A stretch of 40,814 nt of DNA from Patescibacteria group bacterium UBA6130 (GTDB lineage: Bacteria; Patescibacteriota; Microgenomatia; UBA12405; UBA6130). A program made the position numbers and the translations under genes. Under the pieces are notes generated by a model, which worked only from the letters and a program-made list of their open reading frames with translations, was not told the DNA's origin and made no database searches. This document shows, piece after piece, positions 1 to 40,814 of the stretch (within the stretch, counting starts at the first letter, position 1; every line of letters begins with the position of its first letter). The stretch lies in NCBI GenBank assembly GCA_002428285.1, contig DIVO01000012.1, positions 10,609 through 51,422 of the forward strand, given 5' to 3'.

Positions 1-1554
1 TATTTGACCACCCAATACAATATCAACTCCTCTTCCTGCCATATTGGTAGCCACGGTAACAGCTCCTAATGCCCCTGCTTGCGAAATGATCTTTGCCTCT
101 CTTAAATGGTTCTTGGCATTTAATATTTCATGAGGGATTTTCTTTTTACTCAACAATCTGCCGACAATTTCATTTTTTTCAATAGAAGTTGTTCCGATTA
201 AAATAGGTGCTCCTTTTTTGTGAATTTTTTCAATCTCTGAGGCTAAAGCCGCATATTTTGCCTGCTGAGATTTATAAACCAAATCAGGAAGATCATCTCT
301 TCTAATTGGTTTATTGGTGGGAAACACAACTACCTCTAAATCATATATTTTCTTAAACTCTTCCGCTTCGGTGGCTGCAGTGCCCGTCATACCGGAAAGG
401 TTTTTATATAATCTAAAATAGTTTTGAAAAGTAATTGTTGCCCAAGTCCTGCTCTCCTGCTGAATTTTAACCCCCTCCTTGGCTTCCACAGCTTGATGAA
501 GTCCATCAGACCATCTGCGTCCTTCCATTAATCTTCCAGTAAATTCGTCAACTATTATTACCTGACCATCTTTAATGACATAATCTGTGTCTTTATGAAA
601 AAGGGTTCTGGCTTTAAGAGCATTTTCTATATGATGAATTGTGTCGAAATCTTCTTCGTATAAGTTTTTGATTTTTAGACTTCGTTCAATTTTTCTTATC
701 CCCAATTCTGTCAGCATGGCGGTTTTAGCTTTTTCATCAATCACATAGTCTGTATCTGACTGCAAATCACTGGCCAACTGAGTAAAACGATAATACTTAT
801 CAACTGAATCTCCTGAAGGAGAGGAAATGATCAATGGAGTTCTGGCTTCGTCAATTAAGGCAAAATCAATCTCGTCAACAATAGCATAAAAATGACCCCT
901 TTGGACCTTTCTGTCAAACTCTTGAACCATATTATCTCTAAGATAGTCAAAACCATATTCATTGTTTGTTCCATAAGTAATATCGGCTTTATATGCTTGA
1001 TCACGAGTAACCGGTTTGAGATGCTCCAGTCTTTCATCATCGGCTTTTTCTTTATGGTCTGGATCGAATATAAATGAATTATCAGGAATAATACATCCAA
1101 CACTTACACCTAAAAAATTGTAGATCTCACCCATCCAACCAGCACCAATTCTAGCCAAATAATCATTAACCGTAACCAAATGAGCCCCCTTGCCTTGTAA
1201 AGCTCTAAGATATAGAGGACAAGTAGCGGTTAATGTCTTGCCTTCCCCGGTTTTTTGCTCGGCTATTTTACCCTCAAACAAAGCAATACCTGCCATTAAT
1301 TGAACATCAAAATGTCTCTGGCCAATAGTTCTTTTTGTGGCTTCGCGAACAACGGCAAAAGCCTCAGGAAGAATATTATTGATATCTTCCGAAGATTTTA
1401 ATCTTTTTTTGAATTCTTTGGTCTTTGCCTTAAGCTGTTTGTCAGATAGCTTGCCAATATCGGATTCAAGTGAGTTAATTTTCTCAACTATTTTTGAAAG
1501 CCTGGCAACTTCTTTCTTATTGTAGTCAAATAGACCTTTAAAAAATTGAAACAT
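1..1554 (-). CDS. secA: Preprotein translocase ATPase SecA, N-terminal 518 codons; the rest lies beyond the window start
   Basis: Absent from the ORF track because it is open at the window edge. Hand translation of the minus strand from the ATG at 1554-1552 gives [18 protein letters not shown]. Codons at 60-1 read [20 protein letters not shown], the SecA TNMAGRGxDI motor motif. Track ORFs 855-1103, 892-1077 and 1337-1525 lie inside it in other frames. Confidence 0.9.
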
Positions 1555-1555
1555 C

Positions 1556-2827
1556 TTACTTTCGGGTAAAACTTTCTATATACTCTTTTCCCATCCATGA
1601 AATAAGAGGCTGAGGAATTTTTATCCTTCCGTCTTTTTGCTGAAAATTTTCAAGTATCATTATGATCATTCTTCCGATAGCAAAAGCGGTTCCATTTAAA
1701 ACATGGACATATTCTAAAGAATTATTTTTATTTTTGAATTTGATATTTAACCTTCTTGACTGAAAATCGGTGCAATTACTGCAAGAATGGGTTTCCCTGA
1801 ATTTGTTTTCGCTAGGCATCCATGTTTCTGTATCTACAGTTTTTGCCGATGGAGCACTAGAATCACCAGTTGATAAGATCATCAAGCGGTAGTGCAAACC
1901 CAGAGACATCATCAACTCCTCTTCAAGTGAAATCAAAAATTCATGTTCCTTCTCAGAATCTTCAGGTTTACAGAAAGAAACCATTTCTACTTTATCAAAT
2001 TGGTGAACCCTAAATATCCCTCCGGTATCTTTGCCGTAACTTCCCGATTCTCTTCTGAAACAAGAGCTATAACCAACAAATCTTTCCGGTAATTCTTTAT
2101 TTTCAAACACTCTTCCGGAATTCATCGAAACCAAAGAATGTTCAGCCGTTGCCACAAGGACAAGATTGTCTTCATCTAAAACATACATATCTTTCCAGCC
2201 ACCTTGATCTGCATATCCCAACCCCTTTTCCATCTCTTTTTTGATTAAAGTTGGCGGAATAACAGGTTTAAATCCCTTTTTAACCAAAAAACTGATTGCA
2301 TAGTTTACCAAAGCCAATTCTAGTAAGGCCGCGTCATTTTTTAAAATCCCAAATCTTGGACCGCTCATTTTAGAAGCGGATTCAATATCGATTAAGTCGT
2401 GCATCCTACCCAACTCAAGATAATTTTTTGGTTCGAAATCGAATTTAGGAGGAGTCCCTTCTCTCTTTAACTCAACATTAGCTTTATCGTCCTTTCCAAC
2501 CGGGACATCATTCTTTGACGGATTTGGAATAAGCAGTAATAGCTCATTCCATTCATTTTCCAACTCTTTAAGTTTTTTCTCTAATTTTTGAATTTTTTCT
2601 CTAAGATTTTTAGCGTCTTTTGCTTGTTTCGAGGTAGGTTTATTTTTTTTAAACTTTTCTGTAAGCTGATTTCTTTCGTATCTCAATTCTCCCAAAGCAA
2701 CTATTGATAAACTTCTTTTTTTATCAGCTTTAAGCCATTTTTCAACAATAACCGGATCAACATTCTTGTTATTAATGGATTTTTCAATCAGCTGAGGAGC
2801 TTCTCTTATTAATTTTGGATCTACCAT
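1556..2827 (-). CDS. serS: Seryl-tRNA synthetase (class II)
   Basis: Track ORF 1556-2875. It has an N-terminal coiled-coil arm ([18 protein letters not shown]) and a class II core ([34 protein letters not shown]). I prefer Met17 ([11 protein letters not shown]) because the ATG at 2827 abuts the upstream stop (TAATCATG). Confidence 0.9.
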
Positions 2828-2829
2828 GA

Positions 2830-3405
2830 TTAAAGTCCTAACTCTCTTGCAATACTTTGCATAGAGTTTAAACAAATATTGACATATTCTTCTAAATTTA
2901 TACCAAGTTTATCCTCACATTTAATAATATCTTCTCTTCTTGTCCCTTTAGCAAAGCTCTTCTCTTTAAATCTGTTTAAAATGCTTTTTGTCTCAAGGGT
3001 TTTCAGTTTTTTCTCAGGATGCACTAAGGCCGAAGCTACGATAAGTCCGGTTAAACTGTCGCAAGTGAAAAGGGCCCAGTCCATTAGGCTTTCAGGCTCA
3101 ACTTTTGTTGCAGCATTGTGAGCCGCCATAGAATGAGCAACCTCTTCGGAAACAGAAATACCAGCCTCAATTAAATCTGCTGTTATTTGAACACCTTGCT
3201 TGCTTTCTGGAATATCGTTTGTGTAATCTCCATCATGCATAAGACCTGCCATACTCCAATACTCCTTTTTGCCTAAATTATTAGTACCTTTACTGTCTAA
3301 ATAATCATAAATGCCTTCCATACAAGCCTTTGTTGCCAGCATATGTTTAATAATATTTTTATTCTCGATCCTGTCATTGAGATAACTAATTAAATTATCA
3401 CTCAT
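2830..3405 (-). CDS. HD-superfamily metal-dependent phosphohydrolase
   Basis: 191-aa ORF with the H...HD signature (LMHDGDY, then AHSMAAHN). It overlaps the lysS stop by 8 nt (ATGAGTGA), so the two genes are probably translationally coupled. Confidence 0.65.
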   Translation of the reverse strand: MSDNLISYLNDRIENKNIIKHMLATKACMEGIYDYLDSKGTNNLGKKEYWSMAGLMHDGDYTNDIPESKQGVQITADLIEAGISVSEEVAHSMAAHNAATKVEPESLMDWALFTCDSLTGLIVASALVHPEKKLKTLETKSILNRFKEKSFAKGTRREDIIKCEDKLGINLEEYVNICLNSMQSIARELGL

Positions 3406-4840
3406 CTTTTGGTTTTAATGCTGGAAACAATATAACGTCTCTAATGTTGGGCTGATTAGTTAAAAGCATAACCAACCTATCCATACCAATCCCTAACCCC
3501 CCTGTAGGCGGCATACCATGCTCAAGAGCAGTGATATAGTCATTGTCCATTGGATGAGCCTCTTCATCTCCGGCTTTACTTAATTCAACCTGCTGAGAAA
3601 AACACTCTTCCTGTTTTAAAGGATCATTGAGCTCTGAATACGCATTTCCAACCTCCCAACCAGCGATATATGGCTCAAATCTTTCAATTAAATGGTCCGA
3701 TTCTCTACTTAATTTACACAACATGGTAGTTTCCTTTGGATGATCTGTTATAAATACCGGATCTACTAGTTCTTTTTCAACTTCAGAAAAAAGTTCGGCT
3801 ATAGCAAGACCTCTATTAAATCCACATTTAAGTTCAACCTTGTTTTGCTTCAACTTTTTCTTAAGATCTTCATCGGAAATCTTATCCATATCCCAATCTA
3901 AATATTTAAGAATTGCCTCTCTCATGGTCATTCTCTTCCAGGGAGGTTTTAAATCAATTTTATGACCTTGATATTCGATTTTTGTTGTTCCTAAAACCTT
4001 TATAGCAACTTCGGAAAACAAATTTTCTGTAAGCTTCATCATATCGTTGTAGTCGGCATAAGCCCAATAACATTCCATCATGGTAAATTCAGGCGAGTGG
4101 GTTTTGTCTAAACCTTCATTCCGAAAATCATGATCAATTTCAAAAACTTTTTCAAAACCACCTATAATCAGACGTTTTAAATAAAGCTCATCAGATATTT
4201 TTAAAAATAAATTGGTATCAAGAGCGTTATAGTGAGTAATAAAAGGCTTGGCACTTGCCCCACCATAAAGCGGTTGGAGAGTGGGAGTTTCTACCTCCAT
4301 AAAACCCAAACTCTCTAAATATTTTCTAACCTCACTAATAATTTTGCTTCTTGTCTCAAAAACTCTTTTTACCTCATCATTCATAATAAGGTCTAAATAT
4401 CTTTTTCGATATCTGGCTTCTGTATCTTTCAAACCATGCCACTTCTCAGGCAAGGGAAGAAGTGATTTAGCTAAAAGCTGAAAATTTTCAACATTTACCG
4501 TAATTTCGCCTGAATTGGTCTTAAAAACTTCACCCTCAGCACCTACAAAATCTCCCATGTCGAGCAATTTAACTAAATCATATGAGTCGAGTTGTTTTTT
4601 TTGAAAATAGAGCTGAATCTGTCCTGACTGATCTTTCAGATGGGCAAAGGTTATGCCTCCATGAGGTCTTAAGGTAATAATCCTTCCGCGAACCTTTACT
4701 TTTTTACCAATCTTTTTTAAAGCTTCAGAGGATGAAATACCTCCAGAATAAGAGTAAGGATAAGGATTAATGCCCTTTAGCTGAATAGTTTTATACTTTT
4801 CTAACCTGTTTTTTTTGATTTGTTCGATTCTTGAAGCCAT
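3398..4840 (-). CDS. lysS: Lysyl-tRNA synthetase, class II
   Basis: 480 aa. N-terminal OB-fold region, motif 2 FRNEGLDKTHSPEFTMMECYWAY, motif 3 GGLGIGMDRLVMLLT. Confidence 0.95.
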   Translation of the reverse strand: MASRIEQIKKNRLEKYKTIQLKGINPYPYSYSGGISSSEALKKIGKKVKVRGRIITLRPHGGITFAHLKDQSGQIQLYFQKKQLDSYDLVKLLDMGDFVGAEGEVFKTNSGEITVNVENFQLLAKSLLPLPEKWHGLKDTEARYRKRYLDLIMNDEVKRVFETRSKIISEVRKYLESLGFMEVETPTLQPLYGGASAKPFITHYNALDTNLFLKISDELYLKRLIIGGFEKVFEIDHDFRNEGLDKTHSPEFTMMECYWAYADYNDMMKLTENLFSEVAIKVLGTTKIEYQGHKIDLKPPWKRMTMREAILKYLDWDMDKISDEDLKKKLKQNKVELKCGFNRGLAIAELFSEVEKELVDPVFITDHPKETTMLCKLSRESDHLIERFEPYIAGWEVGNAYSELNDPLKQEECFSQQVELSKAGDEEAHPMDNDYITALEHGMPPTGGLGIGMDRLVMLLTNQPNIRDVILFPALKPKDE

Positions 4841-4909
4841 TAGTTTGAATTATCTTACCACAAATAAGAGCACATTAAGTAAAAACACACCAAATAATAT
4901 CGTGTAGAT

Positions 4910-5362
4910 TTAGGCTACATCGAGAATGGTGTACTCAATCTCTCCGTTTGGAGTTTTCACAACAACTTTTTCGCCCTTTTTCTTGTAAACAAGAGCTTGT
5001 CCTAAAGGAGAGTTAAAAGAAATCTTCCCCTGCAATGGATCAGCTTCACCTGAGCCAACAAGTTCTATTTCCTTTTCTTTCTCTTCCTGTCTTAGTCTGA
5101 TTTTTGAACCAATCCAAATACCCTCTCTGGTTACACTGTCTGTCACAACAGCACTGTCAAGAGTGTTTTGAAGATCTTCCATCTGACTATCTAATATCTG
5201 CACCTGGTTTTTAAGCTCATGATAGGCTGAATTTTCAGCCAAATCTCCCATTCTTCGGGCTTCATCAAGCTTTTTTACCATGATGCTTCTGTCTCTATTC
5301 AGTTTGTTAAGTTTCTTTTCCAGATTAACCTTACCAACTGATGTTAATACATTATTGTTCAT
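4910..5362 (-). CDS. greA: Transcription elongation factor GreA
   Basis: 150 aa. N-terminal coiled coil carrying the acidic tip GDLAENSAYHELK, followed by a C-terminal globular domain. Confidence 0.9.
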   Translation of the reverse strand: MNNNVLTSVGKVNLEKKLNKLNRDRSIMVKKLDEARRMGDLAENSAYHELKNQVQILDSQMEDLQNTLDSAVVTDSVTREGIWIGSKIRLRQEEKEKEIELVGSGEADPLQGKISFNSPLGQALVYKKKGEKVVVKTPNGEIEYTILDVA

Positions 5363-5413
5363 ATTTTTTTTTGTTCTATTAATAAAATCATTAAATACTT
5401 TGATTCTTACGAA

Positions 5414-5441
5414 TTAAAAAACCCCCTTGTATGAGGGGGCT
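5414..5441 (-). terminator. Intrinsic terminator-like hairpin in the greA upstream region
   Basis: The minus strand reads AGCCCCCTCATACAAGGGGGTTTTTT. The stem is CCCCCT/AGGGGG (5422-5427 with 5434-5439), the loop is 6 nt, and a T6 run follows. It sits 52 nt upstream of the greA ATG and downstream of the promoter at 5539-5568. Confidence 0.6.
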
Positions 5442-5538
5442 AAAGAAGGCAAATTGCCAATAACCCCGCTAACGAAGGGATTTAATTGTATTGATAACTT
5501 TGGCTATATACTTCTTAATACTCATAAAAGAATGTCAA

Positions 5539-5568
5539 ATTATAGAATGATTTTAGATAGATTGTCAA
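5539..5568 (-). promoter_or_regulatory. Sigma70-type promoter (TTGACA-18 nt-TATAAT) reading toward greA
   Basis: The minus strand reads TTGACAatctatctaaaatcattcTATAAT. The -35 is the reverse complement of 5563-5568 and the -10 is the reverse complement of 5539-5544. Both hexamers match consensus exactly. Confidence 0.6.
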
Positions 5569-5697
5569 GTAACATCAATATTAATGTATATCAGCTGATT
5601 ACTTAAAATCACATAGCATCACTCCTCAAACTTAAACAATGCTAAAATAAAAGAGTGATTTTTCCCCAATAATGAGTTGTCAATTTTTAAAATTATC

Positions 5698-7692
5698 ATG
5701 AAATTTAAATTAAAAGCAAACTACAAACCAACCGGAGATCAGCCTCAAGCCATAGATAAACTGACTAATAATTATCTAAAAGGTATTGAGCATCAAGTTT
5801 TATTGGGAGTAACAGGAAGCGGCAAAACCTACACGATTGCAAATGTCATTCAAAATACCCAAAAACCTGCGCTTTTAATTTCTCATAACAAAACCCTGGC
5901 AGCCCAACTTTATCAGGAATTTAAAGAATTTTTTCCAGAAAATGCAGTTTCTTATTTTGTTTCCTACTATGATTATTATCAGCCCGAAGCCTATATTCCC
6001 CAAACAGACACCTATATAGCCAAAGAAACAGATATTAATCAGGAGATTGACAAACTACGGCTCCAGGCAACCAGTGATATCTTTTCCCGAAATGATACCA
6101 TTGTAATTTCTTCTGTTTCTTCGATTTATAATATCGGATCTCCCGAAGAGTATAGCCAGGCAGTGGTAAATTTAAAGAAGAATGAAGAATACAATCTTCA
6201 AGAGCTAATGCTTCAACTAGTGTCAATGCACTACTCCCGTTCTAGGCTTGAATTTACCAGAAGCAATTTTAGACAGCGTGGGAACACTCTGGAAATCTAT
6301 CCCCCATATAGCGAGGAAATAATCAAGGTTCACTTTCAGGGAGATAAAATAGGAAAAATTACCAAAAGAAGTTTTTGGGATTACAACCTAGAAGAAACAG
6401 AAGATTACACCGTCTTTCCCGCAAAGCACTACCTTGGCAGACAAGGAGATCTTAAAGAAATTTTCAAACAGATCAGAAATGAGACAAAAGTTCAGGTAGA
6501 TATGTTTAATAAGCAAGGAAAACTTCTCGAAGCCAATAGAATAGAACAAAGAGTAAATTACGATCTGGAAATGATAGAAGAAACCGGCTATGTAAACGGA
6601 ATTGAAAATTATTCAAGGTATTTCGATGGAAGATCACCCGGTGATCCACCCTACAGCTTGATAGATTATTTCGATCATAAATTTGGCAAAGATTTTTTAT
6701 TATTAATTGATGAATCTCACATTACAATTCCTCAGATTAGCGGGATGTATCGAGGGGATCAGTCACGAAAACAAACTTTGATTGACTTTGGTTTCAGGTT
6801 GCCATCCGCCTTGGACAATAGACCTCTTAAGTTTAATGAATTTTTAGACAGAGCCCATAGAATGTTCTTTATCTCTGCCACTCCAAATGAATGGGAAAGA
6901 GAAAAATCAAACAATGTCATTGTTGAACAGCTAATAAGGCCAACGGGGCTTGCTGACCCCAAAGTTGAGGTTAGAAAATCTGAGGGACAAATTCCCGATC
7001 TGATAAAAGAGATAGCCGAAAGGAAAAAAAATAACGAAAGAGTTCTCATTACAACCTTAACAAAGAGAATGTCTGAAGAATTATCAAAATTTCTTTCTGA
7101 AAAGAAAAATACCGGCATAGAGATCAAAGTAAATTATCTTCATGCAGACGTCGACACTATGGAAAGAAGCGACATCTTAGCAGACTTGAGAAAGGGAGAT
7201 TACGATGTGATTGTAGGGATTAATCTTCTTAGAGAGGGATTGGACCTTCCTGAGGTCTCATTGGTCGTTATTTTGGATGCAGACAAACAAGGTTTTTTGC
7301 GTTCTAAAACTTCACTTATCCAAACCATGGGAAGAGCGGCTAGAAATTCTGCCGGAAAAGTAATTTTGTATGCTGATGAAACTACAGAGTCTATGAATGA
7401 AGCCATGAAAGAGGTCGGCAGAAGAAGAGTAATTCAGCTTGCATATAACAAAAAGTATGGCATTACACCCAAAACCATTCAAAAACCGATAAGAGATAGA
7501 ATACTCCCACATAAAGAAACCGATTCGGATCTTAGTAAAATCGACCCAAAAACACTTACTCCTGGGGAAGCCAAAAAAACACTATCAAAATTGAAAAGGG
7601 AAATGAATAGAGCATCAAAAGAACTTAATTTTGAAAAAGCAATTGAAATAAGAAATACAATTAATAAAATATCTGATTATTACTTCTCCTAA
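5698..7692 (+). CDS. uvrB: Excinuclease ABC subunit B
   Basis: Track ORF starts at TTG 5677. I prefer the ATG at 5698 (MKFKLKANYKPTGDQPQAI). Walker A GVTGSGKTYT, DExH-like LLIDESHITIPQ, C-terminal UVR motif (LNFEKAIEIRNTINKI). Confidence 0.95.
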   Translation: MKFKLKANYKPTGDQPQAIDKLTNNYLKGIEHQVLLGVTGSGKTYTIANVIQNTQKPALLISHNKTLAAQLYQEFKEFFPENAVSYFVSYYDYYQPEAYIPQTDTYIAKETDINQEIDKLRLQATSDIFSRNDTIVISSVSSIYNIGSPEEYSQAVVNLKKNEEYNLQELMLQLVSMHYSRSRLEFTRSNFRQRGNTLEIYPPYSEEIIKVHFQGDKIGKITKRSFWDYNLEETEDYTVFPAKHYLGRQGDLKEIFKQIRNETKVQVDMFNKQGKLLEANRIEQRVNYDLEMIEETGYVNGIENYSRYFDGRSPGDPPYSLIDYFDHKFGKDFLLLIDESHITIPQISGMYRGDQSRKQTLIDFGFRLPSALDNRPLKFNEFLDRAHRMFFISATPNEWEREKSNNVIVEQLIRPTGLADPKVEVRKSEGQIPDLIKEIAERKKNNERVLITTLTKRMSEELSKFLSEKKNTGIEIKVNYLHADVDTMERSDILADLRKGDYDVIVGINLLREGLDLPEVSLVVILDADKQGFLRSKTSLIQTMGRAARNSAGKVILYADETTESMNEAMKEVGRRRVIQLAYNKKYGITPKTIQKPIRDRILPHKETDSDLSKIDPKTLTPGEAKKTLSKLKREMNRASKELNFEKAIEIRNTINKISDYYFS

Positions 7693-7749
7693 AAATCTAA
7701 ATATTAATCCTCAATCTGCCTTTAAGTCTAAATTGCGTATTAAATAGCT

Positions 7750-7796
7750 AGGTGTCAGGTATAAACCACCTTGAAGGTGGTATAGATATGACACCT
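7750..7796 (+). other. Nested inverted repeat downstream of uvrB; possibly a weak terminator
   Basis: Outer arms AGGTGTCA (7750-7757) and TGACACCT (7789-7796). Inner arms ACCACC (7765-7770) and GGTGGT (7776-7781) with loop TTGAA. No T-run follows, so a terminator role is uncertain. Confidence 0.4.
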
Positions 7797-7839
7797 TAGA
7801 AAATAGCAATTTGAGAACCAAAGTAATGTTATTTTTTAG

Positions 7840-7845
7840 TATAAT
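7840..7845 (+). promoter_or_regulatory. -10 box TATAAT 5 nt upstream of the sortase ATG (candidate leaderless transcript)
   Basis: The sequence is tagTATAATtactcATG, with the ATG at 7851. There is no Shine-Dalgarno sequence between them. Confidence 0.45.
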
Positions 7846-7850
7846 TACTC

Positions 7851-8609
7851 ATGAAGAAAAGATGGCTATTTGCTTTCTCTGTAATTAGAGATAAAATTAT
7901 TGGCTTTTTCAACCCGAAACTAGTCAATAAATCTATAAAACCCAAAAAAGGTAAAAAACATGTTCTATTTTATAATCCTACTCCCAAGCGAGCTTTTGTA
8001 TTTGGTTTTGGAAGCATGCTTTTTATCGGCTCAATTGTATATCTTGGTTATATATACTTCCCGCTAGGCAAGGCTTATTACGAATACAAATTTACAACTC
8101 ATTCACCAAAATCCCAAAAAGAAATTAACGAGATTATTTCAGATCCTACATTTAAGGATGTTATGGAAAATCAAGTCGATTTTGAAGATTTTTATATATA
8201 TGTTCCAAAAATAGATGCATCAGCAAGAGTATATCCAAATGTTTCTGCTGTGAACAAAGAAATATATTTGCCAGTTTTGCAAAAAGGAGTTGCACATTTA
8301 AAGGGATCCAATTTTCCCAATGAAGGTGAAAGCATCTTTCTTTTTGCTCATTCGACTAACTCACCTTTTAACGCTATAAGATATAATGCCGTATTTATGT
8401 TGTTGAATGAACTTAATGAGAATGATCAAATAATTATATTTTTTAATGGAGAAAAGCATATATATAATGTATTTGATAAAAAAGTAGTTAATTCTGACAG
8501 TATTGAATATTTAAATTGGACAAACAATAAAGAAACATTAATTCTCCAAACATGCTGGCCTCCAGGCACAACCTGGAAAAGACTGCTGGTATTTGCTAAT
8601 CCCGAATAA
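7851..8609 (+). CDS. Sortase-family transpeptidase with an N-terminal membrane anchor
   Basis: 252 aa. TM segment FVFGFGSMLFIGSIVYLGYIYF, catalytic His context FLFAHS, TLxTC-type motif TLILQTCWPP, conserved Arg context WKRLLVFA. Confidence 0.8.
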   Translation: MKKRWLFAFSVIRDKIIGFFNPKLVNKSIKPKKGKKHVLFYNPTPKRAFVFGFGSMLFIGSIVYLGYIYFPLGKAYYEYKFTTHSPKSQKEINEIISDPTFKDVMENQVDFEDFYIYVPKIDASARVYPNVSAVNKEIYLPVLQKGVAHLKGSNFPNEGESIFLFAHSTNSPFNAIRYNAVFMLLNELNENDQIIIFFNGEKHIYNVFDKKVVNSDSIEYLNWTNNKETLILQTCWPPGTTWKRLLVFANPE

Positions 8610-8672
8610 TAAATAATATTCTTACCACGTTGTTACAATAAAGTTAACTTTCATTTGATATAATCCACTTAG

Positions 8673-8701
8673 TTGACAAAACAATTTAGGAGTGATATTA
8701 T
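8673..8701 (+). promoter_or_regulatory. Sigma70-type promoter TTGACA-17 nt-TATTAT for the surface-protein gene
   Basis: TTGACA at 8673-8678 and TATTAT at 8696-8701, with a 17-nt spacer. It lies about 40 nt upstream of the ATG at 8744. Confidence 0.45.
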
Positions 8702-8743
8702 TATCCCATAATTATTATTATTTAATAATACACTTCGGGCAAA

Positions 8744-9376
8744 ATGAAAAATAAATTTTTATCGATACTATTTGCGACAGGATTTTTTTTAATCAGCTCT
8801 AGGGCAGTTGTTGCCTCGTATTTATATGAAACAACTGAGCCTTCAACTCAAATAATAATCGACAAAAAGGTCAGATCTGTTTTACATGACAGCTGGTCTG
8901 ATAATTTGTCTAAAGACAACACTCTATTCACCGCTAATGACTTGGTTGAATTTAAAATCACCATCAAAAACACAGGCGATCAGGATTTAACTAATGTTAA
9001 AGTTGTCGATTATATTCCCAACTATATAAATAGAGTATTTAATCCCGGCGATTATTCCGATGATAATAGGTCTATTAAGTGGACTTATGAAAAACTAACT
9101 CCGGGAGAAGAAAAGGAAGAAATAATTAGAGTCAAGATTGACGATTCTGATAAACTGCCTAACAGCCAGCAGTTCTGCCTGATCAACAAAGCTGATGTGT
9201 TTACCAACGAGGGTCCTTCCGACACCGACACCAGCGGGTTTTGTATCGAAACAAGAATATTGGCCGAAAAAGAACTGCCTCAGGCGGGTTCTAATTTACT
9301 CCTTACTACTATACTAGCATCCGCATTGGCTGGCGCTGGCATTCTTGCCAGAAAATTTGGCCGGGGCGAGATTTAA
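8744..9376 (+). CDS. Secreted DUF11/CARDB-like repeat protein with a C-terminal sortase sorting signal (LPQAG + TM + basic tail)
   Basis: Signal peptide MKNKFLSILFATGFFLISSRAVVA. DUF11-type segment LVEFKITIKNTGDQDLTNVKVVDYIP. The C-terminus is KELPQAGSNLLLTTILASALAGAGILARKFGRGEI. Confidence 0.75.
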   Translation: MKNKFLSILFATGFFLISSRAVVASYLYETTEPSTQIIIDKKVRSVLHDSWSDNLSKDNTLFTANDLVEFKITIKNTGDQDLTNVKVVDYIPNYINRVFNPGDYSDDNRSIKWTYEKLTPGEEKEEIIRVKIDDSDKLPNSQQFCLINKADVFTNEGPSDTDTSGFCIETRILAEKELPQAGSNLLLTTILASALAGAGILARKFGRGEI

Positions 9377-9408
9377 ACTAAATTCAAAATTAAAACAATA
9401 AGAGTTAG

Positions 9409-9461
9409 GTTGAGAGCAATCTGAATCTATTGCTTTCAGCCATTGCTCTCAACATCTTTTT
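9409..9461 (+). terminator. Intrinsic terminator after the surface-protein gene
   Basis: A 12-bp stem (GTTGAGAGCAAT at 9409-9420 with ATTGCTCTCAAC at 9442-9453) is followed by ATCTTTTT. The loop contains a second ATTGCT copy that could pair alternatively. Confidence 0.6.
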
Positions 9462-9673
9462 CCGCAAATTGCGGAAAGCACTTTTACAATTGGGGGGTAA
9501 AGTATATATCTGGATTATTCCATACTCCTTTTGTGGACATAAACTACCACGGTCTAACGACCAAGGTATTCTACAAACAGAAAAGTTCGTTTTTCACTCA
9601 AAATCATAAATTCTGTTAATTTTCTAATTATAGGTTTTGTGTCCAGCAAGGGGGTATGGAACGGAGGCAAACA

Positions 9674-10663
9674 ATGGACGAAATGAACCACGATGAGCTT
9701 CAGGCTGAGGCAAAAAGACTTGGTCTTCCAAGATCGAGAAACGATGCCCAGCTAAGGAAGCTCATAAAAGAGCAGGAAAAGGAGAAAAACATGAGAGAAA
9801 GCTCGTGGTCAAGAGTGATGGTTCTTGTCGTGGCGGTGGCACTGCTACTTCTTTGTGGCTTCGCAGCCATAAGGGTAGTTCCAGCCCTCGCGAGAGAAGC
9901 TGGAAAGGTTGTCGAATTTATTCGACAGCCAGCAGCAGTAGCAGTGTCTGAGCCACAAACTCAGGCAACGGTTGTGGTGGTAGCAGCATCTGAGCCCTTA
10001 CAGGTTCAAATGCCAATTGCTGAGGAGACCCAACTGTGTGACAAAGTCACACAGTACGATCGGCCACCCCAGCCTCAGGTAGGGCATCCGTCCTACTACA
10101 ATGAGACTGGTGTGTCCGAAAAGTCCGGCTGCTGGGAGGTCGAACTCCGTGATGAAGACTTTGTCTTAATCGCCGGTGGCTATATTGTCAACGGACGAGA
10201 AGGCGGAGTTTACACTGCTGTCCAGGGACCGGCAACGGTCGAAGTTTCTATCACCGATGGCTTCATAGCCATAGTGGTAGATGAATGGGCAGAGGAGGAG
10301 TTCTGTTTCCGAGTCGGCCAAGCGGTCGAATTCGGGTGGTCCCACGAGATTGTGGAACCTCTACCCGGATGGGACTGCTCCTCAGCAACTGCAATCGCAG
10401 TTGCAACCGTCGCGAACACACAGACCGCATCACAAGAACCTGTAGTTGAAAGTCGACGTCCATCTGGTGCCAACCAAACCATTCGCTTTTCACAAGGCGA
10501 AAAAGTCTACGGTTGGAAGATCGTTCTCGACTCCGGCGCAATATGCGACGGAGGAGAATGTTACTTGCCATCGGCACCCGCCGGAGGAGAAGTAACATCG
10601 GGGGTAGTGAACCCTTGGGAGGAAGAAATTCCTGCCAATACTACCCAATGGAACGGCAGCTGA
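9674..10663 (+). CDS. Hypothetical single-pass membrane protein with an N-terminal SAP/HeH-like helix motif; compositionally foreign
   Basis: Track ORF starts at 9656. I prefer the ATG at 9674 because GGAGG lies 6 nt upstream (GGAGGcaaacaATG). Features are the motif ELQAEAKRLGLPRSRNDAQLRKLI, the TM segment VMVLVVAVALLLLCGFAAI, and a Cys-containing ectodomain. GC is about 55-60% in the lines I counted, against 22-40% in counted flanking lines. Confidence 0.55.
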   Translation: MDEMNHDELQAEAKRLGLPRSRNDAQLRKLIKEQEKEKNMRESSWSRVMVLVVAVALLLLCGFAAIRVVPALAREAGKVVEFIRQPAAVAVSEPQTQATVVVVAASEPLQVQMPIAEETQLCDKVTQYDRPPQPQVGHPSYYNETGVSEKSGCWEVELRDEDFVLIAGGYIVNGREGGVYTAVQGPATVEVSITDGFIAIVVDEWAEEEFCFRVGQAVEFGWSHEIVEPLPGWDCSSATAIAVATVANTQTASQEPVVESRRPSGANQTIRFSQGEKVYGWKIVLDSGAICDGGECYLPSAPAGGEVTSGVVNPWEEEIPANTTQWNGS

Positions 10664-11027
10664 TCCACACCATACCCCCAAGGGGACGCGCACTAAAAAG
10701 GCATAACCTATGTTGACGCTTGCGTCATCAAAAAGTTTGCCCGATTAAGTGTGTGTCCCCAGTTCCCCTTTAATCAAAATCGAATTTTTTTGATAATAGG
10801 GGAGCTTAAAAATAGTTCCATGCACTTTGACCTCATGCGGGTTAAAAGAAGAAAACAAATAATATTAGTCATTCTTCTTATGATACCAAGCACTGCCATC
10901 AGAGATAATGTGTGATGAACACAGATATTACAAACCTTATTCACCGGAAGAAAGTGGTCGTAAAGAGAAAATTCGACTCAGTAGATCCCTAAGTAGCTAT
11001 ATGATAACAAAAGAGAGGTAAGACTAT

Positions 11028-11088
11028 CGGATAGATGGTCAAGCTGTGCAACCGTGCACATAATTTCGCTATCCGCCGTTTTTCTTTT
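11028..11088 (+). terminator. Structured hairpin with T-run at the end of the 10664-11130 non-coding stretch
   Basis: Outer arms CGGATAG (11028-11034) and CTATCCG (11069-11075). Inner arms TGTGCA (11045-11050) and TGCACA (11055-11060). Followed by CCGTTTTTCTTTT. Confidence 0.4.
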
Positions 11089-11130
11089 CCTTCCCGTTCT
11101 TATATTTATAATTTACTGTAAATATAAAGC

Positions 11131-12111
11131 ATGAAAAATAAAAAAAATAATACACTGATTTCAATTGTAATGCCCGTCTATAATACGGAGCGGTTTTTAC
11201 ATGCCTCTTTAAACTCGATCCTAAAGCAAACATATGAAAACTGGGAACTTATTTGCGTTGACGATGCTTCAACAGATAATTCACTCAAGATCTTGAAGTC
11301 TTATGCCAAAAAGGACAAAAGAATCCATGTGTTTGGACAAAACACAAATCAAGGAGTATCAAGAACTGCCAATTTTGCTCTTCGAAAAGCAAAAGGCACA
11401 CTCGTTGCCCGAATGGACGCAGATGATATCATGCTCCCAAGAAGGATAGAAAAACAGGTTAGATTTTTAAACAATAACCCTAAAGTTGTGGCTGTCGGCG
11501 GACAATGTTTATTGATAAACGAAAAAGGCAAAAAAATCGGGAGTAAATCTTTCCCCTTAAACCATGAAGCGATTTACAAGATGATCTACCAGGCAATGCC
11601 AATTCAACAGCCTACTCTAATGATAAGTAAAAAACTGCTTCCTAAAGGCTTTATTTGGTATGAAAAAGAGTTTACTACAGCCGAAGAGGTAGATTTACTT
11701 TTTAGACTGTTCAATTTTGGTAAAATTGCCAATCTTCCAGATTTCACTTTAAAATATAGACTACACGGCAATAACATATCATTAAAAAATCCAAAGGAAA
11801 CATTTCTTTTAACTTATCAAACACGCAAAGAAGCAATTAATAAACACGGGTATCGTCCAACGTTTTCTGCTAAAGTAATTAGTTGCGCACAATGGATGAC
11901 AATCCGGATAATTCCAAGCGCTGCCATATTTCCATTGTTTACTATTTGGCGAGGAGTTAAACCCTTTAGACCCAATCTCTTTAATCAGCTAAAAATTAAA
12001 CTTCCCAGAGAAGATTTTTCTATGACACATCAGGCTGGACAACTTATTGGTCATGCTTTATTGGCCATCTTTTTTGTGATTTTTAAAAAACTTAATAGAA
12101 TATGTTTATGA
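11131..12111 (+). CDS. Family 2 glycosyltransferase (GT-A fold)
   Basis: 326 aa. ISIVMPVYNTERFLHASLNSILKQTYENWELICVDDASTDNS and the DxD-type motif RMDADD. The C-terminal part is hydrophobic. Confidence 0.9.
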   Translation: MKNKKNNTLISIVMPVYNTERFLHASLNSILKQTYENWELICVDDASTDNSLKILKSYAKKDKRIHVFGQNTNQGVSRTANFALRKAKGTLVARMDADDIMLPRRIEKQVRFLNNNPKVVAVGGQCLLINEKGKKIGSKSFPLNHEAIYKMIYQAMPIQQPTLMISKKLLPKGFIWYEKEFTTAEEVDLLFRLFNFGKIANLPDFTLKYRLHGNNISLKNPKETFLLTYQTRKEAINKHGYRPTFSAKVISCAQWMTIRIIPSAAIFPLFTIWRGVKPFRPNLFNQLKIKLPREDFSMTHQAGQLIGHALLAIFFVIFKKLNRICL

Positions 12112-15100
12112 TTAAGTTCCAGTTAAAAAAATTCCTTCCTGTTGTTTTTTTGGTTTTTGTACTTTCTGCTTTATTTATTACAAACTACACTCCCGGAACT
12201 TACCTAACTGGCTGGGATAATCTTATGCCTGAACTTAATTTGGGCGTAAACATCAAAAGGTCACTCCTAGCAGTATGGCAAGAATATCAAGGGCTGGGAC
12301 TCGTTGGAGGCATGGGTCATGCAACAGAACTTATCAGACAACTTATAATTTTTCCCTTAAATCTCATTTTTCCGGTAAGCTTTATTCGCTATTTTTGGCA
12401 TTTTTCTATGTTAACACTTGGAACCCTAGGAGTTTATTTTATCCTTGGACAAATATCACTAAATAAAAATAAGACATTTAATCTGCTTCCAAGGGTTTTG
12501 GGGGCACTTTTTTACCTTCTAAATTTTGGAACAATTCAATTCTTTTGGCCTCCATATGAGGCTTTCTCAACTTTTTGGGGGTTTTTTCCCTGGCTAATCT
12601 TTTCTTTTTGGAATCTTATAAAAAAAAATAACAAAAGATCTCTTTATGTTTTTATTATTTTAAACATTCTCGCCACACCAAGCTTCTATATTCCAACACT
12701 ATTTGTTGTTTACCTCTTATGCCTTGCAGGCGTATCTTTAGGTTCCAAAAAGCCATTACCTTTAAGTTTTAAAGGGTTTTTTATCATTTTTATTATTAAT
12801 GCTTTTTGGTTATTACCATTTCTTTATTACTTATTAACCAACCTAAACAACACTCAAGAGGCTATAGCAAATCAAATATCAACAGAGGAGACTTTTTTAC
12901 GCAACCAGGGAAGGGGGACAATAAAAGATTTTCTTCTTATGCGTGGATATTATTACGATTTTCCCGATAGGGATGTGTCTCTTATGGAGACCTGGCATAA
13001 TCATTTTGAAAAAACAGGAATACTTCTACTTGGCTATTTTTTGGGAGGAATTGCTGTTTTTGGTTTATTGTTAACACTTATACGAAAACATCTCAATGGC
13101 TTCTCCTTAGGAATATTTATTATTTGGCTACTTGGTCTGATAGCACTTCTTTCGGCCATCCCACCGTTTGAACAAATAAACGATATTTTAAGACATATTC
13201 CACTCATAAATCAGGTGTTTCGTTCACCATTTACAAAATTTATCGTTCCAACAGCCTTTGCTTTTGCTTATTTCTTTGCAATATCTGTCCAATCTCTAGC
13301 TGATATTAAAATACGTTTTTTCGAATCAAATAAGTTGTTAAATTTTGTCATCGCTGGAGTGCTAGTAATAATGCTTGGAATATATAGCTCGCCAGCATTC
13401 TCGGGGAACTTCATATACCCAAAAATGAGGGTTGATATTCCTGGTGAATACCTTGAACTGATTGAATACCTGAAGGATAAACCAAGCATGGCAAGAATTG
13501 CCAACCTACCACAAGGAGATTTTTGGGGTTGGACTTTATACCGCTGGGGCGGAAGAGGCTCAGGATTTATTTGGTATGGAATTGAACAACCTATCCTTGA
13601 TAGAGCATTTGATGTTTGGAGCCTTAATAATGAACAATACTATTGGGAACTAAGCTATGCCCTACAAACACAAAATATTAGCTTGATTGAAAATATTTTT
13701 GATAAATATTTTATTGAATACGTCTTATTTGACGATAATGTATTTTTCCCTGGAGAAAAAGAATATGCAAAAATATCCCTTAACACTAAAAAACTACTAG
13801 AAGATTCTGAAAAGTTAAAAAAGGTGGCAGAATTTGGCAATCTTACTCTTTATAGATTTCATAAAAGCACTGTGCCAACAATAGTATTTGGTGACATTGT
13901 AGAATCTAATTTTAACGGGTTCTATTCCCAAGATTTATATTTTAATAATTTTGGAAATTATATAAGTAATTCGCAAAAACCAAACATCTACTACCCTTTT
14001 AACAGTATGTTTTCCAATAGATTTCAAAATGAACTTACCTTTTCTGTTGAAGAACTCGATGATAAACTTGTCTTGGAAATTCCAGTAGAATATTTTGAAA
14101 ATTTTAATTTAAAGCAAAATAACAATTTTTCTTCGGAAACAATTTTCCTAAATCAGGATATATCTCAAGGTTATCCCATAGCCCAAGTTGAAATACCTCT
14201 CGATGAACTAAGTAATTTCCGAAACTGCGCTTCCGAAAAATCTAACAGCGAATTTTACTCAAAAAGCAATAATGACATAACATTTGAAGCAGTTAATGCC
14301 TCCCCATGTGTAGATTGGAAATATAGTAGAGCCTTTAATGAGCTAGACCAACCATATATTGTAAAAATTGAATTTGAATATAAGTCAAAAACAGACGAAT
14401 GGCCTCAGTATTGTCTATTGAGTTCAAAGGGTAATTGCCTTAACAACAAAGACTTCCCCCTAAAAGGTTTTTCAAACCATTGGGAAATCTATTCAGAAGA
14501 AATCTTAATTGATCCAAAACAAGATAAGGTCGTCAATTTCTCACTAATCTTAGATGCGTATAATGAAAACATCGAAAAACAGATAAGCTATAGAAAAATA
14601 AAATTAACTTTTTACCCGGTCGATGCAAGCCGATTATCTAAAAATATTTCTTATAATATTATCCAAAATGGAGAAAACATTTATTTCGAAATCCCTAAAT
14701 TATTATCTAATATTTACATAGGCGATCTTGTTGAAAAAAATTTATATAAATTGAGATCAATAAACTGTAACTCTACTCTCCCCAATACTGGAAAAATTGA
14801 GCTAATAGATAATCAGCAAGAAAAGTTTATCAGACAAAGCGTCACGCATGGAGACTCATGTTTGATATGGAATTTCCCAGAATTGTCTCTTGATAGGGGA
14901 TGGCTGGTAAAAGTTGAATATCGCAATAAAAAAGGTTACCCCTTATTGGTCTCAGGTTTTGATGGACATGATAGATACAAATTTTTTTACACCAAATTAA
15001 CTTCGGAGGAAGAATGGCAAGATGCATATTTTGTAATTCCTGCATATTCACAAACACACAATGGACTTGCACTTCTTTTTGACACAATATCATACAATAA

Positions 15101-15509
15101 TTCCGAAAGCATAAACGATATCAAATCTCTCAAGATTTTTCCTCTTCCATGGGAATATCTGCAATCAATTTCTTACCAATCTGGTAATATTATTAAATCA
15201 GAAACACATTTAACTGAATTTAGCGGCAACATCTGGCATTATGAAATAAAAAATATTAATACAGCCACACAAACCAATAAAACACTTATTCTTCCCCAAT
15301 CTTACGATAAAGGATGGATAGCTATTACAGACAATTTCAAGCTTTTAGACCATTATGAGATAAGTAATTGGGCAAATGGATGGCAAATTGAGGGAAATCC
15401 GGAAAAAATCTATATAATCTTCTGGCCTCAAATCCTGCAATTCATCGGCTTTGGAGGATTGGGACTTGCCATGCTTCTTGTCACTTCAAAGAAGCGACTG
15501 ATAATCTGA
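12102..15509 (+). CDS. Very large polytopic membrane protein, possibly a GT-C-like glycan transferase (AftD/DUF3367- or YfhO-like)
   Basis: 1135 aa. About 12 or more predicted TM helices in the first 450 aa, a large Asn/Tyr-rich extracytoplasmic domain, and a terminal TM (ILQFIGFGGLGLAMLLV). The start overlaps the GT2 stop by 10 nt (ATGTTTATGA). The function is inferred from architecture and context only. Confidence 0.75.
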   Translation: MFMIKFQLKKFLPVVFLVFVLSALFITNYTPGTYLTGWDNLMPELNLGVNIKRSLLAVWQEYQGLGLVGGMGHATELIRQLIIFPLNLIFPVSFIRYFWHFSMLTLGTLGVYFILGQISLNKNKTFNLLPRVLGALFYLLNFGTIQFFWPPYEAFSTFWGFFPWLIFSFWNLIKKNNKRSLYVFIILNILATPSFYIPTLFVVYLLCLAGVSLGSKKPLPLSFKGFFIIFIINAFWLLPFLYYLLTNLNNTQEAIANQISTEETFLRNQGRGTIKDFLLMRGYYYDFPDRDVSLMETWHNHFEKTGILLLGYFLGGIAVFGLLLTLIRKHLNGFSLGIFIIWLLGLIALLSAIPPFEQINDILRHIPLINQVFRSPFTKFIVPTAFAFAYFFAISVQSLADIKIRFFESNKLLNFVIAGVLVIMLGIYSSPAFSGNFIYPKMRVDIPGEYLELIEYLKDKPSMARIANLPQGDFWGWTLYRWGGRGSGFIWYGIEQPILDRAFDVWSLNNEQYYWELSYALQTQNISLIENIFDKYFIEYVLFDDNVFFPGEKEYAKISLNTKKLLEDSEKLKKVAEFGNLTLYRFHKSTVPTIVFGDIVESNFNGFYSQDLYFNNFGNYISNSQKPNIYYPFNSMFSNRFQNELTFSVEELDDKLVLEIPVEYFENFNLKQNNNFSSETIFLNQDISQGYPIAQVEIPLDELSNFRNCASEKSNSEFYSKSNNDITFEAVNASPCVDWKYSRAFNELDQPYIVKIEFEYKSKTDEWPQYCLLSSKGNCLNNKDFPLKGFSNHWEIYSEEILIDPKQDKVVNFSLILDAYNENIEKQISYRKIKLTFYPVDASRLSKNISYNIIQNGENIYFEIPKLLSNIYIGDLVEKNLYKLRSINCNSTLPNTGKIELIDNQQEKFIRQSVTHGDSCLIWNFPELSLDRGWLVKVEYRNKKGYPLLVSGFDGHDRYKFFYTKLTSEEEWQDAYFVIPAYSQTHNGLALLFDTISYNNSESINDIKSLKIFPLPWEYLQSISYQSGNIIKSETHLTEFSGNIWHYEIKNINTATQTNKTLILPQSYDKGWIAITDNFKLLDHYEISNWANGWQIEGNPEKIYIIFWPQILQFIGFGGLGLAMLLVTSKKRLII

Positions 15510-15522
15510 GTATTGTTTAGGT

Positions 15523-18231
15523 TTGGTTTTTGAGTTAAAATTATCAGTTGTGGAAACAAAACAAAATAACTCCATCATTGTTACTGGTGCCCGAGAGCAC
15601 AATCTGCAAGATATAACCGTAGAGATACCTAAAAACAAATTGGTTGTCCTTTCGGGAGTATCCGGCTCAGGCAAATCCAGCTTGGCTATGGATACATTAT
15701 ATGCTGAAGGACAAAGAAGATATGTAGAAAGCCTATCCTCATATGCCAGACAATTTTTGGGTGTTATGAAAAGACCGGATATCGATACTATTGAAGGATT
15801 ATCCCCTGCTATTGCCATTGACCAGCATGGCCTATCCCACAATCCCCGTTCGACTGTTGGCACCGCAACGGAAATATATGATTATTTTAGAGTTCTTTTT
15901 GCCAGAATTGGCCACCCTCATTGTCCTGATTGCGGAAGAGAAATCAGCCAGCAAACAAGTGTAAGCATCACCAGTCAAATAATAGACGTCATTAATAATA
16001 AGATAAGCCAATATAAAACCGGAAGATTTATGATACTTGCTCCTATTATTCGAGACAAAAGAGGAGAATTTGACCAATTGTTAAAAAACTTTATTAAAAA
16101 GGGATTTGACGATGTGAGGATAGACGGACAGATCAGAGCCTTAAATTCAGATTTTGGACTTATAAAAACCAATAGACATAATATAGATGTAATTATCGAT
16201 AAGCTTGACTTGACAGCTAAAACTTGGAATTCGGAAGGCTACAAACAAAGGTTGCTGGACGATGTGGAAATAGCTTTAGAAAATAGCAATGGCTTAGTAA
16301 TCCTAACCGAAGTTAATGACTCAGGATTTGATTTTCCTCAAAATCCAAAAGATACAGTAGATCATTTATATTCTCAAAGGTTTGCATGCCCGGTATGTAA
16401 TATCTCTCTGCCTGAAATTGAACCCAGAATTTTTTCTTTCAATTCGCCCCAAGGAGCTTGTCCTGAATGTGACGGCATTGGATCAAAATTAAGAATAGAT
16501 ACCTCTAAAGTTTCCAGTTGGAGAGCTCAAATGATGGAAAGTCAATATTACACAACAACCTCCGACTCGGTAAGAGAGAGCATTGAAAAATTTATGATTA
16601 AGGAACCATGTCCTAAGTGTAAAGGTTCTAAGCTAAACAAAGAAGCTTTATCTATTACCATTGATAACAACTCTATTGCCGAGATTTCAGCGTTACCTCT
16701 AAATAAGCTCTATGAATGGACTAAAAAAATCAGTAAAGATTTGGAATCCGAAAAGGAAAAAGAAATATCCAAACCATTGTTGAAAGAAATTAATTCAAGA
16801 TTAAATTTTCTTCTTGCAGTTGGAGTGGATTATTTAACCCTAGACAGATCAGCCTCAACTTTATCGGTTGGAGAAGCTCAGAGAATTAGACTATCAAGCC
16901 AAATAGGAACAGGACTAACAGGAGTGCTCTATATTCTTGATGAACCCACAGTCGGCTTACACCAAAGAGATACTCAAAAGTTAATCCACACTTTGAATAA
17001 ATTAAGAGATTTAGGAAATACGGTCGTCGTTGTAGAACATGACAAAGAAGTATTAAACAGCTCTGATTGGATAATCGATTTTGGCCCTGGAGCAGGAAAA
17101 CATGGAGGCAATGTAATTGCTTTTGGAACACCAAAAGACATAGTTAAAAATAATAATTCGGTTACGGGCAGATATCTCAACGGAGATAAAAAAGTTCCAT
17201 TAACAACCAATGGCATTAATCAACCTAAACACACTATTACACTTTCAGGGTGCAAAGAGCATAATTTGAAAAACATTACTGTAAAAATCCCTACAAACAA
17301 ACTAACCTGCATTACAGGTGTATCAGGCTCAGGTAAATCAACATTAATCCACGACACTCTTTATCCGGCATTAAAAAAAGCTAAAAATCCTTATTATAGA
17401 GAAAAGCCTGGAGAATTCAGCAAACTTGAAGGAGCTGAATATTTTGATCAAATCTTAATGGTTGACCAAACTCCTGTAGGCAGAACATCAAGGAGCAATC
17501 CTGCAACCTATATTGGTGTGTGGACAGATATTAGAGAATTATTTGCCAAAACACGTGAAGCCCAGCTAAAAGGTTATAATGCAGGACATTTTTCTTTTAA
17601 CGTTGAGGGAGGAAGATGCGAAGCATGCAAGGGTCAAGGACAAACAAAGGTTGAAATGCAATTTTTAGCAGATATCTGGGTCGTCTGTGAAGAATGTCAG
17701 GGAACAAGATTTAAGCAGGAAGTTCTTGAGGTAGAATATAAGGGTAAGAGTATTGCTGATGTATTGGATCTAACAATAGATGAAGCGATCGGGTTTTTTT
17801 CAAATTTTAATAGAATTTCAAAAAAGCTTAAACTCATGAAAAGGATTGGTTTGGATTATCTTGATTTAGGACAACCATCTCCCACTCTTTCAGGCGGTGA
17901 GTCGCAAAGGTTAAAACTGGCAAGAGAATTAACAAAAAGCAATAGAAATACAACCATTTATTTGTTGGATGAGCCAACCACAGGGCTTCATTTTGCAGAT
18001 ATTGAAAAACTCCTTGAGGTCATTAGAAAGTTAATTGAAAAAGGTAATACTGTTGTAGTTATAGAGCACAACTTGGATGTTATAAAAAACGCCGACTACA
18101 TAATTGATCTGGGTCCCGAAGGCGGAGAAGCTGGTGGAGAAATTATTGCAACAGGATCACCTAAAGAAATTGCTAAAAATAGCAAATCATGGACAGGAAA
18201 ATATCTTCAAAGTTACTTTAGTAAAATCTAA
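15523..18231 (+). CDS. uvrA: Excinuclease ABC subunit A
   Basis: 902 aa. Two ABC modules (GVSGSGKSSLA and GVSGSGKSTLI; signature LSGGESQRLKLA) and zinc modules (CPDCG, CPVCN...CPECDG, CEACKGQG...CEECQG). There is no ATG at the 5' end, so the start is TTG 15523 or GTG 15550. Confidence 0.95.
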   Translation: MVFELKLSVVETKQNNSIIVTGAREHNLQDITVEIPKNKLVVLSGVSGSGKSSLAMDTLYAEGQRRYVESLSSYARQFLGVMKRPDIDTIEGLSPAIAIDQHGLSHNPRSTVGTATEIYDYFRVLFARIGHPHCPDCGREISQQTSVSITSQIIDVINNKISQYKTGRFMILAPIIRDKRGEFDQLLKNFIKKGFDDVRIDGQIRALNSDFGLIKTNRHNIDVIIDKLDLTAKTWNSEGYKQRLLDDVEIALENSNGLVILTEVNDSGFDFPQNPKDTVDHLYSQRFACPVCNISLPEIEPRIFSFNSPQGACPECDGIGSKLRIDTSKVSSWRAQMMESQYYTTTSDSVRESIEKFMIKEPCPKCKGSKLNKEALSITIDNNSIAEISALPLNKLYEWTKKISKDLESEKEKEISKPLLKEINSRLNFLLAVGVDYLTLDRSASTLSVGEAQRIRLSSQIGTGLTGVLYILDEPTVGLHQRDTQKLIHTLNKLRDLGNTVVVVEHDKEVLNSSDWIIDFGPGAGKHGGNVIAFGTPKDIVKNNNSVTGRYLNGDKKVPLTTNGINQPKHTITLSGCKEHNLKNITVKIPTNKLTCITGVSGSGKSTLIHDTLYPALKKAKNPYYREKPGEFSKLEGAEYFDQILMVDQTPVGRTSRSNPATYIGVWTDIRELFAKTREAQLKGYNAGHFSFNVEGGRCEACKGQGQTKVEMQFLADIWVVCEECQGTRFKQEVLEVEYKGKSIADVLDLTIDEAIGFFSNFNRISKKLKLMKRIGLDYLDLGQPSPTLSGGESQRLKLARELTKSNRNTTIYLLDEPTTGLHFADIEKLLEVIRKLIEKGNTVVVIEHNLDVIKNADYIIDLGPEGGEAGGEIIATGSPKEIAKNSKSWTGKYLQSYFSKI

Positions 18232-18234
18232 GGT

Positions 18235-19548
18235 ATGGACAGTTTAAAAGAGAAAAGAATTCAGCTTCCAAATAAACCCGGTGTTTACATCTATAAAGAT
18301 AAGAATAAAAAAGTTATATATATAGGTAAAGCATTATCACTCAAAAAAAGAGTAGCTTCATATTTTTATAAAGGGGTCAAAGATAAAAAAACCCTTCAGC
18401 TTATCTCACAAATCGATGATCTTGATCATATTGTAGTTATGTCCGAATTTGAAGCTTTATTACTTGAAGCAAAATTAATAAAGCAGTATCAGCCAAAGTT
18501 TAATGTTGACCTTAAGGATAATAAAAGATATATATACATTGCCTTAACAAGAGAAAAGTACCCTCGCCTTTTTATTGTGCGACGTCCTGAAATAGAGAGG
18601 AAACTTCTTGATTGGTATGGTCCTTTTCCTTCTTCAAGAGATACTCGCGAGGTATTAAAAATTATTAGAAACATTTTTCCTTTCAGATCTTGCGGTATTC
18701 TTCCCCACTCCCCTTGTCTTTTTTCGCATATTCACCTTTGTCCTGCTCCTTGCGTAAACGATTTAAAAGAATATAAAAATACCATCTCAAAAATCAGAAA
18801 ACTATTGTCTGGACAAACTTCAAAAATAATTAGAGAGTTAAAACAGGAAATGAAGATATTTTCTGAGATGGATAATTTTGAAAAAGCTCAAGAGATTAAA
18901 ATGCAAATAATAGCGCTTGAAAATATCACCAGAGGATGGAAAAATATCCCCAAAGACAGAATAGATATCGAAAAAATCCACTCAAGATTAAAAAAATTTA
19001 TCATAAGATACAGCACAATTGATCCGATCACAATCACAAAAATTGAAGGATATGACGTTTCAAATTTAGGAAAAAAAATAATTGTAGGGTCGATGGTAGC
19101 ATTTACCAAAGGAATTCCAGATAAAAATAATTATAGAAAATTTAAAATTAATTTTGACTTTAATCACAAAAATAGCAGAAAAAACCTGGATATCCAGTCA
19201 GACACTGAGTCTATGTATCAGATACTCAAAAGAAGGCTAAACCACCCTGAATGGATATATCCTCAGATAATTCTTTTGGACGGAGGAAAAGGCCAAATAT
19301 CTTCGGCTTTTAAGGCTTTAAAAGAAAAAAATCTTCATGACCAGATACCCATCCTTGGACTAACAAAAAGAAATGAAACGATTATCATACCCCAAATTGA
19401 AAAAGGTGAAATTAAAAAATGGAAATCCGTCAATTTATCAAAAAATTCGCGAGTTTTAAAATTACTGCAAAGAATTAGAGATGAATCCCACCGCTTTGCT
19501 CAGAATTATTACAAAACATTACATAGGAAATCCATTTTGGGAATTTAA
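18235..19548 (+). CDS. uvrC: Excinuclease ABC subunit C, short form lacking the C-terminal (HhH)2 domain
   Basis: 437 aa. GIY-YIG (PGVYIYKDKNKKVIYIGKA), UVR motif (NFEKAQEIKMQIIALENI), and an RNase H-like endonuclease region ending in DESHRFAQNYY. The protein stops about 20 aa after that. Confidence 0.9.
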   Translation: MDSLKEKRIQLPNKPGVYIYKDKNKKVIYIGKALSLKKRVASYFYKGVKDKKTLQLISQIDDLDHIVVMSEFEALLLEAKLIKQYQPKFNVDLKDNKRYIYIALTREKYPRLFIVRRPEIERKLLDWYGPFPSSRDTREVLKIIRNIFPFRSCGILPHSPCLFSHIHLCPAPCVNDLKEYKNTISKIRKLLSGQTSKIIRELKQEMKIFSEMDNFEKAQEIKMQIIALENITRGWKNIPKDRIDIEKIHSRLKKFIIRYSTIDPITITKIEGYDVSNLGKKIIVGSMVAFTKGIPDKNNYRKFKINFDFNHKNSRKNLDIQSDTESMYQILKRRLNHPEWIYPQIILLDGGKGQISSAFKALKEKNLHDQIPILGLTKRNETIIIPQIEKGEIKKWKSVNLSKNSRVLKLLQRIRDESHRFAQNYYKTLHRKSILGI

Positions 19549-19564
19549 GTTTGAACCTGTTTTT

Positions 19565-19573
19565 TGGTATAAT
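19565..19573 (+). promoter_or_regulatory. Extended -10 promoter (TGgTATAAT) upstream of tRNA-Glu
   Basis: TGGTATAAT at 19565-19573, 18 nt before the mature tRNA 5' end. Confidence 0.5.
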
Positions 19574-19591
19574 ACATTGTTGAAAATTAAT

Positions 19592-19663
19592 GGCCCCATC
19601 GTCTAGCGGTTAGGACGGCGGATTCTCATTCCGTCAACCGGGGTTCGATTCCCCGTGGGGTCA
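19592..19663 (+). tRNA. tRNA-Glu (anticodon CUC); CCA not encoded
   Basis: Hand-folded cloverleaf. Acceptor GGCCCCA/TGGGGTC, D arm GTCT-AGCGGTTA-GGAC, anticodon arm GCGGA-TTCTCAT-TCCGT, 4-nt variable loop, T arm CGGGG-TTCGATT-CCCCG, discriminator A. The sequence after it is CACATG. Confidence 0.85.
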
Positions 19664-19694
19664 CACATGGGGAATGTTCGTCAAAATGGGTCTC

Positions 19695-19743
19695 GCGACG
19701 CCGCGCGAGTGCGGCCGCGCGAAGCGTCGCAAACGGCTTTTTT
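19695..19743 (+). terminator. GC-rich hairpin plus T-run downstream of tRNA-Glu
   Basis: GCGACGC-CGCGCG (19695-19707) pairs with CGCGCG-aa-GCGTCGC (19716-19730). This is followed by AAACGGCTTTTTT. The GC richness is striking against the AT-rich background. Confidence 0.5.
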
Positions 19744-19940
19744 AAATCGTCCTTCAAAAAAAATGAAAACGCAAAAATTTTTAATGTGCTTTTGTCCTAT
19801 AACATGGGACAATTATTGTTTTAATTCTAAGTTAACTATACTTACTTTTCACATTTTTAACAACTAGGAGTTATGTTAGTTTTTCCCGAAAAATATTCAT
19901 AACTACCACATATTGTACATAGATAAATGCTCTCATGTTT

Positions 19941-19949
19941 TGTTATAAT
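19941..19949 (+). promoter_or_regulatory. Extended -10 promoter (TGtTATAAT) upstream of the 20010-22904 operon
   Basis: TGTTATAAT at 19941-19949, about 60 nt before the ATG at 20010. Confidence 0.4.
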
Positions 19950-20009
19950 TTCAACACTTATAGAAATTAACTAAAATTATAGTTAAAGTATTATTTTATT
20001 TTTAAATAT

Positions 20010-21122
20010 ATGGAAATAAGAGGAAGCGAATCAGATATTACAGTTTGGAACCCAAAACCATTCCCCATAGGAAATACTTTTTGGTTACCAAATAAAAATA
20101 ATAAAAAGACAACCATAAATTATGAAAAGAAAATCTCGGTTAAAGTTCCCTTAAGACTTAGCCCGATTATGTTGGATTTGACTCGTTTCGTACCTACAGG
20201 AATCAATGTACGAGAATATGGAGCAGGAGAGGTATCGATTGCTGTTAATTCTTATTTAAGTGTAATTTTAAGTTTAAACAAAAATAATGATTCTAAAATC
20301 AACGGAACAGATAAAGAGTCAGTCGTTCGTCATGCAATTGAGTTGTATAAAAAAGCCATTGGTGAAGATTTTGGGGTAGATATTAAGGTGGAGGTTGATA
20401 ATAATCTTTCTCATGTTGGATTAGGGACTACCCCTGCCCATATAAGCGCAATTATATTAGGAATTAATTCTTTATGTGATAACTATTTTGACAACAGAGA
20501 GCTATCTAGATTAATTACATTAAATTACGGTGAAGAGTTTTCGGGGGATAAAAACATGTTAGTTCCAGGAATCTCAACAGGAGGAGCATTTTGGAGTTGT
20601 ATTTTTGGAGGGATAAATGTAACTAGCGGAGATTTTTCAAATGTCTTTTCTTCAAAACTTAATACCGACCTTGATCTGATAGTTAGTATCCCAATTACAA
20701 AAGAAAAACAATGGGCTGAAAAAGGTTTTGAGATACCAATAATGGATTTGGTAAGAAAATATGACCGTTTTGATGCCGGAAAAATATGCCATTGGGTATT
20801 GATGAGGCTTATGCCAGCAATATTGGACAATGATGTAAAGAAAATTGGAGAAGTATTTTGGGATGTTACGCTGAACACATCTAAAGCTATTCCTCCGATT
20901 ATAAAACATGGAGTGTTTAGCACTTTTGATTTATTAGCAGAACTTTATGTTAATAATGTTGAGGGTGCATTTTTGTCATCGGCTGGCCCACTAATTGGGT
21001 GTTTTAGCATGGAAAATGGCAAAACAAAATTAATTGAAAGTTTATTTGATAAATATTCAATTCCATATAAAATAATGAAGATTGATAATAAAGGCATAGA
21101 AATTAATAAAATCAGTGATTAA
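20010..21122 (+). CDS. GHMP-kinase-superfamily protein, beta-ribofuranosylaminobenzene-5'-phosphate (beta-RFAP) synthase-like
   Basis: 370 aa. The GHMP phosphate-binding-type motif is in the variant form SHVGLGTTPAHISAIILG, which I associate with the HxGLGSGTQ form of beta-RFAP synthases. The N-terminal strand ISVKVPLRLSPIMLDL resembles their RLHxGxxDL start. Family placement is from memory, not from a search. Confidence 0.5.
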   Translation: MEIRGSESDITVWNPKPFPIGNTFWLPNKNNKKTTINYEKKISVKVPLRLSPIMLDLTRFVPTGINVREYGAGEVSIAVNSYLSVILSLNKNNDSKINGTDKESVVRHAIELYKKAIGEDFGVDIKVEVDNNLSHVGLGTTPAHISAIILGINSLCDNYFDNRELSRLITLNYGEEFSGDKNMLVPGISTGGAFWSCIFGGINVTSGDFSNVFSSKLNTDLDLIVSIPITKEKQWAEKGFEIPIMDLVRKYDRFDAGKICHWVLMRLMPAILDNDVKKIGEVFWDVTLNTSKAIPPIIKHGVFSTFDLLAELYVNNVEGAFLSSAGPLIGCFSMENGKTKLIESLFDKYSIPYKIMKIDNKGIEINKISD

Positions 21123-21675
21123 AGGAATTGTAGCTATTAGTGGCCAATCAGGCTCTGGAAAATCATTGTTATCTTCTTTTTTTACTGAAAATAAAAAATA
21201 TAAAGTAGTTAGTGTCTCTAAAACAATGACAGAAATATTTGAAAAAATGATACCAAATTTTTATCAAATTAGTGAAGAACAACGACAAAATAAAATTCTT
21301 AATTTAATAAAAATAGACCCAGATATAGCTTCGAAAACAATTTTTAATAAAATTAAAGATTTCCCAAATGATATAGTAGTGGTACTTGATGGAGTCAGGA
21401 GTGAAAAGGACTACGCCACATTATTGGGGCAGACAAAAATAATTAGAATTTTTATGTATTCAGATTTTGTAACTAGGGCTGAAAGAGTGAAAAATAGAGA
21501 TGGAAAAGAAGTTGGTGATTTGATTTTAAGAGACTCTTTAGATAACGAGATTGGACTACAAGAAATCTTTAGAAAGGCAAATTATGTTGTCTATAACTAT
21601 CATAAAATTGAAATTAAGGAAGTTAAAAAACAAATTAATCAAATATTAATAAAAGAAGATATTTTCTTATTGTAA
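21115..21675 (+). CDS. Small P-loop nucleoside/nucleotide-kinase-like protein (adenylate / dephospho-CoA kinase superfamily, archaeal UPF0200-like)
   Basis: 186 aa with a GTG start overlapping the upstream stop by 8 nt. Walker A is ISGQSGSGKS. It also has VVVLDGVRSEKDYATL and a lid-like RAERVKNRDGKE. Confidence 0.55.
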   Translation: MIKGIVAISGQSGSGKSLLSSFFTENKKYKVVSVSKTMTEIFEKMIPNFYQISEEQRQNKILNLIKIDPDIASKTIFNKIKDFPNDIVVVLDGVRSEKDYATLLGQTKIIRIFMYSDFVTRAERVKNRDGKEVGDLILRDSLDNEIGLQEIFRKANYVVYNYHKIEIKEVKKQINQILIKEDIFLL

Positions 21676-21680
21676 ATAAT

Positions 21681-22904
21681 ATGCATAATGTTAATTTTTT
21701 AAATAACTTTTATATTTTAAAAGATAATTTTTCCTTATTAAATTGGGATAGTTTAATCGGATTACCTGTAAATAATAGTAAAACAATCGATACTGAAACA
21801 ATATATCTTGACAACAAAAAACATAGTTTAGGTTTTGACAAAATACTATATTGTTGGAAAAATATCGATACCCTTGTTGATACCTACGAATTGAATGAAA
21901 TTAATTGTGGAGACGGCATAAATAAAGTTTTGATCAAAGACAAACTTTCAAACATATTGAAACTAACAAGTAATTTTACTGTCGACAACCAACCATTGGA
22001 AAAACTATGTCAGACAAAATCATCGAAATATTATATTGAAAATAAGAATAATAAAATCTTAGAGATTGAAAATATCTATGAAACAAGTTATTACAATGAG
22101 TTAGATATAAAAGCATTAGATTTATCAAAATACTTGTTGGTAAAAATTCAAATTAACAACTCCAAATTAGGCGATAAAATAAGAAATATTTTAATTGATG
22201 CCGGTGCTATCTTTATACCTCCTCTTTTTTATGTTTTTAGTAATGAATTAATGGCTCTATTAGGTAAACAAAGTGGACAAAAACCATATTTAGAATACAA
22301 AGACCTTGAAATTGAGGCTAAACTTAATTCAACATCTAGTAACGCATTTGGTTTAATCTATGACTTTATAAACAATAATGGATTGGTTGGTTTTGAAATA
22401 GAAAAGGGGTTTCCACATTTTTTATCAAGAGGATTGAGAGTTTGTTATCTAAAAAATAACAAGGGATTATTTAATAAAATAGTATTTTATGGTTTTAAGG
22501 AACCAGCAATTGTTAAAAAAGCGTCAATGGAACTGGTGAAAGACAACAAAGGATTAAATTGTATTTTATCAAGAGAGGAAATTAAAGAGGAAGACAAAGT
22601 AACCGAAGAAGATATATTAAAAACTGCTGGAAGTGAGGCAATTTGGCTGGATAAAAGAAAAATGGTTTTTTGGATAGAAAATAAAATAACAGGAAGGGTT
22701 TACCATGTGGCAAATGATAAGTGTATTAGTAATAAAACAAATGATCTGTCGCAAGTTGAAATTGAATATGCTGGAACTGTTAAGAAGAATTCACCCAACA
22801 AACAGGCAATAATAGATGATATTACTAAAATTACGAGCACATTACTTAATAAATTTGATTTTTTGACACCAACAGTTGTTCGAAAAGAAGAATGGTTTGT
22901 TTAG
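21681..22904 (+). CDS. Two-domain protein: uncharacterised N-terminal half plus C-terminal CYTH (triphosphate tunnel metalloenzyme) domain
   Basis: 407 aa. The ExExK signature is LEIEAKL near residue 209. A C-terminal acidic strand QVEIEYAG lies near residue 357. The basic residues between them (RGLRVCYLK, KRKMVFW) fit a tunnel fold. Confidence 0.55.
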   Translation: MHNVNFLNNFYILKDNFSLLNWDSLIGLPVNNSKTIDTETIYLDNKKHSLGFDKILYCWKNIDTLVDTYELNEINCGDGINKVLIKDKLSNILKLTSNFTVDNQPLEKLCQTKSSKYYIENKNNKILEIENIYETSYYNELDIKALDLSKYLLVKIQINNSKLGDKIRNILIDAGAIFIPPLFYVFSNELMALLGKQSGQKPYLEYKDLEIEAKLNSTSSNAFGLIYDFINNNGLVGFEIEKGFPHFLSRGLRVCYLKNNKGLFNKIVFYGFKEPAIVKKASMELVKDNKGLNCILSREEIKEEDKVTEEDILKTAGSEAIWLDKRKMVFWIENKITGRVYHVANDKCISNKTNDLSQVEIEYAGTVKKNSPNKQAIIDDITKITSTLLNKFDFLTPTVVRKEEWFV

Positions 22905-23701
22905 TTATTAATTTTGTCAAATTTAATAATGTCACCGATATTTATATCTAATTCTTTTGAAGTGTCCAAACACCTAACTTTACCTAACTCAGTGTAATTA
23001 TTAATTGAACTACCATAATAAATTGCTATTGTGTTGTCAGGTAACGCCTTCATGGAAAAGGTAAATATTGCCTCACATCTTTTTGTGTTATTTACAAATA
23101 TTTCATATTTATCACCATCAGAAGGATTATCTAGTTTCGTATATATTTTTGGAACACCAAAATTATCTATATGCAAAACTACACCATCTTCTAGCGTGGG
23201 ATAACTTAATCGTTGACTATCAAAAGGTACCCCAAGTTCTGACAATGGTATTCCAGATGCAATTTTAGCAGCTATCGGAGCATGAATATACTTGCCACCG
23301 AATGAAATAAAATTTTGACCCTTGAGACCTTCTTGACTAGATTCGAATATTTGTTTTACTCCAAAATCTTTAATTAACCACCCTAGCGTTCCAGTATTTT
23401 CACCAACAAATTTAAACCCATTATTAGTTTCACCAATAATTCGAGCCCTATCTTTTCTTTCTGTTGTTAGGGGGTTTAGTATGACCAGAAAAATTGTATT
23501 ATTTGGTTGATAGTTATCTGCCATCAATCTTGTTAAAAAAGCACCGTTTATCAAGGAAAACTCTTTGGCGTTAACAATTGGTTCAACTTCAACTTTATCT
23601 TCTGCACCAATTTTTTCTAATTCTGACACTAATACAGCTCTAATTTCGTTTGCGGCGACATCGATACAATCTGTAATAACGACTAATCTAATTTTACTCA
23701 T
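22901..23701 (-). CDS. DUF62-family SAM hydroxide adenosyltransferase / chlorinase-fluorinase-like protein
   Basis: 266 aa. FGGKYIHAPIAAKIASG resembles the family FHGRDxFAPxAA motif, and VLHIDNFGVPKI resembles the family DxFGN motif. The N-terminal VVITDCID is a divergent form of the usual TDFG. Its stop overlaps the convergent CYTH gene stop by 4 nt. Confidence 0.6.
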   Translation of the reverse strand: MSKIRLVVITDCIDVAANEIRAVLVSELEKIGAEDKVEVEPIVNAKEFSLINGAFLTRLMADNYQPNNTIFLVILNPLTTERKDRARIIGETNNGFKFVGENTGTLGWLIKDFGVKQIFESSQEGLKGQNFISFGGKYIHAPIAAKIASGIPLSELGVPFDSQRLSYPTLEDGVVLHIDNFGVPKIYTKLDNPSDGDKYEIFVNNTKRCEAIFTFSMKALPDNTIAIYYGSSINNYTELGKVRCLDTSKELDINIGDIIKFDKINN

Positions 23702-23763
23702 AGTTTAAAAGTAATAACAATTAATGAATTATACTATAGTTTTAGCCTATATTTAGATATTAA

Positions 23764-24849
23764 TTACCTTGTTACCTCAAAAGATTCAACTTCATCCTTT
23801 AGTTTCTTGGCTTCCTTATTTTCTTCAAAGTATATTCTGATTGGTTCAATAATCATATCTAAATATCGTGAAAGATTATCTTTTAAATCTAGGGGGTATA
23901 TTTTCCCATCTTGATAATCATTCTGTAATTTAAGATACGAATCAAAATCTACATTTCCACCGTATTCATTTTTCCTTTCTATAGTTATTTTTTCAAATTT
24001 TGGAAAAATAATGTACCTAAAATATTCAAGCACTGGATTGTTTTCGACCTCATTGGGAGGGCAGTATGCTTTTTTAATTTTTTCATAAATTTCTTCTTTT
24101 TTGTCTGTCATAAAAATTGCTGAATCTGGCTTAGATTTAGACATTTTTAAAGCTATTGTTCGTTCAAGTTTATCCTCTACATTTTGAATTAAATCTGTTG
24201 GAGGTTTTAAACTAATCAACATGTGATGATGGACAGCCGCAGGCTTTTCATATCCTAACTCATCTGCAATTTGTCGAGCTAACATATTAACTTTTCTCTG
24301 ATCCATCCCAAGTTGAGCTATATCTGCTTTAAGATAAAATATATCAGTAGCTTGCATAGCGGGGTACATTATCTGAGCTGCTGTAAGATTGTCAGATTCG
24401 TTTCTTCCCATAATCTGAGAACAACGAATTATTCTTTTTAATGTTGTAGCTCGACCAATTTTTAATACTGTCAGCCAATAGTCAGATTCTTTAACCAAAT
24501 CAGAAGCCCAAATAAATTCAACATCATTTGTATCTAATCCACAGGCTTTCCAAACTTCAATAAAATATTGACCAACTTTTTTAATTTTGTCTAAGTCTCC
24601 ACCCATTTTGTTGTTTGCAAAGGCATGCCAGTCGGCAACAAGTACCTTAAAATGTATACCCGCTTTCAACATCTTTTGAATATTCATTGCTCTAACAAAT
24701 CCTTGAGCAATATGAATTCGTCCAGATGGTTCAAATCCGTCATAAGCAATTAGTTTTTTTCCTTTTTCAATTTTAGCTTTAATTTCTTCTGCACCAATAA
24801 CTTCCTCTCCTACTTCATATATAAGTTTCATTTTTTCTTCTGTTGTCAT
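23764..24849 (-). CDS. tyrS: Tyrosyl-tRNA synthetase, archaeal/eukaryal type
   Basis: Track ORF starts at TTG 24903. I prefer the ATG at 24849 (MTTEEKMKLIYE), which has TATAAT 6 nt upstream. Motifs: FEPSGRIHIAQG (HIGH region), MYPAMQATD, KMSKSKP, KKAYCPP. There is no bacterial KFGKT loop and no S4-like C-terminal domain. Confidence 0.85.
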   Translation of the reverse strand: MTTEEKMKLIYEVGEEVIGAEEIKAKIEKGKKLIAYDGFEPSGRIHIAQGFVRAMNIQKMLKAGIHFKVLVADWHAFANNKMGGDLDKIKKVGQYFIEVWKACGLDTNDVEFIWASDLVKESDYWLTVLKIGRATTLKRIIRCSQIMGRNESDNLTAAQIMYPAMQATDIFYLKADIAQLGMDQRKVNMLARQIADELGYEKPAAVHHHMLISLKPPTDLIQNVEDKLERTIALKMSKSKPDSAIFMTDKKEEIYEKIKKAYCPPNEVENNPVLEYFRYIIFPKFEKITIERKNEYGGNVDFDSYLKLQNDYQDGKIYPLDLKDNLSRYLDMIIEPIRIYFEENKEAKKLKDEVESFEVTR

Positions 24850-24855
24850 AGTTGT

Positions 24856-24861
24856 ATTATA
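24856..24861 (-). promoter_or_regulatory. -10 box TATAAT 6 nt upstream of the tyrS ATG (candidate leaderless transcript)
   Basis: The minus strand reads cgaTATAATacaactATG. Confidence 0.45.
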
Positions 24862-24960
24862 TCGATTTTTTGTTTCCTGTGTGTAATGTTTGTTTGAATC
24901 CAAATATGTTTAAACATCCCGACGGTAGTCGGGATACAATGGAGTGTTCCCCGCGCGCGC

Positions 24961-24988
24961 AAAAAAGAAAATTCCGCAAAGCGGAATT
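24961..24988 (-). terminator. Intrinsic terminator on the minus strand inside the tyrS / 25185 divergent intergenic region
   Basis: The minus strand reads AATTCCGCTTTGCGGAATTTTCTTTTTT (8-bp stem, 3-nt loop, T-rich tail). No annotated minus-strand gene lies upstream of it. Confidence 0.55.
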
Positions 24989-25173
24989 ATAAATAACGCG
25001 AACAGCTTGGCCCATCGGTGCGGGCGGTGGGCCGACGCTGTGAGCTCAATATTAATAATTATTTTTAAAAAACGTTCGAATTTCGTCATAACAGCTCACA
25101 TATATATTAAATTTATAGACCTTTTCAACAATACAACTCTTGACAAAACCAATCAGTTTTTCTAATTTTAAAG

Positions 25174-25179
25174 TATAAT
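25174..25179 (+). promoter_or_regulatory. -10 box TATAAT 5 nt upstream of the ATG at 25185 (candidate leaderless transcript)
   Basis: The sequence is aagTATAATttcacATG. Confidence 0.45.
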
Positions 25180-25184
25180 TTCAC

Positions 25185-27362
25185 ATGATTAGCAAATCTA
25201 AGCATTTTTTTGAAAATATCAAAGCTAATAGATATGTAAAAATAACAATTTTATCTTCCTCTTCATTAATTTTACTATTCGGCTTGATCGCAGGTCTTTA
25301 TCTACTAAACCAAGAACAAGATGTTAGGAAAAAAGCTGCAACCACTATCGAAGCTAATTATTATGTTTCTCCTGATGGAAATGATGCAAATCCAGGAACT
25401 AAAAGTTTACCCTGGAGGACAATTCAAAAAGCAGCTAATACTCTCGTTGCTGGTGAAACTGTTAGTGTTTTAGCTGGAAATTATGGTGAAAGTGTACGCA
25501 TGACAAGATCGGGTGTTGGTGAAAACGCCAGAATTCGTTTTGTTGCCGATGGACTTGTTACCTTAAACAACTTCTCTATAGAAGCAAATTATGTTGAATT
25601 AAACGGATTCACACTCTCATCAACTTACTGTGATTGGAATAGTACAATTTCAATTAAGGGTAGTTATAATCTTATTCAGAACAATACAGTTAAAGATTCA
25701 ACAAGACAAGGAATTGGAGTTTTGCATCCCTCAAACGGGGTTATCCTCAGAAAAAATACCGTTATTAGGGCTAATGTTAATGGCTTTATTATCACAGGAA
25801 CAAATCATATTATAGAAGATAACGATATAGCCGATATTAGGGATCATATTGGAACATGCTCTTTCCATATGGAAGCAAATGCCATTGATTTTCATGGTTC
25901 AGGGCATATTATTCGAAGGAACTACATACATGATTTTTTAATAGCTAATCAAAATGGATCTCCTCATATAGATGCATTCCAAACTTACTCAGATTTGGGT
26001 AATAACAAGCCCGCTGCTAAAGATGTACTTATCGAGGGAAATAAAGTTTTTATGGGTGATTCCAGTAAACAATTGTTAGAAGAAGGAATTAGCGGAACTC
26101 AGGGAATTCACGCATTTATGATTGAAGGCACTACCTCAGATATTTGCAGTAACCTAACAATTAAGGATAATATTATTGAATCTTGGGGAGGGATCAATGG
26201 AAATCCTGTAAAAACAAATATTAGAATATACAATAATATTTGGCGAAGCAGTTTAAATATTCCAAGTTCTTATTGGCCTAGCGCAATTAACTTGTCAGGA
26301 GTAACTGGATATGAAATTTATAATAATATTTTTGTTGATTACTCCTATTCACACATTATTATTCAAAACGGTACAACCGGAGGATCCTACGATCATAACA
26401 TCTTTTGGAATTCAGATGGAAGCACTCCTCGCTTAGATGGATATACTGTGGCAATTCATGATAAGCGCGGCATTGATCCAAAGTTTGTTGTCAATTTTTC
26501 CGATCTTCATCCACAATCCACATCCCCTTCCATTGATACCGGATACAATTTGTCTACTAAACTCAAAAGTCTTTTTGGTAACGAATATATAGACTATGAC
26601 ATCGAAGGTAATACGCGTTCACAAGAAGATCTATATGACATAGGCGCATATAAGTTTAGCACTAATTCAATAACTCCCGAACCAATTATTACAGCTACTC
26701 CTTCGCCAACACCAACACCCACATTAAAACCGACTGCGACACCTACTCTAAAACTGACAGCAACACCCATACCAACAGCCATAGTAACTCCAACACCTAA
26801 TATTAATGAGCTGATTGTAGATAATAAAAGTGCCGACTTTACAACAATATCTAATCAAGATGCCTGGATTGAATATATCAATAATGATATACGAAATTTT
26901 AATGGCTCACATCATTTTAATTCTAGCGCCGGTACTGGCAGTGATAGAGCCACTTGGTCATTTATAGTTCCTAAACCAGGTCGTTACCAAATTTATGCAT
27001 GGTGGTGGGATGGGTTGTATCGTCCAACTGATGTTCCATATACCATCAACCATCTCTATGGTTCAACTACAGTAGAAAAGGATCAAACAATAAATGGTGG
27101 ACGTTGGAATATTTTGGGTACCTATGATTTTTCAGATCATGGTTCTGTATTTGTTACAGATGAAGTGACAAATGGAAAAGATATTGTTGCTGACGCTATA
27201 AGATTAGTTTATATTGGCGCATTACCCACACTTACACCAACTCCGATACCTCCAACTCCCACAACTGTTGCAGATCCAATAAAAACAACAGGCGGATGTG
27301 GTAATGGTAAATGTTCCTTCTGGGAACGTGTTTTCGGATACTGTCCGATAGATTGTAAATAA
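25185..27362 (+). CDS. Secreted or anchored right-handed parallel beta-helix protein with Pro/Thr linkers, a golvesin/CBM-like C-terminal domain and a Cys-rich tail
   Basis: 725 aa. Signal anchor ILSSSSLILLFGLIAGLYLL. DUF1565/pectate-lyase-type start YYVSPDGNDANPGTKSLPWRTIQKAAN with repeated N-rich beta-helix turns. PT linker TPSPTPTPTLKPTATPTLKLTATP. A domain with RATWSFIVPKPGRYQIYAWW...ADAIRLV. The tail is GGCGNGKCSFWERVFGYCPIDCK. Confidence 0.75.
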   Translation: MISKSKHFFENIKANRYVKITILSSSSLILLFGLIAGLYLLNQEQDVRKKAATTIEANYYVSPDGNDANPGTKSLPWRTIQKAANTLVAGETVSVLAGNYGESVRMTRSGVGENARIRFVADGLVTLNNFSIEANYVELNGFTLSSTYCDWNSTISIKGSYNLIQNNTVKDSTRQGIGVLHPSNGVILRKNTVIRANVNGFIITGTNHIIEDNDIADIRDHIGTCSFHMEANAIDFHGSGHIIRRNYIHDFLIANQNGSPHIDAFQTYSDLGNNKPAAKDVLIEGNKVFMGDSSKQLLEEGISGTQGIHAFMIEGTTSDICSNLTIKDNIIESWGGINGNPVKTNIRIYNNIWRSSLNIPSSYWPSAINLSGVTGYEIYNNIFVDYSYSHIIIQNGTTGGSYDHNIFWNSDGSTPRLDGYTVAIHDKRGIDPKFVVNFSDLHPQSTSPSIDTGYNLSTKLKSLFGNEYIDYDIEGNTRSQEDLYDIGAYKFSTNSITPEPIITATPSPTPTPTLKPTATPTLKLTATPIPTAIVTPTPNINELIVDNKSADFTTISNQDAWIEYINNDIRNFNGSHHFNSSAGTGSDRATWSFIVPKPGRYQIYAWWWDGLYRPTDVPYTINHLYGSTTVEKDQTINGGRWNILGTYDFSDHGSVFVTDEVTNGKDIVADAIRLVYIGALPTLTPTPIPPTPTTVADPIKTTGGCGNGKCSFWERVFGYCPIDCK
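26715..26768 (+). repeat. Imperfect 24-nt tandem repeat encoding the Pro/Thr linker
   Basis: The units are acacccacattaaaaccgactgcg and acacctactctaaaactgacagca, followed by acaccc. Confidence 0.6.
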
Positions 27363-27458
27363 ATTCTGCTTATAAATTAGAAATATTTAAGTTCTGTTTC
27401 TGGCATCTTGGCGGAGAAGACCCATTGATTTGGGATATTGAAAAAACTAAAAAGATAC

Positions 27459-27580
27459 TTAAACTAGCTTCTTCTCTGAAAAACGACCATAAGTTTCTCT
27501 GATTGCCATTAAAAGTGAGCCTAAGCCGAAAGATAAGGCGATCATTTGAACAAAACCTCCAATGAAAGGCAAAACAATGG
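27459..27580. repeat. Direct repeat copy A (122 bp), left boundary of the cargo block
   Basis: Hand alignment to 34933-35054 gives 114/122 identical positions with no gaps. Both copies start exactly at the stop codon TTA (plus strand). Confidence 0.85.
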
Positions 27581-27620
27581 AAAGAATAATTAGAATATGT
27601 CTTCTTTCTTTTCCAAATAA
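27459..27620 (-). pseudogene. Orphan 3'-terminal fragment of a paralogue/orthologue of the gene at 34933-36105
   Basis: The minus-strand frame is open from 27620 to the stop at 27459-27461. Its last 40 codons read IVLPFIGGFVQMIALSFGLGSLLMAIRETYGRFSEKKLV. The intact gene has IVLPFIGGFVQMIALSFGLGSLLMTIRETYSRFSEKKLV. An in-frame TAA lies at 27621-27623, and similarity is lost upstream of 27580. Confidence 0.75.
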
Positions 27621-27840
27621 TTAACTATTTAAATGATATTAAAAACCGCTTGACTATTTATATTTATTTATAATAGTCCACGAGGGATTGCGTGAGATAA
27701 TTGTTAGACACCAATAATTATTCCATAATAATCTACGGAGAAAATATTAAACAGATTAAATTGAAGAGTTGACTGTTCTAATTTTGAAGACAAAGTGGTA
27801 AAACTTGCTTTTATGTAAGTTTGTTCAAATTTCTTGAGTA

Positions 27841-28566
27841 TTAAGTTTTAGTTGCTAAATAAAATTTTTCACTCGTTGTGTATGGCGAGTTCTTGGGTCC
27901 TATCAAATAGCTCAGTTTAAGACCCATGAGTTTTCGCTCTTCCGATGAAAACCGACCTGCATAATCAATACACTGAGTGAAAAATCCACCTTCTCTTAGC
28001 AGCTCTTCAAAATCCATCCCAAAAACTCTCAAATGGTCTTCTTGTCCAAAAAGGATTTCTCTTTCACGAGGAGATGAAGAACTTGGGCTACTCGTAGTTG
28101 CAAGATCGATATTTAATGGAACTTGAAAGAATGCTTTTCCATCACGCTTAACAACTCTCTTTAATTCTCGAACTGCTAAAATAGGATCATAAATGTGTTC
28201 TAATATCTGATAGCATACTACTATATCGAAAGTGTTGTCGGCAAAAGGAATATCGTTTATATCTGCCCTCACGTTCGCCCTCTTGGAGATTAAATCCATT
28301 CCTATATAACGAACATTTGGATACCTCTTGAACGCGTTTTTAAGGCTTCTGGTTGGTCCTATTTCCAAAAAAAACATGTTCTTATCGTTAGTTAGTATAT
28401 TTTCCTGAAGATACAACCACAACAATCGGTGTCTTTCTAAAGACCGGCAATCAGGATTCAAGCAAGAAGCATCTTGACGATGCGTAACTCCATAATGAGA
28501 CGGAGCAAATTCTTCGCTAAAGGACTGATTGCATGCTGGACAGTGGCGTAAGCTTTCTGTTGTCAT
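27841..28566 (-). CDS. Class I SAM-dependent methyltransferase with an N-terminal Cys-rich (zinc-ribbon-like) segment
   Basis: 241 aa. CPACN...NPDCRSLERHRLLWLYL, then a Rossmann-type FFLEIGP, the acidic loop IGMDL, and IVVCYQILEHI with LKRVVKRDGKAFF. Confidence 0.75.
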   Translation of the reverse strand: MTTESLRHCPACNQSFSEEFAPSHYGVTHRQDASCLNPDCRSLERHRLLWLYLQENILTNDKNMFFLEIGPTRSLKNAFKRYPNVRYIGMDLISKRANVRADINDIPFADNTFDIVVCYQILEHIYDPILAVRELKRVVKRDGKAFFQVPLNIDLATTSSPSSSSPREREILFGQEDHLRVFGMDFEELLREGGFFTQCIDYAGRFSSEERKLMGLKLSYLIGPKNSPYTTSEKFYLATKT

Positions 28567-28599
28567 ATCAACTCGATAACATTAAACAGTAATAAAATA

Positions 28600-30006
28600 C
28601 TATTGGCAATTACTATACAAATTGCATGCCATACTAAGAGCATTTTCCATGCCCATAAAATCATATATTTCTAAAATCCTTGGAATAAAAACCCCTTTTA
28701 CTCTAACCATTCTACTAGGTGTAAATTTAAATTCACGAATCCCCAGTCTAGTAAGTATTTCCGTTATTAACTCCTTATTCTCCTCTACCCATCTATCAAT
28801 ACCCGTAATATCATCTTGCGACAGATTTCGTAAAGCGCGTGTATAACCTTCTCTCTGGGCTTTTTTAACTAGTACATTACTAAACTCTTTCTCCAGACCT
28901 TCCTTAGTAATAGTTTCTAAATAAGGAATTGAATATTCTTGCCATGTCTTACCAAATACTTCACCATCTCTTGTCCAGTCCTGATCTTCAAATTCATCAG
29001 AGTACCCTCTGTCATCTAGGCTCATTTTCGAAAGAACCCTTCTGGGATCGGTTGAAACCCAAAAGGGTGCACGCAATATTTTTTCCTGCGCATGTTCTTT
29101 TCTCGCAGCTTGAATTCTTCGACCAAAATCAATATCAGATGCACGCTTTAAACCTCCGTTAAAACCACCAACAGCACAATATGCTGCAGCGCTGAATGCC
29201 ATGGCTCTCCCTGAAGTCCAAGGAATATAATTTCCATCACGGTTATGTAACATGCGATAATATCTATGAAAATAAAAAGCAGCAGCTAATAAAGGATACT
29301 TACTAAAAGACTCAGGTGGATATGTAAAACTTCCAACAAGGACATCTGGCAAGGATCCTTTTCGATCAAAACCCTCTAAAACAGAGGAAAGATAGTTTCC
29401 GGAAAGATCATAAAGATCTGCGTCGCTACTAACTATTATATGATCATCGTCGTATTTTTGAGTTGCTGCAATTCTCCATAAATTTAGATCGAATAAAAGT
29501 TTTCTTATACTTCCAAACGGCATCGATTCTTCAACAACAACATGTGTATAACAAATATCGACCTCTGGGTGATTATCCTGAAATTCAACAACCTGCCTAC
29601 CAGTTGAATCTGGTACTTCGCTTGCATGATGATTATCAAGGATGAAAATTCTAGCACGTTCTAAACATGCGGAAGGCTGTTCTAAAAAACTTTCTAATGT
29701 GCGTCTTATATTCTTTCCCTCTTGACTTGATGCAATACAAATAGATATTTTTTTATCTCTGGCAGTTGAACCTGGAATTGTTTCGTCGAGCGATCTAAGA
29801 AACTGAATGTAAGCATTACTGTGTTGCTTTAAATAATTTGCAATCTCAACGCCCTCAACTAACTCTGCATCAGAATTATCTACTAAAGTTTGTGACTTTG
29901 ACTTTAAGCCTTCATAGATTCCAAAGAACAAAGATGAAGAATCTTTCATTTGCCTCTCAATCAACTCAGTTGGAATTTTTGTGCCTTTAAATTCACTTTC
30001 AACCAT
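28600..30006 (-). CDS. GT-A-fold glycosyltransferase-like protein with long N- and C-terminal extensions
   Basis: 468 aa. ISICIASSQEGKNIRRTLESFLEQ (GT2-type first strand and helix), DxD-type SSDADLYD, and later GRAMAFSAAAYCAVGGFN. The C-terminal roughly 110 aa has no motif I recognise. Confidence 0.6.
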   Translation of the reverse strand: MVESEFKGTKIPTELIERQMKDSSSLFFGIYEGLKSKSQTLVDNSDAELVEGVEIANYLKQHSNAYIQFLRSLDETIPGSTARDKKISICIASSQEGKNIRRTLESFLEQPSACLERARIFILDNHHASEVPDSTGRQVVEFQDNHPEVDICYTHVVVEESMPFGSIRKLLFDLNLWRIAATQKYDDDHIIVSSDADLYDLSGNYLSSVLEGFDRKGSLPDVLVGSFTYPPESFSKYPLLAAAFYFHRYYRMLHNRDGNYIPWTSGRAMAFSAAAYCAVGGFNGGLKRASDIDFGRRIQAARKEHAQEKILRAPFWVSTDPRRVLSKMSLDDRGYSDEFEDQDWTRDGEVFGKTWQEYSIPYLETITKEGLEKEFSNVLVKKAQREGYTRALRNLSQDDITGIDRWVEENKELITEILTRLGIREFKFTPSRMVRVKGVFIPRILEIYDFMGMENALSMACNLYSNCQ

Positions 30007-30106
30007 TTTATATAGTACTATACATTATCTTATAGTAATATGCAATATTATTATTAAAACCTTATCTTTATTCTATATATTTATTGATTCATTAGGTTTT
30101 TCTTTG

Positions 30107-30112
30107 TATAAT
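30107..30112 (+). promoter_or_regulatory. -10 box TATAAT 6 nt upstream of the ATG at 30119 (candidate leaderless transcript)
   Basis: The sequence is ttgTATAATccaaaaATG. Confidence 0.4.
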
Positions 30113-30118
30113 CCAAAA

Positions 30119-30709
30119 ATGAAGAAGCTTTATATTGTAAGACACGGTCAATCTGAAGGCAACATAATCAAACACGTGTCTTTCGCTCACACGCCAATTA
30201 CTGAGAAAGGAAGAAATGATGCATATAGATTGGGTAAAAGATTAAAAAGAGAAAAAATAAAAGTTGATATAATTTTTTACAGCCCTCTTACTCGTTCAGC
30301 TCAAACACTTGAAGCCATTAAGGAAGGGGGGTTTGATATTTCGCAAATTCAGGTTAAGCCAAACCCGCTTTTACAAGAAATTAACCGAAAAGAATTTGAA
30401 GGAAAACCAAGTGATGAATACTATGCTAAACGCTCAGAAAGCGGACTACCAGTAAATGATTACCGATGTAAAGGTGGAGAAAGTGAAAACGACGTAAAAA
30501 AAAGAGCAATAAAGTTTCTAGATAATTTCAAGAGTTCAAAATTTGACTCTGTGTTGATAGTTACACACGGACATTTTATTGCTTGGATTATGATACTACT
30601 TGGATTTTCAGATATCGGTCACATGCACGGAGCATCTCTTTCTTTAGTAAAAATCAATGGCAATAATGCAAGAGTCGCTTTCTTAGATGACATATCTCAT
30701 CTTAAATAA
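30119..30709 (+). CDS. Histidine phosphatase superfamily (PGAM/CobC/SixA-like) protein
   Basis: Track ORF starts at 29981. The ATG at 30119 gives MKKLYIVRHGQSEGN (RHG motif), followed by the second catalytic His context IVTHGHFI. The 46-codon upstream extension is AT-rich junk. Confidence 0.8.
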   Translation: MKKLYIVRHGQSEGNIIKHVSFAHTPITEKGRNDAYRLGKRLKREKIKVDIIFYSPLTRSAQTLEAIKEGGFDISQIQVKPNPLLQEINRKEFEGKPSDEYYAKRSESGLPVNDYRCKGGESENDVKKRAIKFLDNFKSSKFDSVLIVTHGHFIAWIMILLGFSDIGHMHGASLSLVKINGNNARVAFLDDISHLK

Positions 30710-31422
30710 TTATTCATTTCTTCTCTTGCCAATTTTTTTACCTCAAGATAACGATTATACTCATATTCTAAATCAAATCCGGGAGCATGATAAAAACAGT
30801 GATTTGCAACTAAATCCATTGTTTTATCTGGAGGAAAAATATTTAATTGATTAAAATCAGCTAATGCATGTGCATATACCAATGGATTATAAACATAGTC
30901 ATGAACAATGGAAATATACCGGTGTTGCGGATTTTCAGGATCCATTCGTGAACGAACCCATTCGCTATAGCTTCTGCAAAACGGATAAAAAAAATCAGCA
31001 TACATTATTCCAATTTCTGTTACAGCAAAGTTTTTCGGAGTTGGATCTATTCCAACTGGGCAATTTTTAATTAAACACAATGCGTTTAAAATTCCATTCA
31101 CTCCTGAAATAAACTGCTCATCTCCTAGTGCCATTTGAGCATCAAGAAACACATCATGATATTTTGTAGTAATGATTATTGTGTCACCCTGTAGAATGAT
31201 TTCAAAAATTTCTACTACAGGAATGCCTGCTTTTTTAAGTTCGCTAATATAATCTTCAATAAAATCTCGCATTTTAAGAGGATTTTTATCCTGCGATGCA
31301 AGCCGAGAAACATCAATAACTGACAAAACTTTATCACCTGAGCGATAAGTTTCTTTGGAAGTTAAACCACTTCTTAGTTGCACGAATTCTCCAGAAGTTT
31401 TTAACGCTTCGACATTATACAT
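30697..31422 (-). CDS. Hypothetical protein, possibly a minimal protein-kinase-like / aminoglycoside-phosphotransferase-like fold
   Basis: 241 aa. It has a candidate catalytic-loop-like GIDPTPKNFAV and a metal-binding-loop-like IMYADFFYP. It is paralogous to the upstream ORF. The fold assignment is only my pattern reading. Confidence 0.35.
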   Translation of the reverse strand: MYNVEALKTSGEFVQLRSGLTSKETYRSGDKVLSVIDVSRLASQDKNPLKMRDFIEDYISELKKAGIPVVEIFEIILQGDTIIITTKYHDVFLDAQMALGDEQFISGVNGILNALCLIKNCPVGIDPTPKNFAVTEIGIMYADFFYPFCRSYSEWVRSRMDPENPQHRYISIVHDYVYNPLVYAHALADFNQLNIFPPDKTMDLVANHCFYHAPGFDLEYEYNRYLEVKKLAREEMNNYLR

Positions 31423-32272
31423 GTTGCTTCTTATACTCTTCCATACTTTTAACCAACTCCTGTTTACAAAAAAAGCGCTGACGCCTTAAATTCAGTATCA
31501 AGTCTTCATTGTTAGAATTCTTTAACAACTTTTTTGGTGAATCATAACAGATCAATTGATTACCATTGCCTATAATCATCCATTTTGAATTTAATTTCAA
31601 CAATTTATCAAGATTTTTCACAGCCCAGCTAAACTGCCCCAGTTTTATGGTTTTTAAAGCAAGAGGAAAGCTTTGCTTATTCTTATCCAAGAAACAAATA
31701 AACATCTCGATTAACTTTTCTTTTTTTTCTGGCAATATTTCTACAAACTGTGTCATTGCCGATAGAAATGAGCTATTGGGTGAAAATTGAACCAAGTAAT
31801 AACTACATCCATCCTCTTTTTTCTTATAATGTAAATATTTATCTTTGCTGGCAGGTATAAAAAAATCAACGAATACTGTGTTTTTGCCATTAAAAGTGAA
31901 TTGTTCATGAAATGAGGACAACCCTATTCCTGCACACAATCCTTTTTTCAAATTATTAAGATAACTCCTGTATGCAACACAAAAAGAGTCACTTTTCAGA
32001 GCATCGAGAAGGGTTTTACCCTCATATGAATATTTATTTACGATTACCTCGTCCTCAACCAAATGAGGAATTTCAGCATATCGAGGAACACAAACTCCAG
32101 CTTTTTTACATTGCTCATAATAGTTTGATATATCTTTAGTAATTTGACTTACTGAGCGATCATATTTTTCTGTGTTAATTATCTTATAAACAAATCGACT
32201 ATCACGATGAACCGTTTGGACAGAACCATGTTTATAAATTGGCATTTTCGCAATTTTATTTATTTTTTTCAT
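31415..32272 (-). CDS. Hypothetical protein, paralogue of 30697-31422 lacking the D/N catalytic-loop residues
   Basis: Track ORF extends to 32407 but overlaps the upstream radical SAM gene by 150 nt. Met46 (32272) or Met55 (32245) are more plausible starts. QCKKAGVCVPRYAEI aligns with ELKKAGIPVVEIFEI, and TVFVDFFIP aligns with IMYADFFYP. GLSSFHEQF replaces GIDPTPKNF. Confidence 0.4.
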   Translation of the reverse strand: MKKINKIAKMPIYKHGSVQTVHRDSRFVYKIINTEKYDRSVSQITKDISNYYEQCKKAGVCVPRYAEIPHLVEDEVIVNKYSYEGKTLLDALKSDSFCVAYRSYLNNLKKGLCAGIGLSSFHEQFTFNGKNTVFVDFFIPASKDKYLHYKKKEDGCSYYLVQFSPNSSFLSAMTQFVEILPEKKEKLIEMFICFLDKNKQSFPLALKTIKLGQFSWAVKNLDKLLKLNSKWMIIGNGNQLICYDSPKKLLKNSNNEDLILNLRRQRFFCKQELVKSMEEYKKQHV

Positions 32273-33344
32273 ATGCTGCGATCTGACCATGAACATCAAT
32301 ATTAAAATCTGTATGGTGACCGCTACAACAACTACAAATGGAAAAAGAAGGTTTCCTGAGCTTTTTTCTAAATCCAACAAAACGTTTTGAATTCCAAATT
32401 GAATCAAAGTCAGATTTGTTTATATTTCCCATTATTAAATCTTTATGCAAATGATGTGGCGCAACACAGCAAGGCGTGACAGAACCATCAGATATAATAT
32501 AAGCATAGAAACAAGGAACTACACATGAAATATTTTGATATATTTTTTTCGTGTATAATCCTCCAGTTGTCGCAGATAAAAAATTATTACCATGTCTCTC
32601 TAATTCAAATGGATCAGAAACTGTTCGATATATACCAGTAAAACCATATTTAGAATATTTCTTAAGCAAAATAGGCCTAACTCTATCATAGAAATCTTTT
32701 AATTCTCCTCTGGATAAAAAGTCTTTTTTGTTCTCTTTGTTTTTTATAGGTATGAAGTTAATCTCGTCATAATTTGCCACTTTTTTTAAGTCCAAAATTT
32801 TAGGTGTGTCAATGTAATTATTCTTGTTGATAATAGAATAGACCACAATTTTGGCTTTTGAATTATATTTCTTTTTGTATTTGTCTAAGTTCTGAATTGC
32901 CCCCATGGCTCTCTCCCACCCATCGTCCAATCTTCTCCTTTGATTGTGCTTTTCTGGACAATGTGAATCAATAGAAATCGCAACTTCCCTTATTCCATAA
33001 CTAACAAGTCTTTCCGCACAATAATTATCAATCAGATACCCATTACTGTTGATTTTTACTGTTAATCCAAGGGTGTTTGAATATTTTACGAATTTAAGAA
33101 AGTCTGGATGTAAGGTAGGTTCTCCACCAGTAAAATCGACCTCTCTGCAACCCATACTTTTAATTATCTTGAGTGTTTTTAGAACTATTTCACTTTTTAA
33201 AACATCTGGTTTAATTAGATATAAATTACAATGTAGGCAACGAGCATTACATCCATTTGTTAGTTGAAATTTCACCCTATGAGGACGAACTGCTTCATTA
33301 TTTCTAACTTTCCTGATATCTTGGATACTTAATTTAATCTTCAT
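32256..33344 (-). CDS. Radical SAM enzyme with a C-terminal Cys-rich SPASM/twitch-like extension (anSME/BtrN-like architecture)
   Basis: 362 aa. CxxxCxxC at residues 31-38 (TNGCNARCLHCN), GGEPTL, and C-terminal cysteines ISCVVPCFYAYIISDGSVTPCCVAP and FSICSCCSGH. There is no room for an N-terminal RRE/PqqD-like domain. Confidence 0.8.
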   Translation of the reverse strand: MKIKLSIQDIRKVRNNEAVRPHRVKFQLTNGCNARCLHCNLYLIKPDVLKSEIVLKTLKIIKSMGCREVDFTGGEPTLHPDFLKFVKYSNTLGLTVKINSNGYLIDNYCAERLVSYGIREVAISIDSHCPEKHNQRRRLDDGWERAMGAIQNLDKYKKKYNSKAKIVVYSIINKNNYIDTPKILDLKKVANYDEINFIPIKNKENKKDFLSRGELKDFYDRVRPILLKKYSKYGFTGIYRTVSDPFELERHGNNFLSATTGGLYTKKIYQNISCVVPCFYAYIISDGSVTPCCVAPHHLHKDLIMGNINKSDFDSIWNSKRFVGFRKKLRKPSFSICSCCSGHHTDFNIDVHGQIAAYEKNK

Positions 33345-34605
33345 TAATATTAAAGTCTCTGTTAAATATTATTTTCAGATATTCAACAGAGGCTAGCCCC
33401 TCTACAGAGTTAATCTTGTAGGTGTATCTATTCATCGCCGAAACCTCAGAAAGGGTAGATTTCTTTGTTAACAAATGATATGGGGAATAGGAACTTGGTC
33501 TAACTTCACCACCTGAATCTTTAATTAGTTTAATTGTCTTTAACACATCTTTTTTAGTTTGACCCGGCAAACCAAGCATAATATAACATTTCGCGTTTAT
33601 ACCAACTTTTTTAAGCATTTTAATTGTTTTTATAACTTGGTGAGTTGACTGAACTTTGTGAATTTCTTGTTGAATATCTTCCTGAAGAGATTCGATTCCA
33701 ATTCCAACAGACTTACAACCAGCATTGGCCATAATTTTAACAATTTCCTCATCTAACAATGTAATACGTGTAGTACATCGCCAACTAAATTTAATATTTT
33801 CTTTTATAAGCTGTTGACAAAATTCTCTTACCCATTTTTTATCGTAAGTAAAATTTGGAGAAAACATTTGAATTGCATTAAAATACTCTTTGTTATCTTT
33901 TATATATTTTATGGTTTTGTCTACTGGCCGTCTTCTTTCTTTTCCACCATACATCTGTGTAGCAAAACAATATTCGCAATTGAAGGGACAGCCTCTTGAT
34001 ACAGTTAAGCTTATCTGTCTTTTGCCAAATTTCCTTATTGTTTTCTTATTAGAAATAATTCTGTCATATCCGTTCAACGGCAACTCCTTTAAAGGCGGAA
34101 ATGCCCATAAATCAGGCTCCAGATATTTAGGTTTAGCCTTGTAACCTCTCGAATTAACAACCACTCCAGAAAGCTCTTTTTCGTCAATTAATTTCTCTTT
34201 ATACTTAATAAAACTCTCAATTCCTAATTCAGGATCTCCTGCCCATATATAAGCATCAAAAATAGGTTTACCAAAAAACTGAGGGACATAATAACAAGAA
34301 GGACCATAGGCGATAATGTTTGTATTTGGCGTAATCTCTTTACAAATCTGAGCAGCCCTAATTGCCGAATGTGTATTATGAACATAAGAAAGGATAATTA
34401 GGTAGTCATAACGATTAAGCAACTTCTGGATATACTCTTTTTTCAAATAATTCAAAACACCACCATCGAAAATATCAACCTGATACTCTGGTTTATCGAT
34501 AAAATATGCAGCAGTCTCACCTAAAATTGTATAGTGGTGATGTAAAGTTAAATCATACGGCATTTCCGGTGGCCAGAGAAATAATATTCGAAGTTTATTA
34601 TTCAT
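33334..34605 (-). CDS. B12-binding-domain radical SAM enzyme (class B type)
   Basis: 423 aa. The N-terminal Rossmann-like region (LRILFLWPPE...YDYLIILSYVHNTH) is typical of the cobalamin-binding domain. The radical SAM motif is SRGCPFNCEYCFA. The stop overlaps the next gene start by 11 nt. Confidence 0.8.
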   Translation of the reverse strand: MNNKLRILFLWPPEMPYDLTLHHHYTILGETAAYFIDKPEYQVDIFDGGVLNYLKKEYIQKLLNRYDYLIILSYVHNTHSAIRAAQICKEITPNTNIIAYGPSCYYVPQFFGKPIFDAYIWAGDPELGIESFIKYKEKLIDEKELSGVVVNSRGYKAKPKYLEPDLWAFPPLKELPLNGYDRIISNKKTIRKFGKRQISLTVSRGCPFNCEYCFATQMYGGKERRRPVDKTIKYIKDNKEYFNAIQMFSPNFTYDKKWVREFCQQLIKENIKFSWRCTTRITLLDEEIVKIMANAGCKSVGIGIESLQEDIQQEIHKVQSTHQVIKTIKMLKKVGINAKCYIMLGLPGQTKKDVLKTIKLIKDSGGEVRPSSYSPYHLLTKKSTLSEVSAMNRYTYKINSVEGLASVEYLKIIFNRDFNINED

Positions 34606-34932
34606 CTATCAAAAATATTATCATGACTATAGGATAAGTTCAAGTATATAATACTCTGAGAAAAAGTATCTACTTTAGAGTTTCCAAAATAATGTAATTT
34701 TTTCAACTAATGAAGTAATCATAATCTCATATATAAACCGCTGAATGCGGAAGACAGAACAGGACGAAGGTAATTCCCACTCAGAGCATAAAAGTATGAA
34801 ATTATCAAAATAGGTTTAAATTTTTTACAAAGTCCTCGCAAAAACTTCTTTTTATCCTTTTATTACTTATGTTTCTGACATTTTAGGAGAGAGGACTTAC
34901 TTATCTAGAATATCGAAAAGTTCTAATAATAT

Positions 34933-35054
34933 TTAAACTAGCTTCTTCTCTGAAAAACGACTATAGGTTTCTCTAATTGTCATCAAAAGTGAGCCTAAGC
35001 CAAAAGACAAGGCAATCATTTGAACAAAACCTCCAATGAAAGGCAAAACAATGG
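34933..35054. repeat. Direct repeat copy B (122 bp), forming the 3' end of the intact gene at 34933-36105
   Basis: See copy A. There are 8 substitutions. By my translation 6 are synonymous and 2 are amino-acid changes (T to A, S to G). Confidence 0.85.
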
Positions 35055-36105
35055 CAATTGCATAAATCACTAGACCAACTGCTAAATCCCAAAAATCTCT
35101 CTTGTCAAGATTTGTCTTACCCAAAACTGTCGATCCCAGCCATAGAGAAACGGGAATAACAGAAAGGAAAATTGCCAGCATGTATGCCCCAATTATAAAA
35201 AATGCTAAAGGTATTCCTAATAAAGAAATCAGCAAAAGAATGAACAAAATTGGCGCAAGGAAAAGAGCAATAAATCCAATTACAAAACTTCTGGTTGTTG
35301 ACTTCATAATAATTGAAACTGTCTTCTGAGCAAATCTTGGAAGAAAACGTAAAAATAATATTCCAACAACTAAGGTTGAAACAAACCAGGCAACTTTCAT
35401 TCCTAATGCAATGCTGGCAAAAAAGCTGCCCATTTTTCGTCCAATCGATTTGGGATCTGTATCTATAGAAACTACAGGTTCATTGCGATTCAATGCACCA
35501 GAAATAGTTGAGTCTGAACTGATTACTGCATCTTTCTCACTCCAGTAAGTTAAATCATTTTCCACGTTTGCTCCCGATGAAAGTCTTAATTCCCCAACAT
35601 ATATCTCAGCTTTCCCTCCAACTCTGTTTCCTAAAGTTAAATTGCCCGCTATTGCTCTTAAGCTTCCATTAACTTGCGAATTTACCCTAGCATTACCGGA
35701 AGCAAGAACTAAGGATTTACCAATAGTAGCGGTATCTACTAAAACAACTTCCCCACCTAAGGCAGTTAAACTGCCATTAATCTGCCCGCTAACAATGATC
35801 TGTCCACCTGCAACTCTTACGTCTTGGCCAACATCACCCATGATATTCACACTTCCGCCTGCAGCAATAAGATCACCATTAATTATTCCGTTAATAATCA
35901 CCTGACCTCCGGCAAGATATACATCACCATTGATTGTGCCGTTGATTTCTACCATATCCCCAGCGGCAAAATAATCGTCATCGATTGTCTTGCCTTCTTC
36001 AAGAACCACTACTCTCTCATCACGGTTATCATCTCGGGCATAGATATTAAAAAATGAAGAAGCTAAAACAAAAAAGGCTGCAAAAATTAAAAATAATTTT
36101 TTCAT
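34933..36105 (-). CDS. Membrane protein with a secreted bactofilin-like/polymer-forming beta-helical repeat domain and a C-terminal multi-TM region
   Basis: 390 aa. Signal peptide MKKLFLIFAAFFVLASSFF. Repeats of the type INGDVYLAGGQVIINGIINGDLIAAGGSVNIMGDVGQDVRVAGGQIIVSGQING. At least four hydrophobic helices follow. Confidence 0.7.
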   Translation of the reverse strand: MKKLFLIFAAFFVLASSFFNIYARDDNRDERVVVLEEGKTIDDDYFAAGDMVEINGTINGDVYLAGGQVIINGIINGDLIAAGGSVNIMGDVGQDVRVAGGQIIVSGQINGSLTALGGEVVLVDTATIGKSLVLASGNARVNSQVNGSLRAIAGNLTLGNRVGGKAEIYVGELRLSSGANVENDLTYWSEKDAVISSDSTISGALNRNEPVVSIDTDPKSIGRKMGSFFASIALGMKVAWFVSTLVVGILFLRFLPRFAQKTVSIIMKSTTRSFVIGFIALFLAPILFILLLISLLGIPLAFFIIGAYMLAIFLSVIPVSLWLGSTVLGKTNLDKRDFWDLAVGLVIYAIAIVLPFIGGFVQMIALSFGLGSLLMTIRETYSRFSEKKLV

Positions 36106-36110
36106 ACTTT

Positions 36111-36116
36111 ATTATA
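36111..36116 (-). promoter_or_regulatory. -10 box TATAAT 5 nt upstream of the ATG at 36105 (candidate leaderless transcript)
   Basis: The minus strand reads gaTATAATaaagtATG. Confidence 0.45.
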
Positions 36117-36170
36117 TCAAGAAATGTTAAATTACCACAAAAATTTATTACAACCGGTTATACTAAAATA

Positions 36171-38543
36171 TTAAACAAGAGCAGTCTGGAATACCTTATC
36201 CAAACTATCCACAAAAACAAATTTCAAATCTTTTTTAATGTTTGACGGAACTTCGTTCATATCTTTTTTGTTTTCCTTAGGAAGCATAACTGTTTTTAAA
36301 TCAGCTCTATGGGCGGCTAAAACCTTTTCTTTTACTCCGCCGATTGGCAGAACTTTTCCCCTCAAGGTTATCTCTCCAGTCATACCAATATCTGCATGAA
36401 CCTTCTTTTTTGCAAGAGCTGAATATAAAGCTGTGGCAATAGCGACACCTGCAGAAGGACCATCTTTAGGCACAGCACCTTCAGGAACATGAATATGAAT
36501 ATCTGTTTTTCTACCAAAGTCCTTGCTAATTCCAAATTCATTCCAATGACTCCTCAAAAATGAGACCGCAGCTTGGCAAGATTCTTTCATGACATCCCCC
36601 AGCTTGCCAGTTAAATAAATCTTTCCATTGCCAGGCATTAATGCCACTTCGATAAATAAAATTTCACCGCCAGCTTGAGTCCAGGCCAAACCAGTAGCGA
36701 TACCTATTTCATCCTTTCTTTCTTTAGCCGTATGAGCATACTCTCTTGGACCAAGAAGTTTTTCCAATCTTTTTTTGGTAATATTTTTTTCCACCTTCTT
36801 ACCTTCGGCAATTTTTCTGGCTACTTTCCTTGTGATATTGGCAATTACTCTTTCTAAACTTCTCACCCCTGCCTCTTGCGTATAACTTCTAATCATTTCC
36901 TTAACGGCAGAGTCTTCGATAAGCACATTTTTCCCTGCCAAACCATTATTTTCTATTTGTTTGGGAACAAGATATTTTTTAGCAATATGAAGTTTTTCCT
37001 CTTCGGTATATCCAGAAAACCTGATAATTTCCAATCTATCTCTTAAAGCCGGAGGAATAGTATCCAAAACATTCCCAGTCAAAATAAAAAATACTTCAGA
37101 TAGATCGTAAGGCGCTTCTAAATAATGATCTGAAAAATTGGTATTTTGCTCTGGATCAAGTGCTTCCAATAAGGCAGCTGAAGGATCGCCTCTGTAATCC
37201 GCTCCGATTTTATCTACTTCATCAAGCATAAAAACCGGATTTTTTGTTCCAGCCGTTCTCATAGCTTGAATAATTCTCCCTGGCATTGCTCCAACATATG
37301 TTCTTCTGTGTCCTCTAATTTCTGCCTCATCTCTAACTCCGCCTAAAGAAATCCTTACAAATTCTCTGCCAAGAGATTTAGCGATTGACTTACCCAATGA
37401 AGTTTTGCCAACTCCCGGAGGTCCAATAAAACATAAAATGTTTGGTGTTCCTGGAGTTTTTGAAGTTATTTTGCTCTCTTTTTTCAGTTTCATAACAGCC
37501 AAATACTCCAAAATCCTTTCTTTAACTTTCTTTAATCCATAATGATCGTTATTCAAAATTTTTGAGGCATGTTTTATTGAAATACTTTTTTGACCTTTAC
37601 TCTTCCATGGGACATCTACCAATACCTCAAGATATGTCCTAATATAGCTAGCTTCAGGAGCGATAGAAGGCATACTTTCAAGTCGGCTCAACTCATACTC
37701 CGCCTTCTTCATTACTTCTTTGGGCATGCCTGATTTTTTAATTTTCTTTCGTAAATCAGCTAACTCATCTGGCATCTCCTGTCCAATACCACCCAATGTT
37801 TTCAACTCTCTTTCGATAGTTCTTTTTTTCTCTTCCAAAACAGCTTTTTTCATACTCTTCTCAAACTTAGTCTGAGTTTTTTTATCAATTCTTTTCTCAA
37901 GCTCTAAAACTTTTATCTCACTTGATAAGCCATTAATAACCAAATTTAACCTCTTCTTGATTGAAGCGGCTTCAAGTATTTCCTGTTTTTCGGAAAGAGG
38001 AATTTCTAAGATATAACCAACCTGATCTAATAATTCAGACAAAGGTACACCTGCACTTAATCTGATCATAAAAAAAGGATCAACCGATTTACCTAATCCA
38101 AAAGATCTTCTTAGTTCTTTAACTAAATGAGAAGAGCTTACTCTTGTTTCCTGATCCTCATCTACAACATCGGAAATTTCAACTATCTTAACGGTTTGAA
38201 ATGGTTTTTCATCCTCTTGATCAACCAAACCCACTCTTTTTATTCCTTTAACAACTGCATGTAATCCACCTTCGGTTTGAAATACCTGCTCAATTTCACA
38301 CAATACTCCAGTGTGGTAATAGTCGTTCCATTTTGGGTCTTCTGTTCTTGGGTCTCTCTGAGCCACTAAAACAACTTTCTTGCCATTTTGATATGCAACA
38401 TTGATTGCCATACTGGTTTTTGGACGACCAAATGTTAAGTTAATTTCGACGTGGGGAAAAGGCACTAAATTCCTCAAAGGAATAAGAGGGAAAACATTTT
38501 TGTTTGTTGTGTATTTGTCTGAATTTTTTTCTTTGTTATTCAT
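36171..38543 (-). CDS. lon: ATP-dependent Lon protease
   Basis: 790 aa. N-terminal LON domain, Walker A GPPGVGKTSLGKS, and protease Ser context PKDGPSAGVAIATAL. Confidence 0.95.
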   Translation of the reverse strand: MNNKEKNSDKYTTNKNVFPLIPLRNLVPFPHVEINLTFGRPKTSMAINVAYQNGKKVVLVAQRDPRTEDPKWNDYYHTGVLCEIEQVFQTEGGLHAVVKGIKRVGLVDQEDEKPFQTVKIVEISDVVDEDQETRVSSSHLVKELRRSFGLGKSVDPFFMIRLSAGVPLSELLDQVGYILEIPLSEKQEILEAASIKKRLNLVINGLSSEIKVLELEKRIDKKTQTKFEKSMKKAVLEEKKRTIERELKTLGGIGQEMPDELADLRKKIKKSGMPKEVMKKAEYELSRLESMPSIAPEASYIRTYLEVLVDVPWKSKGQKSISIKHASKILNNDHYGLKKVKERILEYLAVMKLKKESKITSKTPGTPNILCFIGPPGVGKTSLGKSIAKSLGREFVRISLGGVRDEAEIRGHRRTYVGAMPGRIIQAMRTAGTKNPVFMLDEVDKIGADYRGDPSAALLEALDPEQNTNFSDHYLEAPYDLSEVFFILTGNVLDTIPPALRDRLEIIRFSGYTEEEKLHIAKKYLVPKQIENNGLAGKNVLIEDSAVKEMIRSYTQEAGVRSLERVIANITRKVARKIAEGKKVEKNITKKRLEKLLGPREYAHTAKERKDEIGIATGLAWTQAGGEILFIEVALMPGNGKIYLTGKLGDVMKESCQAAVSFLRSHWNEFGISKDFGRKTDIHIHVPEGAVPKDGPSAGVAIATALYSALAKKKVHADIGMTGEITLRGKVLPIGGVKEKVLAAHRADLKTVMLPKENKKDMNEVPSNIKKDLKFVFVDSLDKVFQTALV

Positions 38544-38552
38544 GTAATTAGC

Positions 38553-38581
38553 AGTCTAGCAAAGATCTTGCTAAAAGTCAA
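38553..38581 (-). promoter_or_regulatory. Candidate lon promoter (TTGACT-17 nt-TAGACT) with an embedded inverted repeat
   Basis: The -35 is the reverse complement of 38576-38581 and the -10 is the reverse complement of 38553-38558. The inverted repeat TAGCAA-agatc-TTGCTA (38557-38573) fills the spacer and overlaps the -10. Confidence 0.4.
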
Positions 38582-38611
38582 CGATATTAAGCTTAAAATA
38601 GTCAATTTAAA

Positions 38612-38620
38612 TGGTATAAT
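38612..38620 (+). promoter_or_regulatory. Extended -10 (TGgTATAAT) 5 nt upstream of the thiI ATG (candidate leaderless transcript)
   Basis: The sequence is aaTGGTATAATcaaatATG, with the ATG at 38626. Confidence 0.5.
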
Positions 38621-38625
38621 CAAAT

Positions 38626-39792
38626 ATGAATTCCGAAAGATCTGAAAAATATTCTACTATCCTCATTCATTATAGCGAAATTGCCTTAAAAGGCAAAAAC
38701 AGAATTTTTTTTGAGGAGAAACTAATAAATAATATTATTGTTAGCCTTAAAGAAAAAGGCATCTTGTCTAAAGCAGAAAGATTATTTGGAAGAATATTAA
38801 TTCATACTAAAGATATAGAAAAATCTCTAGATATCCTTAAAAATATTTTTGGTGTTGCCTTTTTTGCCGAAATCGAAGTTGAAGAAAAATTAGTTAAGAA
38901 ATCCATCAAAAAAATGTTGAAAAACAAAAAATTTGAGACTTTTGCTGTCAGGGCAAAGGCTTCATTGTCAAGGAAAAGCTTAAGCAGTAATCAGATGGAA
39001 ATTAAATACGGAAACTTTATTAGGACAAAGTTTAATAAAAAGGTTGATTTAACTAATCCGGATCTGACTGTTTATATAGAAACTATCGATAATAAAAGAT
39101 TTGCCTTATATACCAAAAAGAAACCGGGACTAAGGGGCTTGCCAACAGGATCATCGGGCAAAGCCTTGGTTCTGCTATCAGGAGGAATAGACTCACCTGT
39201 TGCCTCATACAAAGCAATGTCCAGAGGTTTAAGTGTCGATTATATTCATTTTCATAGTTACCCTCAAACCAATAAACAATCCCTAGATAAAGTTAAACAG
39301 CTAGCAACAATCTTAAAAAAATATCATCCACAGCCAAGTGTTTTATATTTTGTCCCCATTCTTGAAGCTCAAAAAGACTTTTTAAACTCCACCGACAATA
39401 AATATCTGGTTTTGCTCTATCGAAGGTTAATGCTGAAAATCGCTCAAAAATTAGCAGATAGACTTAACTCTCAAGCTCTTATAACCGGAGATAGTTTAGG
39501 ACAAGTTGCCAGTCAAACAATTGAAAATATTACCGTGCAAAATTCAGCAGTTGAAATTCCAATATTAAGACCGCTAATAACTCAAGATAAAGAAGATATT
39601 ATAAAACTGGCAAAAAAGATTGGGACCTACGAGCTATCCATACAACCCCATCAAGACTGCTGTTCCCTATTTGTTCCAAAACATCCCACTACAAAAGCTA
39701 AGATTGAGGATATAATAAAACAAGAAGCCGAAATAGATATAAATAATCACATTAAAAAAGCTTTGGAAAAAATGGAAACAGTAAAATTATAA
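38626..39792 (+). CDS. thiI: tRNA 4-thiouridine synthase / sulfurtransferase ThiI (no rhodanese domain)
   Basis: 388 aa. N-terminal ferredoxin-like/THUMP region and the PP-loop LLSGGIDSPVA. Confidence 0.85.
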   Translation: MNSERSEKYSTILIHYSEIALKGKNRIFFEEKLINNIIVSLKEKGILSKAERLFGRILIHTKDIEKSLDILKNIFGVAFFAEIEVEEKLVKKSIKKMLKNKKFETFAVRAKASLSRKSLSSNQMEIKYGNFIRTKFNKKVDLTNPDLTVYIETIDNKRFALYTKKKPGLRGLPTGSSGKALVLLSGGIDSPVASYKAMSRGLSVDYIHFHSYPQTNKQSLDKVKQLATILKKYHPQPSVLYFVPILEAQKDFLNSTDNKYLVLLYRRLMLKIAQKLADRLNSQALITGDSLGQVASQTIENITVQNSAVEIPILRPLITQDKEDIIKLAKKIGTYELSIQPHQDCCSLFVPKHPTTKAKIEDIIKQEAEIDINNHIKKALEKMETVKL

Positions 39793-39794
39793 TC

Positions 39795-40682
39795 ATGAAA
39801 AAGAAAAAGCAAGAAAAACAAAAAGCCGGAAATGTTGTGTTGATAGGAAGGCCTAATGCAGGAAAATCAACTTTAATTAACTCAATAGTTCAACAAAAAG
39901 TTGCAATTACTTCTCCCAAGCCTCAAACCACCAGAAAAGTAATTAAAGCAGCCTATCAGGATGAAAGAGGGCAGATTATTTTTTGGGATATGCCTGGGGT
40001 CTTGAAAAAGAATGTTGACTTAGTTAGTAAAAAAACCAGCGCCGTGCCGGGTAAAAATTTAGATAATGCCGATCTGCTTCTTTACATCATCGATAAAACA
40101 CGAGAAAGAGGAGATGAGGAAAATGTCGCCCTAGGTATTATCAGAAAAATTGATAAGCCCAAAATTATGGTAATGAACAAAATTGATAAACCAGGCAAAG
40201 ATTTTTCTTATCAGTATGATTTTTTAAAGGATGAATTTGACGAATTTTTAGAAATCTCGGCCTTAAAATCAACCCATCTCAAAACCCTTCTGGAAAAAAT
40301 ATTTTCCTACCTACCAGAAAAAAAAGAGGACCTGTTTAGTCAAAAACAGCTCATGGAAAATAAAATACTTAATCAGACATCAAGTGAATTTATTTCTGAA
40401 CTGATAAGAGAAAAAATATTTTTAACACTACGTCATGAACTCCCCTATTCTACTCATGTTGTAGTTGAAAATATGGAAGAAAAGAATGGTGTCTTTCACA
40501 TTAAAGCAAATATTTTGACAAACACCGAACGATACAAAAGAATGATCATCGGTAGAAAAGCCGAAACAGTTAAAACGATTGGAATTAAAGCCCGAAAAGA
40601 AATAGAACTATTTACCGATAAAAAAATATTCTTAAGACTTAATGTAATCACCGATCCTCACTGGCCGGAAAAATATCTTTAA
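39795..40682 (+). CDS. era: GTPase Era
   Basis: 295 aa. G1 GRPNAGKSTLIN, G3 WDMPG, G4 NKIDK, and a C-terminal KH domain (IIGRKAETVKTIG). Confidence 0.9.
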   Translation: MKKKKQEKQKAGNVVLIGRPNAGKSTLINSIVQQKVAITSPKPQTTRKVIKAAYQDERGQIIFWDMPGVLKKNVDLVSKKTSAVPGKNLDNADLLLYIIDKTRERGDEENVALGIIRKIDKPKIMVMNKIDKPGKDFSYQYDFLKDEFDEFLEISALKSTHLKTLLEKIFSYLPEKKEDLFSQKQLMENKILNQTSSEFISELIREKIFLTLRHELPYSTHVVVENMEEKNGVFHIKANILTNTERYKRMIIGRKAETVKTIGIKARKEIELFTDKKIFLRLNVITDPHWPEKYL

Positions 40683-40785
40683 CTCTTTGGATATTTGTTT
40701 AAAAAGTTACTGTTATCTTGAAGAATTTTATGTTATAAAATAGACTGTTCAGATACAAAAAATATAGAAATCTAACTTCTAAAAA

Positions 40786-40814
40786 ATGATTAAAGTAAGC
40801 AATCTTACAAAAAC
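40786..40814 (+). CDS. 5' end of an ORF running off the window (MIKVSNLTK...); possibly an ABC-type ATPase
   Basis: Only 9 codons are visible. MIKVSNLTK is a very common ABC ATP-binding protein N-terminus. This is weak evidence. Confidence 0.3.

Follow-up and report, generated by a model that had tools for sequence, protein, structure and literature searches.

Genes and features of the locus

The window analysed here is a stretch of 40,814 nt from Patescibacteria group bacterium UBA6130 (contig DIVO01000012.1). Three genes follow each other on its plus strand: one for a GHMP-like protein (20010-21122, 370 aa), whose ORF occupies exactly these coordinates, one for a P-loop kinase (21115-21675, 186 aa), which starts with GTG and overlaps the GHMP stop by 8 nt, and one for a third protein, here named X (21681-22904, 407 aa). 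A gene for a DUF62-like protein (22901-23701, minus strand, 266 aa) converges on X, overlaps its stop by 4 nt and is the second gene of a transcription unit led by tyrS (23764-24903, minus strand). The latter encodes an archaeal/eukaryotic-type TyrRS, an assignment of the earlier note that was confirmed by a match to NCBIfam NF006330 (405.6 bits, cut-off 220). This match begins at residue 19, and translation probably starts at the ATG at 24849. The tRNA-Glu gene and all ORFs and overlaps were found where they had previously been placed. The tRNA gene (anticodon CTC; 19592-19664, plus strand; ARAGORN; Rfam tRNA, 59.8 bits) lies upstream, 345 nt from the GHMP gene, and is mentioned as context only. 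The GC content falls to 25–28% over 21–23 kb, vs about 31–37% across most of the window, and a reduced low-GC bacterium seems the likely host.

A GHMP protein resembling ForT

Beta-RFAP synthase was the best NCBIfam match of the GHMP protein (E 2.9e-11), with scores far under the curated cut-offs (43 bits vs 328; 36 vs 113.5), and 63 of 94 GHMP relatives also had it as their closest curated family. Searching with the AlphaFold2 model (pLDDT 76), Foldseek placed ForT on top (E 4e-16), followed closely by homoserine kinase, and the family profile also had ForT as its best match in the PDB (E 2.6e-12). The description of this protein as beta-RFAP-synthase-like was corroborated, with beta-RFAP synthase/ForT as the closest family; given the likeness of the model to homoserine kinase, it might alternatively act as a kinase. 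ForT binds PRPP through Arg-19 and the His-99 loop (PMC8183095). Arg-19 aligns with R49 of the family studied here and the loop with H135-x-G-L-G-T, and the aligned residues are invariant or nearly so across the family. We predict that the GHMP protein is a PRPP-dependent aryl C-ribosyl-5′-phosphate synthase.

The C-glycoside synthases ForT, PyfQ and RHP/beta-RFAP synthase, which belong to the formycin, pyrazofurin and methanopterin pathways, respectively, share the GHMP fold with the window protein, and the strand-1 PRPP-binding Arg and the His-x-G-x-G-S/T loop are conserved as in ForT. However, identity to these synthases is only about 18%, and the wider family, with about 300 clusters at 50% identity, has fusions of its own: to an adenylate kinase (P0091), to a PrnB-like Trp-binding haem domain (P0045, P0056) and to a SAM-dependent methyltransferase (7 proteins). 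The partner enzymes differ as well, as the known downstream enzymes of the formycin, pyrazofurin and methanopterin pathways are all missing and the GHMP protein is instead accompanied by an NMP-like kinase, a tandem TTM protein, a SAM_HAT-like protein and TyrRS.

The kinase and the tandem tunnel protein

The P-loop kinase was correctly recognized before. Its best solved matches were S. solfataricus SSO1041/AdkA-like proteins (E 2e-7), followed by weak matches to archaeal CMP kinase and CoaE, and judging by sequence it resembles small-molecule NMP kinases. Walker A, DG-x-R and an Arg-rich lid are conserved among the orthologs. In L101 the orthologous gene has an ATG (MIKK...) at this start site instead of GTG, and the 8-nt overlap is the same.

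Protein X had been called a CYTH fusion. It does have features of the TTM/CYTH superfamily, but CYTH itself was invisible to every sequence profile for the window protein, and the call as a tunnel enzyme is based on motifs and predicted structure. We read X as a tunnel-type (TTM) protein built in tandem. Its N-terminal half (residues 1-203; 21681-22289, plus strand) is a degenerate VTC-like domain, in which the strand-1 motif R-x-E-x-(K/R) is lost according to the family alignment; Pfam VTC was matched by 5 of 8 X relatives, and the X family profile matches Vtc4 (E 0.007). In the C-terminal half (residues 204-407; 22290-22904, plus strand), the ExExK and ExE motifs are kept in invariant columns (E210-I-E212-A-K214, R298/E300/K302, Q358-x-E360-x-E362-Y-x-G), and profile searches matched this half neither to CYTH nor to any PDB entry. 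With the AlphaFold2 model (pLDDT 77), the top Foldseek matches were the Pct1/Cet1 RNA triphosphatases, the VTC complex and the vaccinia capping triphosphatase, at low TM-scores of 0.2–0.3. From motifs and model, the C-terminal half is predicted to be an active tunnel-type phosphohydrolase domain.

X thus has the tunnel-type beta-barrel and acidic strand-1 motif in common with Vtc4 and Cet1/Pct1, whereas its tandem arrangement with a degenerate first domain sets it apart, as does the lack of SPX or transmembrane parts and of capping partners. Elsewhere, an X relative adjoins MetK (L103), and on a DPANN-like contig an X relative lies beside a class II aaRS. Plant TTM1 and TTM2 have an extra domain, which we take to be a uridine-kinase-like P-loop kinase; if so, they would parallel the kinase-TTM pairing seen here, although theirs is a gene fusion rather than a pair of adjacent genes and the kinases would belong to different subfamilies. 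Additional domains are mentioned for some plant TTM homologs in at least one report (PMC9582702).

A SAM_HAT-like protein without the hydrolase triad

The DUF62 domain is present as previously stated (Pfam SAM_HAT_N, E 2.8e-10, above cut-off). The activity that the earlier note attached to it, cleavage of SAM to adenosine, is unsupported. SAM hydrolases activate water through a His-Arg-Asp triad (PMC10491745). In the alignment to 2zbu and MJ1651, the window protein shows D->N and FHGRD->FGGKY, and the whole subfamily to which it belongs, here termed TDC, is without the triad Asp and His; therefore, SAM cleavage to adenosine cannot be assumed. Invariant in the TDC subfamily are D11, C12, D14, N76, R87, H177, D179, K185, S231, S232 and R243. 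The fluorinase FlA and the chlorinase SalL, SAM-dependent 5′-halo-5′-deoxyadenosine synthases of the same fold superfamily, likewise have no water-activating triad, which goes with a nucleophile other than water (PMC10491745). Sequence similarity of the window protein to these two is weak (E 0.018–0.12), and the TDC subfamily differs from them by its own invariant Cys12, Asn76 and His140.

The TDC subfamily is much wider than the trio of GHMP, kinase and X genes. Most TDC-type genes stand without the trio, and the trio-linked copies fall into three separate clades in a rough neighbor-joining tree; therefore, their role may be general rather than a step in one particular pathway. Class Ic aaRS genes were enriched within three genes of TDC-type genes (17 of 216 vs 1 of 233 at a distance of at least five genes; Fisher p = 3.4e-5), and in 17 of 49 loci TDC-type genes adjoin archaeal TyrRS, bacterial TyrRS, TrpRS or TrpRS-like paralogs. 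The subfamily sits beside other enzyme sets, too: S66 LD-carboxypeptidases (the family of MccF), PPDK_N/PEP-utiliser phosphotransferases, alpha/beta hydrolases and extra TrpRS paralogs, as well as radical SAM, B12-radical SAM and methyltransferase genes.

Recurrence of the module

The co-occurrence elsewhere on which the earlier note had made its reading depend was found, as the GHMP, kinase and X genes recur together in about seven lineages of uncultured low-GC bacteria. Provided that the contig is long enough, a DUF62-like gene or a TyrRS of the archaeal type accompanies them; at least five gene orders occur. The window order (GHMP>kinase>X, then <DUF62 <TyrRS) is thus one among several, including GHMP>kinase>X>TyrRS in L009, <TyrRS, then DUF62>X>kinase>GHMP in L001-4 and L021, DUF62>X>kinase>GHMP>TyrRS in L031/L063, DUF62>X>kinase>GHMP, then a TyrRS pseudogene in L007/8, and GHMP>DUF62 in L102. 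Across lineages, module genes overlap by 4–30 nt and their proteins share 33–48% identity. Because the trio recurs in about seven lineages with varied gene orders, its grouping with the DUF62-like gene and TyrRS is more than chance. What had been described as a four-gene unit is better counted as five, since in every trio-bearing lineage with a contig extending past the module an archaeal-type TyrRS lies within one gene of it. In L007 four of the five genes are intact but the linked TyrRS has decayed to a pseudogene; hence, TyrRS is not strictly needed by the module.

The trio is extremely rare (6 word-indexed homologs; 41 clusters at E < 1e-30). An integrase flanks the module in L001-4 and a transposase in L031, which indirectly supports its horizontal mobility.

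Candidate function of the cassette

The set matches no described pathway, and we found no described counterpart. A related grouping includes SaTTM of Sulfolobus, presumably a small single-domain CYTH protein and as such unlike the 407-aa tandem X. In Sulfolobus acidocaldarius, saci0718-0720 form a conserved operon of SaTTM, a DUF62 (R)-SAM hydrolase and an NMN adenylyltransferase (bioRxiv 10.1101/2025.08.29.672840). There, too, a tunnel metalloenzyme and a DUF62-family gene are grouped with a mononucleotide-handling enzyme, but (R)-SAM hydrolysis has been demonstrated for the Sulfolobus DUF62 protein, while the window protein lacks the hydrolase Asp and His, and the third enzyme is NMNAT, without an aaRS, in place of a ForT-like enzyme, a kinase and TyrRS.

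We tentatively favor a rare, conserved and probably mobile five-gene cassette that builds or processes a specialised nucleotide-like metabolite, of the aromatic C-ribonucleotide type, from an aromatic, tyrosine-related compound. Alongside the folds and families, conserved ligand-binding residues, loss of hydrolase residues, gene coupling and co-occurrence observed above, we infer its substrates, step order and product as follows. The ForT-like GHMP enzyme would join PRPP and an aromatic acid or phenol to an aryl C-ribosyl-5′-phosphate, a "pseudo-NMP", whose 5′-phosphate the translationally coupled NMP-kinase-like enzyme could extend to a di- or triphosphate. X might then, through its C-terminal tunnel domain, hydrolyse or cyclise the resulting triphosphate chain, or act on tripolyphosphate. 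The triad-less SAM_HAT-like enzyme may use SAM as 5′-deoxyadenosyl donor to a non-water nucleophile, similar to fluorinase and chlorinase, or bind an adenosine-plus-amino-acid ligand instead. A tyrosine-related aromatic substrate, or a target of that kind, would account for the co-inheritance of TyrRS, which would either supply activated Tyr or serve as a spare or insensitive target enzyme. So elaborate a metabolite would be unusual in a very small genome, which speaks against this C-nucleotide reading.

Salvage of nucleosides, SAM or adenine nucleotides in an auxotrophic symbiont, one of the roles suggested in the earlier note, appears rather unlikely. Here, the DUF62-like protein would split SAM or reverse a reaction of the ATP + Met -> SAM + PPPi type, kinases would re-phosphorylate ribose or nucleosides, and the TTM protein would remove tripolyphosphate. 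Each of the four families acts on adenosine, ribose-phosphate or polyphosphate substrates, TTM genes are tied to SAM enzymes elsewhere (the Sulfolobus operon; the X relative beside MetK), and a reduced low-GC host would suit such a lifestyle. But the missing water-activating Asp and His do not fit, a GHMP protein more like PRPP enzymes that form C-C bonds than like ribokinases or nucleoside kinases fits weakly, and both the TyrRS link and the extreme rarity of the trio are left unexplained.

The adjacency of TyrRS, together with the TyrRS and TrpRS types beside the wider TDC subfamily, could also point to a system acting on tRNA-Tyr or Tyr-tRNA, through modification, repair or quality control of RNA ends or aminoacyl-adenosine. 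X would be an RNA triphosphatase, consistent with Pct1 and Cet1 as its best Foldseek matches and with the relative beside a class II aaRS, the kinase would act on polynucleotides or aminoacyl-tRNA, and recognition of the aminoacyl-A76 end would fall to the SAM_HAT-like protein. We consider this unlikely, as none of the proteins showed an RNA-binding domain, the kinase looks like an NMP kinase acting on small molecules, ForT-like enzymes have no known RNA substrate, and the module is intact where its TyrRS has decayed.

That same decay implies a second TyrRS in the lineage concerned and would suit an island conferring resistance or immunity to an aminoacyl-nucleoside toxin that targets an aaRS, combining a spare insensitive TyrRS with toxin-phosphorylating or -cleaving enzymes. 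The mobility genes flanking the module agree with this, as do the families known to inactivate antibiotics (S66 LD-carboxypeptidase, PPDK_N/PEP-utiliser, alpha/beta hydrolases) and the TrpRS paralogs in TDC-type neighbourhoods. ForT-like enzymes are biosynthetic, however, and the radical SAM, B12-radical SAM and methyltransferase genes nearby suggest biosynthesis more than protection; no toxin is known, and nothing marks the window TyrRS as a second copy, making such an island quite unlikely.

Defence or signalling by a nucleotide signal, with a TTM cyclase making a second messenger that kinases tune, is very improbable. Cyclisation of NTPs is mentioned for some CYTH enzymes (PMC8233210), the cassette is rare and probably mobile, and the kinase has a weak PADLOC match to VakA (E 1.3e-7), but three of the four proteins had no PADLOC match, no effector (nuclease, pore, TIR or SAVED domain) lies nearby, viral contigs yielded no member of the GHMP family, and the TyrRS linkage would stay unexplained. 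Already disfavoured, and the most remote, is that four unrelated housekeeping genes are adjacent through inherited synteny or belong to a methanopterin-like cofactor pathway: each family has housekeeping members and among curated families a methanopterin enzyme comes closest to the GHMP protein, but the set stays together despite shuffled gene order and only 33–48% identity between lineages, all curated equivalog cut-offs were missed by a wide margin, and no other methanopterin gene occurred in the window ORFs scanned or in related loci.

GC-rich structures at both ends of the block

GC-rich hairpin-forming sequence exists at both ends of the tRNA-to-tyrS block, as the earlier note had pointed out, but the two do not mark island boundaries. 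Just 3′ of the tRNA, a GC-rich stem followed by a T-run (19688-19745, plus strand) is probably the tRNA terminator; it folds no better than shuffled sequence (z = -0.08). The other is the 5′ leader of tyrS (24904-25065, minus strand). No direct, inverted or att-like repeats link the two ends, and the idea of hairpins flanking an integrated island finds no support. The tyrS leader had no Rfam match, T-box included, and it is strongly structured (MFE -55.6 kcal/mol, z = -4.15; none of 200 shuffles equally stable). It holds a terminator-like hairpin (24988-24970) plus a U-run and is possibly an attenuator.

Organization and conservation of the cassette

The five-gene cassette begins with the gene of a GHMP-like protein (20010–21122, plus strand, 370 aa), followed on the same strand by a P-loop kinase (21115–21675, 186 aa), the GTG start of which overlaps the GHMP stop by 8 nt, and by a 407 aa protein, here called protein X (21681–22904). 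A DUF62-like gene (22901–23701, minus strand, 266 aa) converges on this trio and overlaps the stop of X by 4 nt; next to it lies, also on the minus strand, a tyrosyl-tRNA synthetase (TyrRS) gene of the archaeal/eukaryotic type (23764–24903). The ORF map agrees exactly with the gene positions and overlaps described in the earlier note. The GTG start of the kinase is backed by the ortholog on the related contig L101, which begins MIKK... at the matching position and has the same 8-nt overlap. Elsewhere the window contains genes for UvrA/B/C, Lon, SerRS, a LysRS-type enzyme and ThiI, thus the host is a bacterium. Membership in the CPR/Patescibacteria is plausible, as gene content (UvrABC, Lon, YidD) and the low GC would suggest.

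Close relatives of the GHMP protein are very rare, as only six turned up when 5.8 billion proteins were searched by word index, and the partner genes were present on every contig with enough flanking sequence. Hence, the GHMP, kinase, X and DUF62 genes, first noticed as a set in this one genome, co-occur in other lineages as well. Their order varies. The arrangement GHMP–kinase–X is followed in the window by the oppositely oriented DUF62 and TyrRS genes, in L101 by the contig end, and in L009 by a TyrRS gene in the same orientation, with the genes overlapping. The reverse series DUF62–X–kinase–GHMP is preceded by a divergent TyrRS gene in L001–L004 and L021, and followed by a TyrRS pseudogene in L007/L008 and by a TyrRS gene on the same strand in L031/L063, while L102 shows GHMP followed by DUF62. 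Among the more distant lineages, orthologs share just 33–48% identity. Together with the varied gene orders, this indicates that the set outlasted long divergence and repeated rearrangement. In all cases seen, the TyrRS adjacent to the trio was of the archaeal type.

The TyrRS gene of L007 (4579–5674; also at the tail of L008) is interrupted by three in-frame TAA codons, two of them at Glu positions, and by a frameshift. The four enzyme genes of L007 are intact, two of them using TAA as their own stop codon, and the first TAA of the TyrRS gene was found in an independent assembly, too. This lineage must therefore own another TyrRS, and the linked copy is not strictly needed by the module.

Searches with the GHMP alignment against metagenomes and against viral contigs returned no relatives. 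A genome scan yielded a single 2.8-kb contig, L021 (JBHLLE010000685.1), binned as Candidatus Hermodarchaeota. Being near-identical to the L001 group, the longer contigs of which hold bacterial genes such as YidD, L021 is probably mis-binned.

The GHMP protein and its relation to ForT

In Pfam, the GHMP protein matched GHMP_kinases_N alone, and below threshold. Its top NCBIfam matches were beta-RFAP synthase models (E 2.9e-11 and 5.4e-9), with scores far short of the curated cut-offs (43.1 bits vs 328 for NF040726 and 35.7 vs 113.5 for TIGR00144). The six close homologs gave the same picture, with beta-RFAP synthase as the best match but far under the cut-offs. With an exhaustive profile search, the family widened to 297 cluster representatives at an E limit of 1e-3, of which 41 also lay within 1e-30, and beta-RFAP synthase was the best curated family for 63 of 94 relatives, its top E of 2.7e-30 still being weak. 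Archaeal shikimate kinase was considered and rejected, as it was absent from the NCBIfam matches of the protein at E up to 0.1; it appeared as a minor match only among the relatives.

Foldseek ranked ForT (8aoz) first for the AF2 model of the GHMP protein (pLDDT 76, pTM 0.81), with E 4.2e-16 and TM 0.64–0.72, closely followed by homoserine kinase and mevalonate-pathway enzymes. ForT was also the top PDB sequence match of the family profile (E 2.6e-12). In formycin biosynthesis, this enzyme acts as the PRPP-dependent C-glycoside synthase, and its PRPP binding was assigned to Arg-19 and the His-99 loop in the structure paper (PMC8183095). Arg-19, located in strand 1 (APARL), aligns with vPsRl of the GHMP family, where R49 is invariant in 94 sequences, and the phosphate loop from His-99 to Ser-104 (QHSGFGS) aligns with kHvGlGS (H135, G137, G139), for which the family form is H135-x-G-L-G-(S/T). 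Because fold and profile are closest to ForT and the PRPP residues align, yet the scores stay below the cut-offs, we read the protein as a putative distant sister of the ForT/RHP/beta-RFAP synthases, outside the curated families. Its initial description as beta-RFAP-synthase-like is thus apt with regard to the nearest family, the fold and the retained PRPP residues, but does not extend to membership by either curated cut-off.

Several members of the wider family are fusion proteins, carrying an adenylate-kinase-type P-loop kinase (P0091), a SAM-dependent methyltransferase (seven proteins) or a PrnB-like domain (P0045 and P0056, one of which also has HEPN_Toprim_N). PrnB is a member of the Trp-binding haem dioxygenase superfamily. 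P0034 is also among the fusion-bearing proteins.

The kinase and protein X

Walker A (GQSGSGKS), the DGVR motif and an Arg-rich lid (R-x-x-R...RD) of the kinase are kept in six orthologs. The top PDB matches, 3h0k and 3lw7 (E 1.9e-7), span residues 5–172 and hence nearly the full length; among solved structures, the nearest relatives are archaeal AdkA-like proteins (SSO1041/3lw7). Weak matches to archaeal CMP kinase and CoaE were obtained as well, and the protein scored below all curated family cut-offs (e.g., 25.8 bits vs 102 for TIGR02173).

The window copy of protein X had no sequence match in Pfam (CYTH and VTC included), NCBIfam or the PDB. Alignment with its few relatives divided it into two halves. 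The N-terminal half of the relatives carries the motifs R-x-E-E-R, IYFNNDD, SLKAR and R-x-E-x-K, matched Pfam VTC in five of eight cases and gave a PDB match to Vtc4 (E 0.007). The window protein and its closest relative, P0008, have lost the first-strand motif, so this half looks degenerate. In the C-terminal half, E210-I-E212-A-K214, R298/E300/K302 and Q358-x-E360-x-E362-Y-x-G are invariant throughout the family and supply the strand-1 ExExK, the basic residues and the C-terminal ExE strand of tunnel enzymes. Judged from the alignment, these motifs represent the acidic/basic tunnel-strand pattern of the triphosphate tunnel metalloenzymes (TTM). For the AF2 model (pLDDT 77), the top Foldseek matches were the Pct1/Cet1 RNA triphosphatases, the VTC complex and the vaccinia capping triphosphatase, all from the TTM superfamily, at TM-scores of just 0.2–0.3 and with the aligned half not given in the output. 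The C-terminal half alone found no match in PDB or Pfam profile searches. A comparison of the two halves by hhalign gave no match either, leaving an internal duplication without support. Protein X is probably better termed a tandem TTM protein with one domain predicted to be active; its former designation as a CYTH fusion is appropriate at the superfamily level, by motifs and predicted structure, but not at the level of family profiles.

Distant relatives of X were found as stand-alone genes in contigs of DPANN type, of which one is annotated as Woesearchaeota. Such relatives (L011–L015 8001–10810; L016 7093–9335) have as neighbors either a class II aminoacyl-tRNA synthetase (aaRS) gene (tRNA-synt_2b and HGTP_anticodon) or genes for ribosomal proteins and a DUF7121 protein. 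In L103 (180–2703), the X relative P0011, a tandem TTM protein, is followed by the gene for MetK (SAM synthetase). This adjacency is a second link between a tunnel enzyme and SAM metabolism, besides the conserved operon of Sulfolobus that joins TTM, (R)-SAM hydrolase and NMNAT genes (bioRxiv 10.1101/2025.08.29.672840). The SaTTM paper makes no mention of this operon, which is described in the 2025 preprint.

A DUF62-like subfamily without the hydrolase triad

The DUF62-like protein matched SAM_HAT_N with 40.6 bits, vs the Pfam gathering score of 26.3, and its PDB relatives are 2zbu and MJ1651 (E 2e-7 to 1e-6; 2e-15 by family profile) as well as fluorinase. It fell far under the equivalog cut-off of NF058624 (22.3 bits vs 350). 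DUF62 hydrolases possess a strictly conserved, water-activating His-Arg-Asp triad (PMC10491745). In the alignment with canonical members, VxDPGVG corresponds to VVNP and FHGRD to FGGKY in the window protein, by which the triad Asp is replaced by Asn76 and the His by Gly135. The designation as SAM-hydrolase-like consequently fits the domain but not the hydrolase residues. Both replacements are invariant in 42 non-redundant members of a subfamily that we call TDC-type after its TDCxDVA motif. Arg87, likewise invariant, sits two positions off the column of the triad Arg; further invariant positions in the same 42 proteins are D11, C12, D14, H177-I-D-N-F-G, K185, S231, S232, E238 and V242-R243. 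They form a constrained enzyme family whose active site differs from that of the DUF62 hydrolases. Having lost the SAM-hydrolase residues while its active site is strongly conserved, the TDC-type qualifies as a candidate catalyst of a new SAM-dependent adenosyl transfer.

TDC-type genes are associated with class Ic aaRS genes

Searching metagenomes with the TDC-type alignment identified 156 relatives, and 79 loci were kept; the trio was found among them at L031/L063 only. The commonest neighbor was a class Ic aaRS gene, present at 17 of 49 non-redundant loci (within L022–L100). These neighbors are of four kinds: archaeal-type TyrRS, bacterial-type TyrRS, TrpRS and a divergent TrpRS-like paralog. 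Class Ic aaRS accounted for 17 of the 216 genes that lie no more than three genes away from a TDC-type gene vs 1 of 233 at a distance of at least five (Fisher p = 3.4e-5), hence the adjacency is statistically supported, and it is directly testable.

Other recurrent neighbors were an alpha/beta hydrolase of ~261 aa (14 loci), a radical SAM enzyme of ~312 aa (13 loci), a PPDK_N/PEP-utiliser phosphotransferase (11 loci) and a ~396-aa protein of no assigned family (8 loci), in addition to B12-binding radical SAM enzymes, a methyltransferase and an S66 LD-carboxypeptidase. Alternative sets, each conserved, surround the TDC-type gene (L029 10762–13595; L065 1408–4263; L024 175–2148; L056 2775–7640; L076 2369–7891; L074 3046–6818), namely radical SAM enzyme, alpha/beta hydrolase and ~396-aa protein; phosphotransferase and hydrolase; and TrpRS and TrpRS-like paralog together with either a B12-radical SAM enzyme or the LD-carboxypeptidase. 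In a rough NJ tree, the trio-linked TDC-type genes split over three clades. The nearest kin of the window copy (57–64% identity), in L023, L024 and L029, had no trio nearby where the contig was long enough to tell, and a broadened GHMP HMM found no further GHMP relatives near other TDC-type genes.

Taken together, the loci depict a TDC-type enzyme and a Tyr- or Trp-tRNA synthetase as a central pair, joined by varying sets of enzymes that include the trio. One possible, if doubtful, interpretation is that this widespread pair, with its triad-less enzyme, forms the heart of a modular pathway that has escaped notice in ultra-small bacteria and perhaps also in archaea. Such a pathway would lead to adenosyl- or C-nucleotide-type metabolites tied to aromatic amino acids, for instance a new cofactor or an aminoacyl-nucleoside directed at aaRS, and the trio would be a plug-in set of enzymes, interchangeable with those listed above.

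A tentative biosynthetic route and its alternatives

The most coherent reading of the window module, which we put forward tentatively and somewhat short of probable, is a biosynthetic cassette. What the analysis shows are the families, folds, residues and genetic linkage, and the substrates, step order and product are inferred. The ForT-like enzyme would join PRPP and an aromatic compound, probably related to tyrosine, into an aryl C-ribosyl-5′-phosphate, which the NMP-kinase-like enzyme would raise to the di- or triphosphate level. The tunnel enzyme X would then process the phosphate chain, and the triad-less SAM_HAT enzyme, acting in a halogenase-like manner, would transfer a 5′-deoxyadenosyl group to a nucleophile other than water. 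TyrRS could supply activated Tyr or serve as an alternative target enzyme.

To our knowledge, descriptions of C-nucleotide synthesis have so far been limited to antibiotics of actinomycetes and to methanopterin biosynthesis. If the ForT-like enzyme forms a C-glycosidic bond, C-nucleotide synthesis would extend to reduced, uncultured bacteria with new partner enzymes. Neither this combination of genes nor the association of TDC-type with aaRS genes came up in full-text literature searches. The enzyme superfamilies themselves are established, but no earlier account seems to exist of the cassette, of the tandem TTM proteins as a family, or of the TDC-type subfamily and its linkage to aaRS genes. 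Small soluble enzymes and a five-gene cassette offer a concrete entry into the metabolism of unculturable organisms.

Among the alternatives, salvage, which the earlier note had raised for nucleosides or SAM, appears unlikely; the SAM_HAT domain is present and two of its hydrolase residues are replaced. A function directed at tRNA-Tyr, with which the recurrent TyrRS neighbor would agree and the decayed copy of L007 less so, is rather improbable. We give little credence to a resistance island, although mobility genes accompany the module in other lineages. A role in defence or signalling seems quite improbable: in PADLOC the kinase alone matched, weakly and generically as a P-loop protein (VakA, E 1.3e-7), and the GHMP, X and DUF62-like proteins matched no defence model. 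Finally, unrelated housekeeping genes or a methanopterin-like pathway would be a very improbable explanation for this co-occurring set.

TyrRS leader and mobility of the module

The assignment of TyrRS to the archaeal type was confirmed by NF006330 (405.6 bits vs the equivalog cut-off of 220), and KMSKS occurs in the translation. Since the model aligns only from residue 19 onward, the listed TTG start is probably too far upstream, with ATG at 24849 as the predicted real start, from which the orthologs align, too. The 5′ leader of tyrS (24904–25065, minus strand) is GC-rich and significantly structured (z = −4.15), with a terminator-like hairpin and U-run ~65 nt before the annotated start. These features suggest attenuation, and the leader, which had no Rfam match (T-box included), may act as an attenuator or riboswitch.

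This leader is the second of two GC-rich hairpin-forming elements that had been noticed at the ends of the block. The first is a stem with a T-run right after the tRNA-Glu(CTC) gene (19592–19664), no more stable than shuffled sequence. Although both elements exist, they are unrelated, and their role as island boundaries was rejected because flanking repeats are missing: within 19400–25400, neither a direct repeat of the tRNA 3′ end nor repeats bracketing the block were detected. As no integrase-like gene was found among the ORFs scanned at 18.5–26.5 kb either, the suggested integration of an island at tRNA-Glu is not borne out.

For two further large ORFs of the window, 12102–15509 (1135 aa) and 28600–30006 (468 aa), Pfam gave no domain at an E limit of 1e-5. 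A GC peak of 43–49% vs ~34% at 9001–11000 lies over a 335-aa ORF (9656–10663) with no match in Pfam or Rfam. Over the kinase and X genes, the GC content drops to 25–28%, compared to ~31–37% in most of the window. In other lineages, mobility genes flank the module: a tyrosine recombinase of the phage-integrase family directly downstream in L001–L004 (L003 6051–6701, L001 9100–9459) and a DDE (IS240-like) transposase directly upstream in L031 (442–1359). The GC dip and these mobility genes make horizontal mobility of the module plausible.

Follow-up and report, generated by a model that had tools for sequence, protein, structure and literature searches.

Established precedent for a class-B radical SAM enzyme and a phosphohydrolase acting on nucleotides is provided by OxsB/OxsA of oxetanocin A biosynthesis. 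In this system and in those of the viperin type, a phosphohydrolase accompanies the radical SAM enzyme, whose substrate is a phosphorylated ribose. Two further radical SAM enzymes are relevant to the locus described here: BtrN, the 2-deoxy-scyllo-inosamine dehydrogenase, which has a twitch domain (PDB 4m7s/4m7t), and AprD4, the 1,2-diol dehydratase of apramycin biosynthesis (PDB 6fd2; NCBIfam NF033070), which acts on a carbohydrate and binds no cobalamin (PMC12931638). A small-molecule logic of kinase plus phosphatase is seen in HldE/HddA with GmhB and in the transient phosphorylation by GenP/AprU, the phosphate belonging to a bisphosphate intermediate or being transient or protective; GenP phosphorylation for deoxygenation has been documented (PMC7941887).

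The cassette analysed here resembles these systems in part. Compared with OxsB/OxsA and the viperin-type systems, its phosphohydrolase is a His_Phos_1 or HAD protein rather than an HD-domain protein, a dedicated kinase/pseudokinase pair and a second radical SAM enzyme are added, and the scores of its radical SAM proteins lie far below the family thresholds. The likeness to the heptose-type and GenP/AprU systems is one of analogy only, as their enzymes are non-homologous (GHMP or ribokinase-type kinases, HAD-type GmhB) and no nucleotidyltransferase is conserved with the cassette.

Organization of the locus

The window, a stretch of 40,814 nt of contig DIVO01000012.1 from the Patescibacteria group bacterium UBA6130, contained the following features.

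Gene A, 33334-34605, minus strand: 423 aa, radical SAM protein with an N-terminal Rossmann-like domain (class-B architecture) and an AprD4-like core
Gene B, 32256-33344, minus strand: 362 aa, radical SAM protein with a C-terminal twitch domain and without an RRE
Gene C, 31415-32272, minus strand: 285 aa (293 aa if Met38, at 32296, is the start), degenerate paralogue of D with a kinase-like fold
Gene D, 30697-31422, minus strand: 241 aa, putative minimal protein-kinase-like kinase, distant member of a DUF6206-like group
Gene E, 30116-30709, plus strand: 197 aa, histidine phosphatase superfamily (PF00300, 101.8 bits)
Gene F, 28600-30006, minus strand: 468 aa, weak GT-A/GT2 similarity, divergent from E
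Intergenic region upstream of A, 34606-34932, minus strand: 327 nt, presumed promoter

The four minus-strand ORFs of the first-pass annotation were present with the start-to-stop overlaps it had listed, 11 nt between A and B (33334-33344) and 8 nt between C and D (31415-31422). The longest ORF for C spans 31415-32407; an ATG at 32272 gives the 285 aa product, and an independent gene call picks Met38. With the start at 32272, B and C overlap by 17 nt, and the orthologous loci (designated by L numbers) also overlap at this junction, by 8-29 nt. Together these overlaps bear out a coupled operon A-B-C-D. Genes A to D are real genes and not chance ORFs, because orthologues of 36-62% aa identity keep their order in many loci. 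E is convergent with D and covers its 3' end by 13 nt. Promoter-like sites were not found above chance in the scanned region 29900-35000; the promoter is presumably carried by 34606-34932.

Conservation and neighbouring genes

The cassette A-B-(C)-D with a convergent phosphatase was found in approximately 15 independent lineages with varied flanking genes. Recurrence of the unit in other Patescibacteria, suggested as a neighbourhood check, was observed, the single orthologous locus with a credible taxon label being from Microgenomates. The quartet was however an incomplete description of this unit, since E belongs to the cassette and C is not universal. Three layouts were distinguished.

Type 1: A-B-C-D with E convergent
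Type 2: A-B-D-amidohydrolase with E convergent
Type 3: A-B-HAD-C-D-HAD (L093/L106)

The third is the deepest variant (identity of 42% for A, 39% for B and 28% for C and D). C is missing from one clade, in which the amidohydrolase gene follows D; the nearest relatives of this type 2 protein are atrazine chlorohydrolase and the MTA/SAH and 5'-deoxyadenosine deaminases. Type 2 cassettes stand alone between transposases, with those of L014 being of the IS481 and IS256 families. We propose that the cassette is self-contained, laterally mobile and accessory. It is a rare, uncharacterised cassette of tiny-genome Patescibacteria, comprising five genes with E. As first supposed, the gene combination matched no described cluster, in either the curated families or the literature.

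The glycosyltransferase and methyltransferase near the quartet had also been drawn into a possible pathway. F matched Glycos_transf_2 and Glyco_tranf_2_3 at E ~1e-3, below cut-off. Its orthologues (40-44% identity) adjoin E in L008-L011 and L101 and are absent from L007, L012 and L014-L016, so that the GT-like gene is linked in a subclade only, and the methyltransferase (G) was seen in no other lineage examined.

The radical SAM protein A

A matched Radical_SAM (PF04055) at E 4e-28 in the Pfam search, has the cluster motif C206-x3-C210-x2-C213 and is 59-62% identical to its orthologues. When its family profile was compared with the PDB, AprD4 (6fd2) was the best match (E 2.4e-23 over the radical SAM core), leading the other solved relatives by 14 orders of magnitude. 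A and AprD4 share a two-domain layout, and C263, C277 and C297 of A are matched by AprD4 cysteines in the alignment. The two differ in that A reaches 81.5 bits where the family cut-off is 500 and in that the N-terminal domains do not align; an AprD3-type reductase partner is also missing from the cassette, and aminoglycoside genes from its surroundings.

The first-pass annotation had predicted A to depend on cobalamin and likened it to the C-methylase GenK. This would fit a pathway of cobalamin-dependent C-methylation towards an aminoglycoside-like product, with B of the BtrN type, C and D as APH-like kinases and the GT and methyltransferase completing the product. Consistent with it are the class-B architecture of A, its full-length although far sub-threshold NCBIfam matches to HpnJ, BchE and MJ_1487, those to PhpK and BzaD, the weak N-terminal domain matches to TokK and OxsB (E 1.7e-4 for OxsB), the BtrN-like twitch of B and the position of F beside E in the window and the five loci named above. 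However, the Rossmann-like domain of A was not recognised as B12-binding (PF02310) by Pfam, and among eight orthologues none gave a significant match and one reached E 0.28. The same model did match, at E 3e-16, one distant A-like protein that lies with a B-like partner in a polysaccharide locus (L056; Wzx, GT1, GT2 and methyltransferase). With cobalamin-free AprD4 as the closest solved relative, the cobalamin dependence of A appears doubtful and its assignment as a GenK-like methylase was not upheld. No locus compared contained a cyclitol synthase or aminotransferase, most lineages lack F, G was seen in no examined lineage besides that of the window, type 2 cassettes have no such neighbours between their transposases, and C is inactive by motif. 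The C-methylation pathway is thus considered very unlikely.

The radical SAM protein B

B contains Radical_SAM (PF04055) and SPASM (PF13186), the latter at 54 bits where the cut-off is 21.5. The CxxxCxxC motif was present, one residue from the position first given (residues 31-38), as C32-x3-C36-x2-C39. Since merely 31 residues precede it, there is no RRE in B, as had been noted. The conserved auxiliary cysteines C274, C292, C337 and C340 align one-to-one with Cys169/187/232/235 of BtrN (CX12GX4C ... CX2C), and as in BtrN there is no second auxiliary cluster; of the earlier "SPASM/twitch" description, a BtrN-like twitch with one auxiliary cluster was confirmed, but not a full SPASM domain. The homology to BtrN is limited to approximately 72 residues, B is approximately 100 residues longer, and no butirosin-type genes were found at the cassette. 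The core of B is closer to SkfB (top PDB match), BlsE, viperin and MoaA, of which BlsE, viperin and MoaA act on nucleotides or nucleoside sugars. Orthologues of B form a tight clade (53-61% identity), with the next relatives at 27% or less. For both A and B, all family assignments were far below curated cut-offs, and the chemistry proposed below is extrapolated from relatives of approximately 25-30% identity.

The matches of B are pertinent to two alternatives. The first is an antiviral or antimetabolite nucleotide factory of the viperin/oxetanocin kind, in which D would make a nucleotide, A and B would dehydrate or rearrange its ribose and E would free the analogue. In its favour, B matched the PADLOC pVip models at E ~1e-20. 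Against the prokaryotic viperin family, however, B scored 65.8 bits where the cut-off is 180 (2.7-fold below), and to our knowledge viperins have no twitch domain. PADLOC components other than pVip were unmatched, with zero hits for C, D and E.

In the second alternative, A and B would modify a protein or a RiPP precursor encoded elsewhere, with D, C and E as a kinase, pseudokinase and phosphatase trio on the same target. The best NCBIfam matches of B include the peptide and protein maturases GeoRSP, tungsten-cofactor oxidoreductase maturase, WgkB, SkfB and StsB, and A weakly resembles the RiPP/protein C-methylases ApyD, rSAM_ocin_1 and MCR glutamine methyltransferase. What the maturase matches cover is mainly the core shared by radical SAM enzymes in general, and their scores fall short of the cut-offs by 4-10 fold. 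The missing RRE speaks against this alternative, although anSME-type enzymes also lack one. Small ORFs in 34606-34932 had no counterpart in other loci, and no small ORF flanking the cassette was conserved between any two lineages. There is no space for one upstream of A in L014, where a transposase gene stops approximately 36 nt before A, or in L007, where the gap measures 115 nt. An Rfam search for a riboswitch upstream of A gave nothing significant. The RiPP-like system first hypothesised is therefore unsupported, as the loci share neither a precursor peptide nor an RRE or riboswitch.

The phosphatase E

E has the R-H-G motif at residues 8-10, and among solved structures it is closest to that of the broad-specificity phosphatase PhoE (1ebb/1h2e). 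All loci of types 1 and 2 that reach past D contain E, which agrees with the earlier suggestion that the nearby phosphatase is part of the system. In L093/L106, two HAD genes stand in place of His_Phos_1. HAD enzymes typically act as phosphatases or mutases on small molecules, and the histidine phosphatase superfamily also includes protein phosphatases. From this replacement it follows that phosphate removal or transfer is integral to the cassette. The replacement, together with the nucleoside-deaminase-like amidohydrolase of type 2, points to small molecules rather than to a protein target.

Several of these features would also suit the nucleotide factory: YjjG-type nucleotidases are the nearest relatives of the second HAD of L093, the amidohydrolase is related to adenosine-analogue deaminases, NUDIX genes adjoin the cassette in types 1 and 3 and an NDK gene in L007, OxsB/OxsA offer a precedent, and in L014 the accessory cassette lies between IS elements. 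Conversely, viral contigs contained no cassette orthologue, and defence genes were not consistent neighbours.

The kinase-like paralogues C and D

The paralogy of C and D was evident from BLASTP (E 5e-5) and from the comparison of their family profiles (hhalign probability 98%, E 1.6e-13, 199 columns). The AlphaFold model of D (pLDDT 89.9) gave 928 Foldseek matches in the PDB at E<=1e-3, with WbdD among them; the best 50 of the 928 were kinases. D has G19, K23, a catalytic loop G-I-D126-P-T-P-K-N131-F and a DFG-like D143-F-F, and D126, N131 and D143 are invariant across 45 D relatives. The canonical beta3 lysine is absent from D, and K23 may substitute for it. Based on the predicted fold and these residues, D is plausibly an active kinase. 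C matched nothing in Pfam, NCBIfam or PDB sequence searches; its model (pLDDT 76) had PRPK/Bud32, Rio1 and CaMKII as top Foldseek matches. It retains a beta3-type Lys30 and D136-F-F, but the alignment shows invariant Ser119 and Gln124 in place of the Asp and Asn of the catalytic loop. Judged by these motifs, C is not an active kinase. The two "kinase-like paralogues" are thus paralogues of protein-kinase-like fold, but not two kinases.

Close homologues of D numbered five among 5.8 billion clusters. With DUF6206 (PF19709) and the sugar kinases (WaaY, WaaP, KdoK, the WbdD kinase domain, LicA-type logic), D shares the D-x4-N catalytic loop and the DFG-like Asp; it differs in the beta3 position and in its DUF6206 score, which is below cut-off (14.8 against 30.4 bits; 26 of the 45 relatives match weakly). 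The literature contained no mention of DUF6206, to which no function is assigned. Distant D relatives occupy sugar/polyol-phosphate activation operons, where they adjoin nucleotidylyltransferases and CDP-alcohol transferases as LicA does LicC. In L095 the neighbours are a G1P-dehydrogenase-like gene, a sugar-1-P nucleotidylyltransferase, a beta-PGM/hexitol-phosphatase-type HAD, Rpe, CDP-alcohol phosphotransferase, Wzx, Wzy and GT4; in P0075 the relative is an Rpe fusion adjoining an NTP-transferase, a CDP-alcohol transferase and an IMPase-family gene.

These operons argue against the modification of a protein or peptide, which the nearest folds of C and D (protein kinases, Bud32/PRPK, Rio1) would otherwise allow, and that alternative is regarded as quite unlikely. 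They also indicate sugars or polyols over nucleosides, and the nucleotide factory, a sub-case of the pathway set out below, is held to be unlikely.

Proposed pathway

On a slight balance of probability, the cassette tailors a small molecule rather than a peptide, with a sugar, cyclitol or nucleoside being phosphorylated, remodelled by radical chemistry and dephosphorylated. Of the two earlier hypotheses, the modified-sugar or aminoglycoside-like small-molecule pathway was the better, although its cobalamin methylase and its two kinases were not supported. We infer the following order of steps, chemistry for A and B and class of substrate. D would phosphorylate a scavenged carbohydrate-type metabolite, namely a sugar, polyol, cyclitol or the ribose of a nucleoside. 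A and B would then remodel the phosphorylated substrate via H-atom abstraction. Being AprD4-like, A is most likely of the cobalamin-independent 1,2-diol dehydratase or rearrangement type, and B, being BtrN-like, most likely oxidises a secondary alcohol by two electrons or carries out a related C-H functionalisation. E, as a phosphatase or mutase, would remove or relocate the phosphate, with the HAD enzymes doing so in one variant. C probably still binds nucleotide or substrate as a non-catalytic, dispensable partner. Further points in favour of this reading are the carbohydrate substrate of AprD4, the BtrN-like twitch of B, the relatives of its core that act on nucleotides or nucleoside sugars, the polysaccharide setting of the L056 pair and the NUDIX genes that adjoin two of the variants.

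No substrate-defining enzyme (sugar-phosphate cyclase, aminotransferase, nucleotidyltransferase or glycosyltransferase) is kept with the cassette across the loci; for the substrate class the estimate is nearly even, leaning slightly to a sugar or polyol over a nucleoside. In type 2, the amidohydrolase could act as a deaminase, either on the product or on the 5'-deoxyadenosine that A and B would release. F is peripheral or possibly a downstream user.

Organization of the cassette

The ORF table placed all four consecutive minus-strand genes described in the first-pass annotation (A to D) at exactly the positions that it had assigned to them. Gene E, which converges on D, is the fifth member of the unit.

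Genes of the cassette
33334–34605, minus strand: gene A, radical SAM protein, 423 aa
32256–33344, minus strand: gene B, radical SAM protein, 362 aa
31415–32407 as the longest ORF, minus strand: gene C, kinase-like paralogue, 285 aa counted from the ATG at 32272
30697–31422, minus strand: gene D, kinase-like paralogue, 241 aa
30116–30709, plus strand: gene E, histidine phosphatase, convergent, its 3′ end overlapping that of D by 13 nt

The overlaps between adjacent reading frames are 11 nt (A/B), 17 nt (B/C) and 8 nt (C/D). With Met38 as the start of C, as in an independent gene call on the source contig, the protein has 293 aa and the B/C overlap grows to 41 nt. Since the B/C overlap was kept in the orthologous loci (8–29 nt), the tight coupling is conserved. 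The GC content of the cassette (0.32) is near that of its surroundings, and the remainder of the window carries housekeeping genes (SerRS, a class II Asp/Lys/Asn-type tRNA synthetase, GreA, UvrABC, a sortase, a class I Trp/Tyr-type tRNA synthetase, Lon, ThiI and Era). Upstream of A, no riboswitch or leader RNA was detected in Rfam scans by gathering threshold or by E-value. A promoter and terminator scan of 29900–35000 gave nothing above the shuffled expectation.

Distribution and layouts

Among 5.8 billion protein clusters, the tight clade of B comprised about 11 clusters at 53–61% identity, followed by a fall to 27% or less, while D had only five close homologues in a set of the same size. 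Across 185,579 species, each represented by one genome, B orthologues were carried by only four genomes, one of them a Candidatus Shapirobacteria MAG (Patescibacteria group, Microgenomates). A phage origin of the cassette was rejected, as the viral contigs of IMG/VR contained no orthologue and their best match was 27% identical.

The six proteins were mapped onto every locus compared with the window (numbered L003 to L106), which gave three layouts.

Layouts of the cassette
Type 1: A-B-C-D with convergent E; window, L003/L004, L005, L006, L007, L008–L011, L101
Type 2: A-B-D-amidohydrolase with convergent E; L012, L014/L096–L098, L015/L016, L099, L100, L102
Type 3: A-B-HAD-C-D-HAD; L093/L094, L106; identities of 42% (A), 39% (B), 28% (C) and 28% (D)

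As the cassette recurs in three layouts and many loci outside the window, the concern that the quartet might not be conserved as a unit anywhere else falls away. The invariant core is A, B, D and a phosphatase, rather than the four genes originally listed. In eight aligned upstream regions, the only feature was a promoter-like TTGAAA...TAAAAC, present in type-2 loci. The neighbours of the cassette vary from lineage to lineage. The GT-like gene F (28600–30006) is linked to it only in the window, L008–L011 and L101, and may use the cassette product in this subclade.

The type-2 cassette of the Candidatus Shapirobacteria MAG has an IS481-family transposase gene, split into two ORFs, on one side and an IS256-family transposase gene of the Zn-binding variant on the other (L014:5685–6697 and L014:11721–12521), which suggests that the five genes move as a unit. 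At L104:659–2756 and L105:7001–9098, the cassette has decayed: D is reduced to its C-terminal half, the amidohydrolase and E are kept, and neither A nor B was found within 7 kb upstream. In the type-1 locus L007 (13345–21095), the cassette is accompanied by genes for NDK, a NUDIX protein, an NTP-transferase, a class II aldolase, an F420-ligase-like (CofE-like) protein and an archaeal-type SAM synthetase. As a set, these genes are unusual in a MAG assigned to ‘uncultured Gammaproteobacteria’, an assignment that is probably unreliable. At L008:11425–12453, a Cas1 gene lies ~5 kb downstream of a type-1 cassette, an arrangement not seen in the other loci.

Gene A is a class-B-like radical SAM enzyme of doubtful cobalamin dependence

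The radical SAM core of A (PF04055, E 4e-28) carries the motif C206-x3-C210-x2-C213, and these three cluster cysteines were invariant in eight orthologues. The B12-binding domain PF02310 gave no match to A at E≤0.1 and matched one of the eight orthologues, at E 0.28 only; a distant A-like protein from a Woesearchaeota locus (L056) matched it with an E of 2.6e-16. The first ~195 residues of A matched class-B enzymes in full-length family models only. The models for HpnJ, BchE and MJ_1487 aligned to residues ~61–370 with scores 3–10 fold under their cut-offs, so that A does have a remote Rossmann-like domain.

The best solved relative of the A family profile was AprD4 (E 2.4e-23), followed by an unnamed radical SAM protein (8e-9) and then TokK and OxsB (~1e-4). 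The match to AprD4 covers the core only, and A scored 81.5 bits against the AprD4 equivalog family NF033070, which has a cut-off of 500. In one account (PMC12931638), AprD4 and ArsL-type enzymes are described as having the same layout and lying inside the B12-radical SAM sequence network, yet binding no cobalamin. In layout, A is thus class B; in view of the missing PF02310 match, the affinity to AprD4 and the cobalamin-free state of AprD4, its use of cobalamin is doubtful. The first-pass annotation had predicted a cobalamin-dependent enzyme, which these data do not support. Its suggestion of an aminoglycoside-like pathway built around a GenK-like, cobalamin-dependent enzyme suffers in the same way. 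Taken literally, such a pathway is very unlikely given the missing B12 domain, the AprD4 affinity of A and the absence of aminoglycoside core genes.

Gene B has the cysteine pattern of a twitch enzyme

The cluster motif of B lies at C32, C36 and C39. No PqqD match corresponding to an RRE was found in B, and with 31 residues preceding the cluster motif such a domain does not fit. The SPASM-family domain PF13186 matched with 54.4 bits (gathering threshold 21.5). Downstream of the core, the only cysteines kept across 11 orthologues were C274, C292/C293, C337 and C340. The full seven-cysteine SPASM motif (CX9–15GX4C ... CX2CX5CX3C ... C) was not matched by B, in which no cysteine follows the CX2C. 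In a residue alignment to the BtrN structure 4m7s (CX12GX4C ... CX2C), C274, C292, C337 and C340 aligned with BtrN Cys169, 187, 232 and 235, which reportedly ligate the auxiliary cluster of BtrN. These four aligned cysteines make B a twitch enzyme, with one predicted auxiliary cluster. The ‘SPASM/twitch’ assignment can therefore be narrowed: twitch architecture and the lack of an RRE agree with these data, while a full two-cluster SPASM domain does not, as only four cysteines are present.

The core of B was nearest to SkfB, BlsE, viperin and MoaA, and none of the NCBIfam models came near its own cut-off for B. Prokaryotic viperin (NF038283) was rejected at 65.8 bits against a cut-off of 180, and the twitch domain of B is foreign to the viperin architecture; the PADLOC pVip match (E 1e-20) reflects the shared core.

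A placement of the two radical SAM proteins in housekeeping families, which would have spoken against a new system, was not obtained, as all NCBIfam equivalogs lay 3–10 fold below cut-off. The families rejected on this basis include MoaA, HemN/HemW, MiaB/RimO, NirJ/AhbD, PqqE, viperin, BchE and HpnJ. Anti-phage defence was likewise rejected: PADLOC returned mainly core-level pVip matches for B, weak matches for A (PDC-M51A, pVip) and none for C, D or E.

Genes C, D and E encode a putative kinase and pseudokinase pair and a phosphatase

Neither C nor D had a significant match in Pfam, NCBIfam or the PDB by sequence. The AlphaFold model of D (pLDDT 89.9) has a bilobal kinase fold and gave 928 PDB matches at E≤1e-3 in Foldseek. 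The 50 listed of these were kinases, including PAK1, RIPK2, Bud32 and the WbdD kinase domain, with TM-scores of 0.34–0.47. D carries a catalytic loop, G-I-D126-P-T-P-K-N131-F (D-x4-N), and a DFG-like D143-F-F, and the residues D126, N131 and D143 were invariant in 45 relatives. The β3 lysine (VAIK) is absent from the D family, the position equivalent to Lys30 of C being Ser or Gly. By analogy with WNK kinases, a nearly invariant K23, four residues past the G19 loop, may replace it. The Pfam family DUF6206 (PF19709) scored 14.8 bits for D against a gathering threshold of 30.4, and was matched at E≤0.01 by 26 of the 45 wider D relatives (best 1.7e-7).

Comparison of the family profiles with hhalign indicated that C and D are paralogous (probability 98%, E 1.6e-13). 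The model of C (pLDDT 76) had PRPK/Bud32, Rio1 and CaMKII as its top Foldseek matches. At the positions of D126 and N131, C has invariant Ser119 and Gln124, while a β3-type Lys30 and D136-F-F are kept. With this combination of residues, C looks like a nucleotide-binding yet catalytically degenerate partner, i.e. a pseudokinase. The description of C and D as two kinase-like paralogues is thus borne out for paralogy and fold, but not for C as an active kinase, as its catalytic residues have been replaced by Ser119 and Gln124.

E belongs to branch 1 of the histidine phosphatase superfamily (PF00300, 101.8 bits against 21.7); its catalytic R-H-G motif lies in V-R-H-G-Q at residues 7–11. Its closest solved structure is that of the broad-specificity phosphatase PhoE. 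An identity as the α-ribazole phosphatase CobC (TIGR03162) was rejected at 68.6 bits against an equivalog cut-off of 162.9. Remodelling of the cobamide lower ligand was also discarded, both the BzaD and the CobC similarities being far under cut-off.

Clues to the substrate

In type-3 loci, E is replaced by HAD enzymes. The histidine phosphatase and HAD superfamilies both include small-molecule phosphatases and phosphomutases. Phosphate handling is integral to the pathway.

A profile search with D against 1.84 billion representatives recovered 75 relatives, partly overlapping DUF6206. At L095:112–10075, a D relative has a glycerol-1-phosphate-dehydrogenase-like gene on one side and a sugar-1-phosphate nucleotidylyltransferase on the other, after which come a HAD of the β-PGM/hexitol-phosphatase type, an Rpe-like epimerase, a CDP-alcohol phosphotransferase, Wzx, Wzy and a GT4. 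On its own contig, the distant relative P0075 is fused to a ribulose-phosphate epimerase and adjoins an NTP-transferase, a CDP-alcohol transferase and an IMPase-family gene. Both loci are sugar or polyol-phosphate activation operons. They look like an undescribed route of CDP- or NDP-polyol/sugar activation which, if true, would give DUF6206 a function. A distant pair of A-like and B-like genes occurs in a polysaccharide locus, L056 of Woesearchaeota, where their neighbours encode a flippase, glycosyltransferases and a methyltransferase.

Other observations speak for nucleosides. The amidohydrolase of type-2 loci is a member of the TRZ/ATZ group (nearest named relatives: the PRK07213 chlorohydrolase model, atrazine chlorohydrolase and the 5′-deoxyadenosine and MTA/SAH deaminases), NUDIX genes flank one type-1 and one type-3 locus, and the core of B resembles nucleotide-acting enzymes. 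A viperin- or oxetanocin-like nucleotide factory, to which these features would be suited, appears fairly improbable. It is a sub-case of the small-molecule model set out below and does not exclude it, so that the confidences expressed here are not meant to add up to one. The futalosine (MqnE/MqnC) and F420 (CofG/CofH) pathways, considered because of the deaminase and the F420-ligase-like neighbour in L007, were set aside; these enzymes were absent from the best 25 matches, and the neighbouring genes are not conserved.

The other original proposal was a RiPP-like or protein-modifying system. An all-against-all comparison of 371 flanking ORFs of 12–110 aa from 10 loci revealed no small-ORF family common to the lineages that could represent a precursor peptide, and upstream space is nearly nil in L014 and L007. 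Together with the lack of an RRE, these results argue against the RiPP proposal. Modification of a protein or RiPP by the cassette, with any precursor encoded elsewhere, keeps a small probability through the resemblance of D and C to Bud32/RIO-type kinases and the several sub-threshold matches of B to protein maturases, but it is quite unlikely, since HADs take the place of E in type 3, type 2 has a deaminase, D relatives occur in sugar or polyol settings and no precursor was found.

Proposed pathway

The model that we favour, with a confidence slightly better than even, is one of a small molecule processed through phosphorylated intermediates. D would phosphorylate a scavenged carbohydrate-type metabolite, and A and B would act next on the phospho-substrate: A would catalyse a dehydration or rearrangement in the manner of AprD4, and B an oxidation in the manner of BtrN. 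The phosphate would then be removed or moved by E or, in type 3, by the HADs. C, which is optional, would be a partner of D with no catalytic activity of its own. In type 2, the deaminase may act on the product or on the 5′-deoxyadenosine freed by both radical enzymes. Within this model, a sugar or polyol substrate and a nucleoside are about equally likely.

In the most far-reaching form of this model, which we put forward only tentatively, the cassette would make a novel modified sugar or nucleoside by way of two radical SAM reactions, both new, carried out in succession on a phosphorylated substrate. It could be a mobile accessory trait of Microgenomates, supplying for instance a surface-glycan building block, an antimetabolite or an antiviral for an episymbiotic lifestyle. 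DUF6206-like minimal kinases would thereby gain a functional context for the first time, with a kinase and a pseudokinase dedicated as a pair to a small molecule.

All parts of the cassette fall into known superfamilies, and for the logic of radical SAM tailoring combined with a kinase and a phosphatase, precedents exist in pathways to aminoglycosides, heptoses and oxetanocin. None of the curated equivalogs or defence models covers the gene set, and none of the papers found mentions DUF6206 or this gene combination. The two radical SAM clades lie outside assigned families; the AprD4-like one may be cobalamin-free and the other is BtrN-like and of the twitch type. The kinase, phosphatase and deaminase serve as built-in substrate clues, and the compact putative kinase and pseudokinase pair comes from a family without annotation. 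Patescibacteria have very small genomes and almost no biosynthesis. That they nevertheless carry a conserved, transposable five-gene cassette with two Fe-S radical enzymes per product suggests that it likely matters for the interaction of the cell with hosts, phages or its own envelope. The cassette is rare, and its anatomy is clean, conserved and experimentally tractable.

Other features of the window

About 7 kb from the cassette, a minus-strand gene (22901–23701) encodes a 266-aa protein with an N-terminal SAM hydroxide adenosyltransferase domain (PF01887, the DUF62/fluorinase-like SAM-cleaving family). Directly after tRNA-Glu (19592–19664), three plus-strand genes at 20010–22904 (370, 186 and 407 aa) have a GC content of 0.25–0.28 compared to ~0.34, and their sole Pfam match was a weak AAA_18 in the middle gene. 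The three genes may form a small island that has integrated at this tRNA.

The remaining features are on the plus strand. At 7851–9376, a sortase gene is followed by one for a DUF11 protein with a terminal LPQAG, hydrophobic stretch and basic tail; the two are likely a sortase and substrate pair. The 335-aa ORF at 9656–10663 had no Pfam match and a local GC content of 0.43–0.49; its product is rich in Ala, Val and Glu, unlike the rest of the window, and carries a hydrophobic helix after a basic N-terminal region. A 1135-aa ORF at 12102–15509, also without a Pfam match, overlaps and lies directly downstream of a clear GT2 glycosyltransferase gene (11131–12111).
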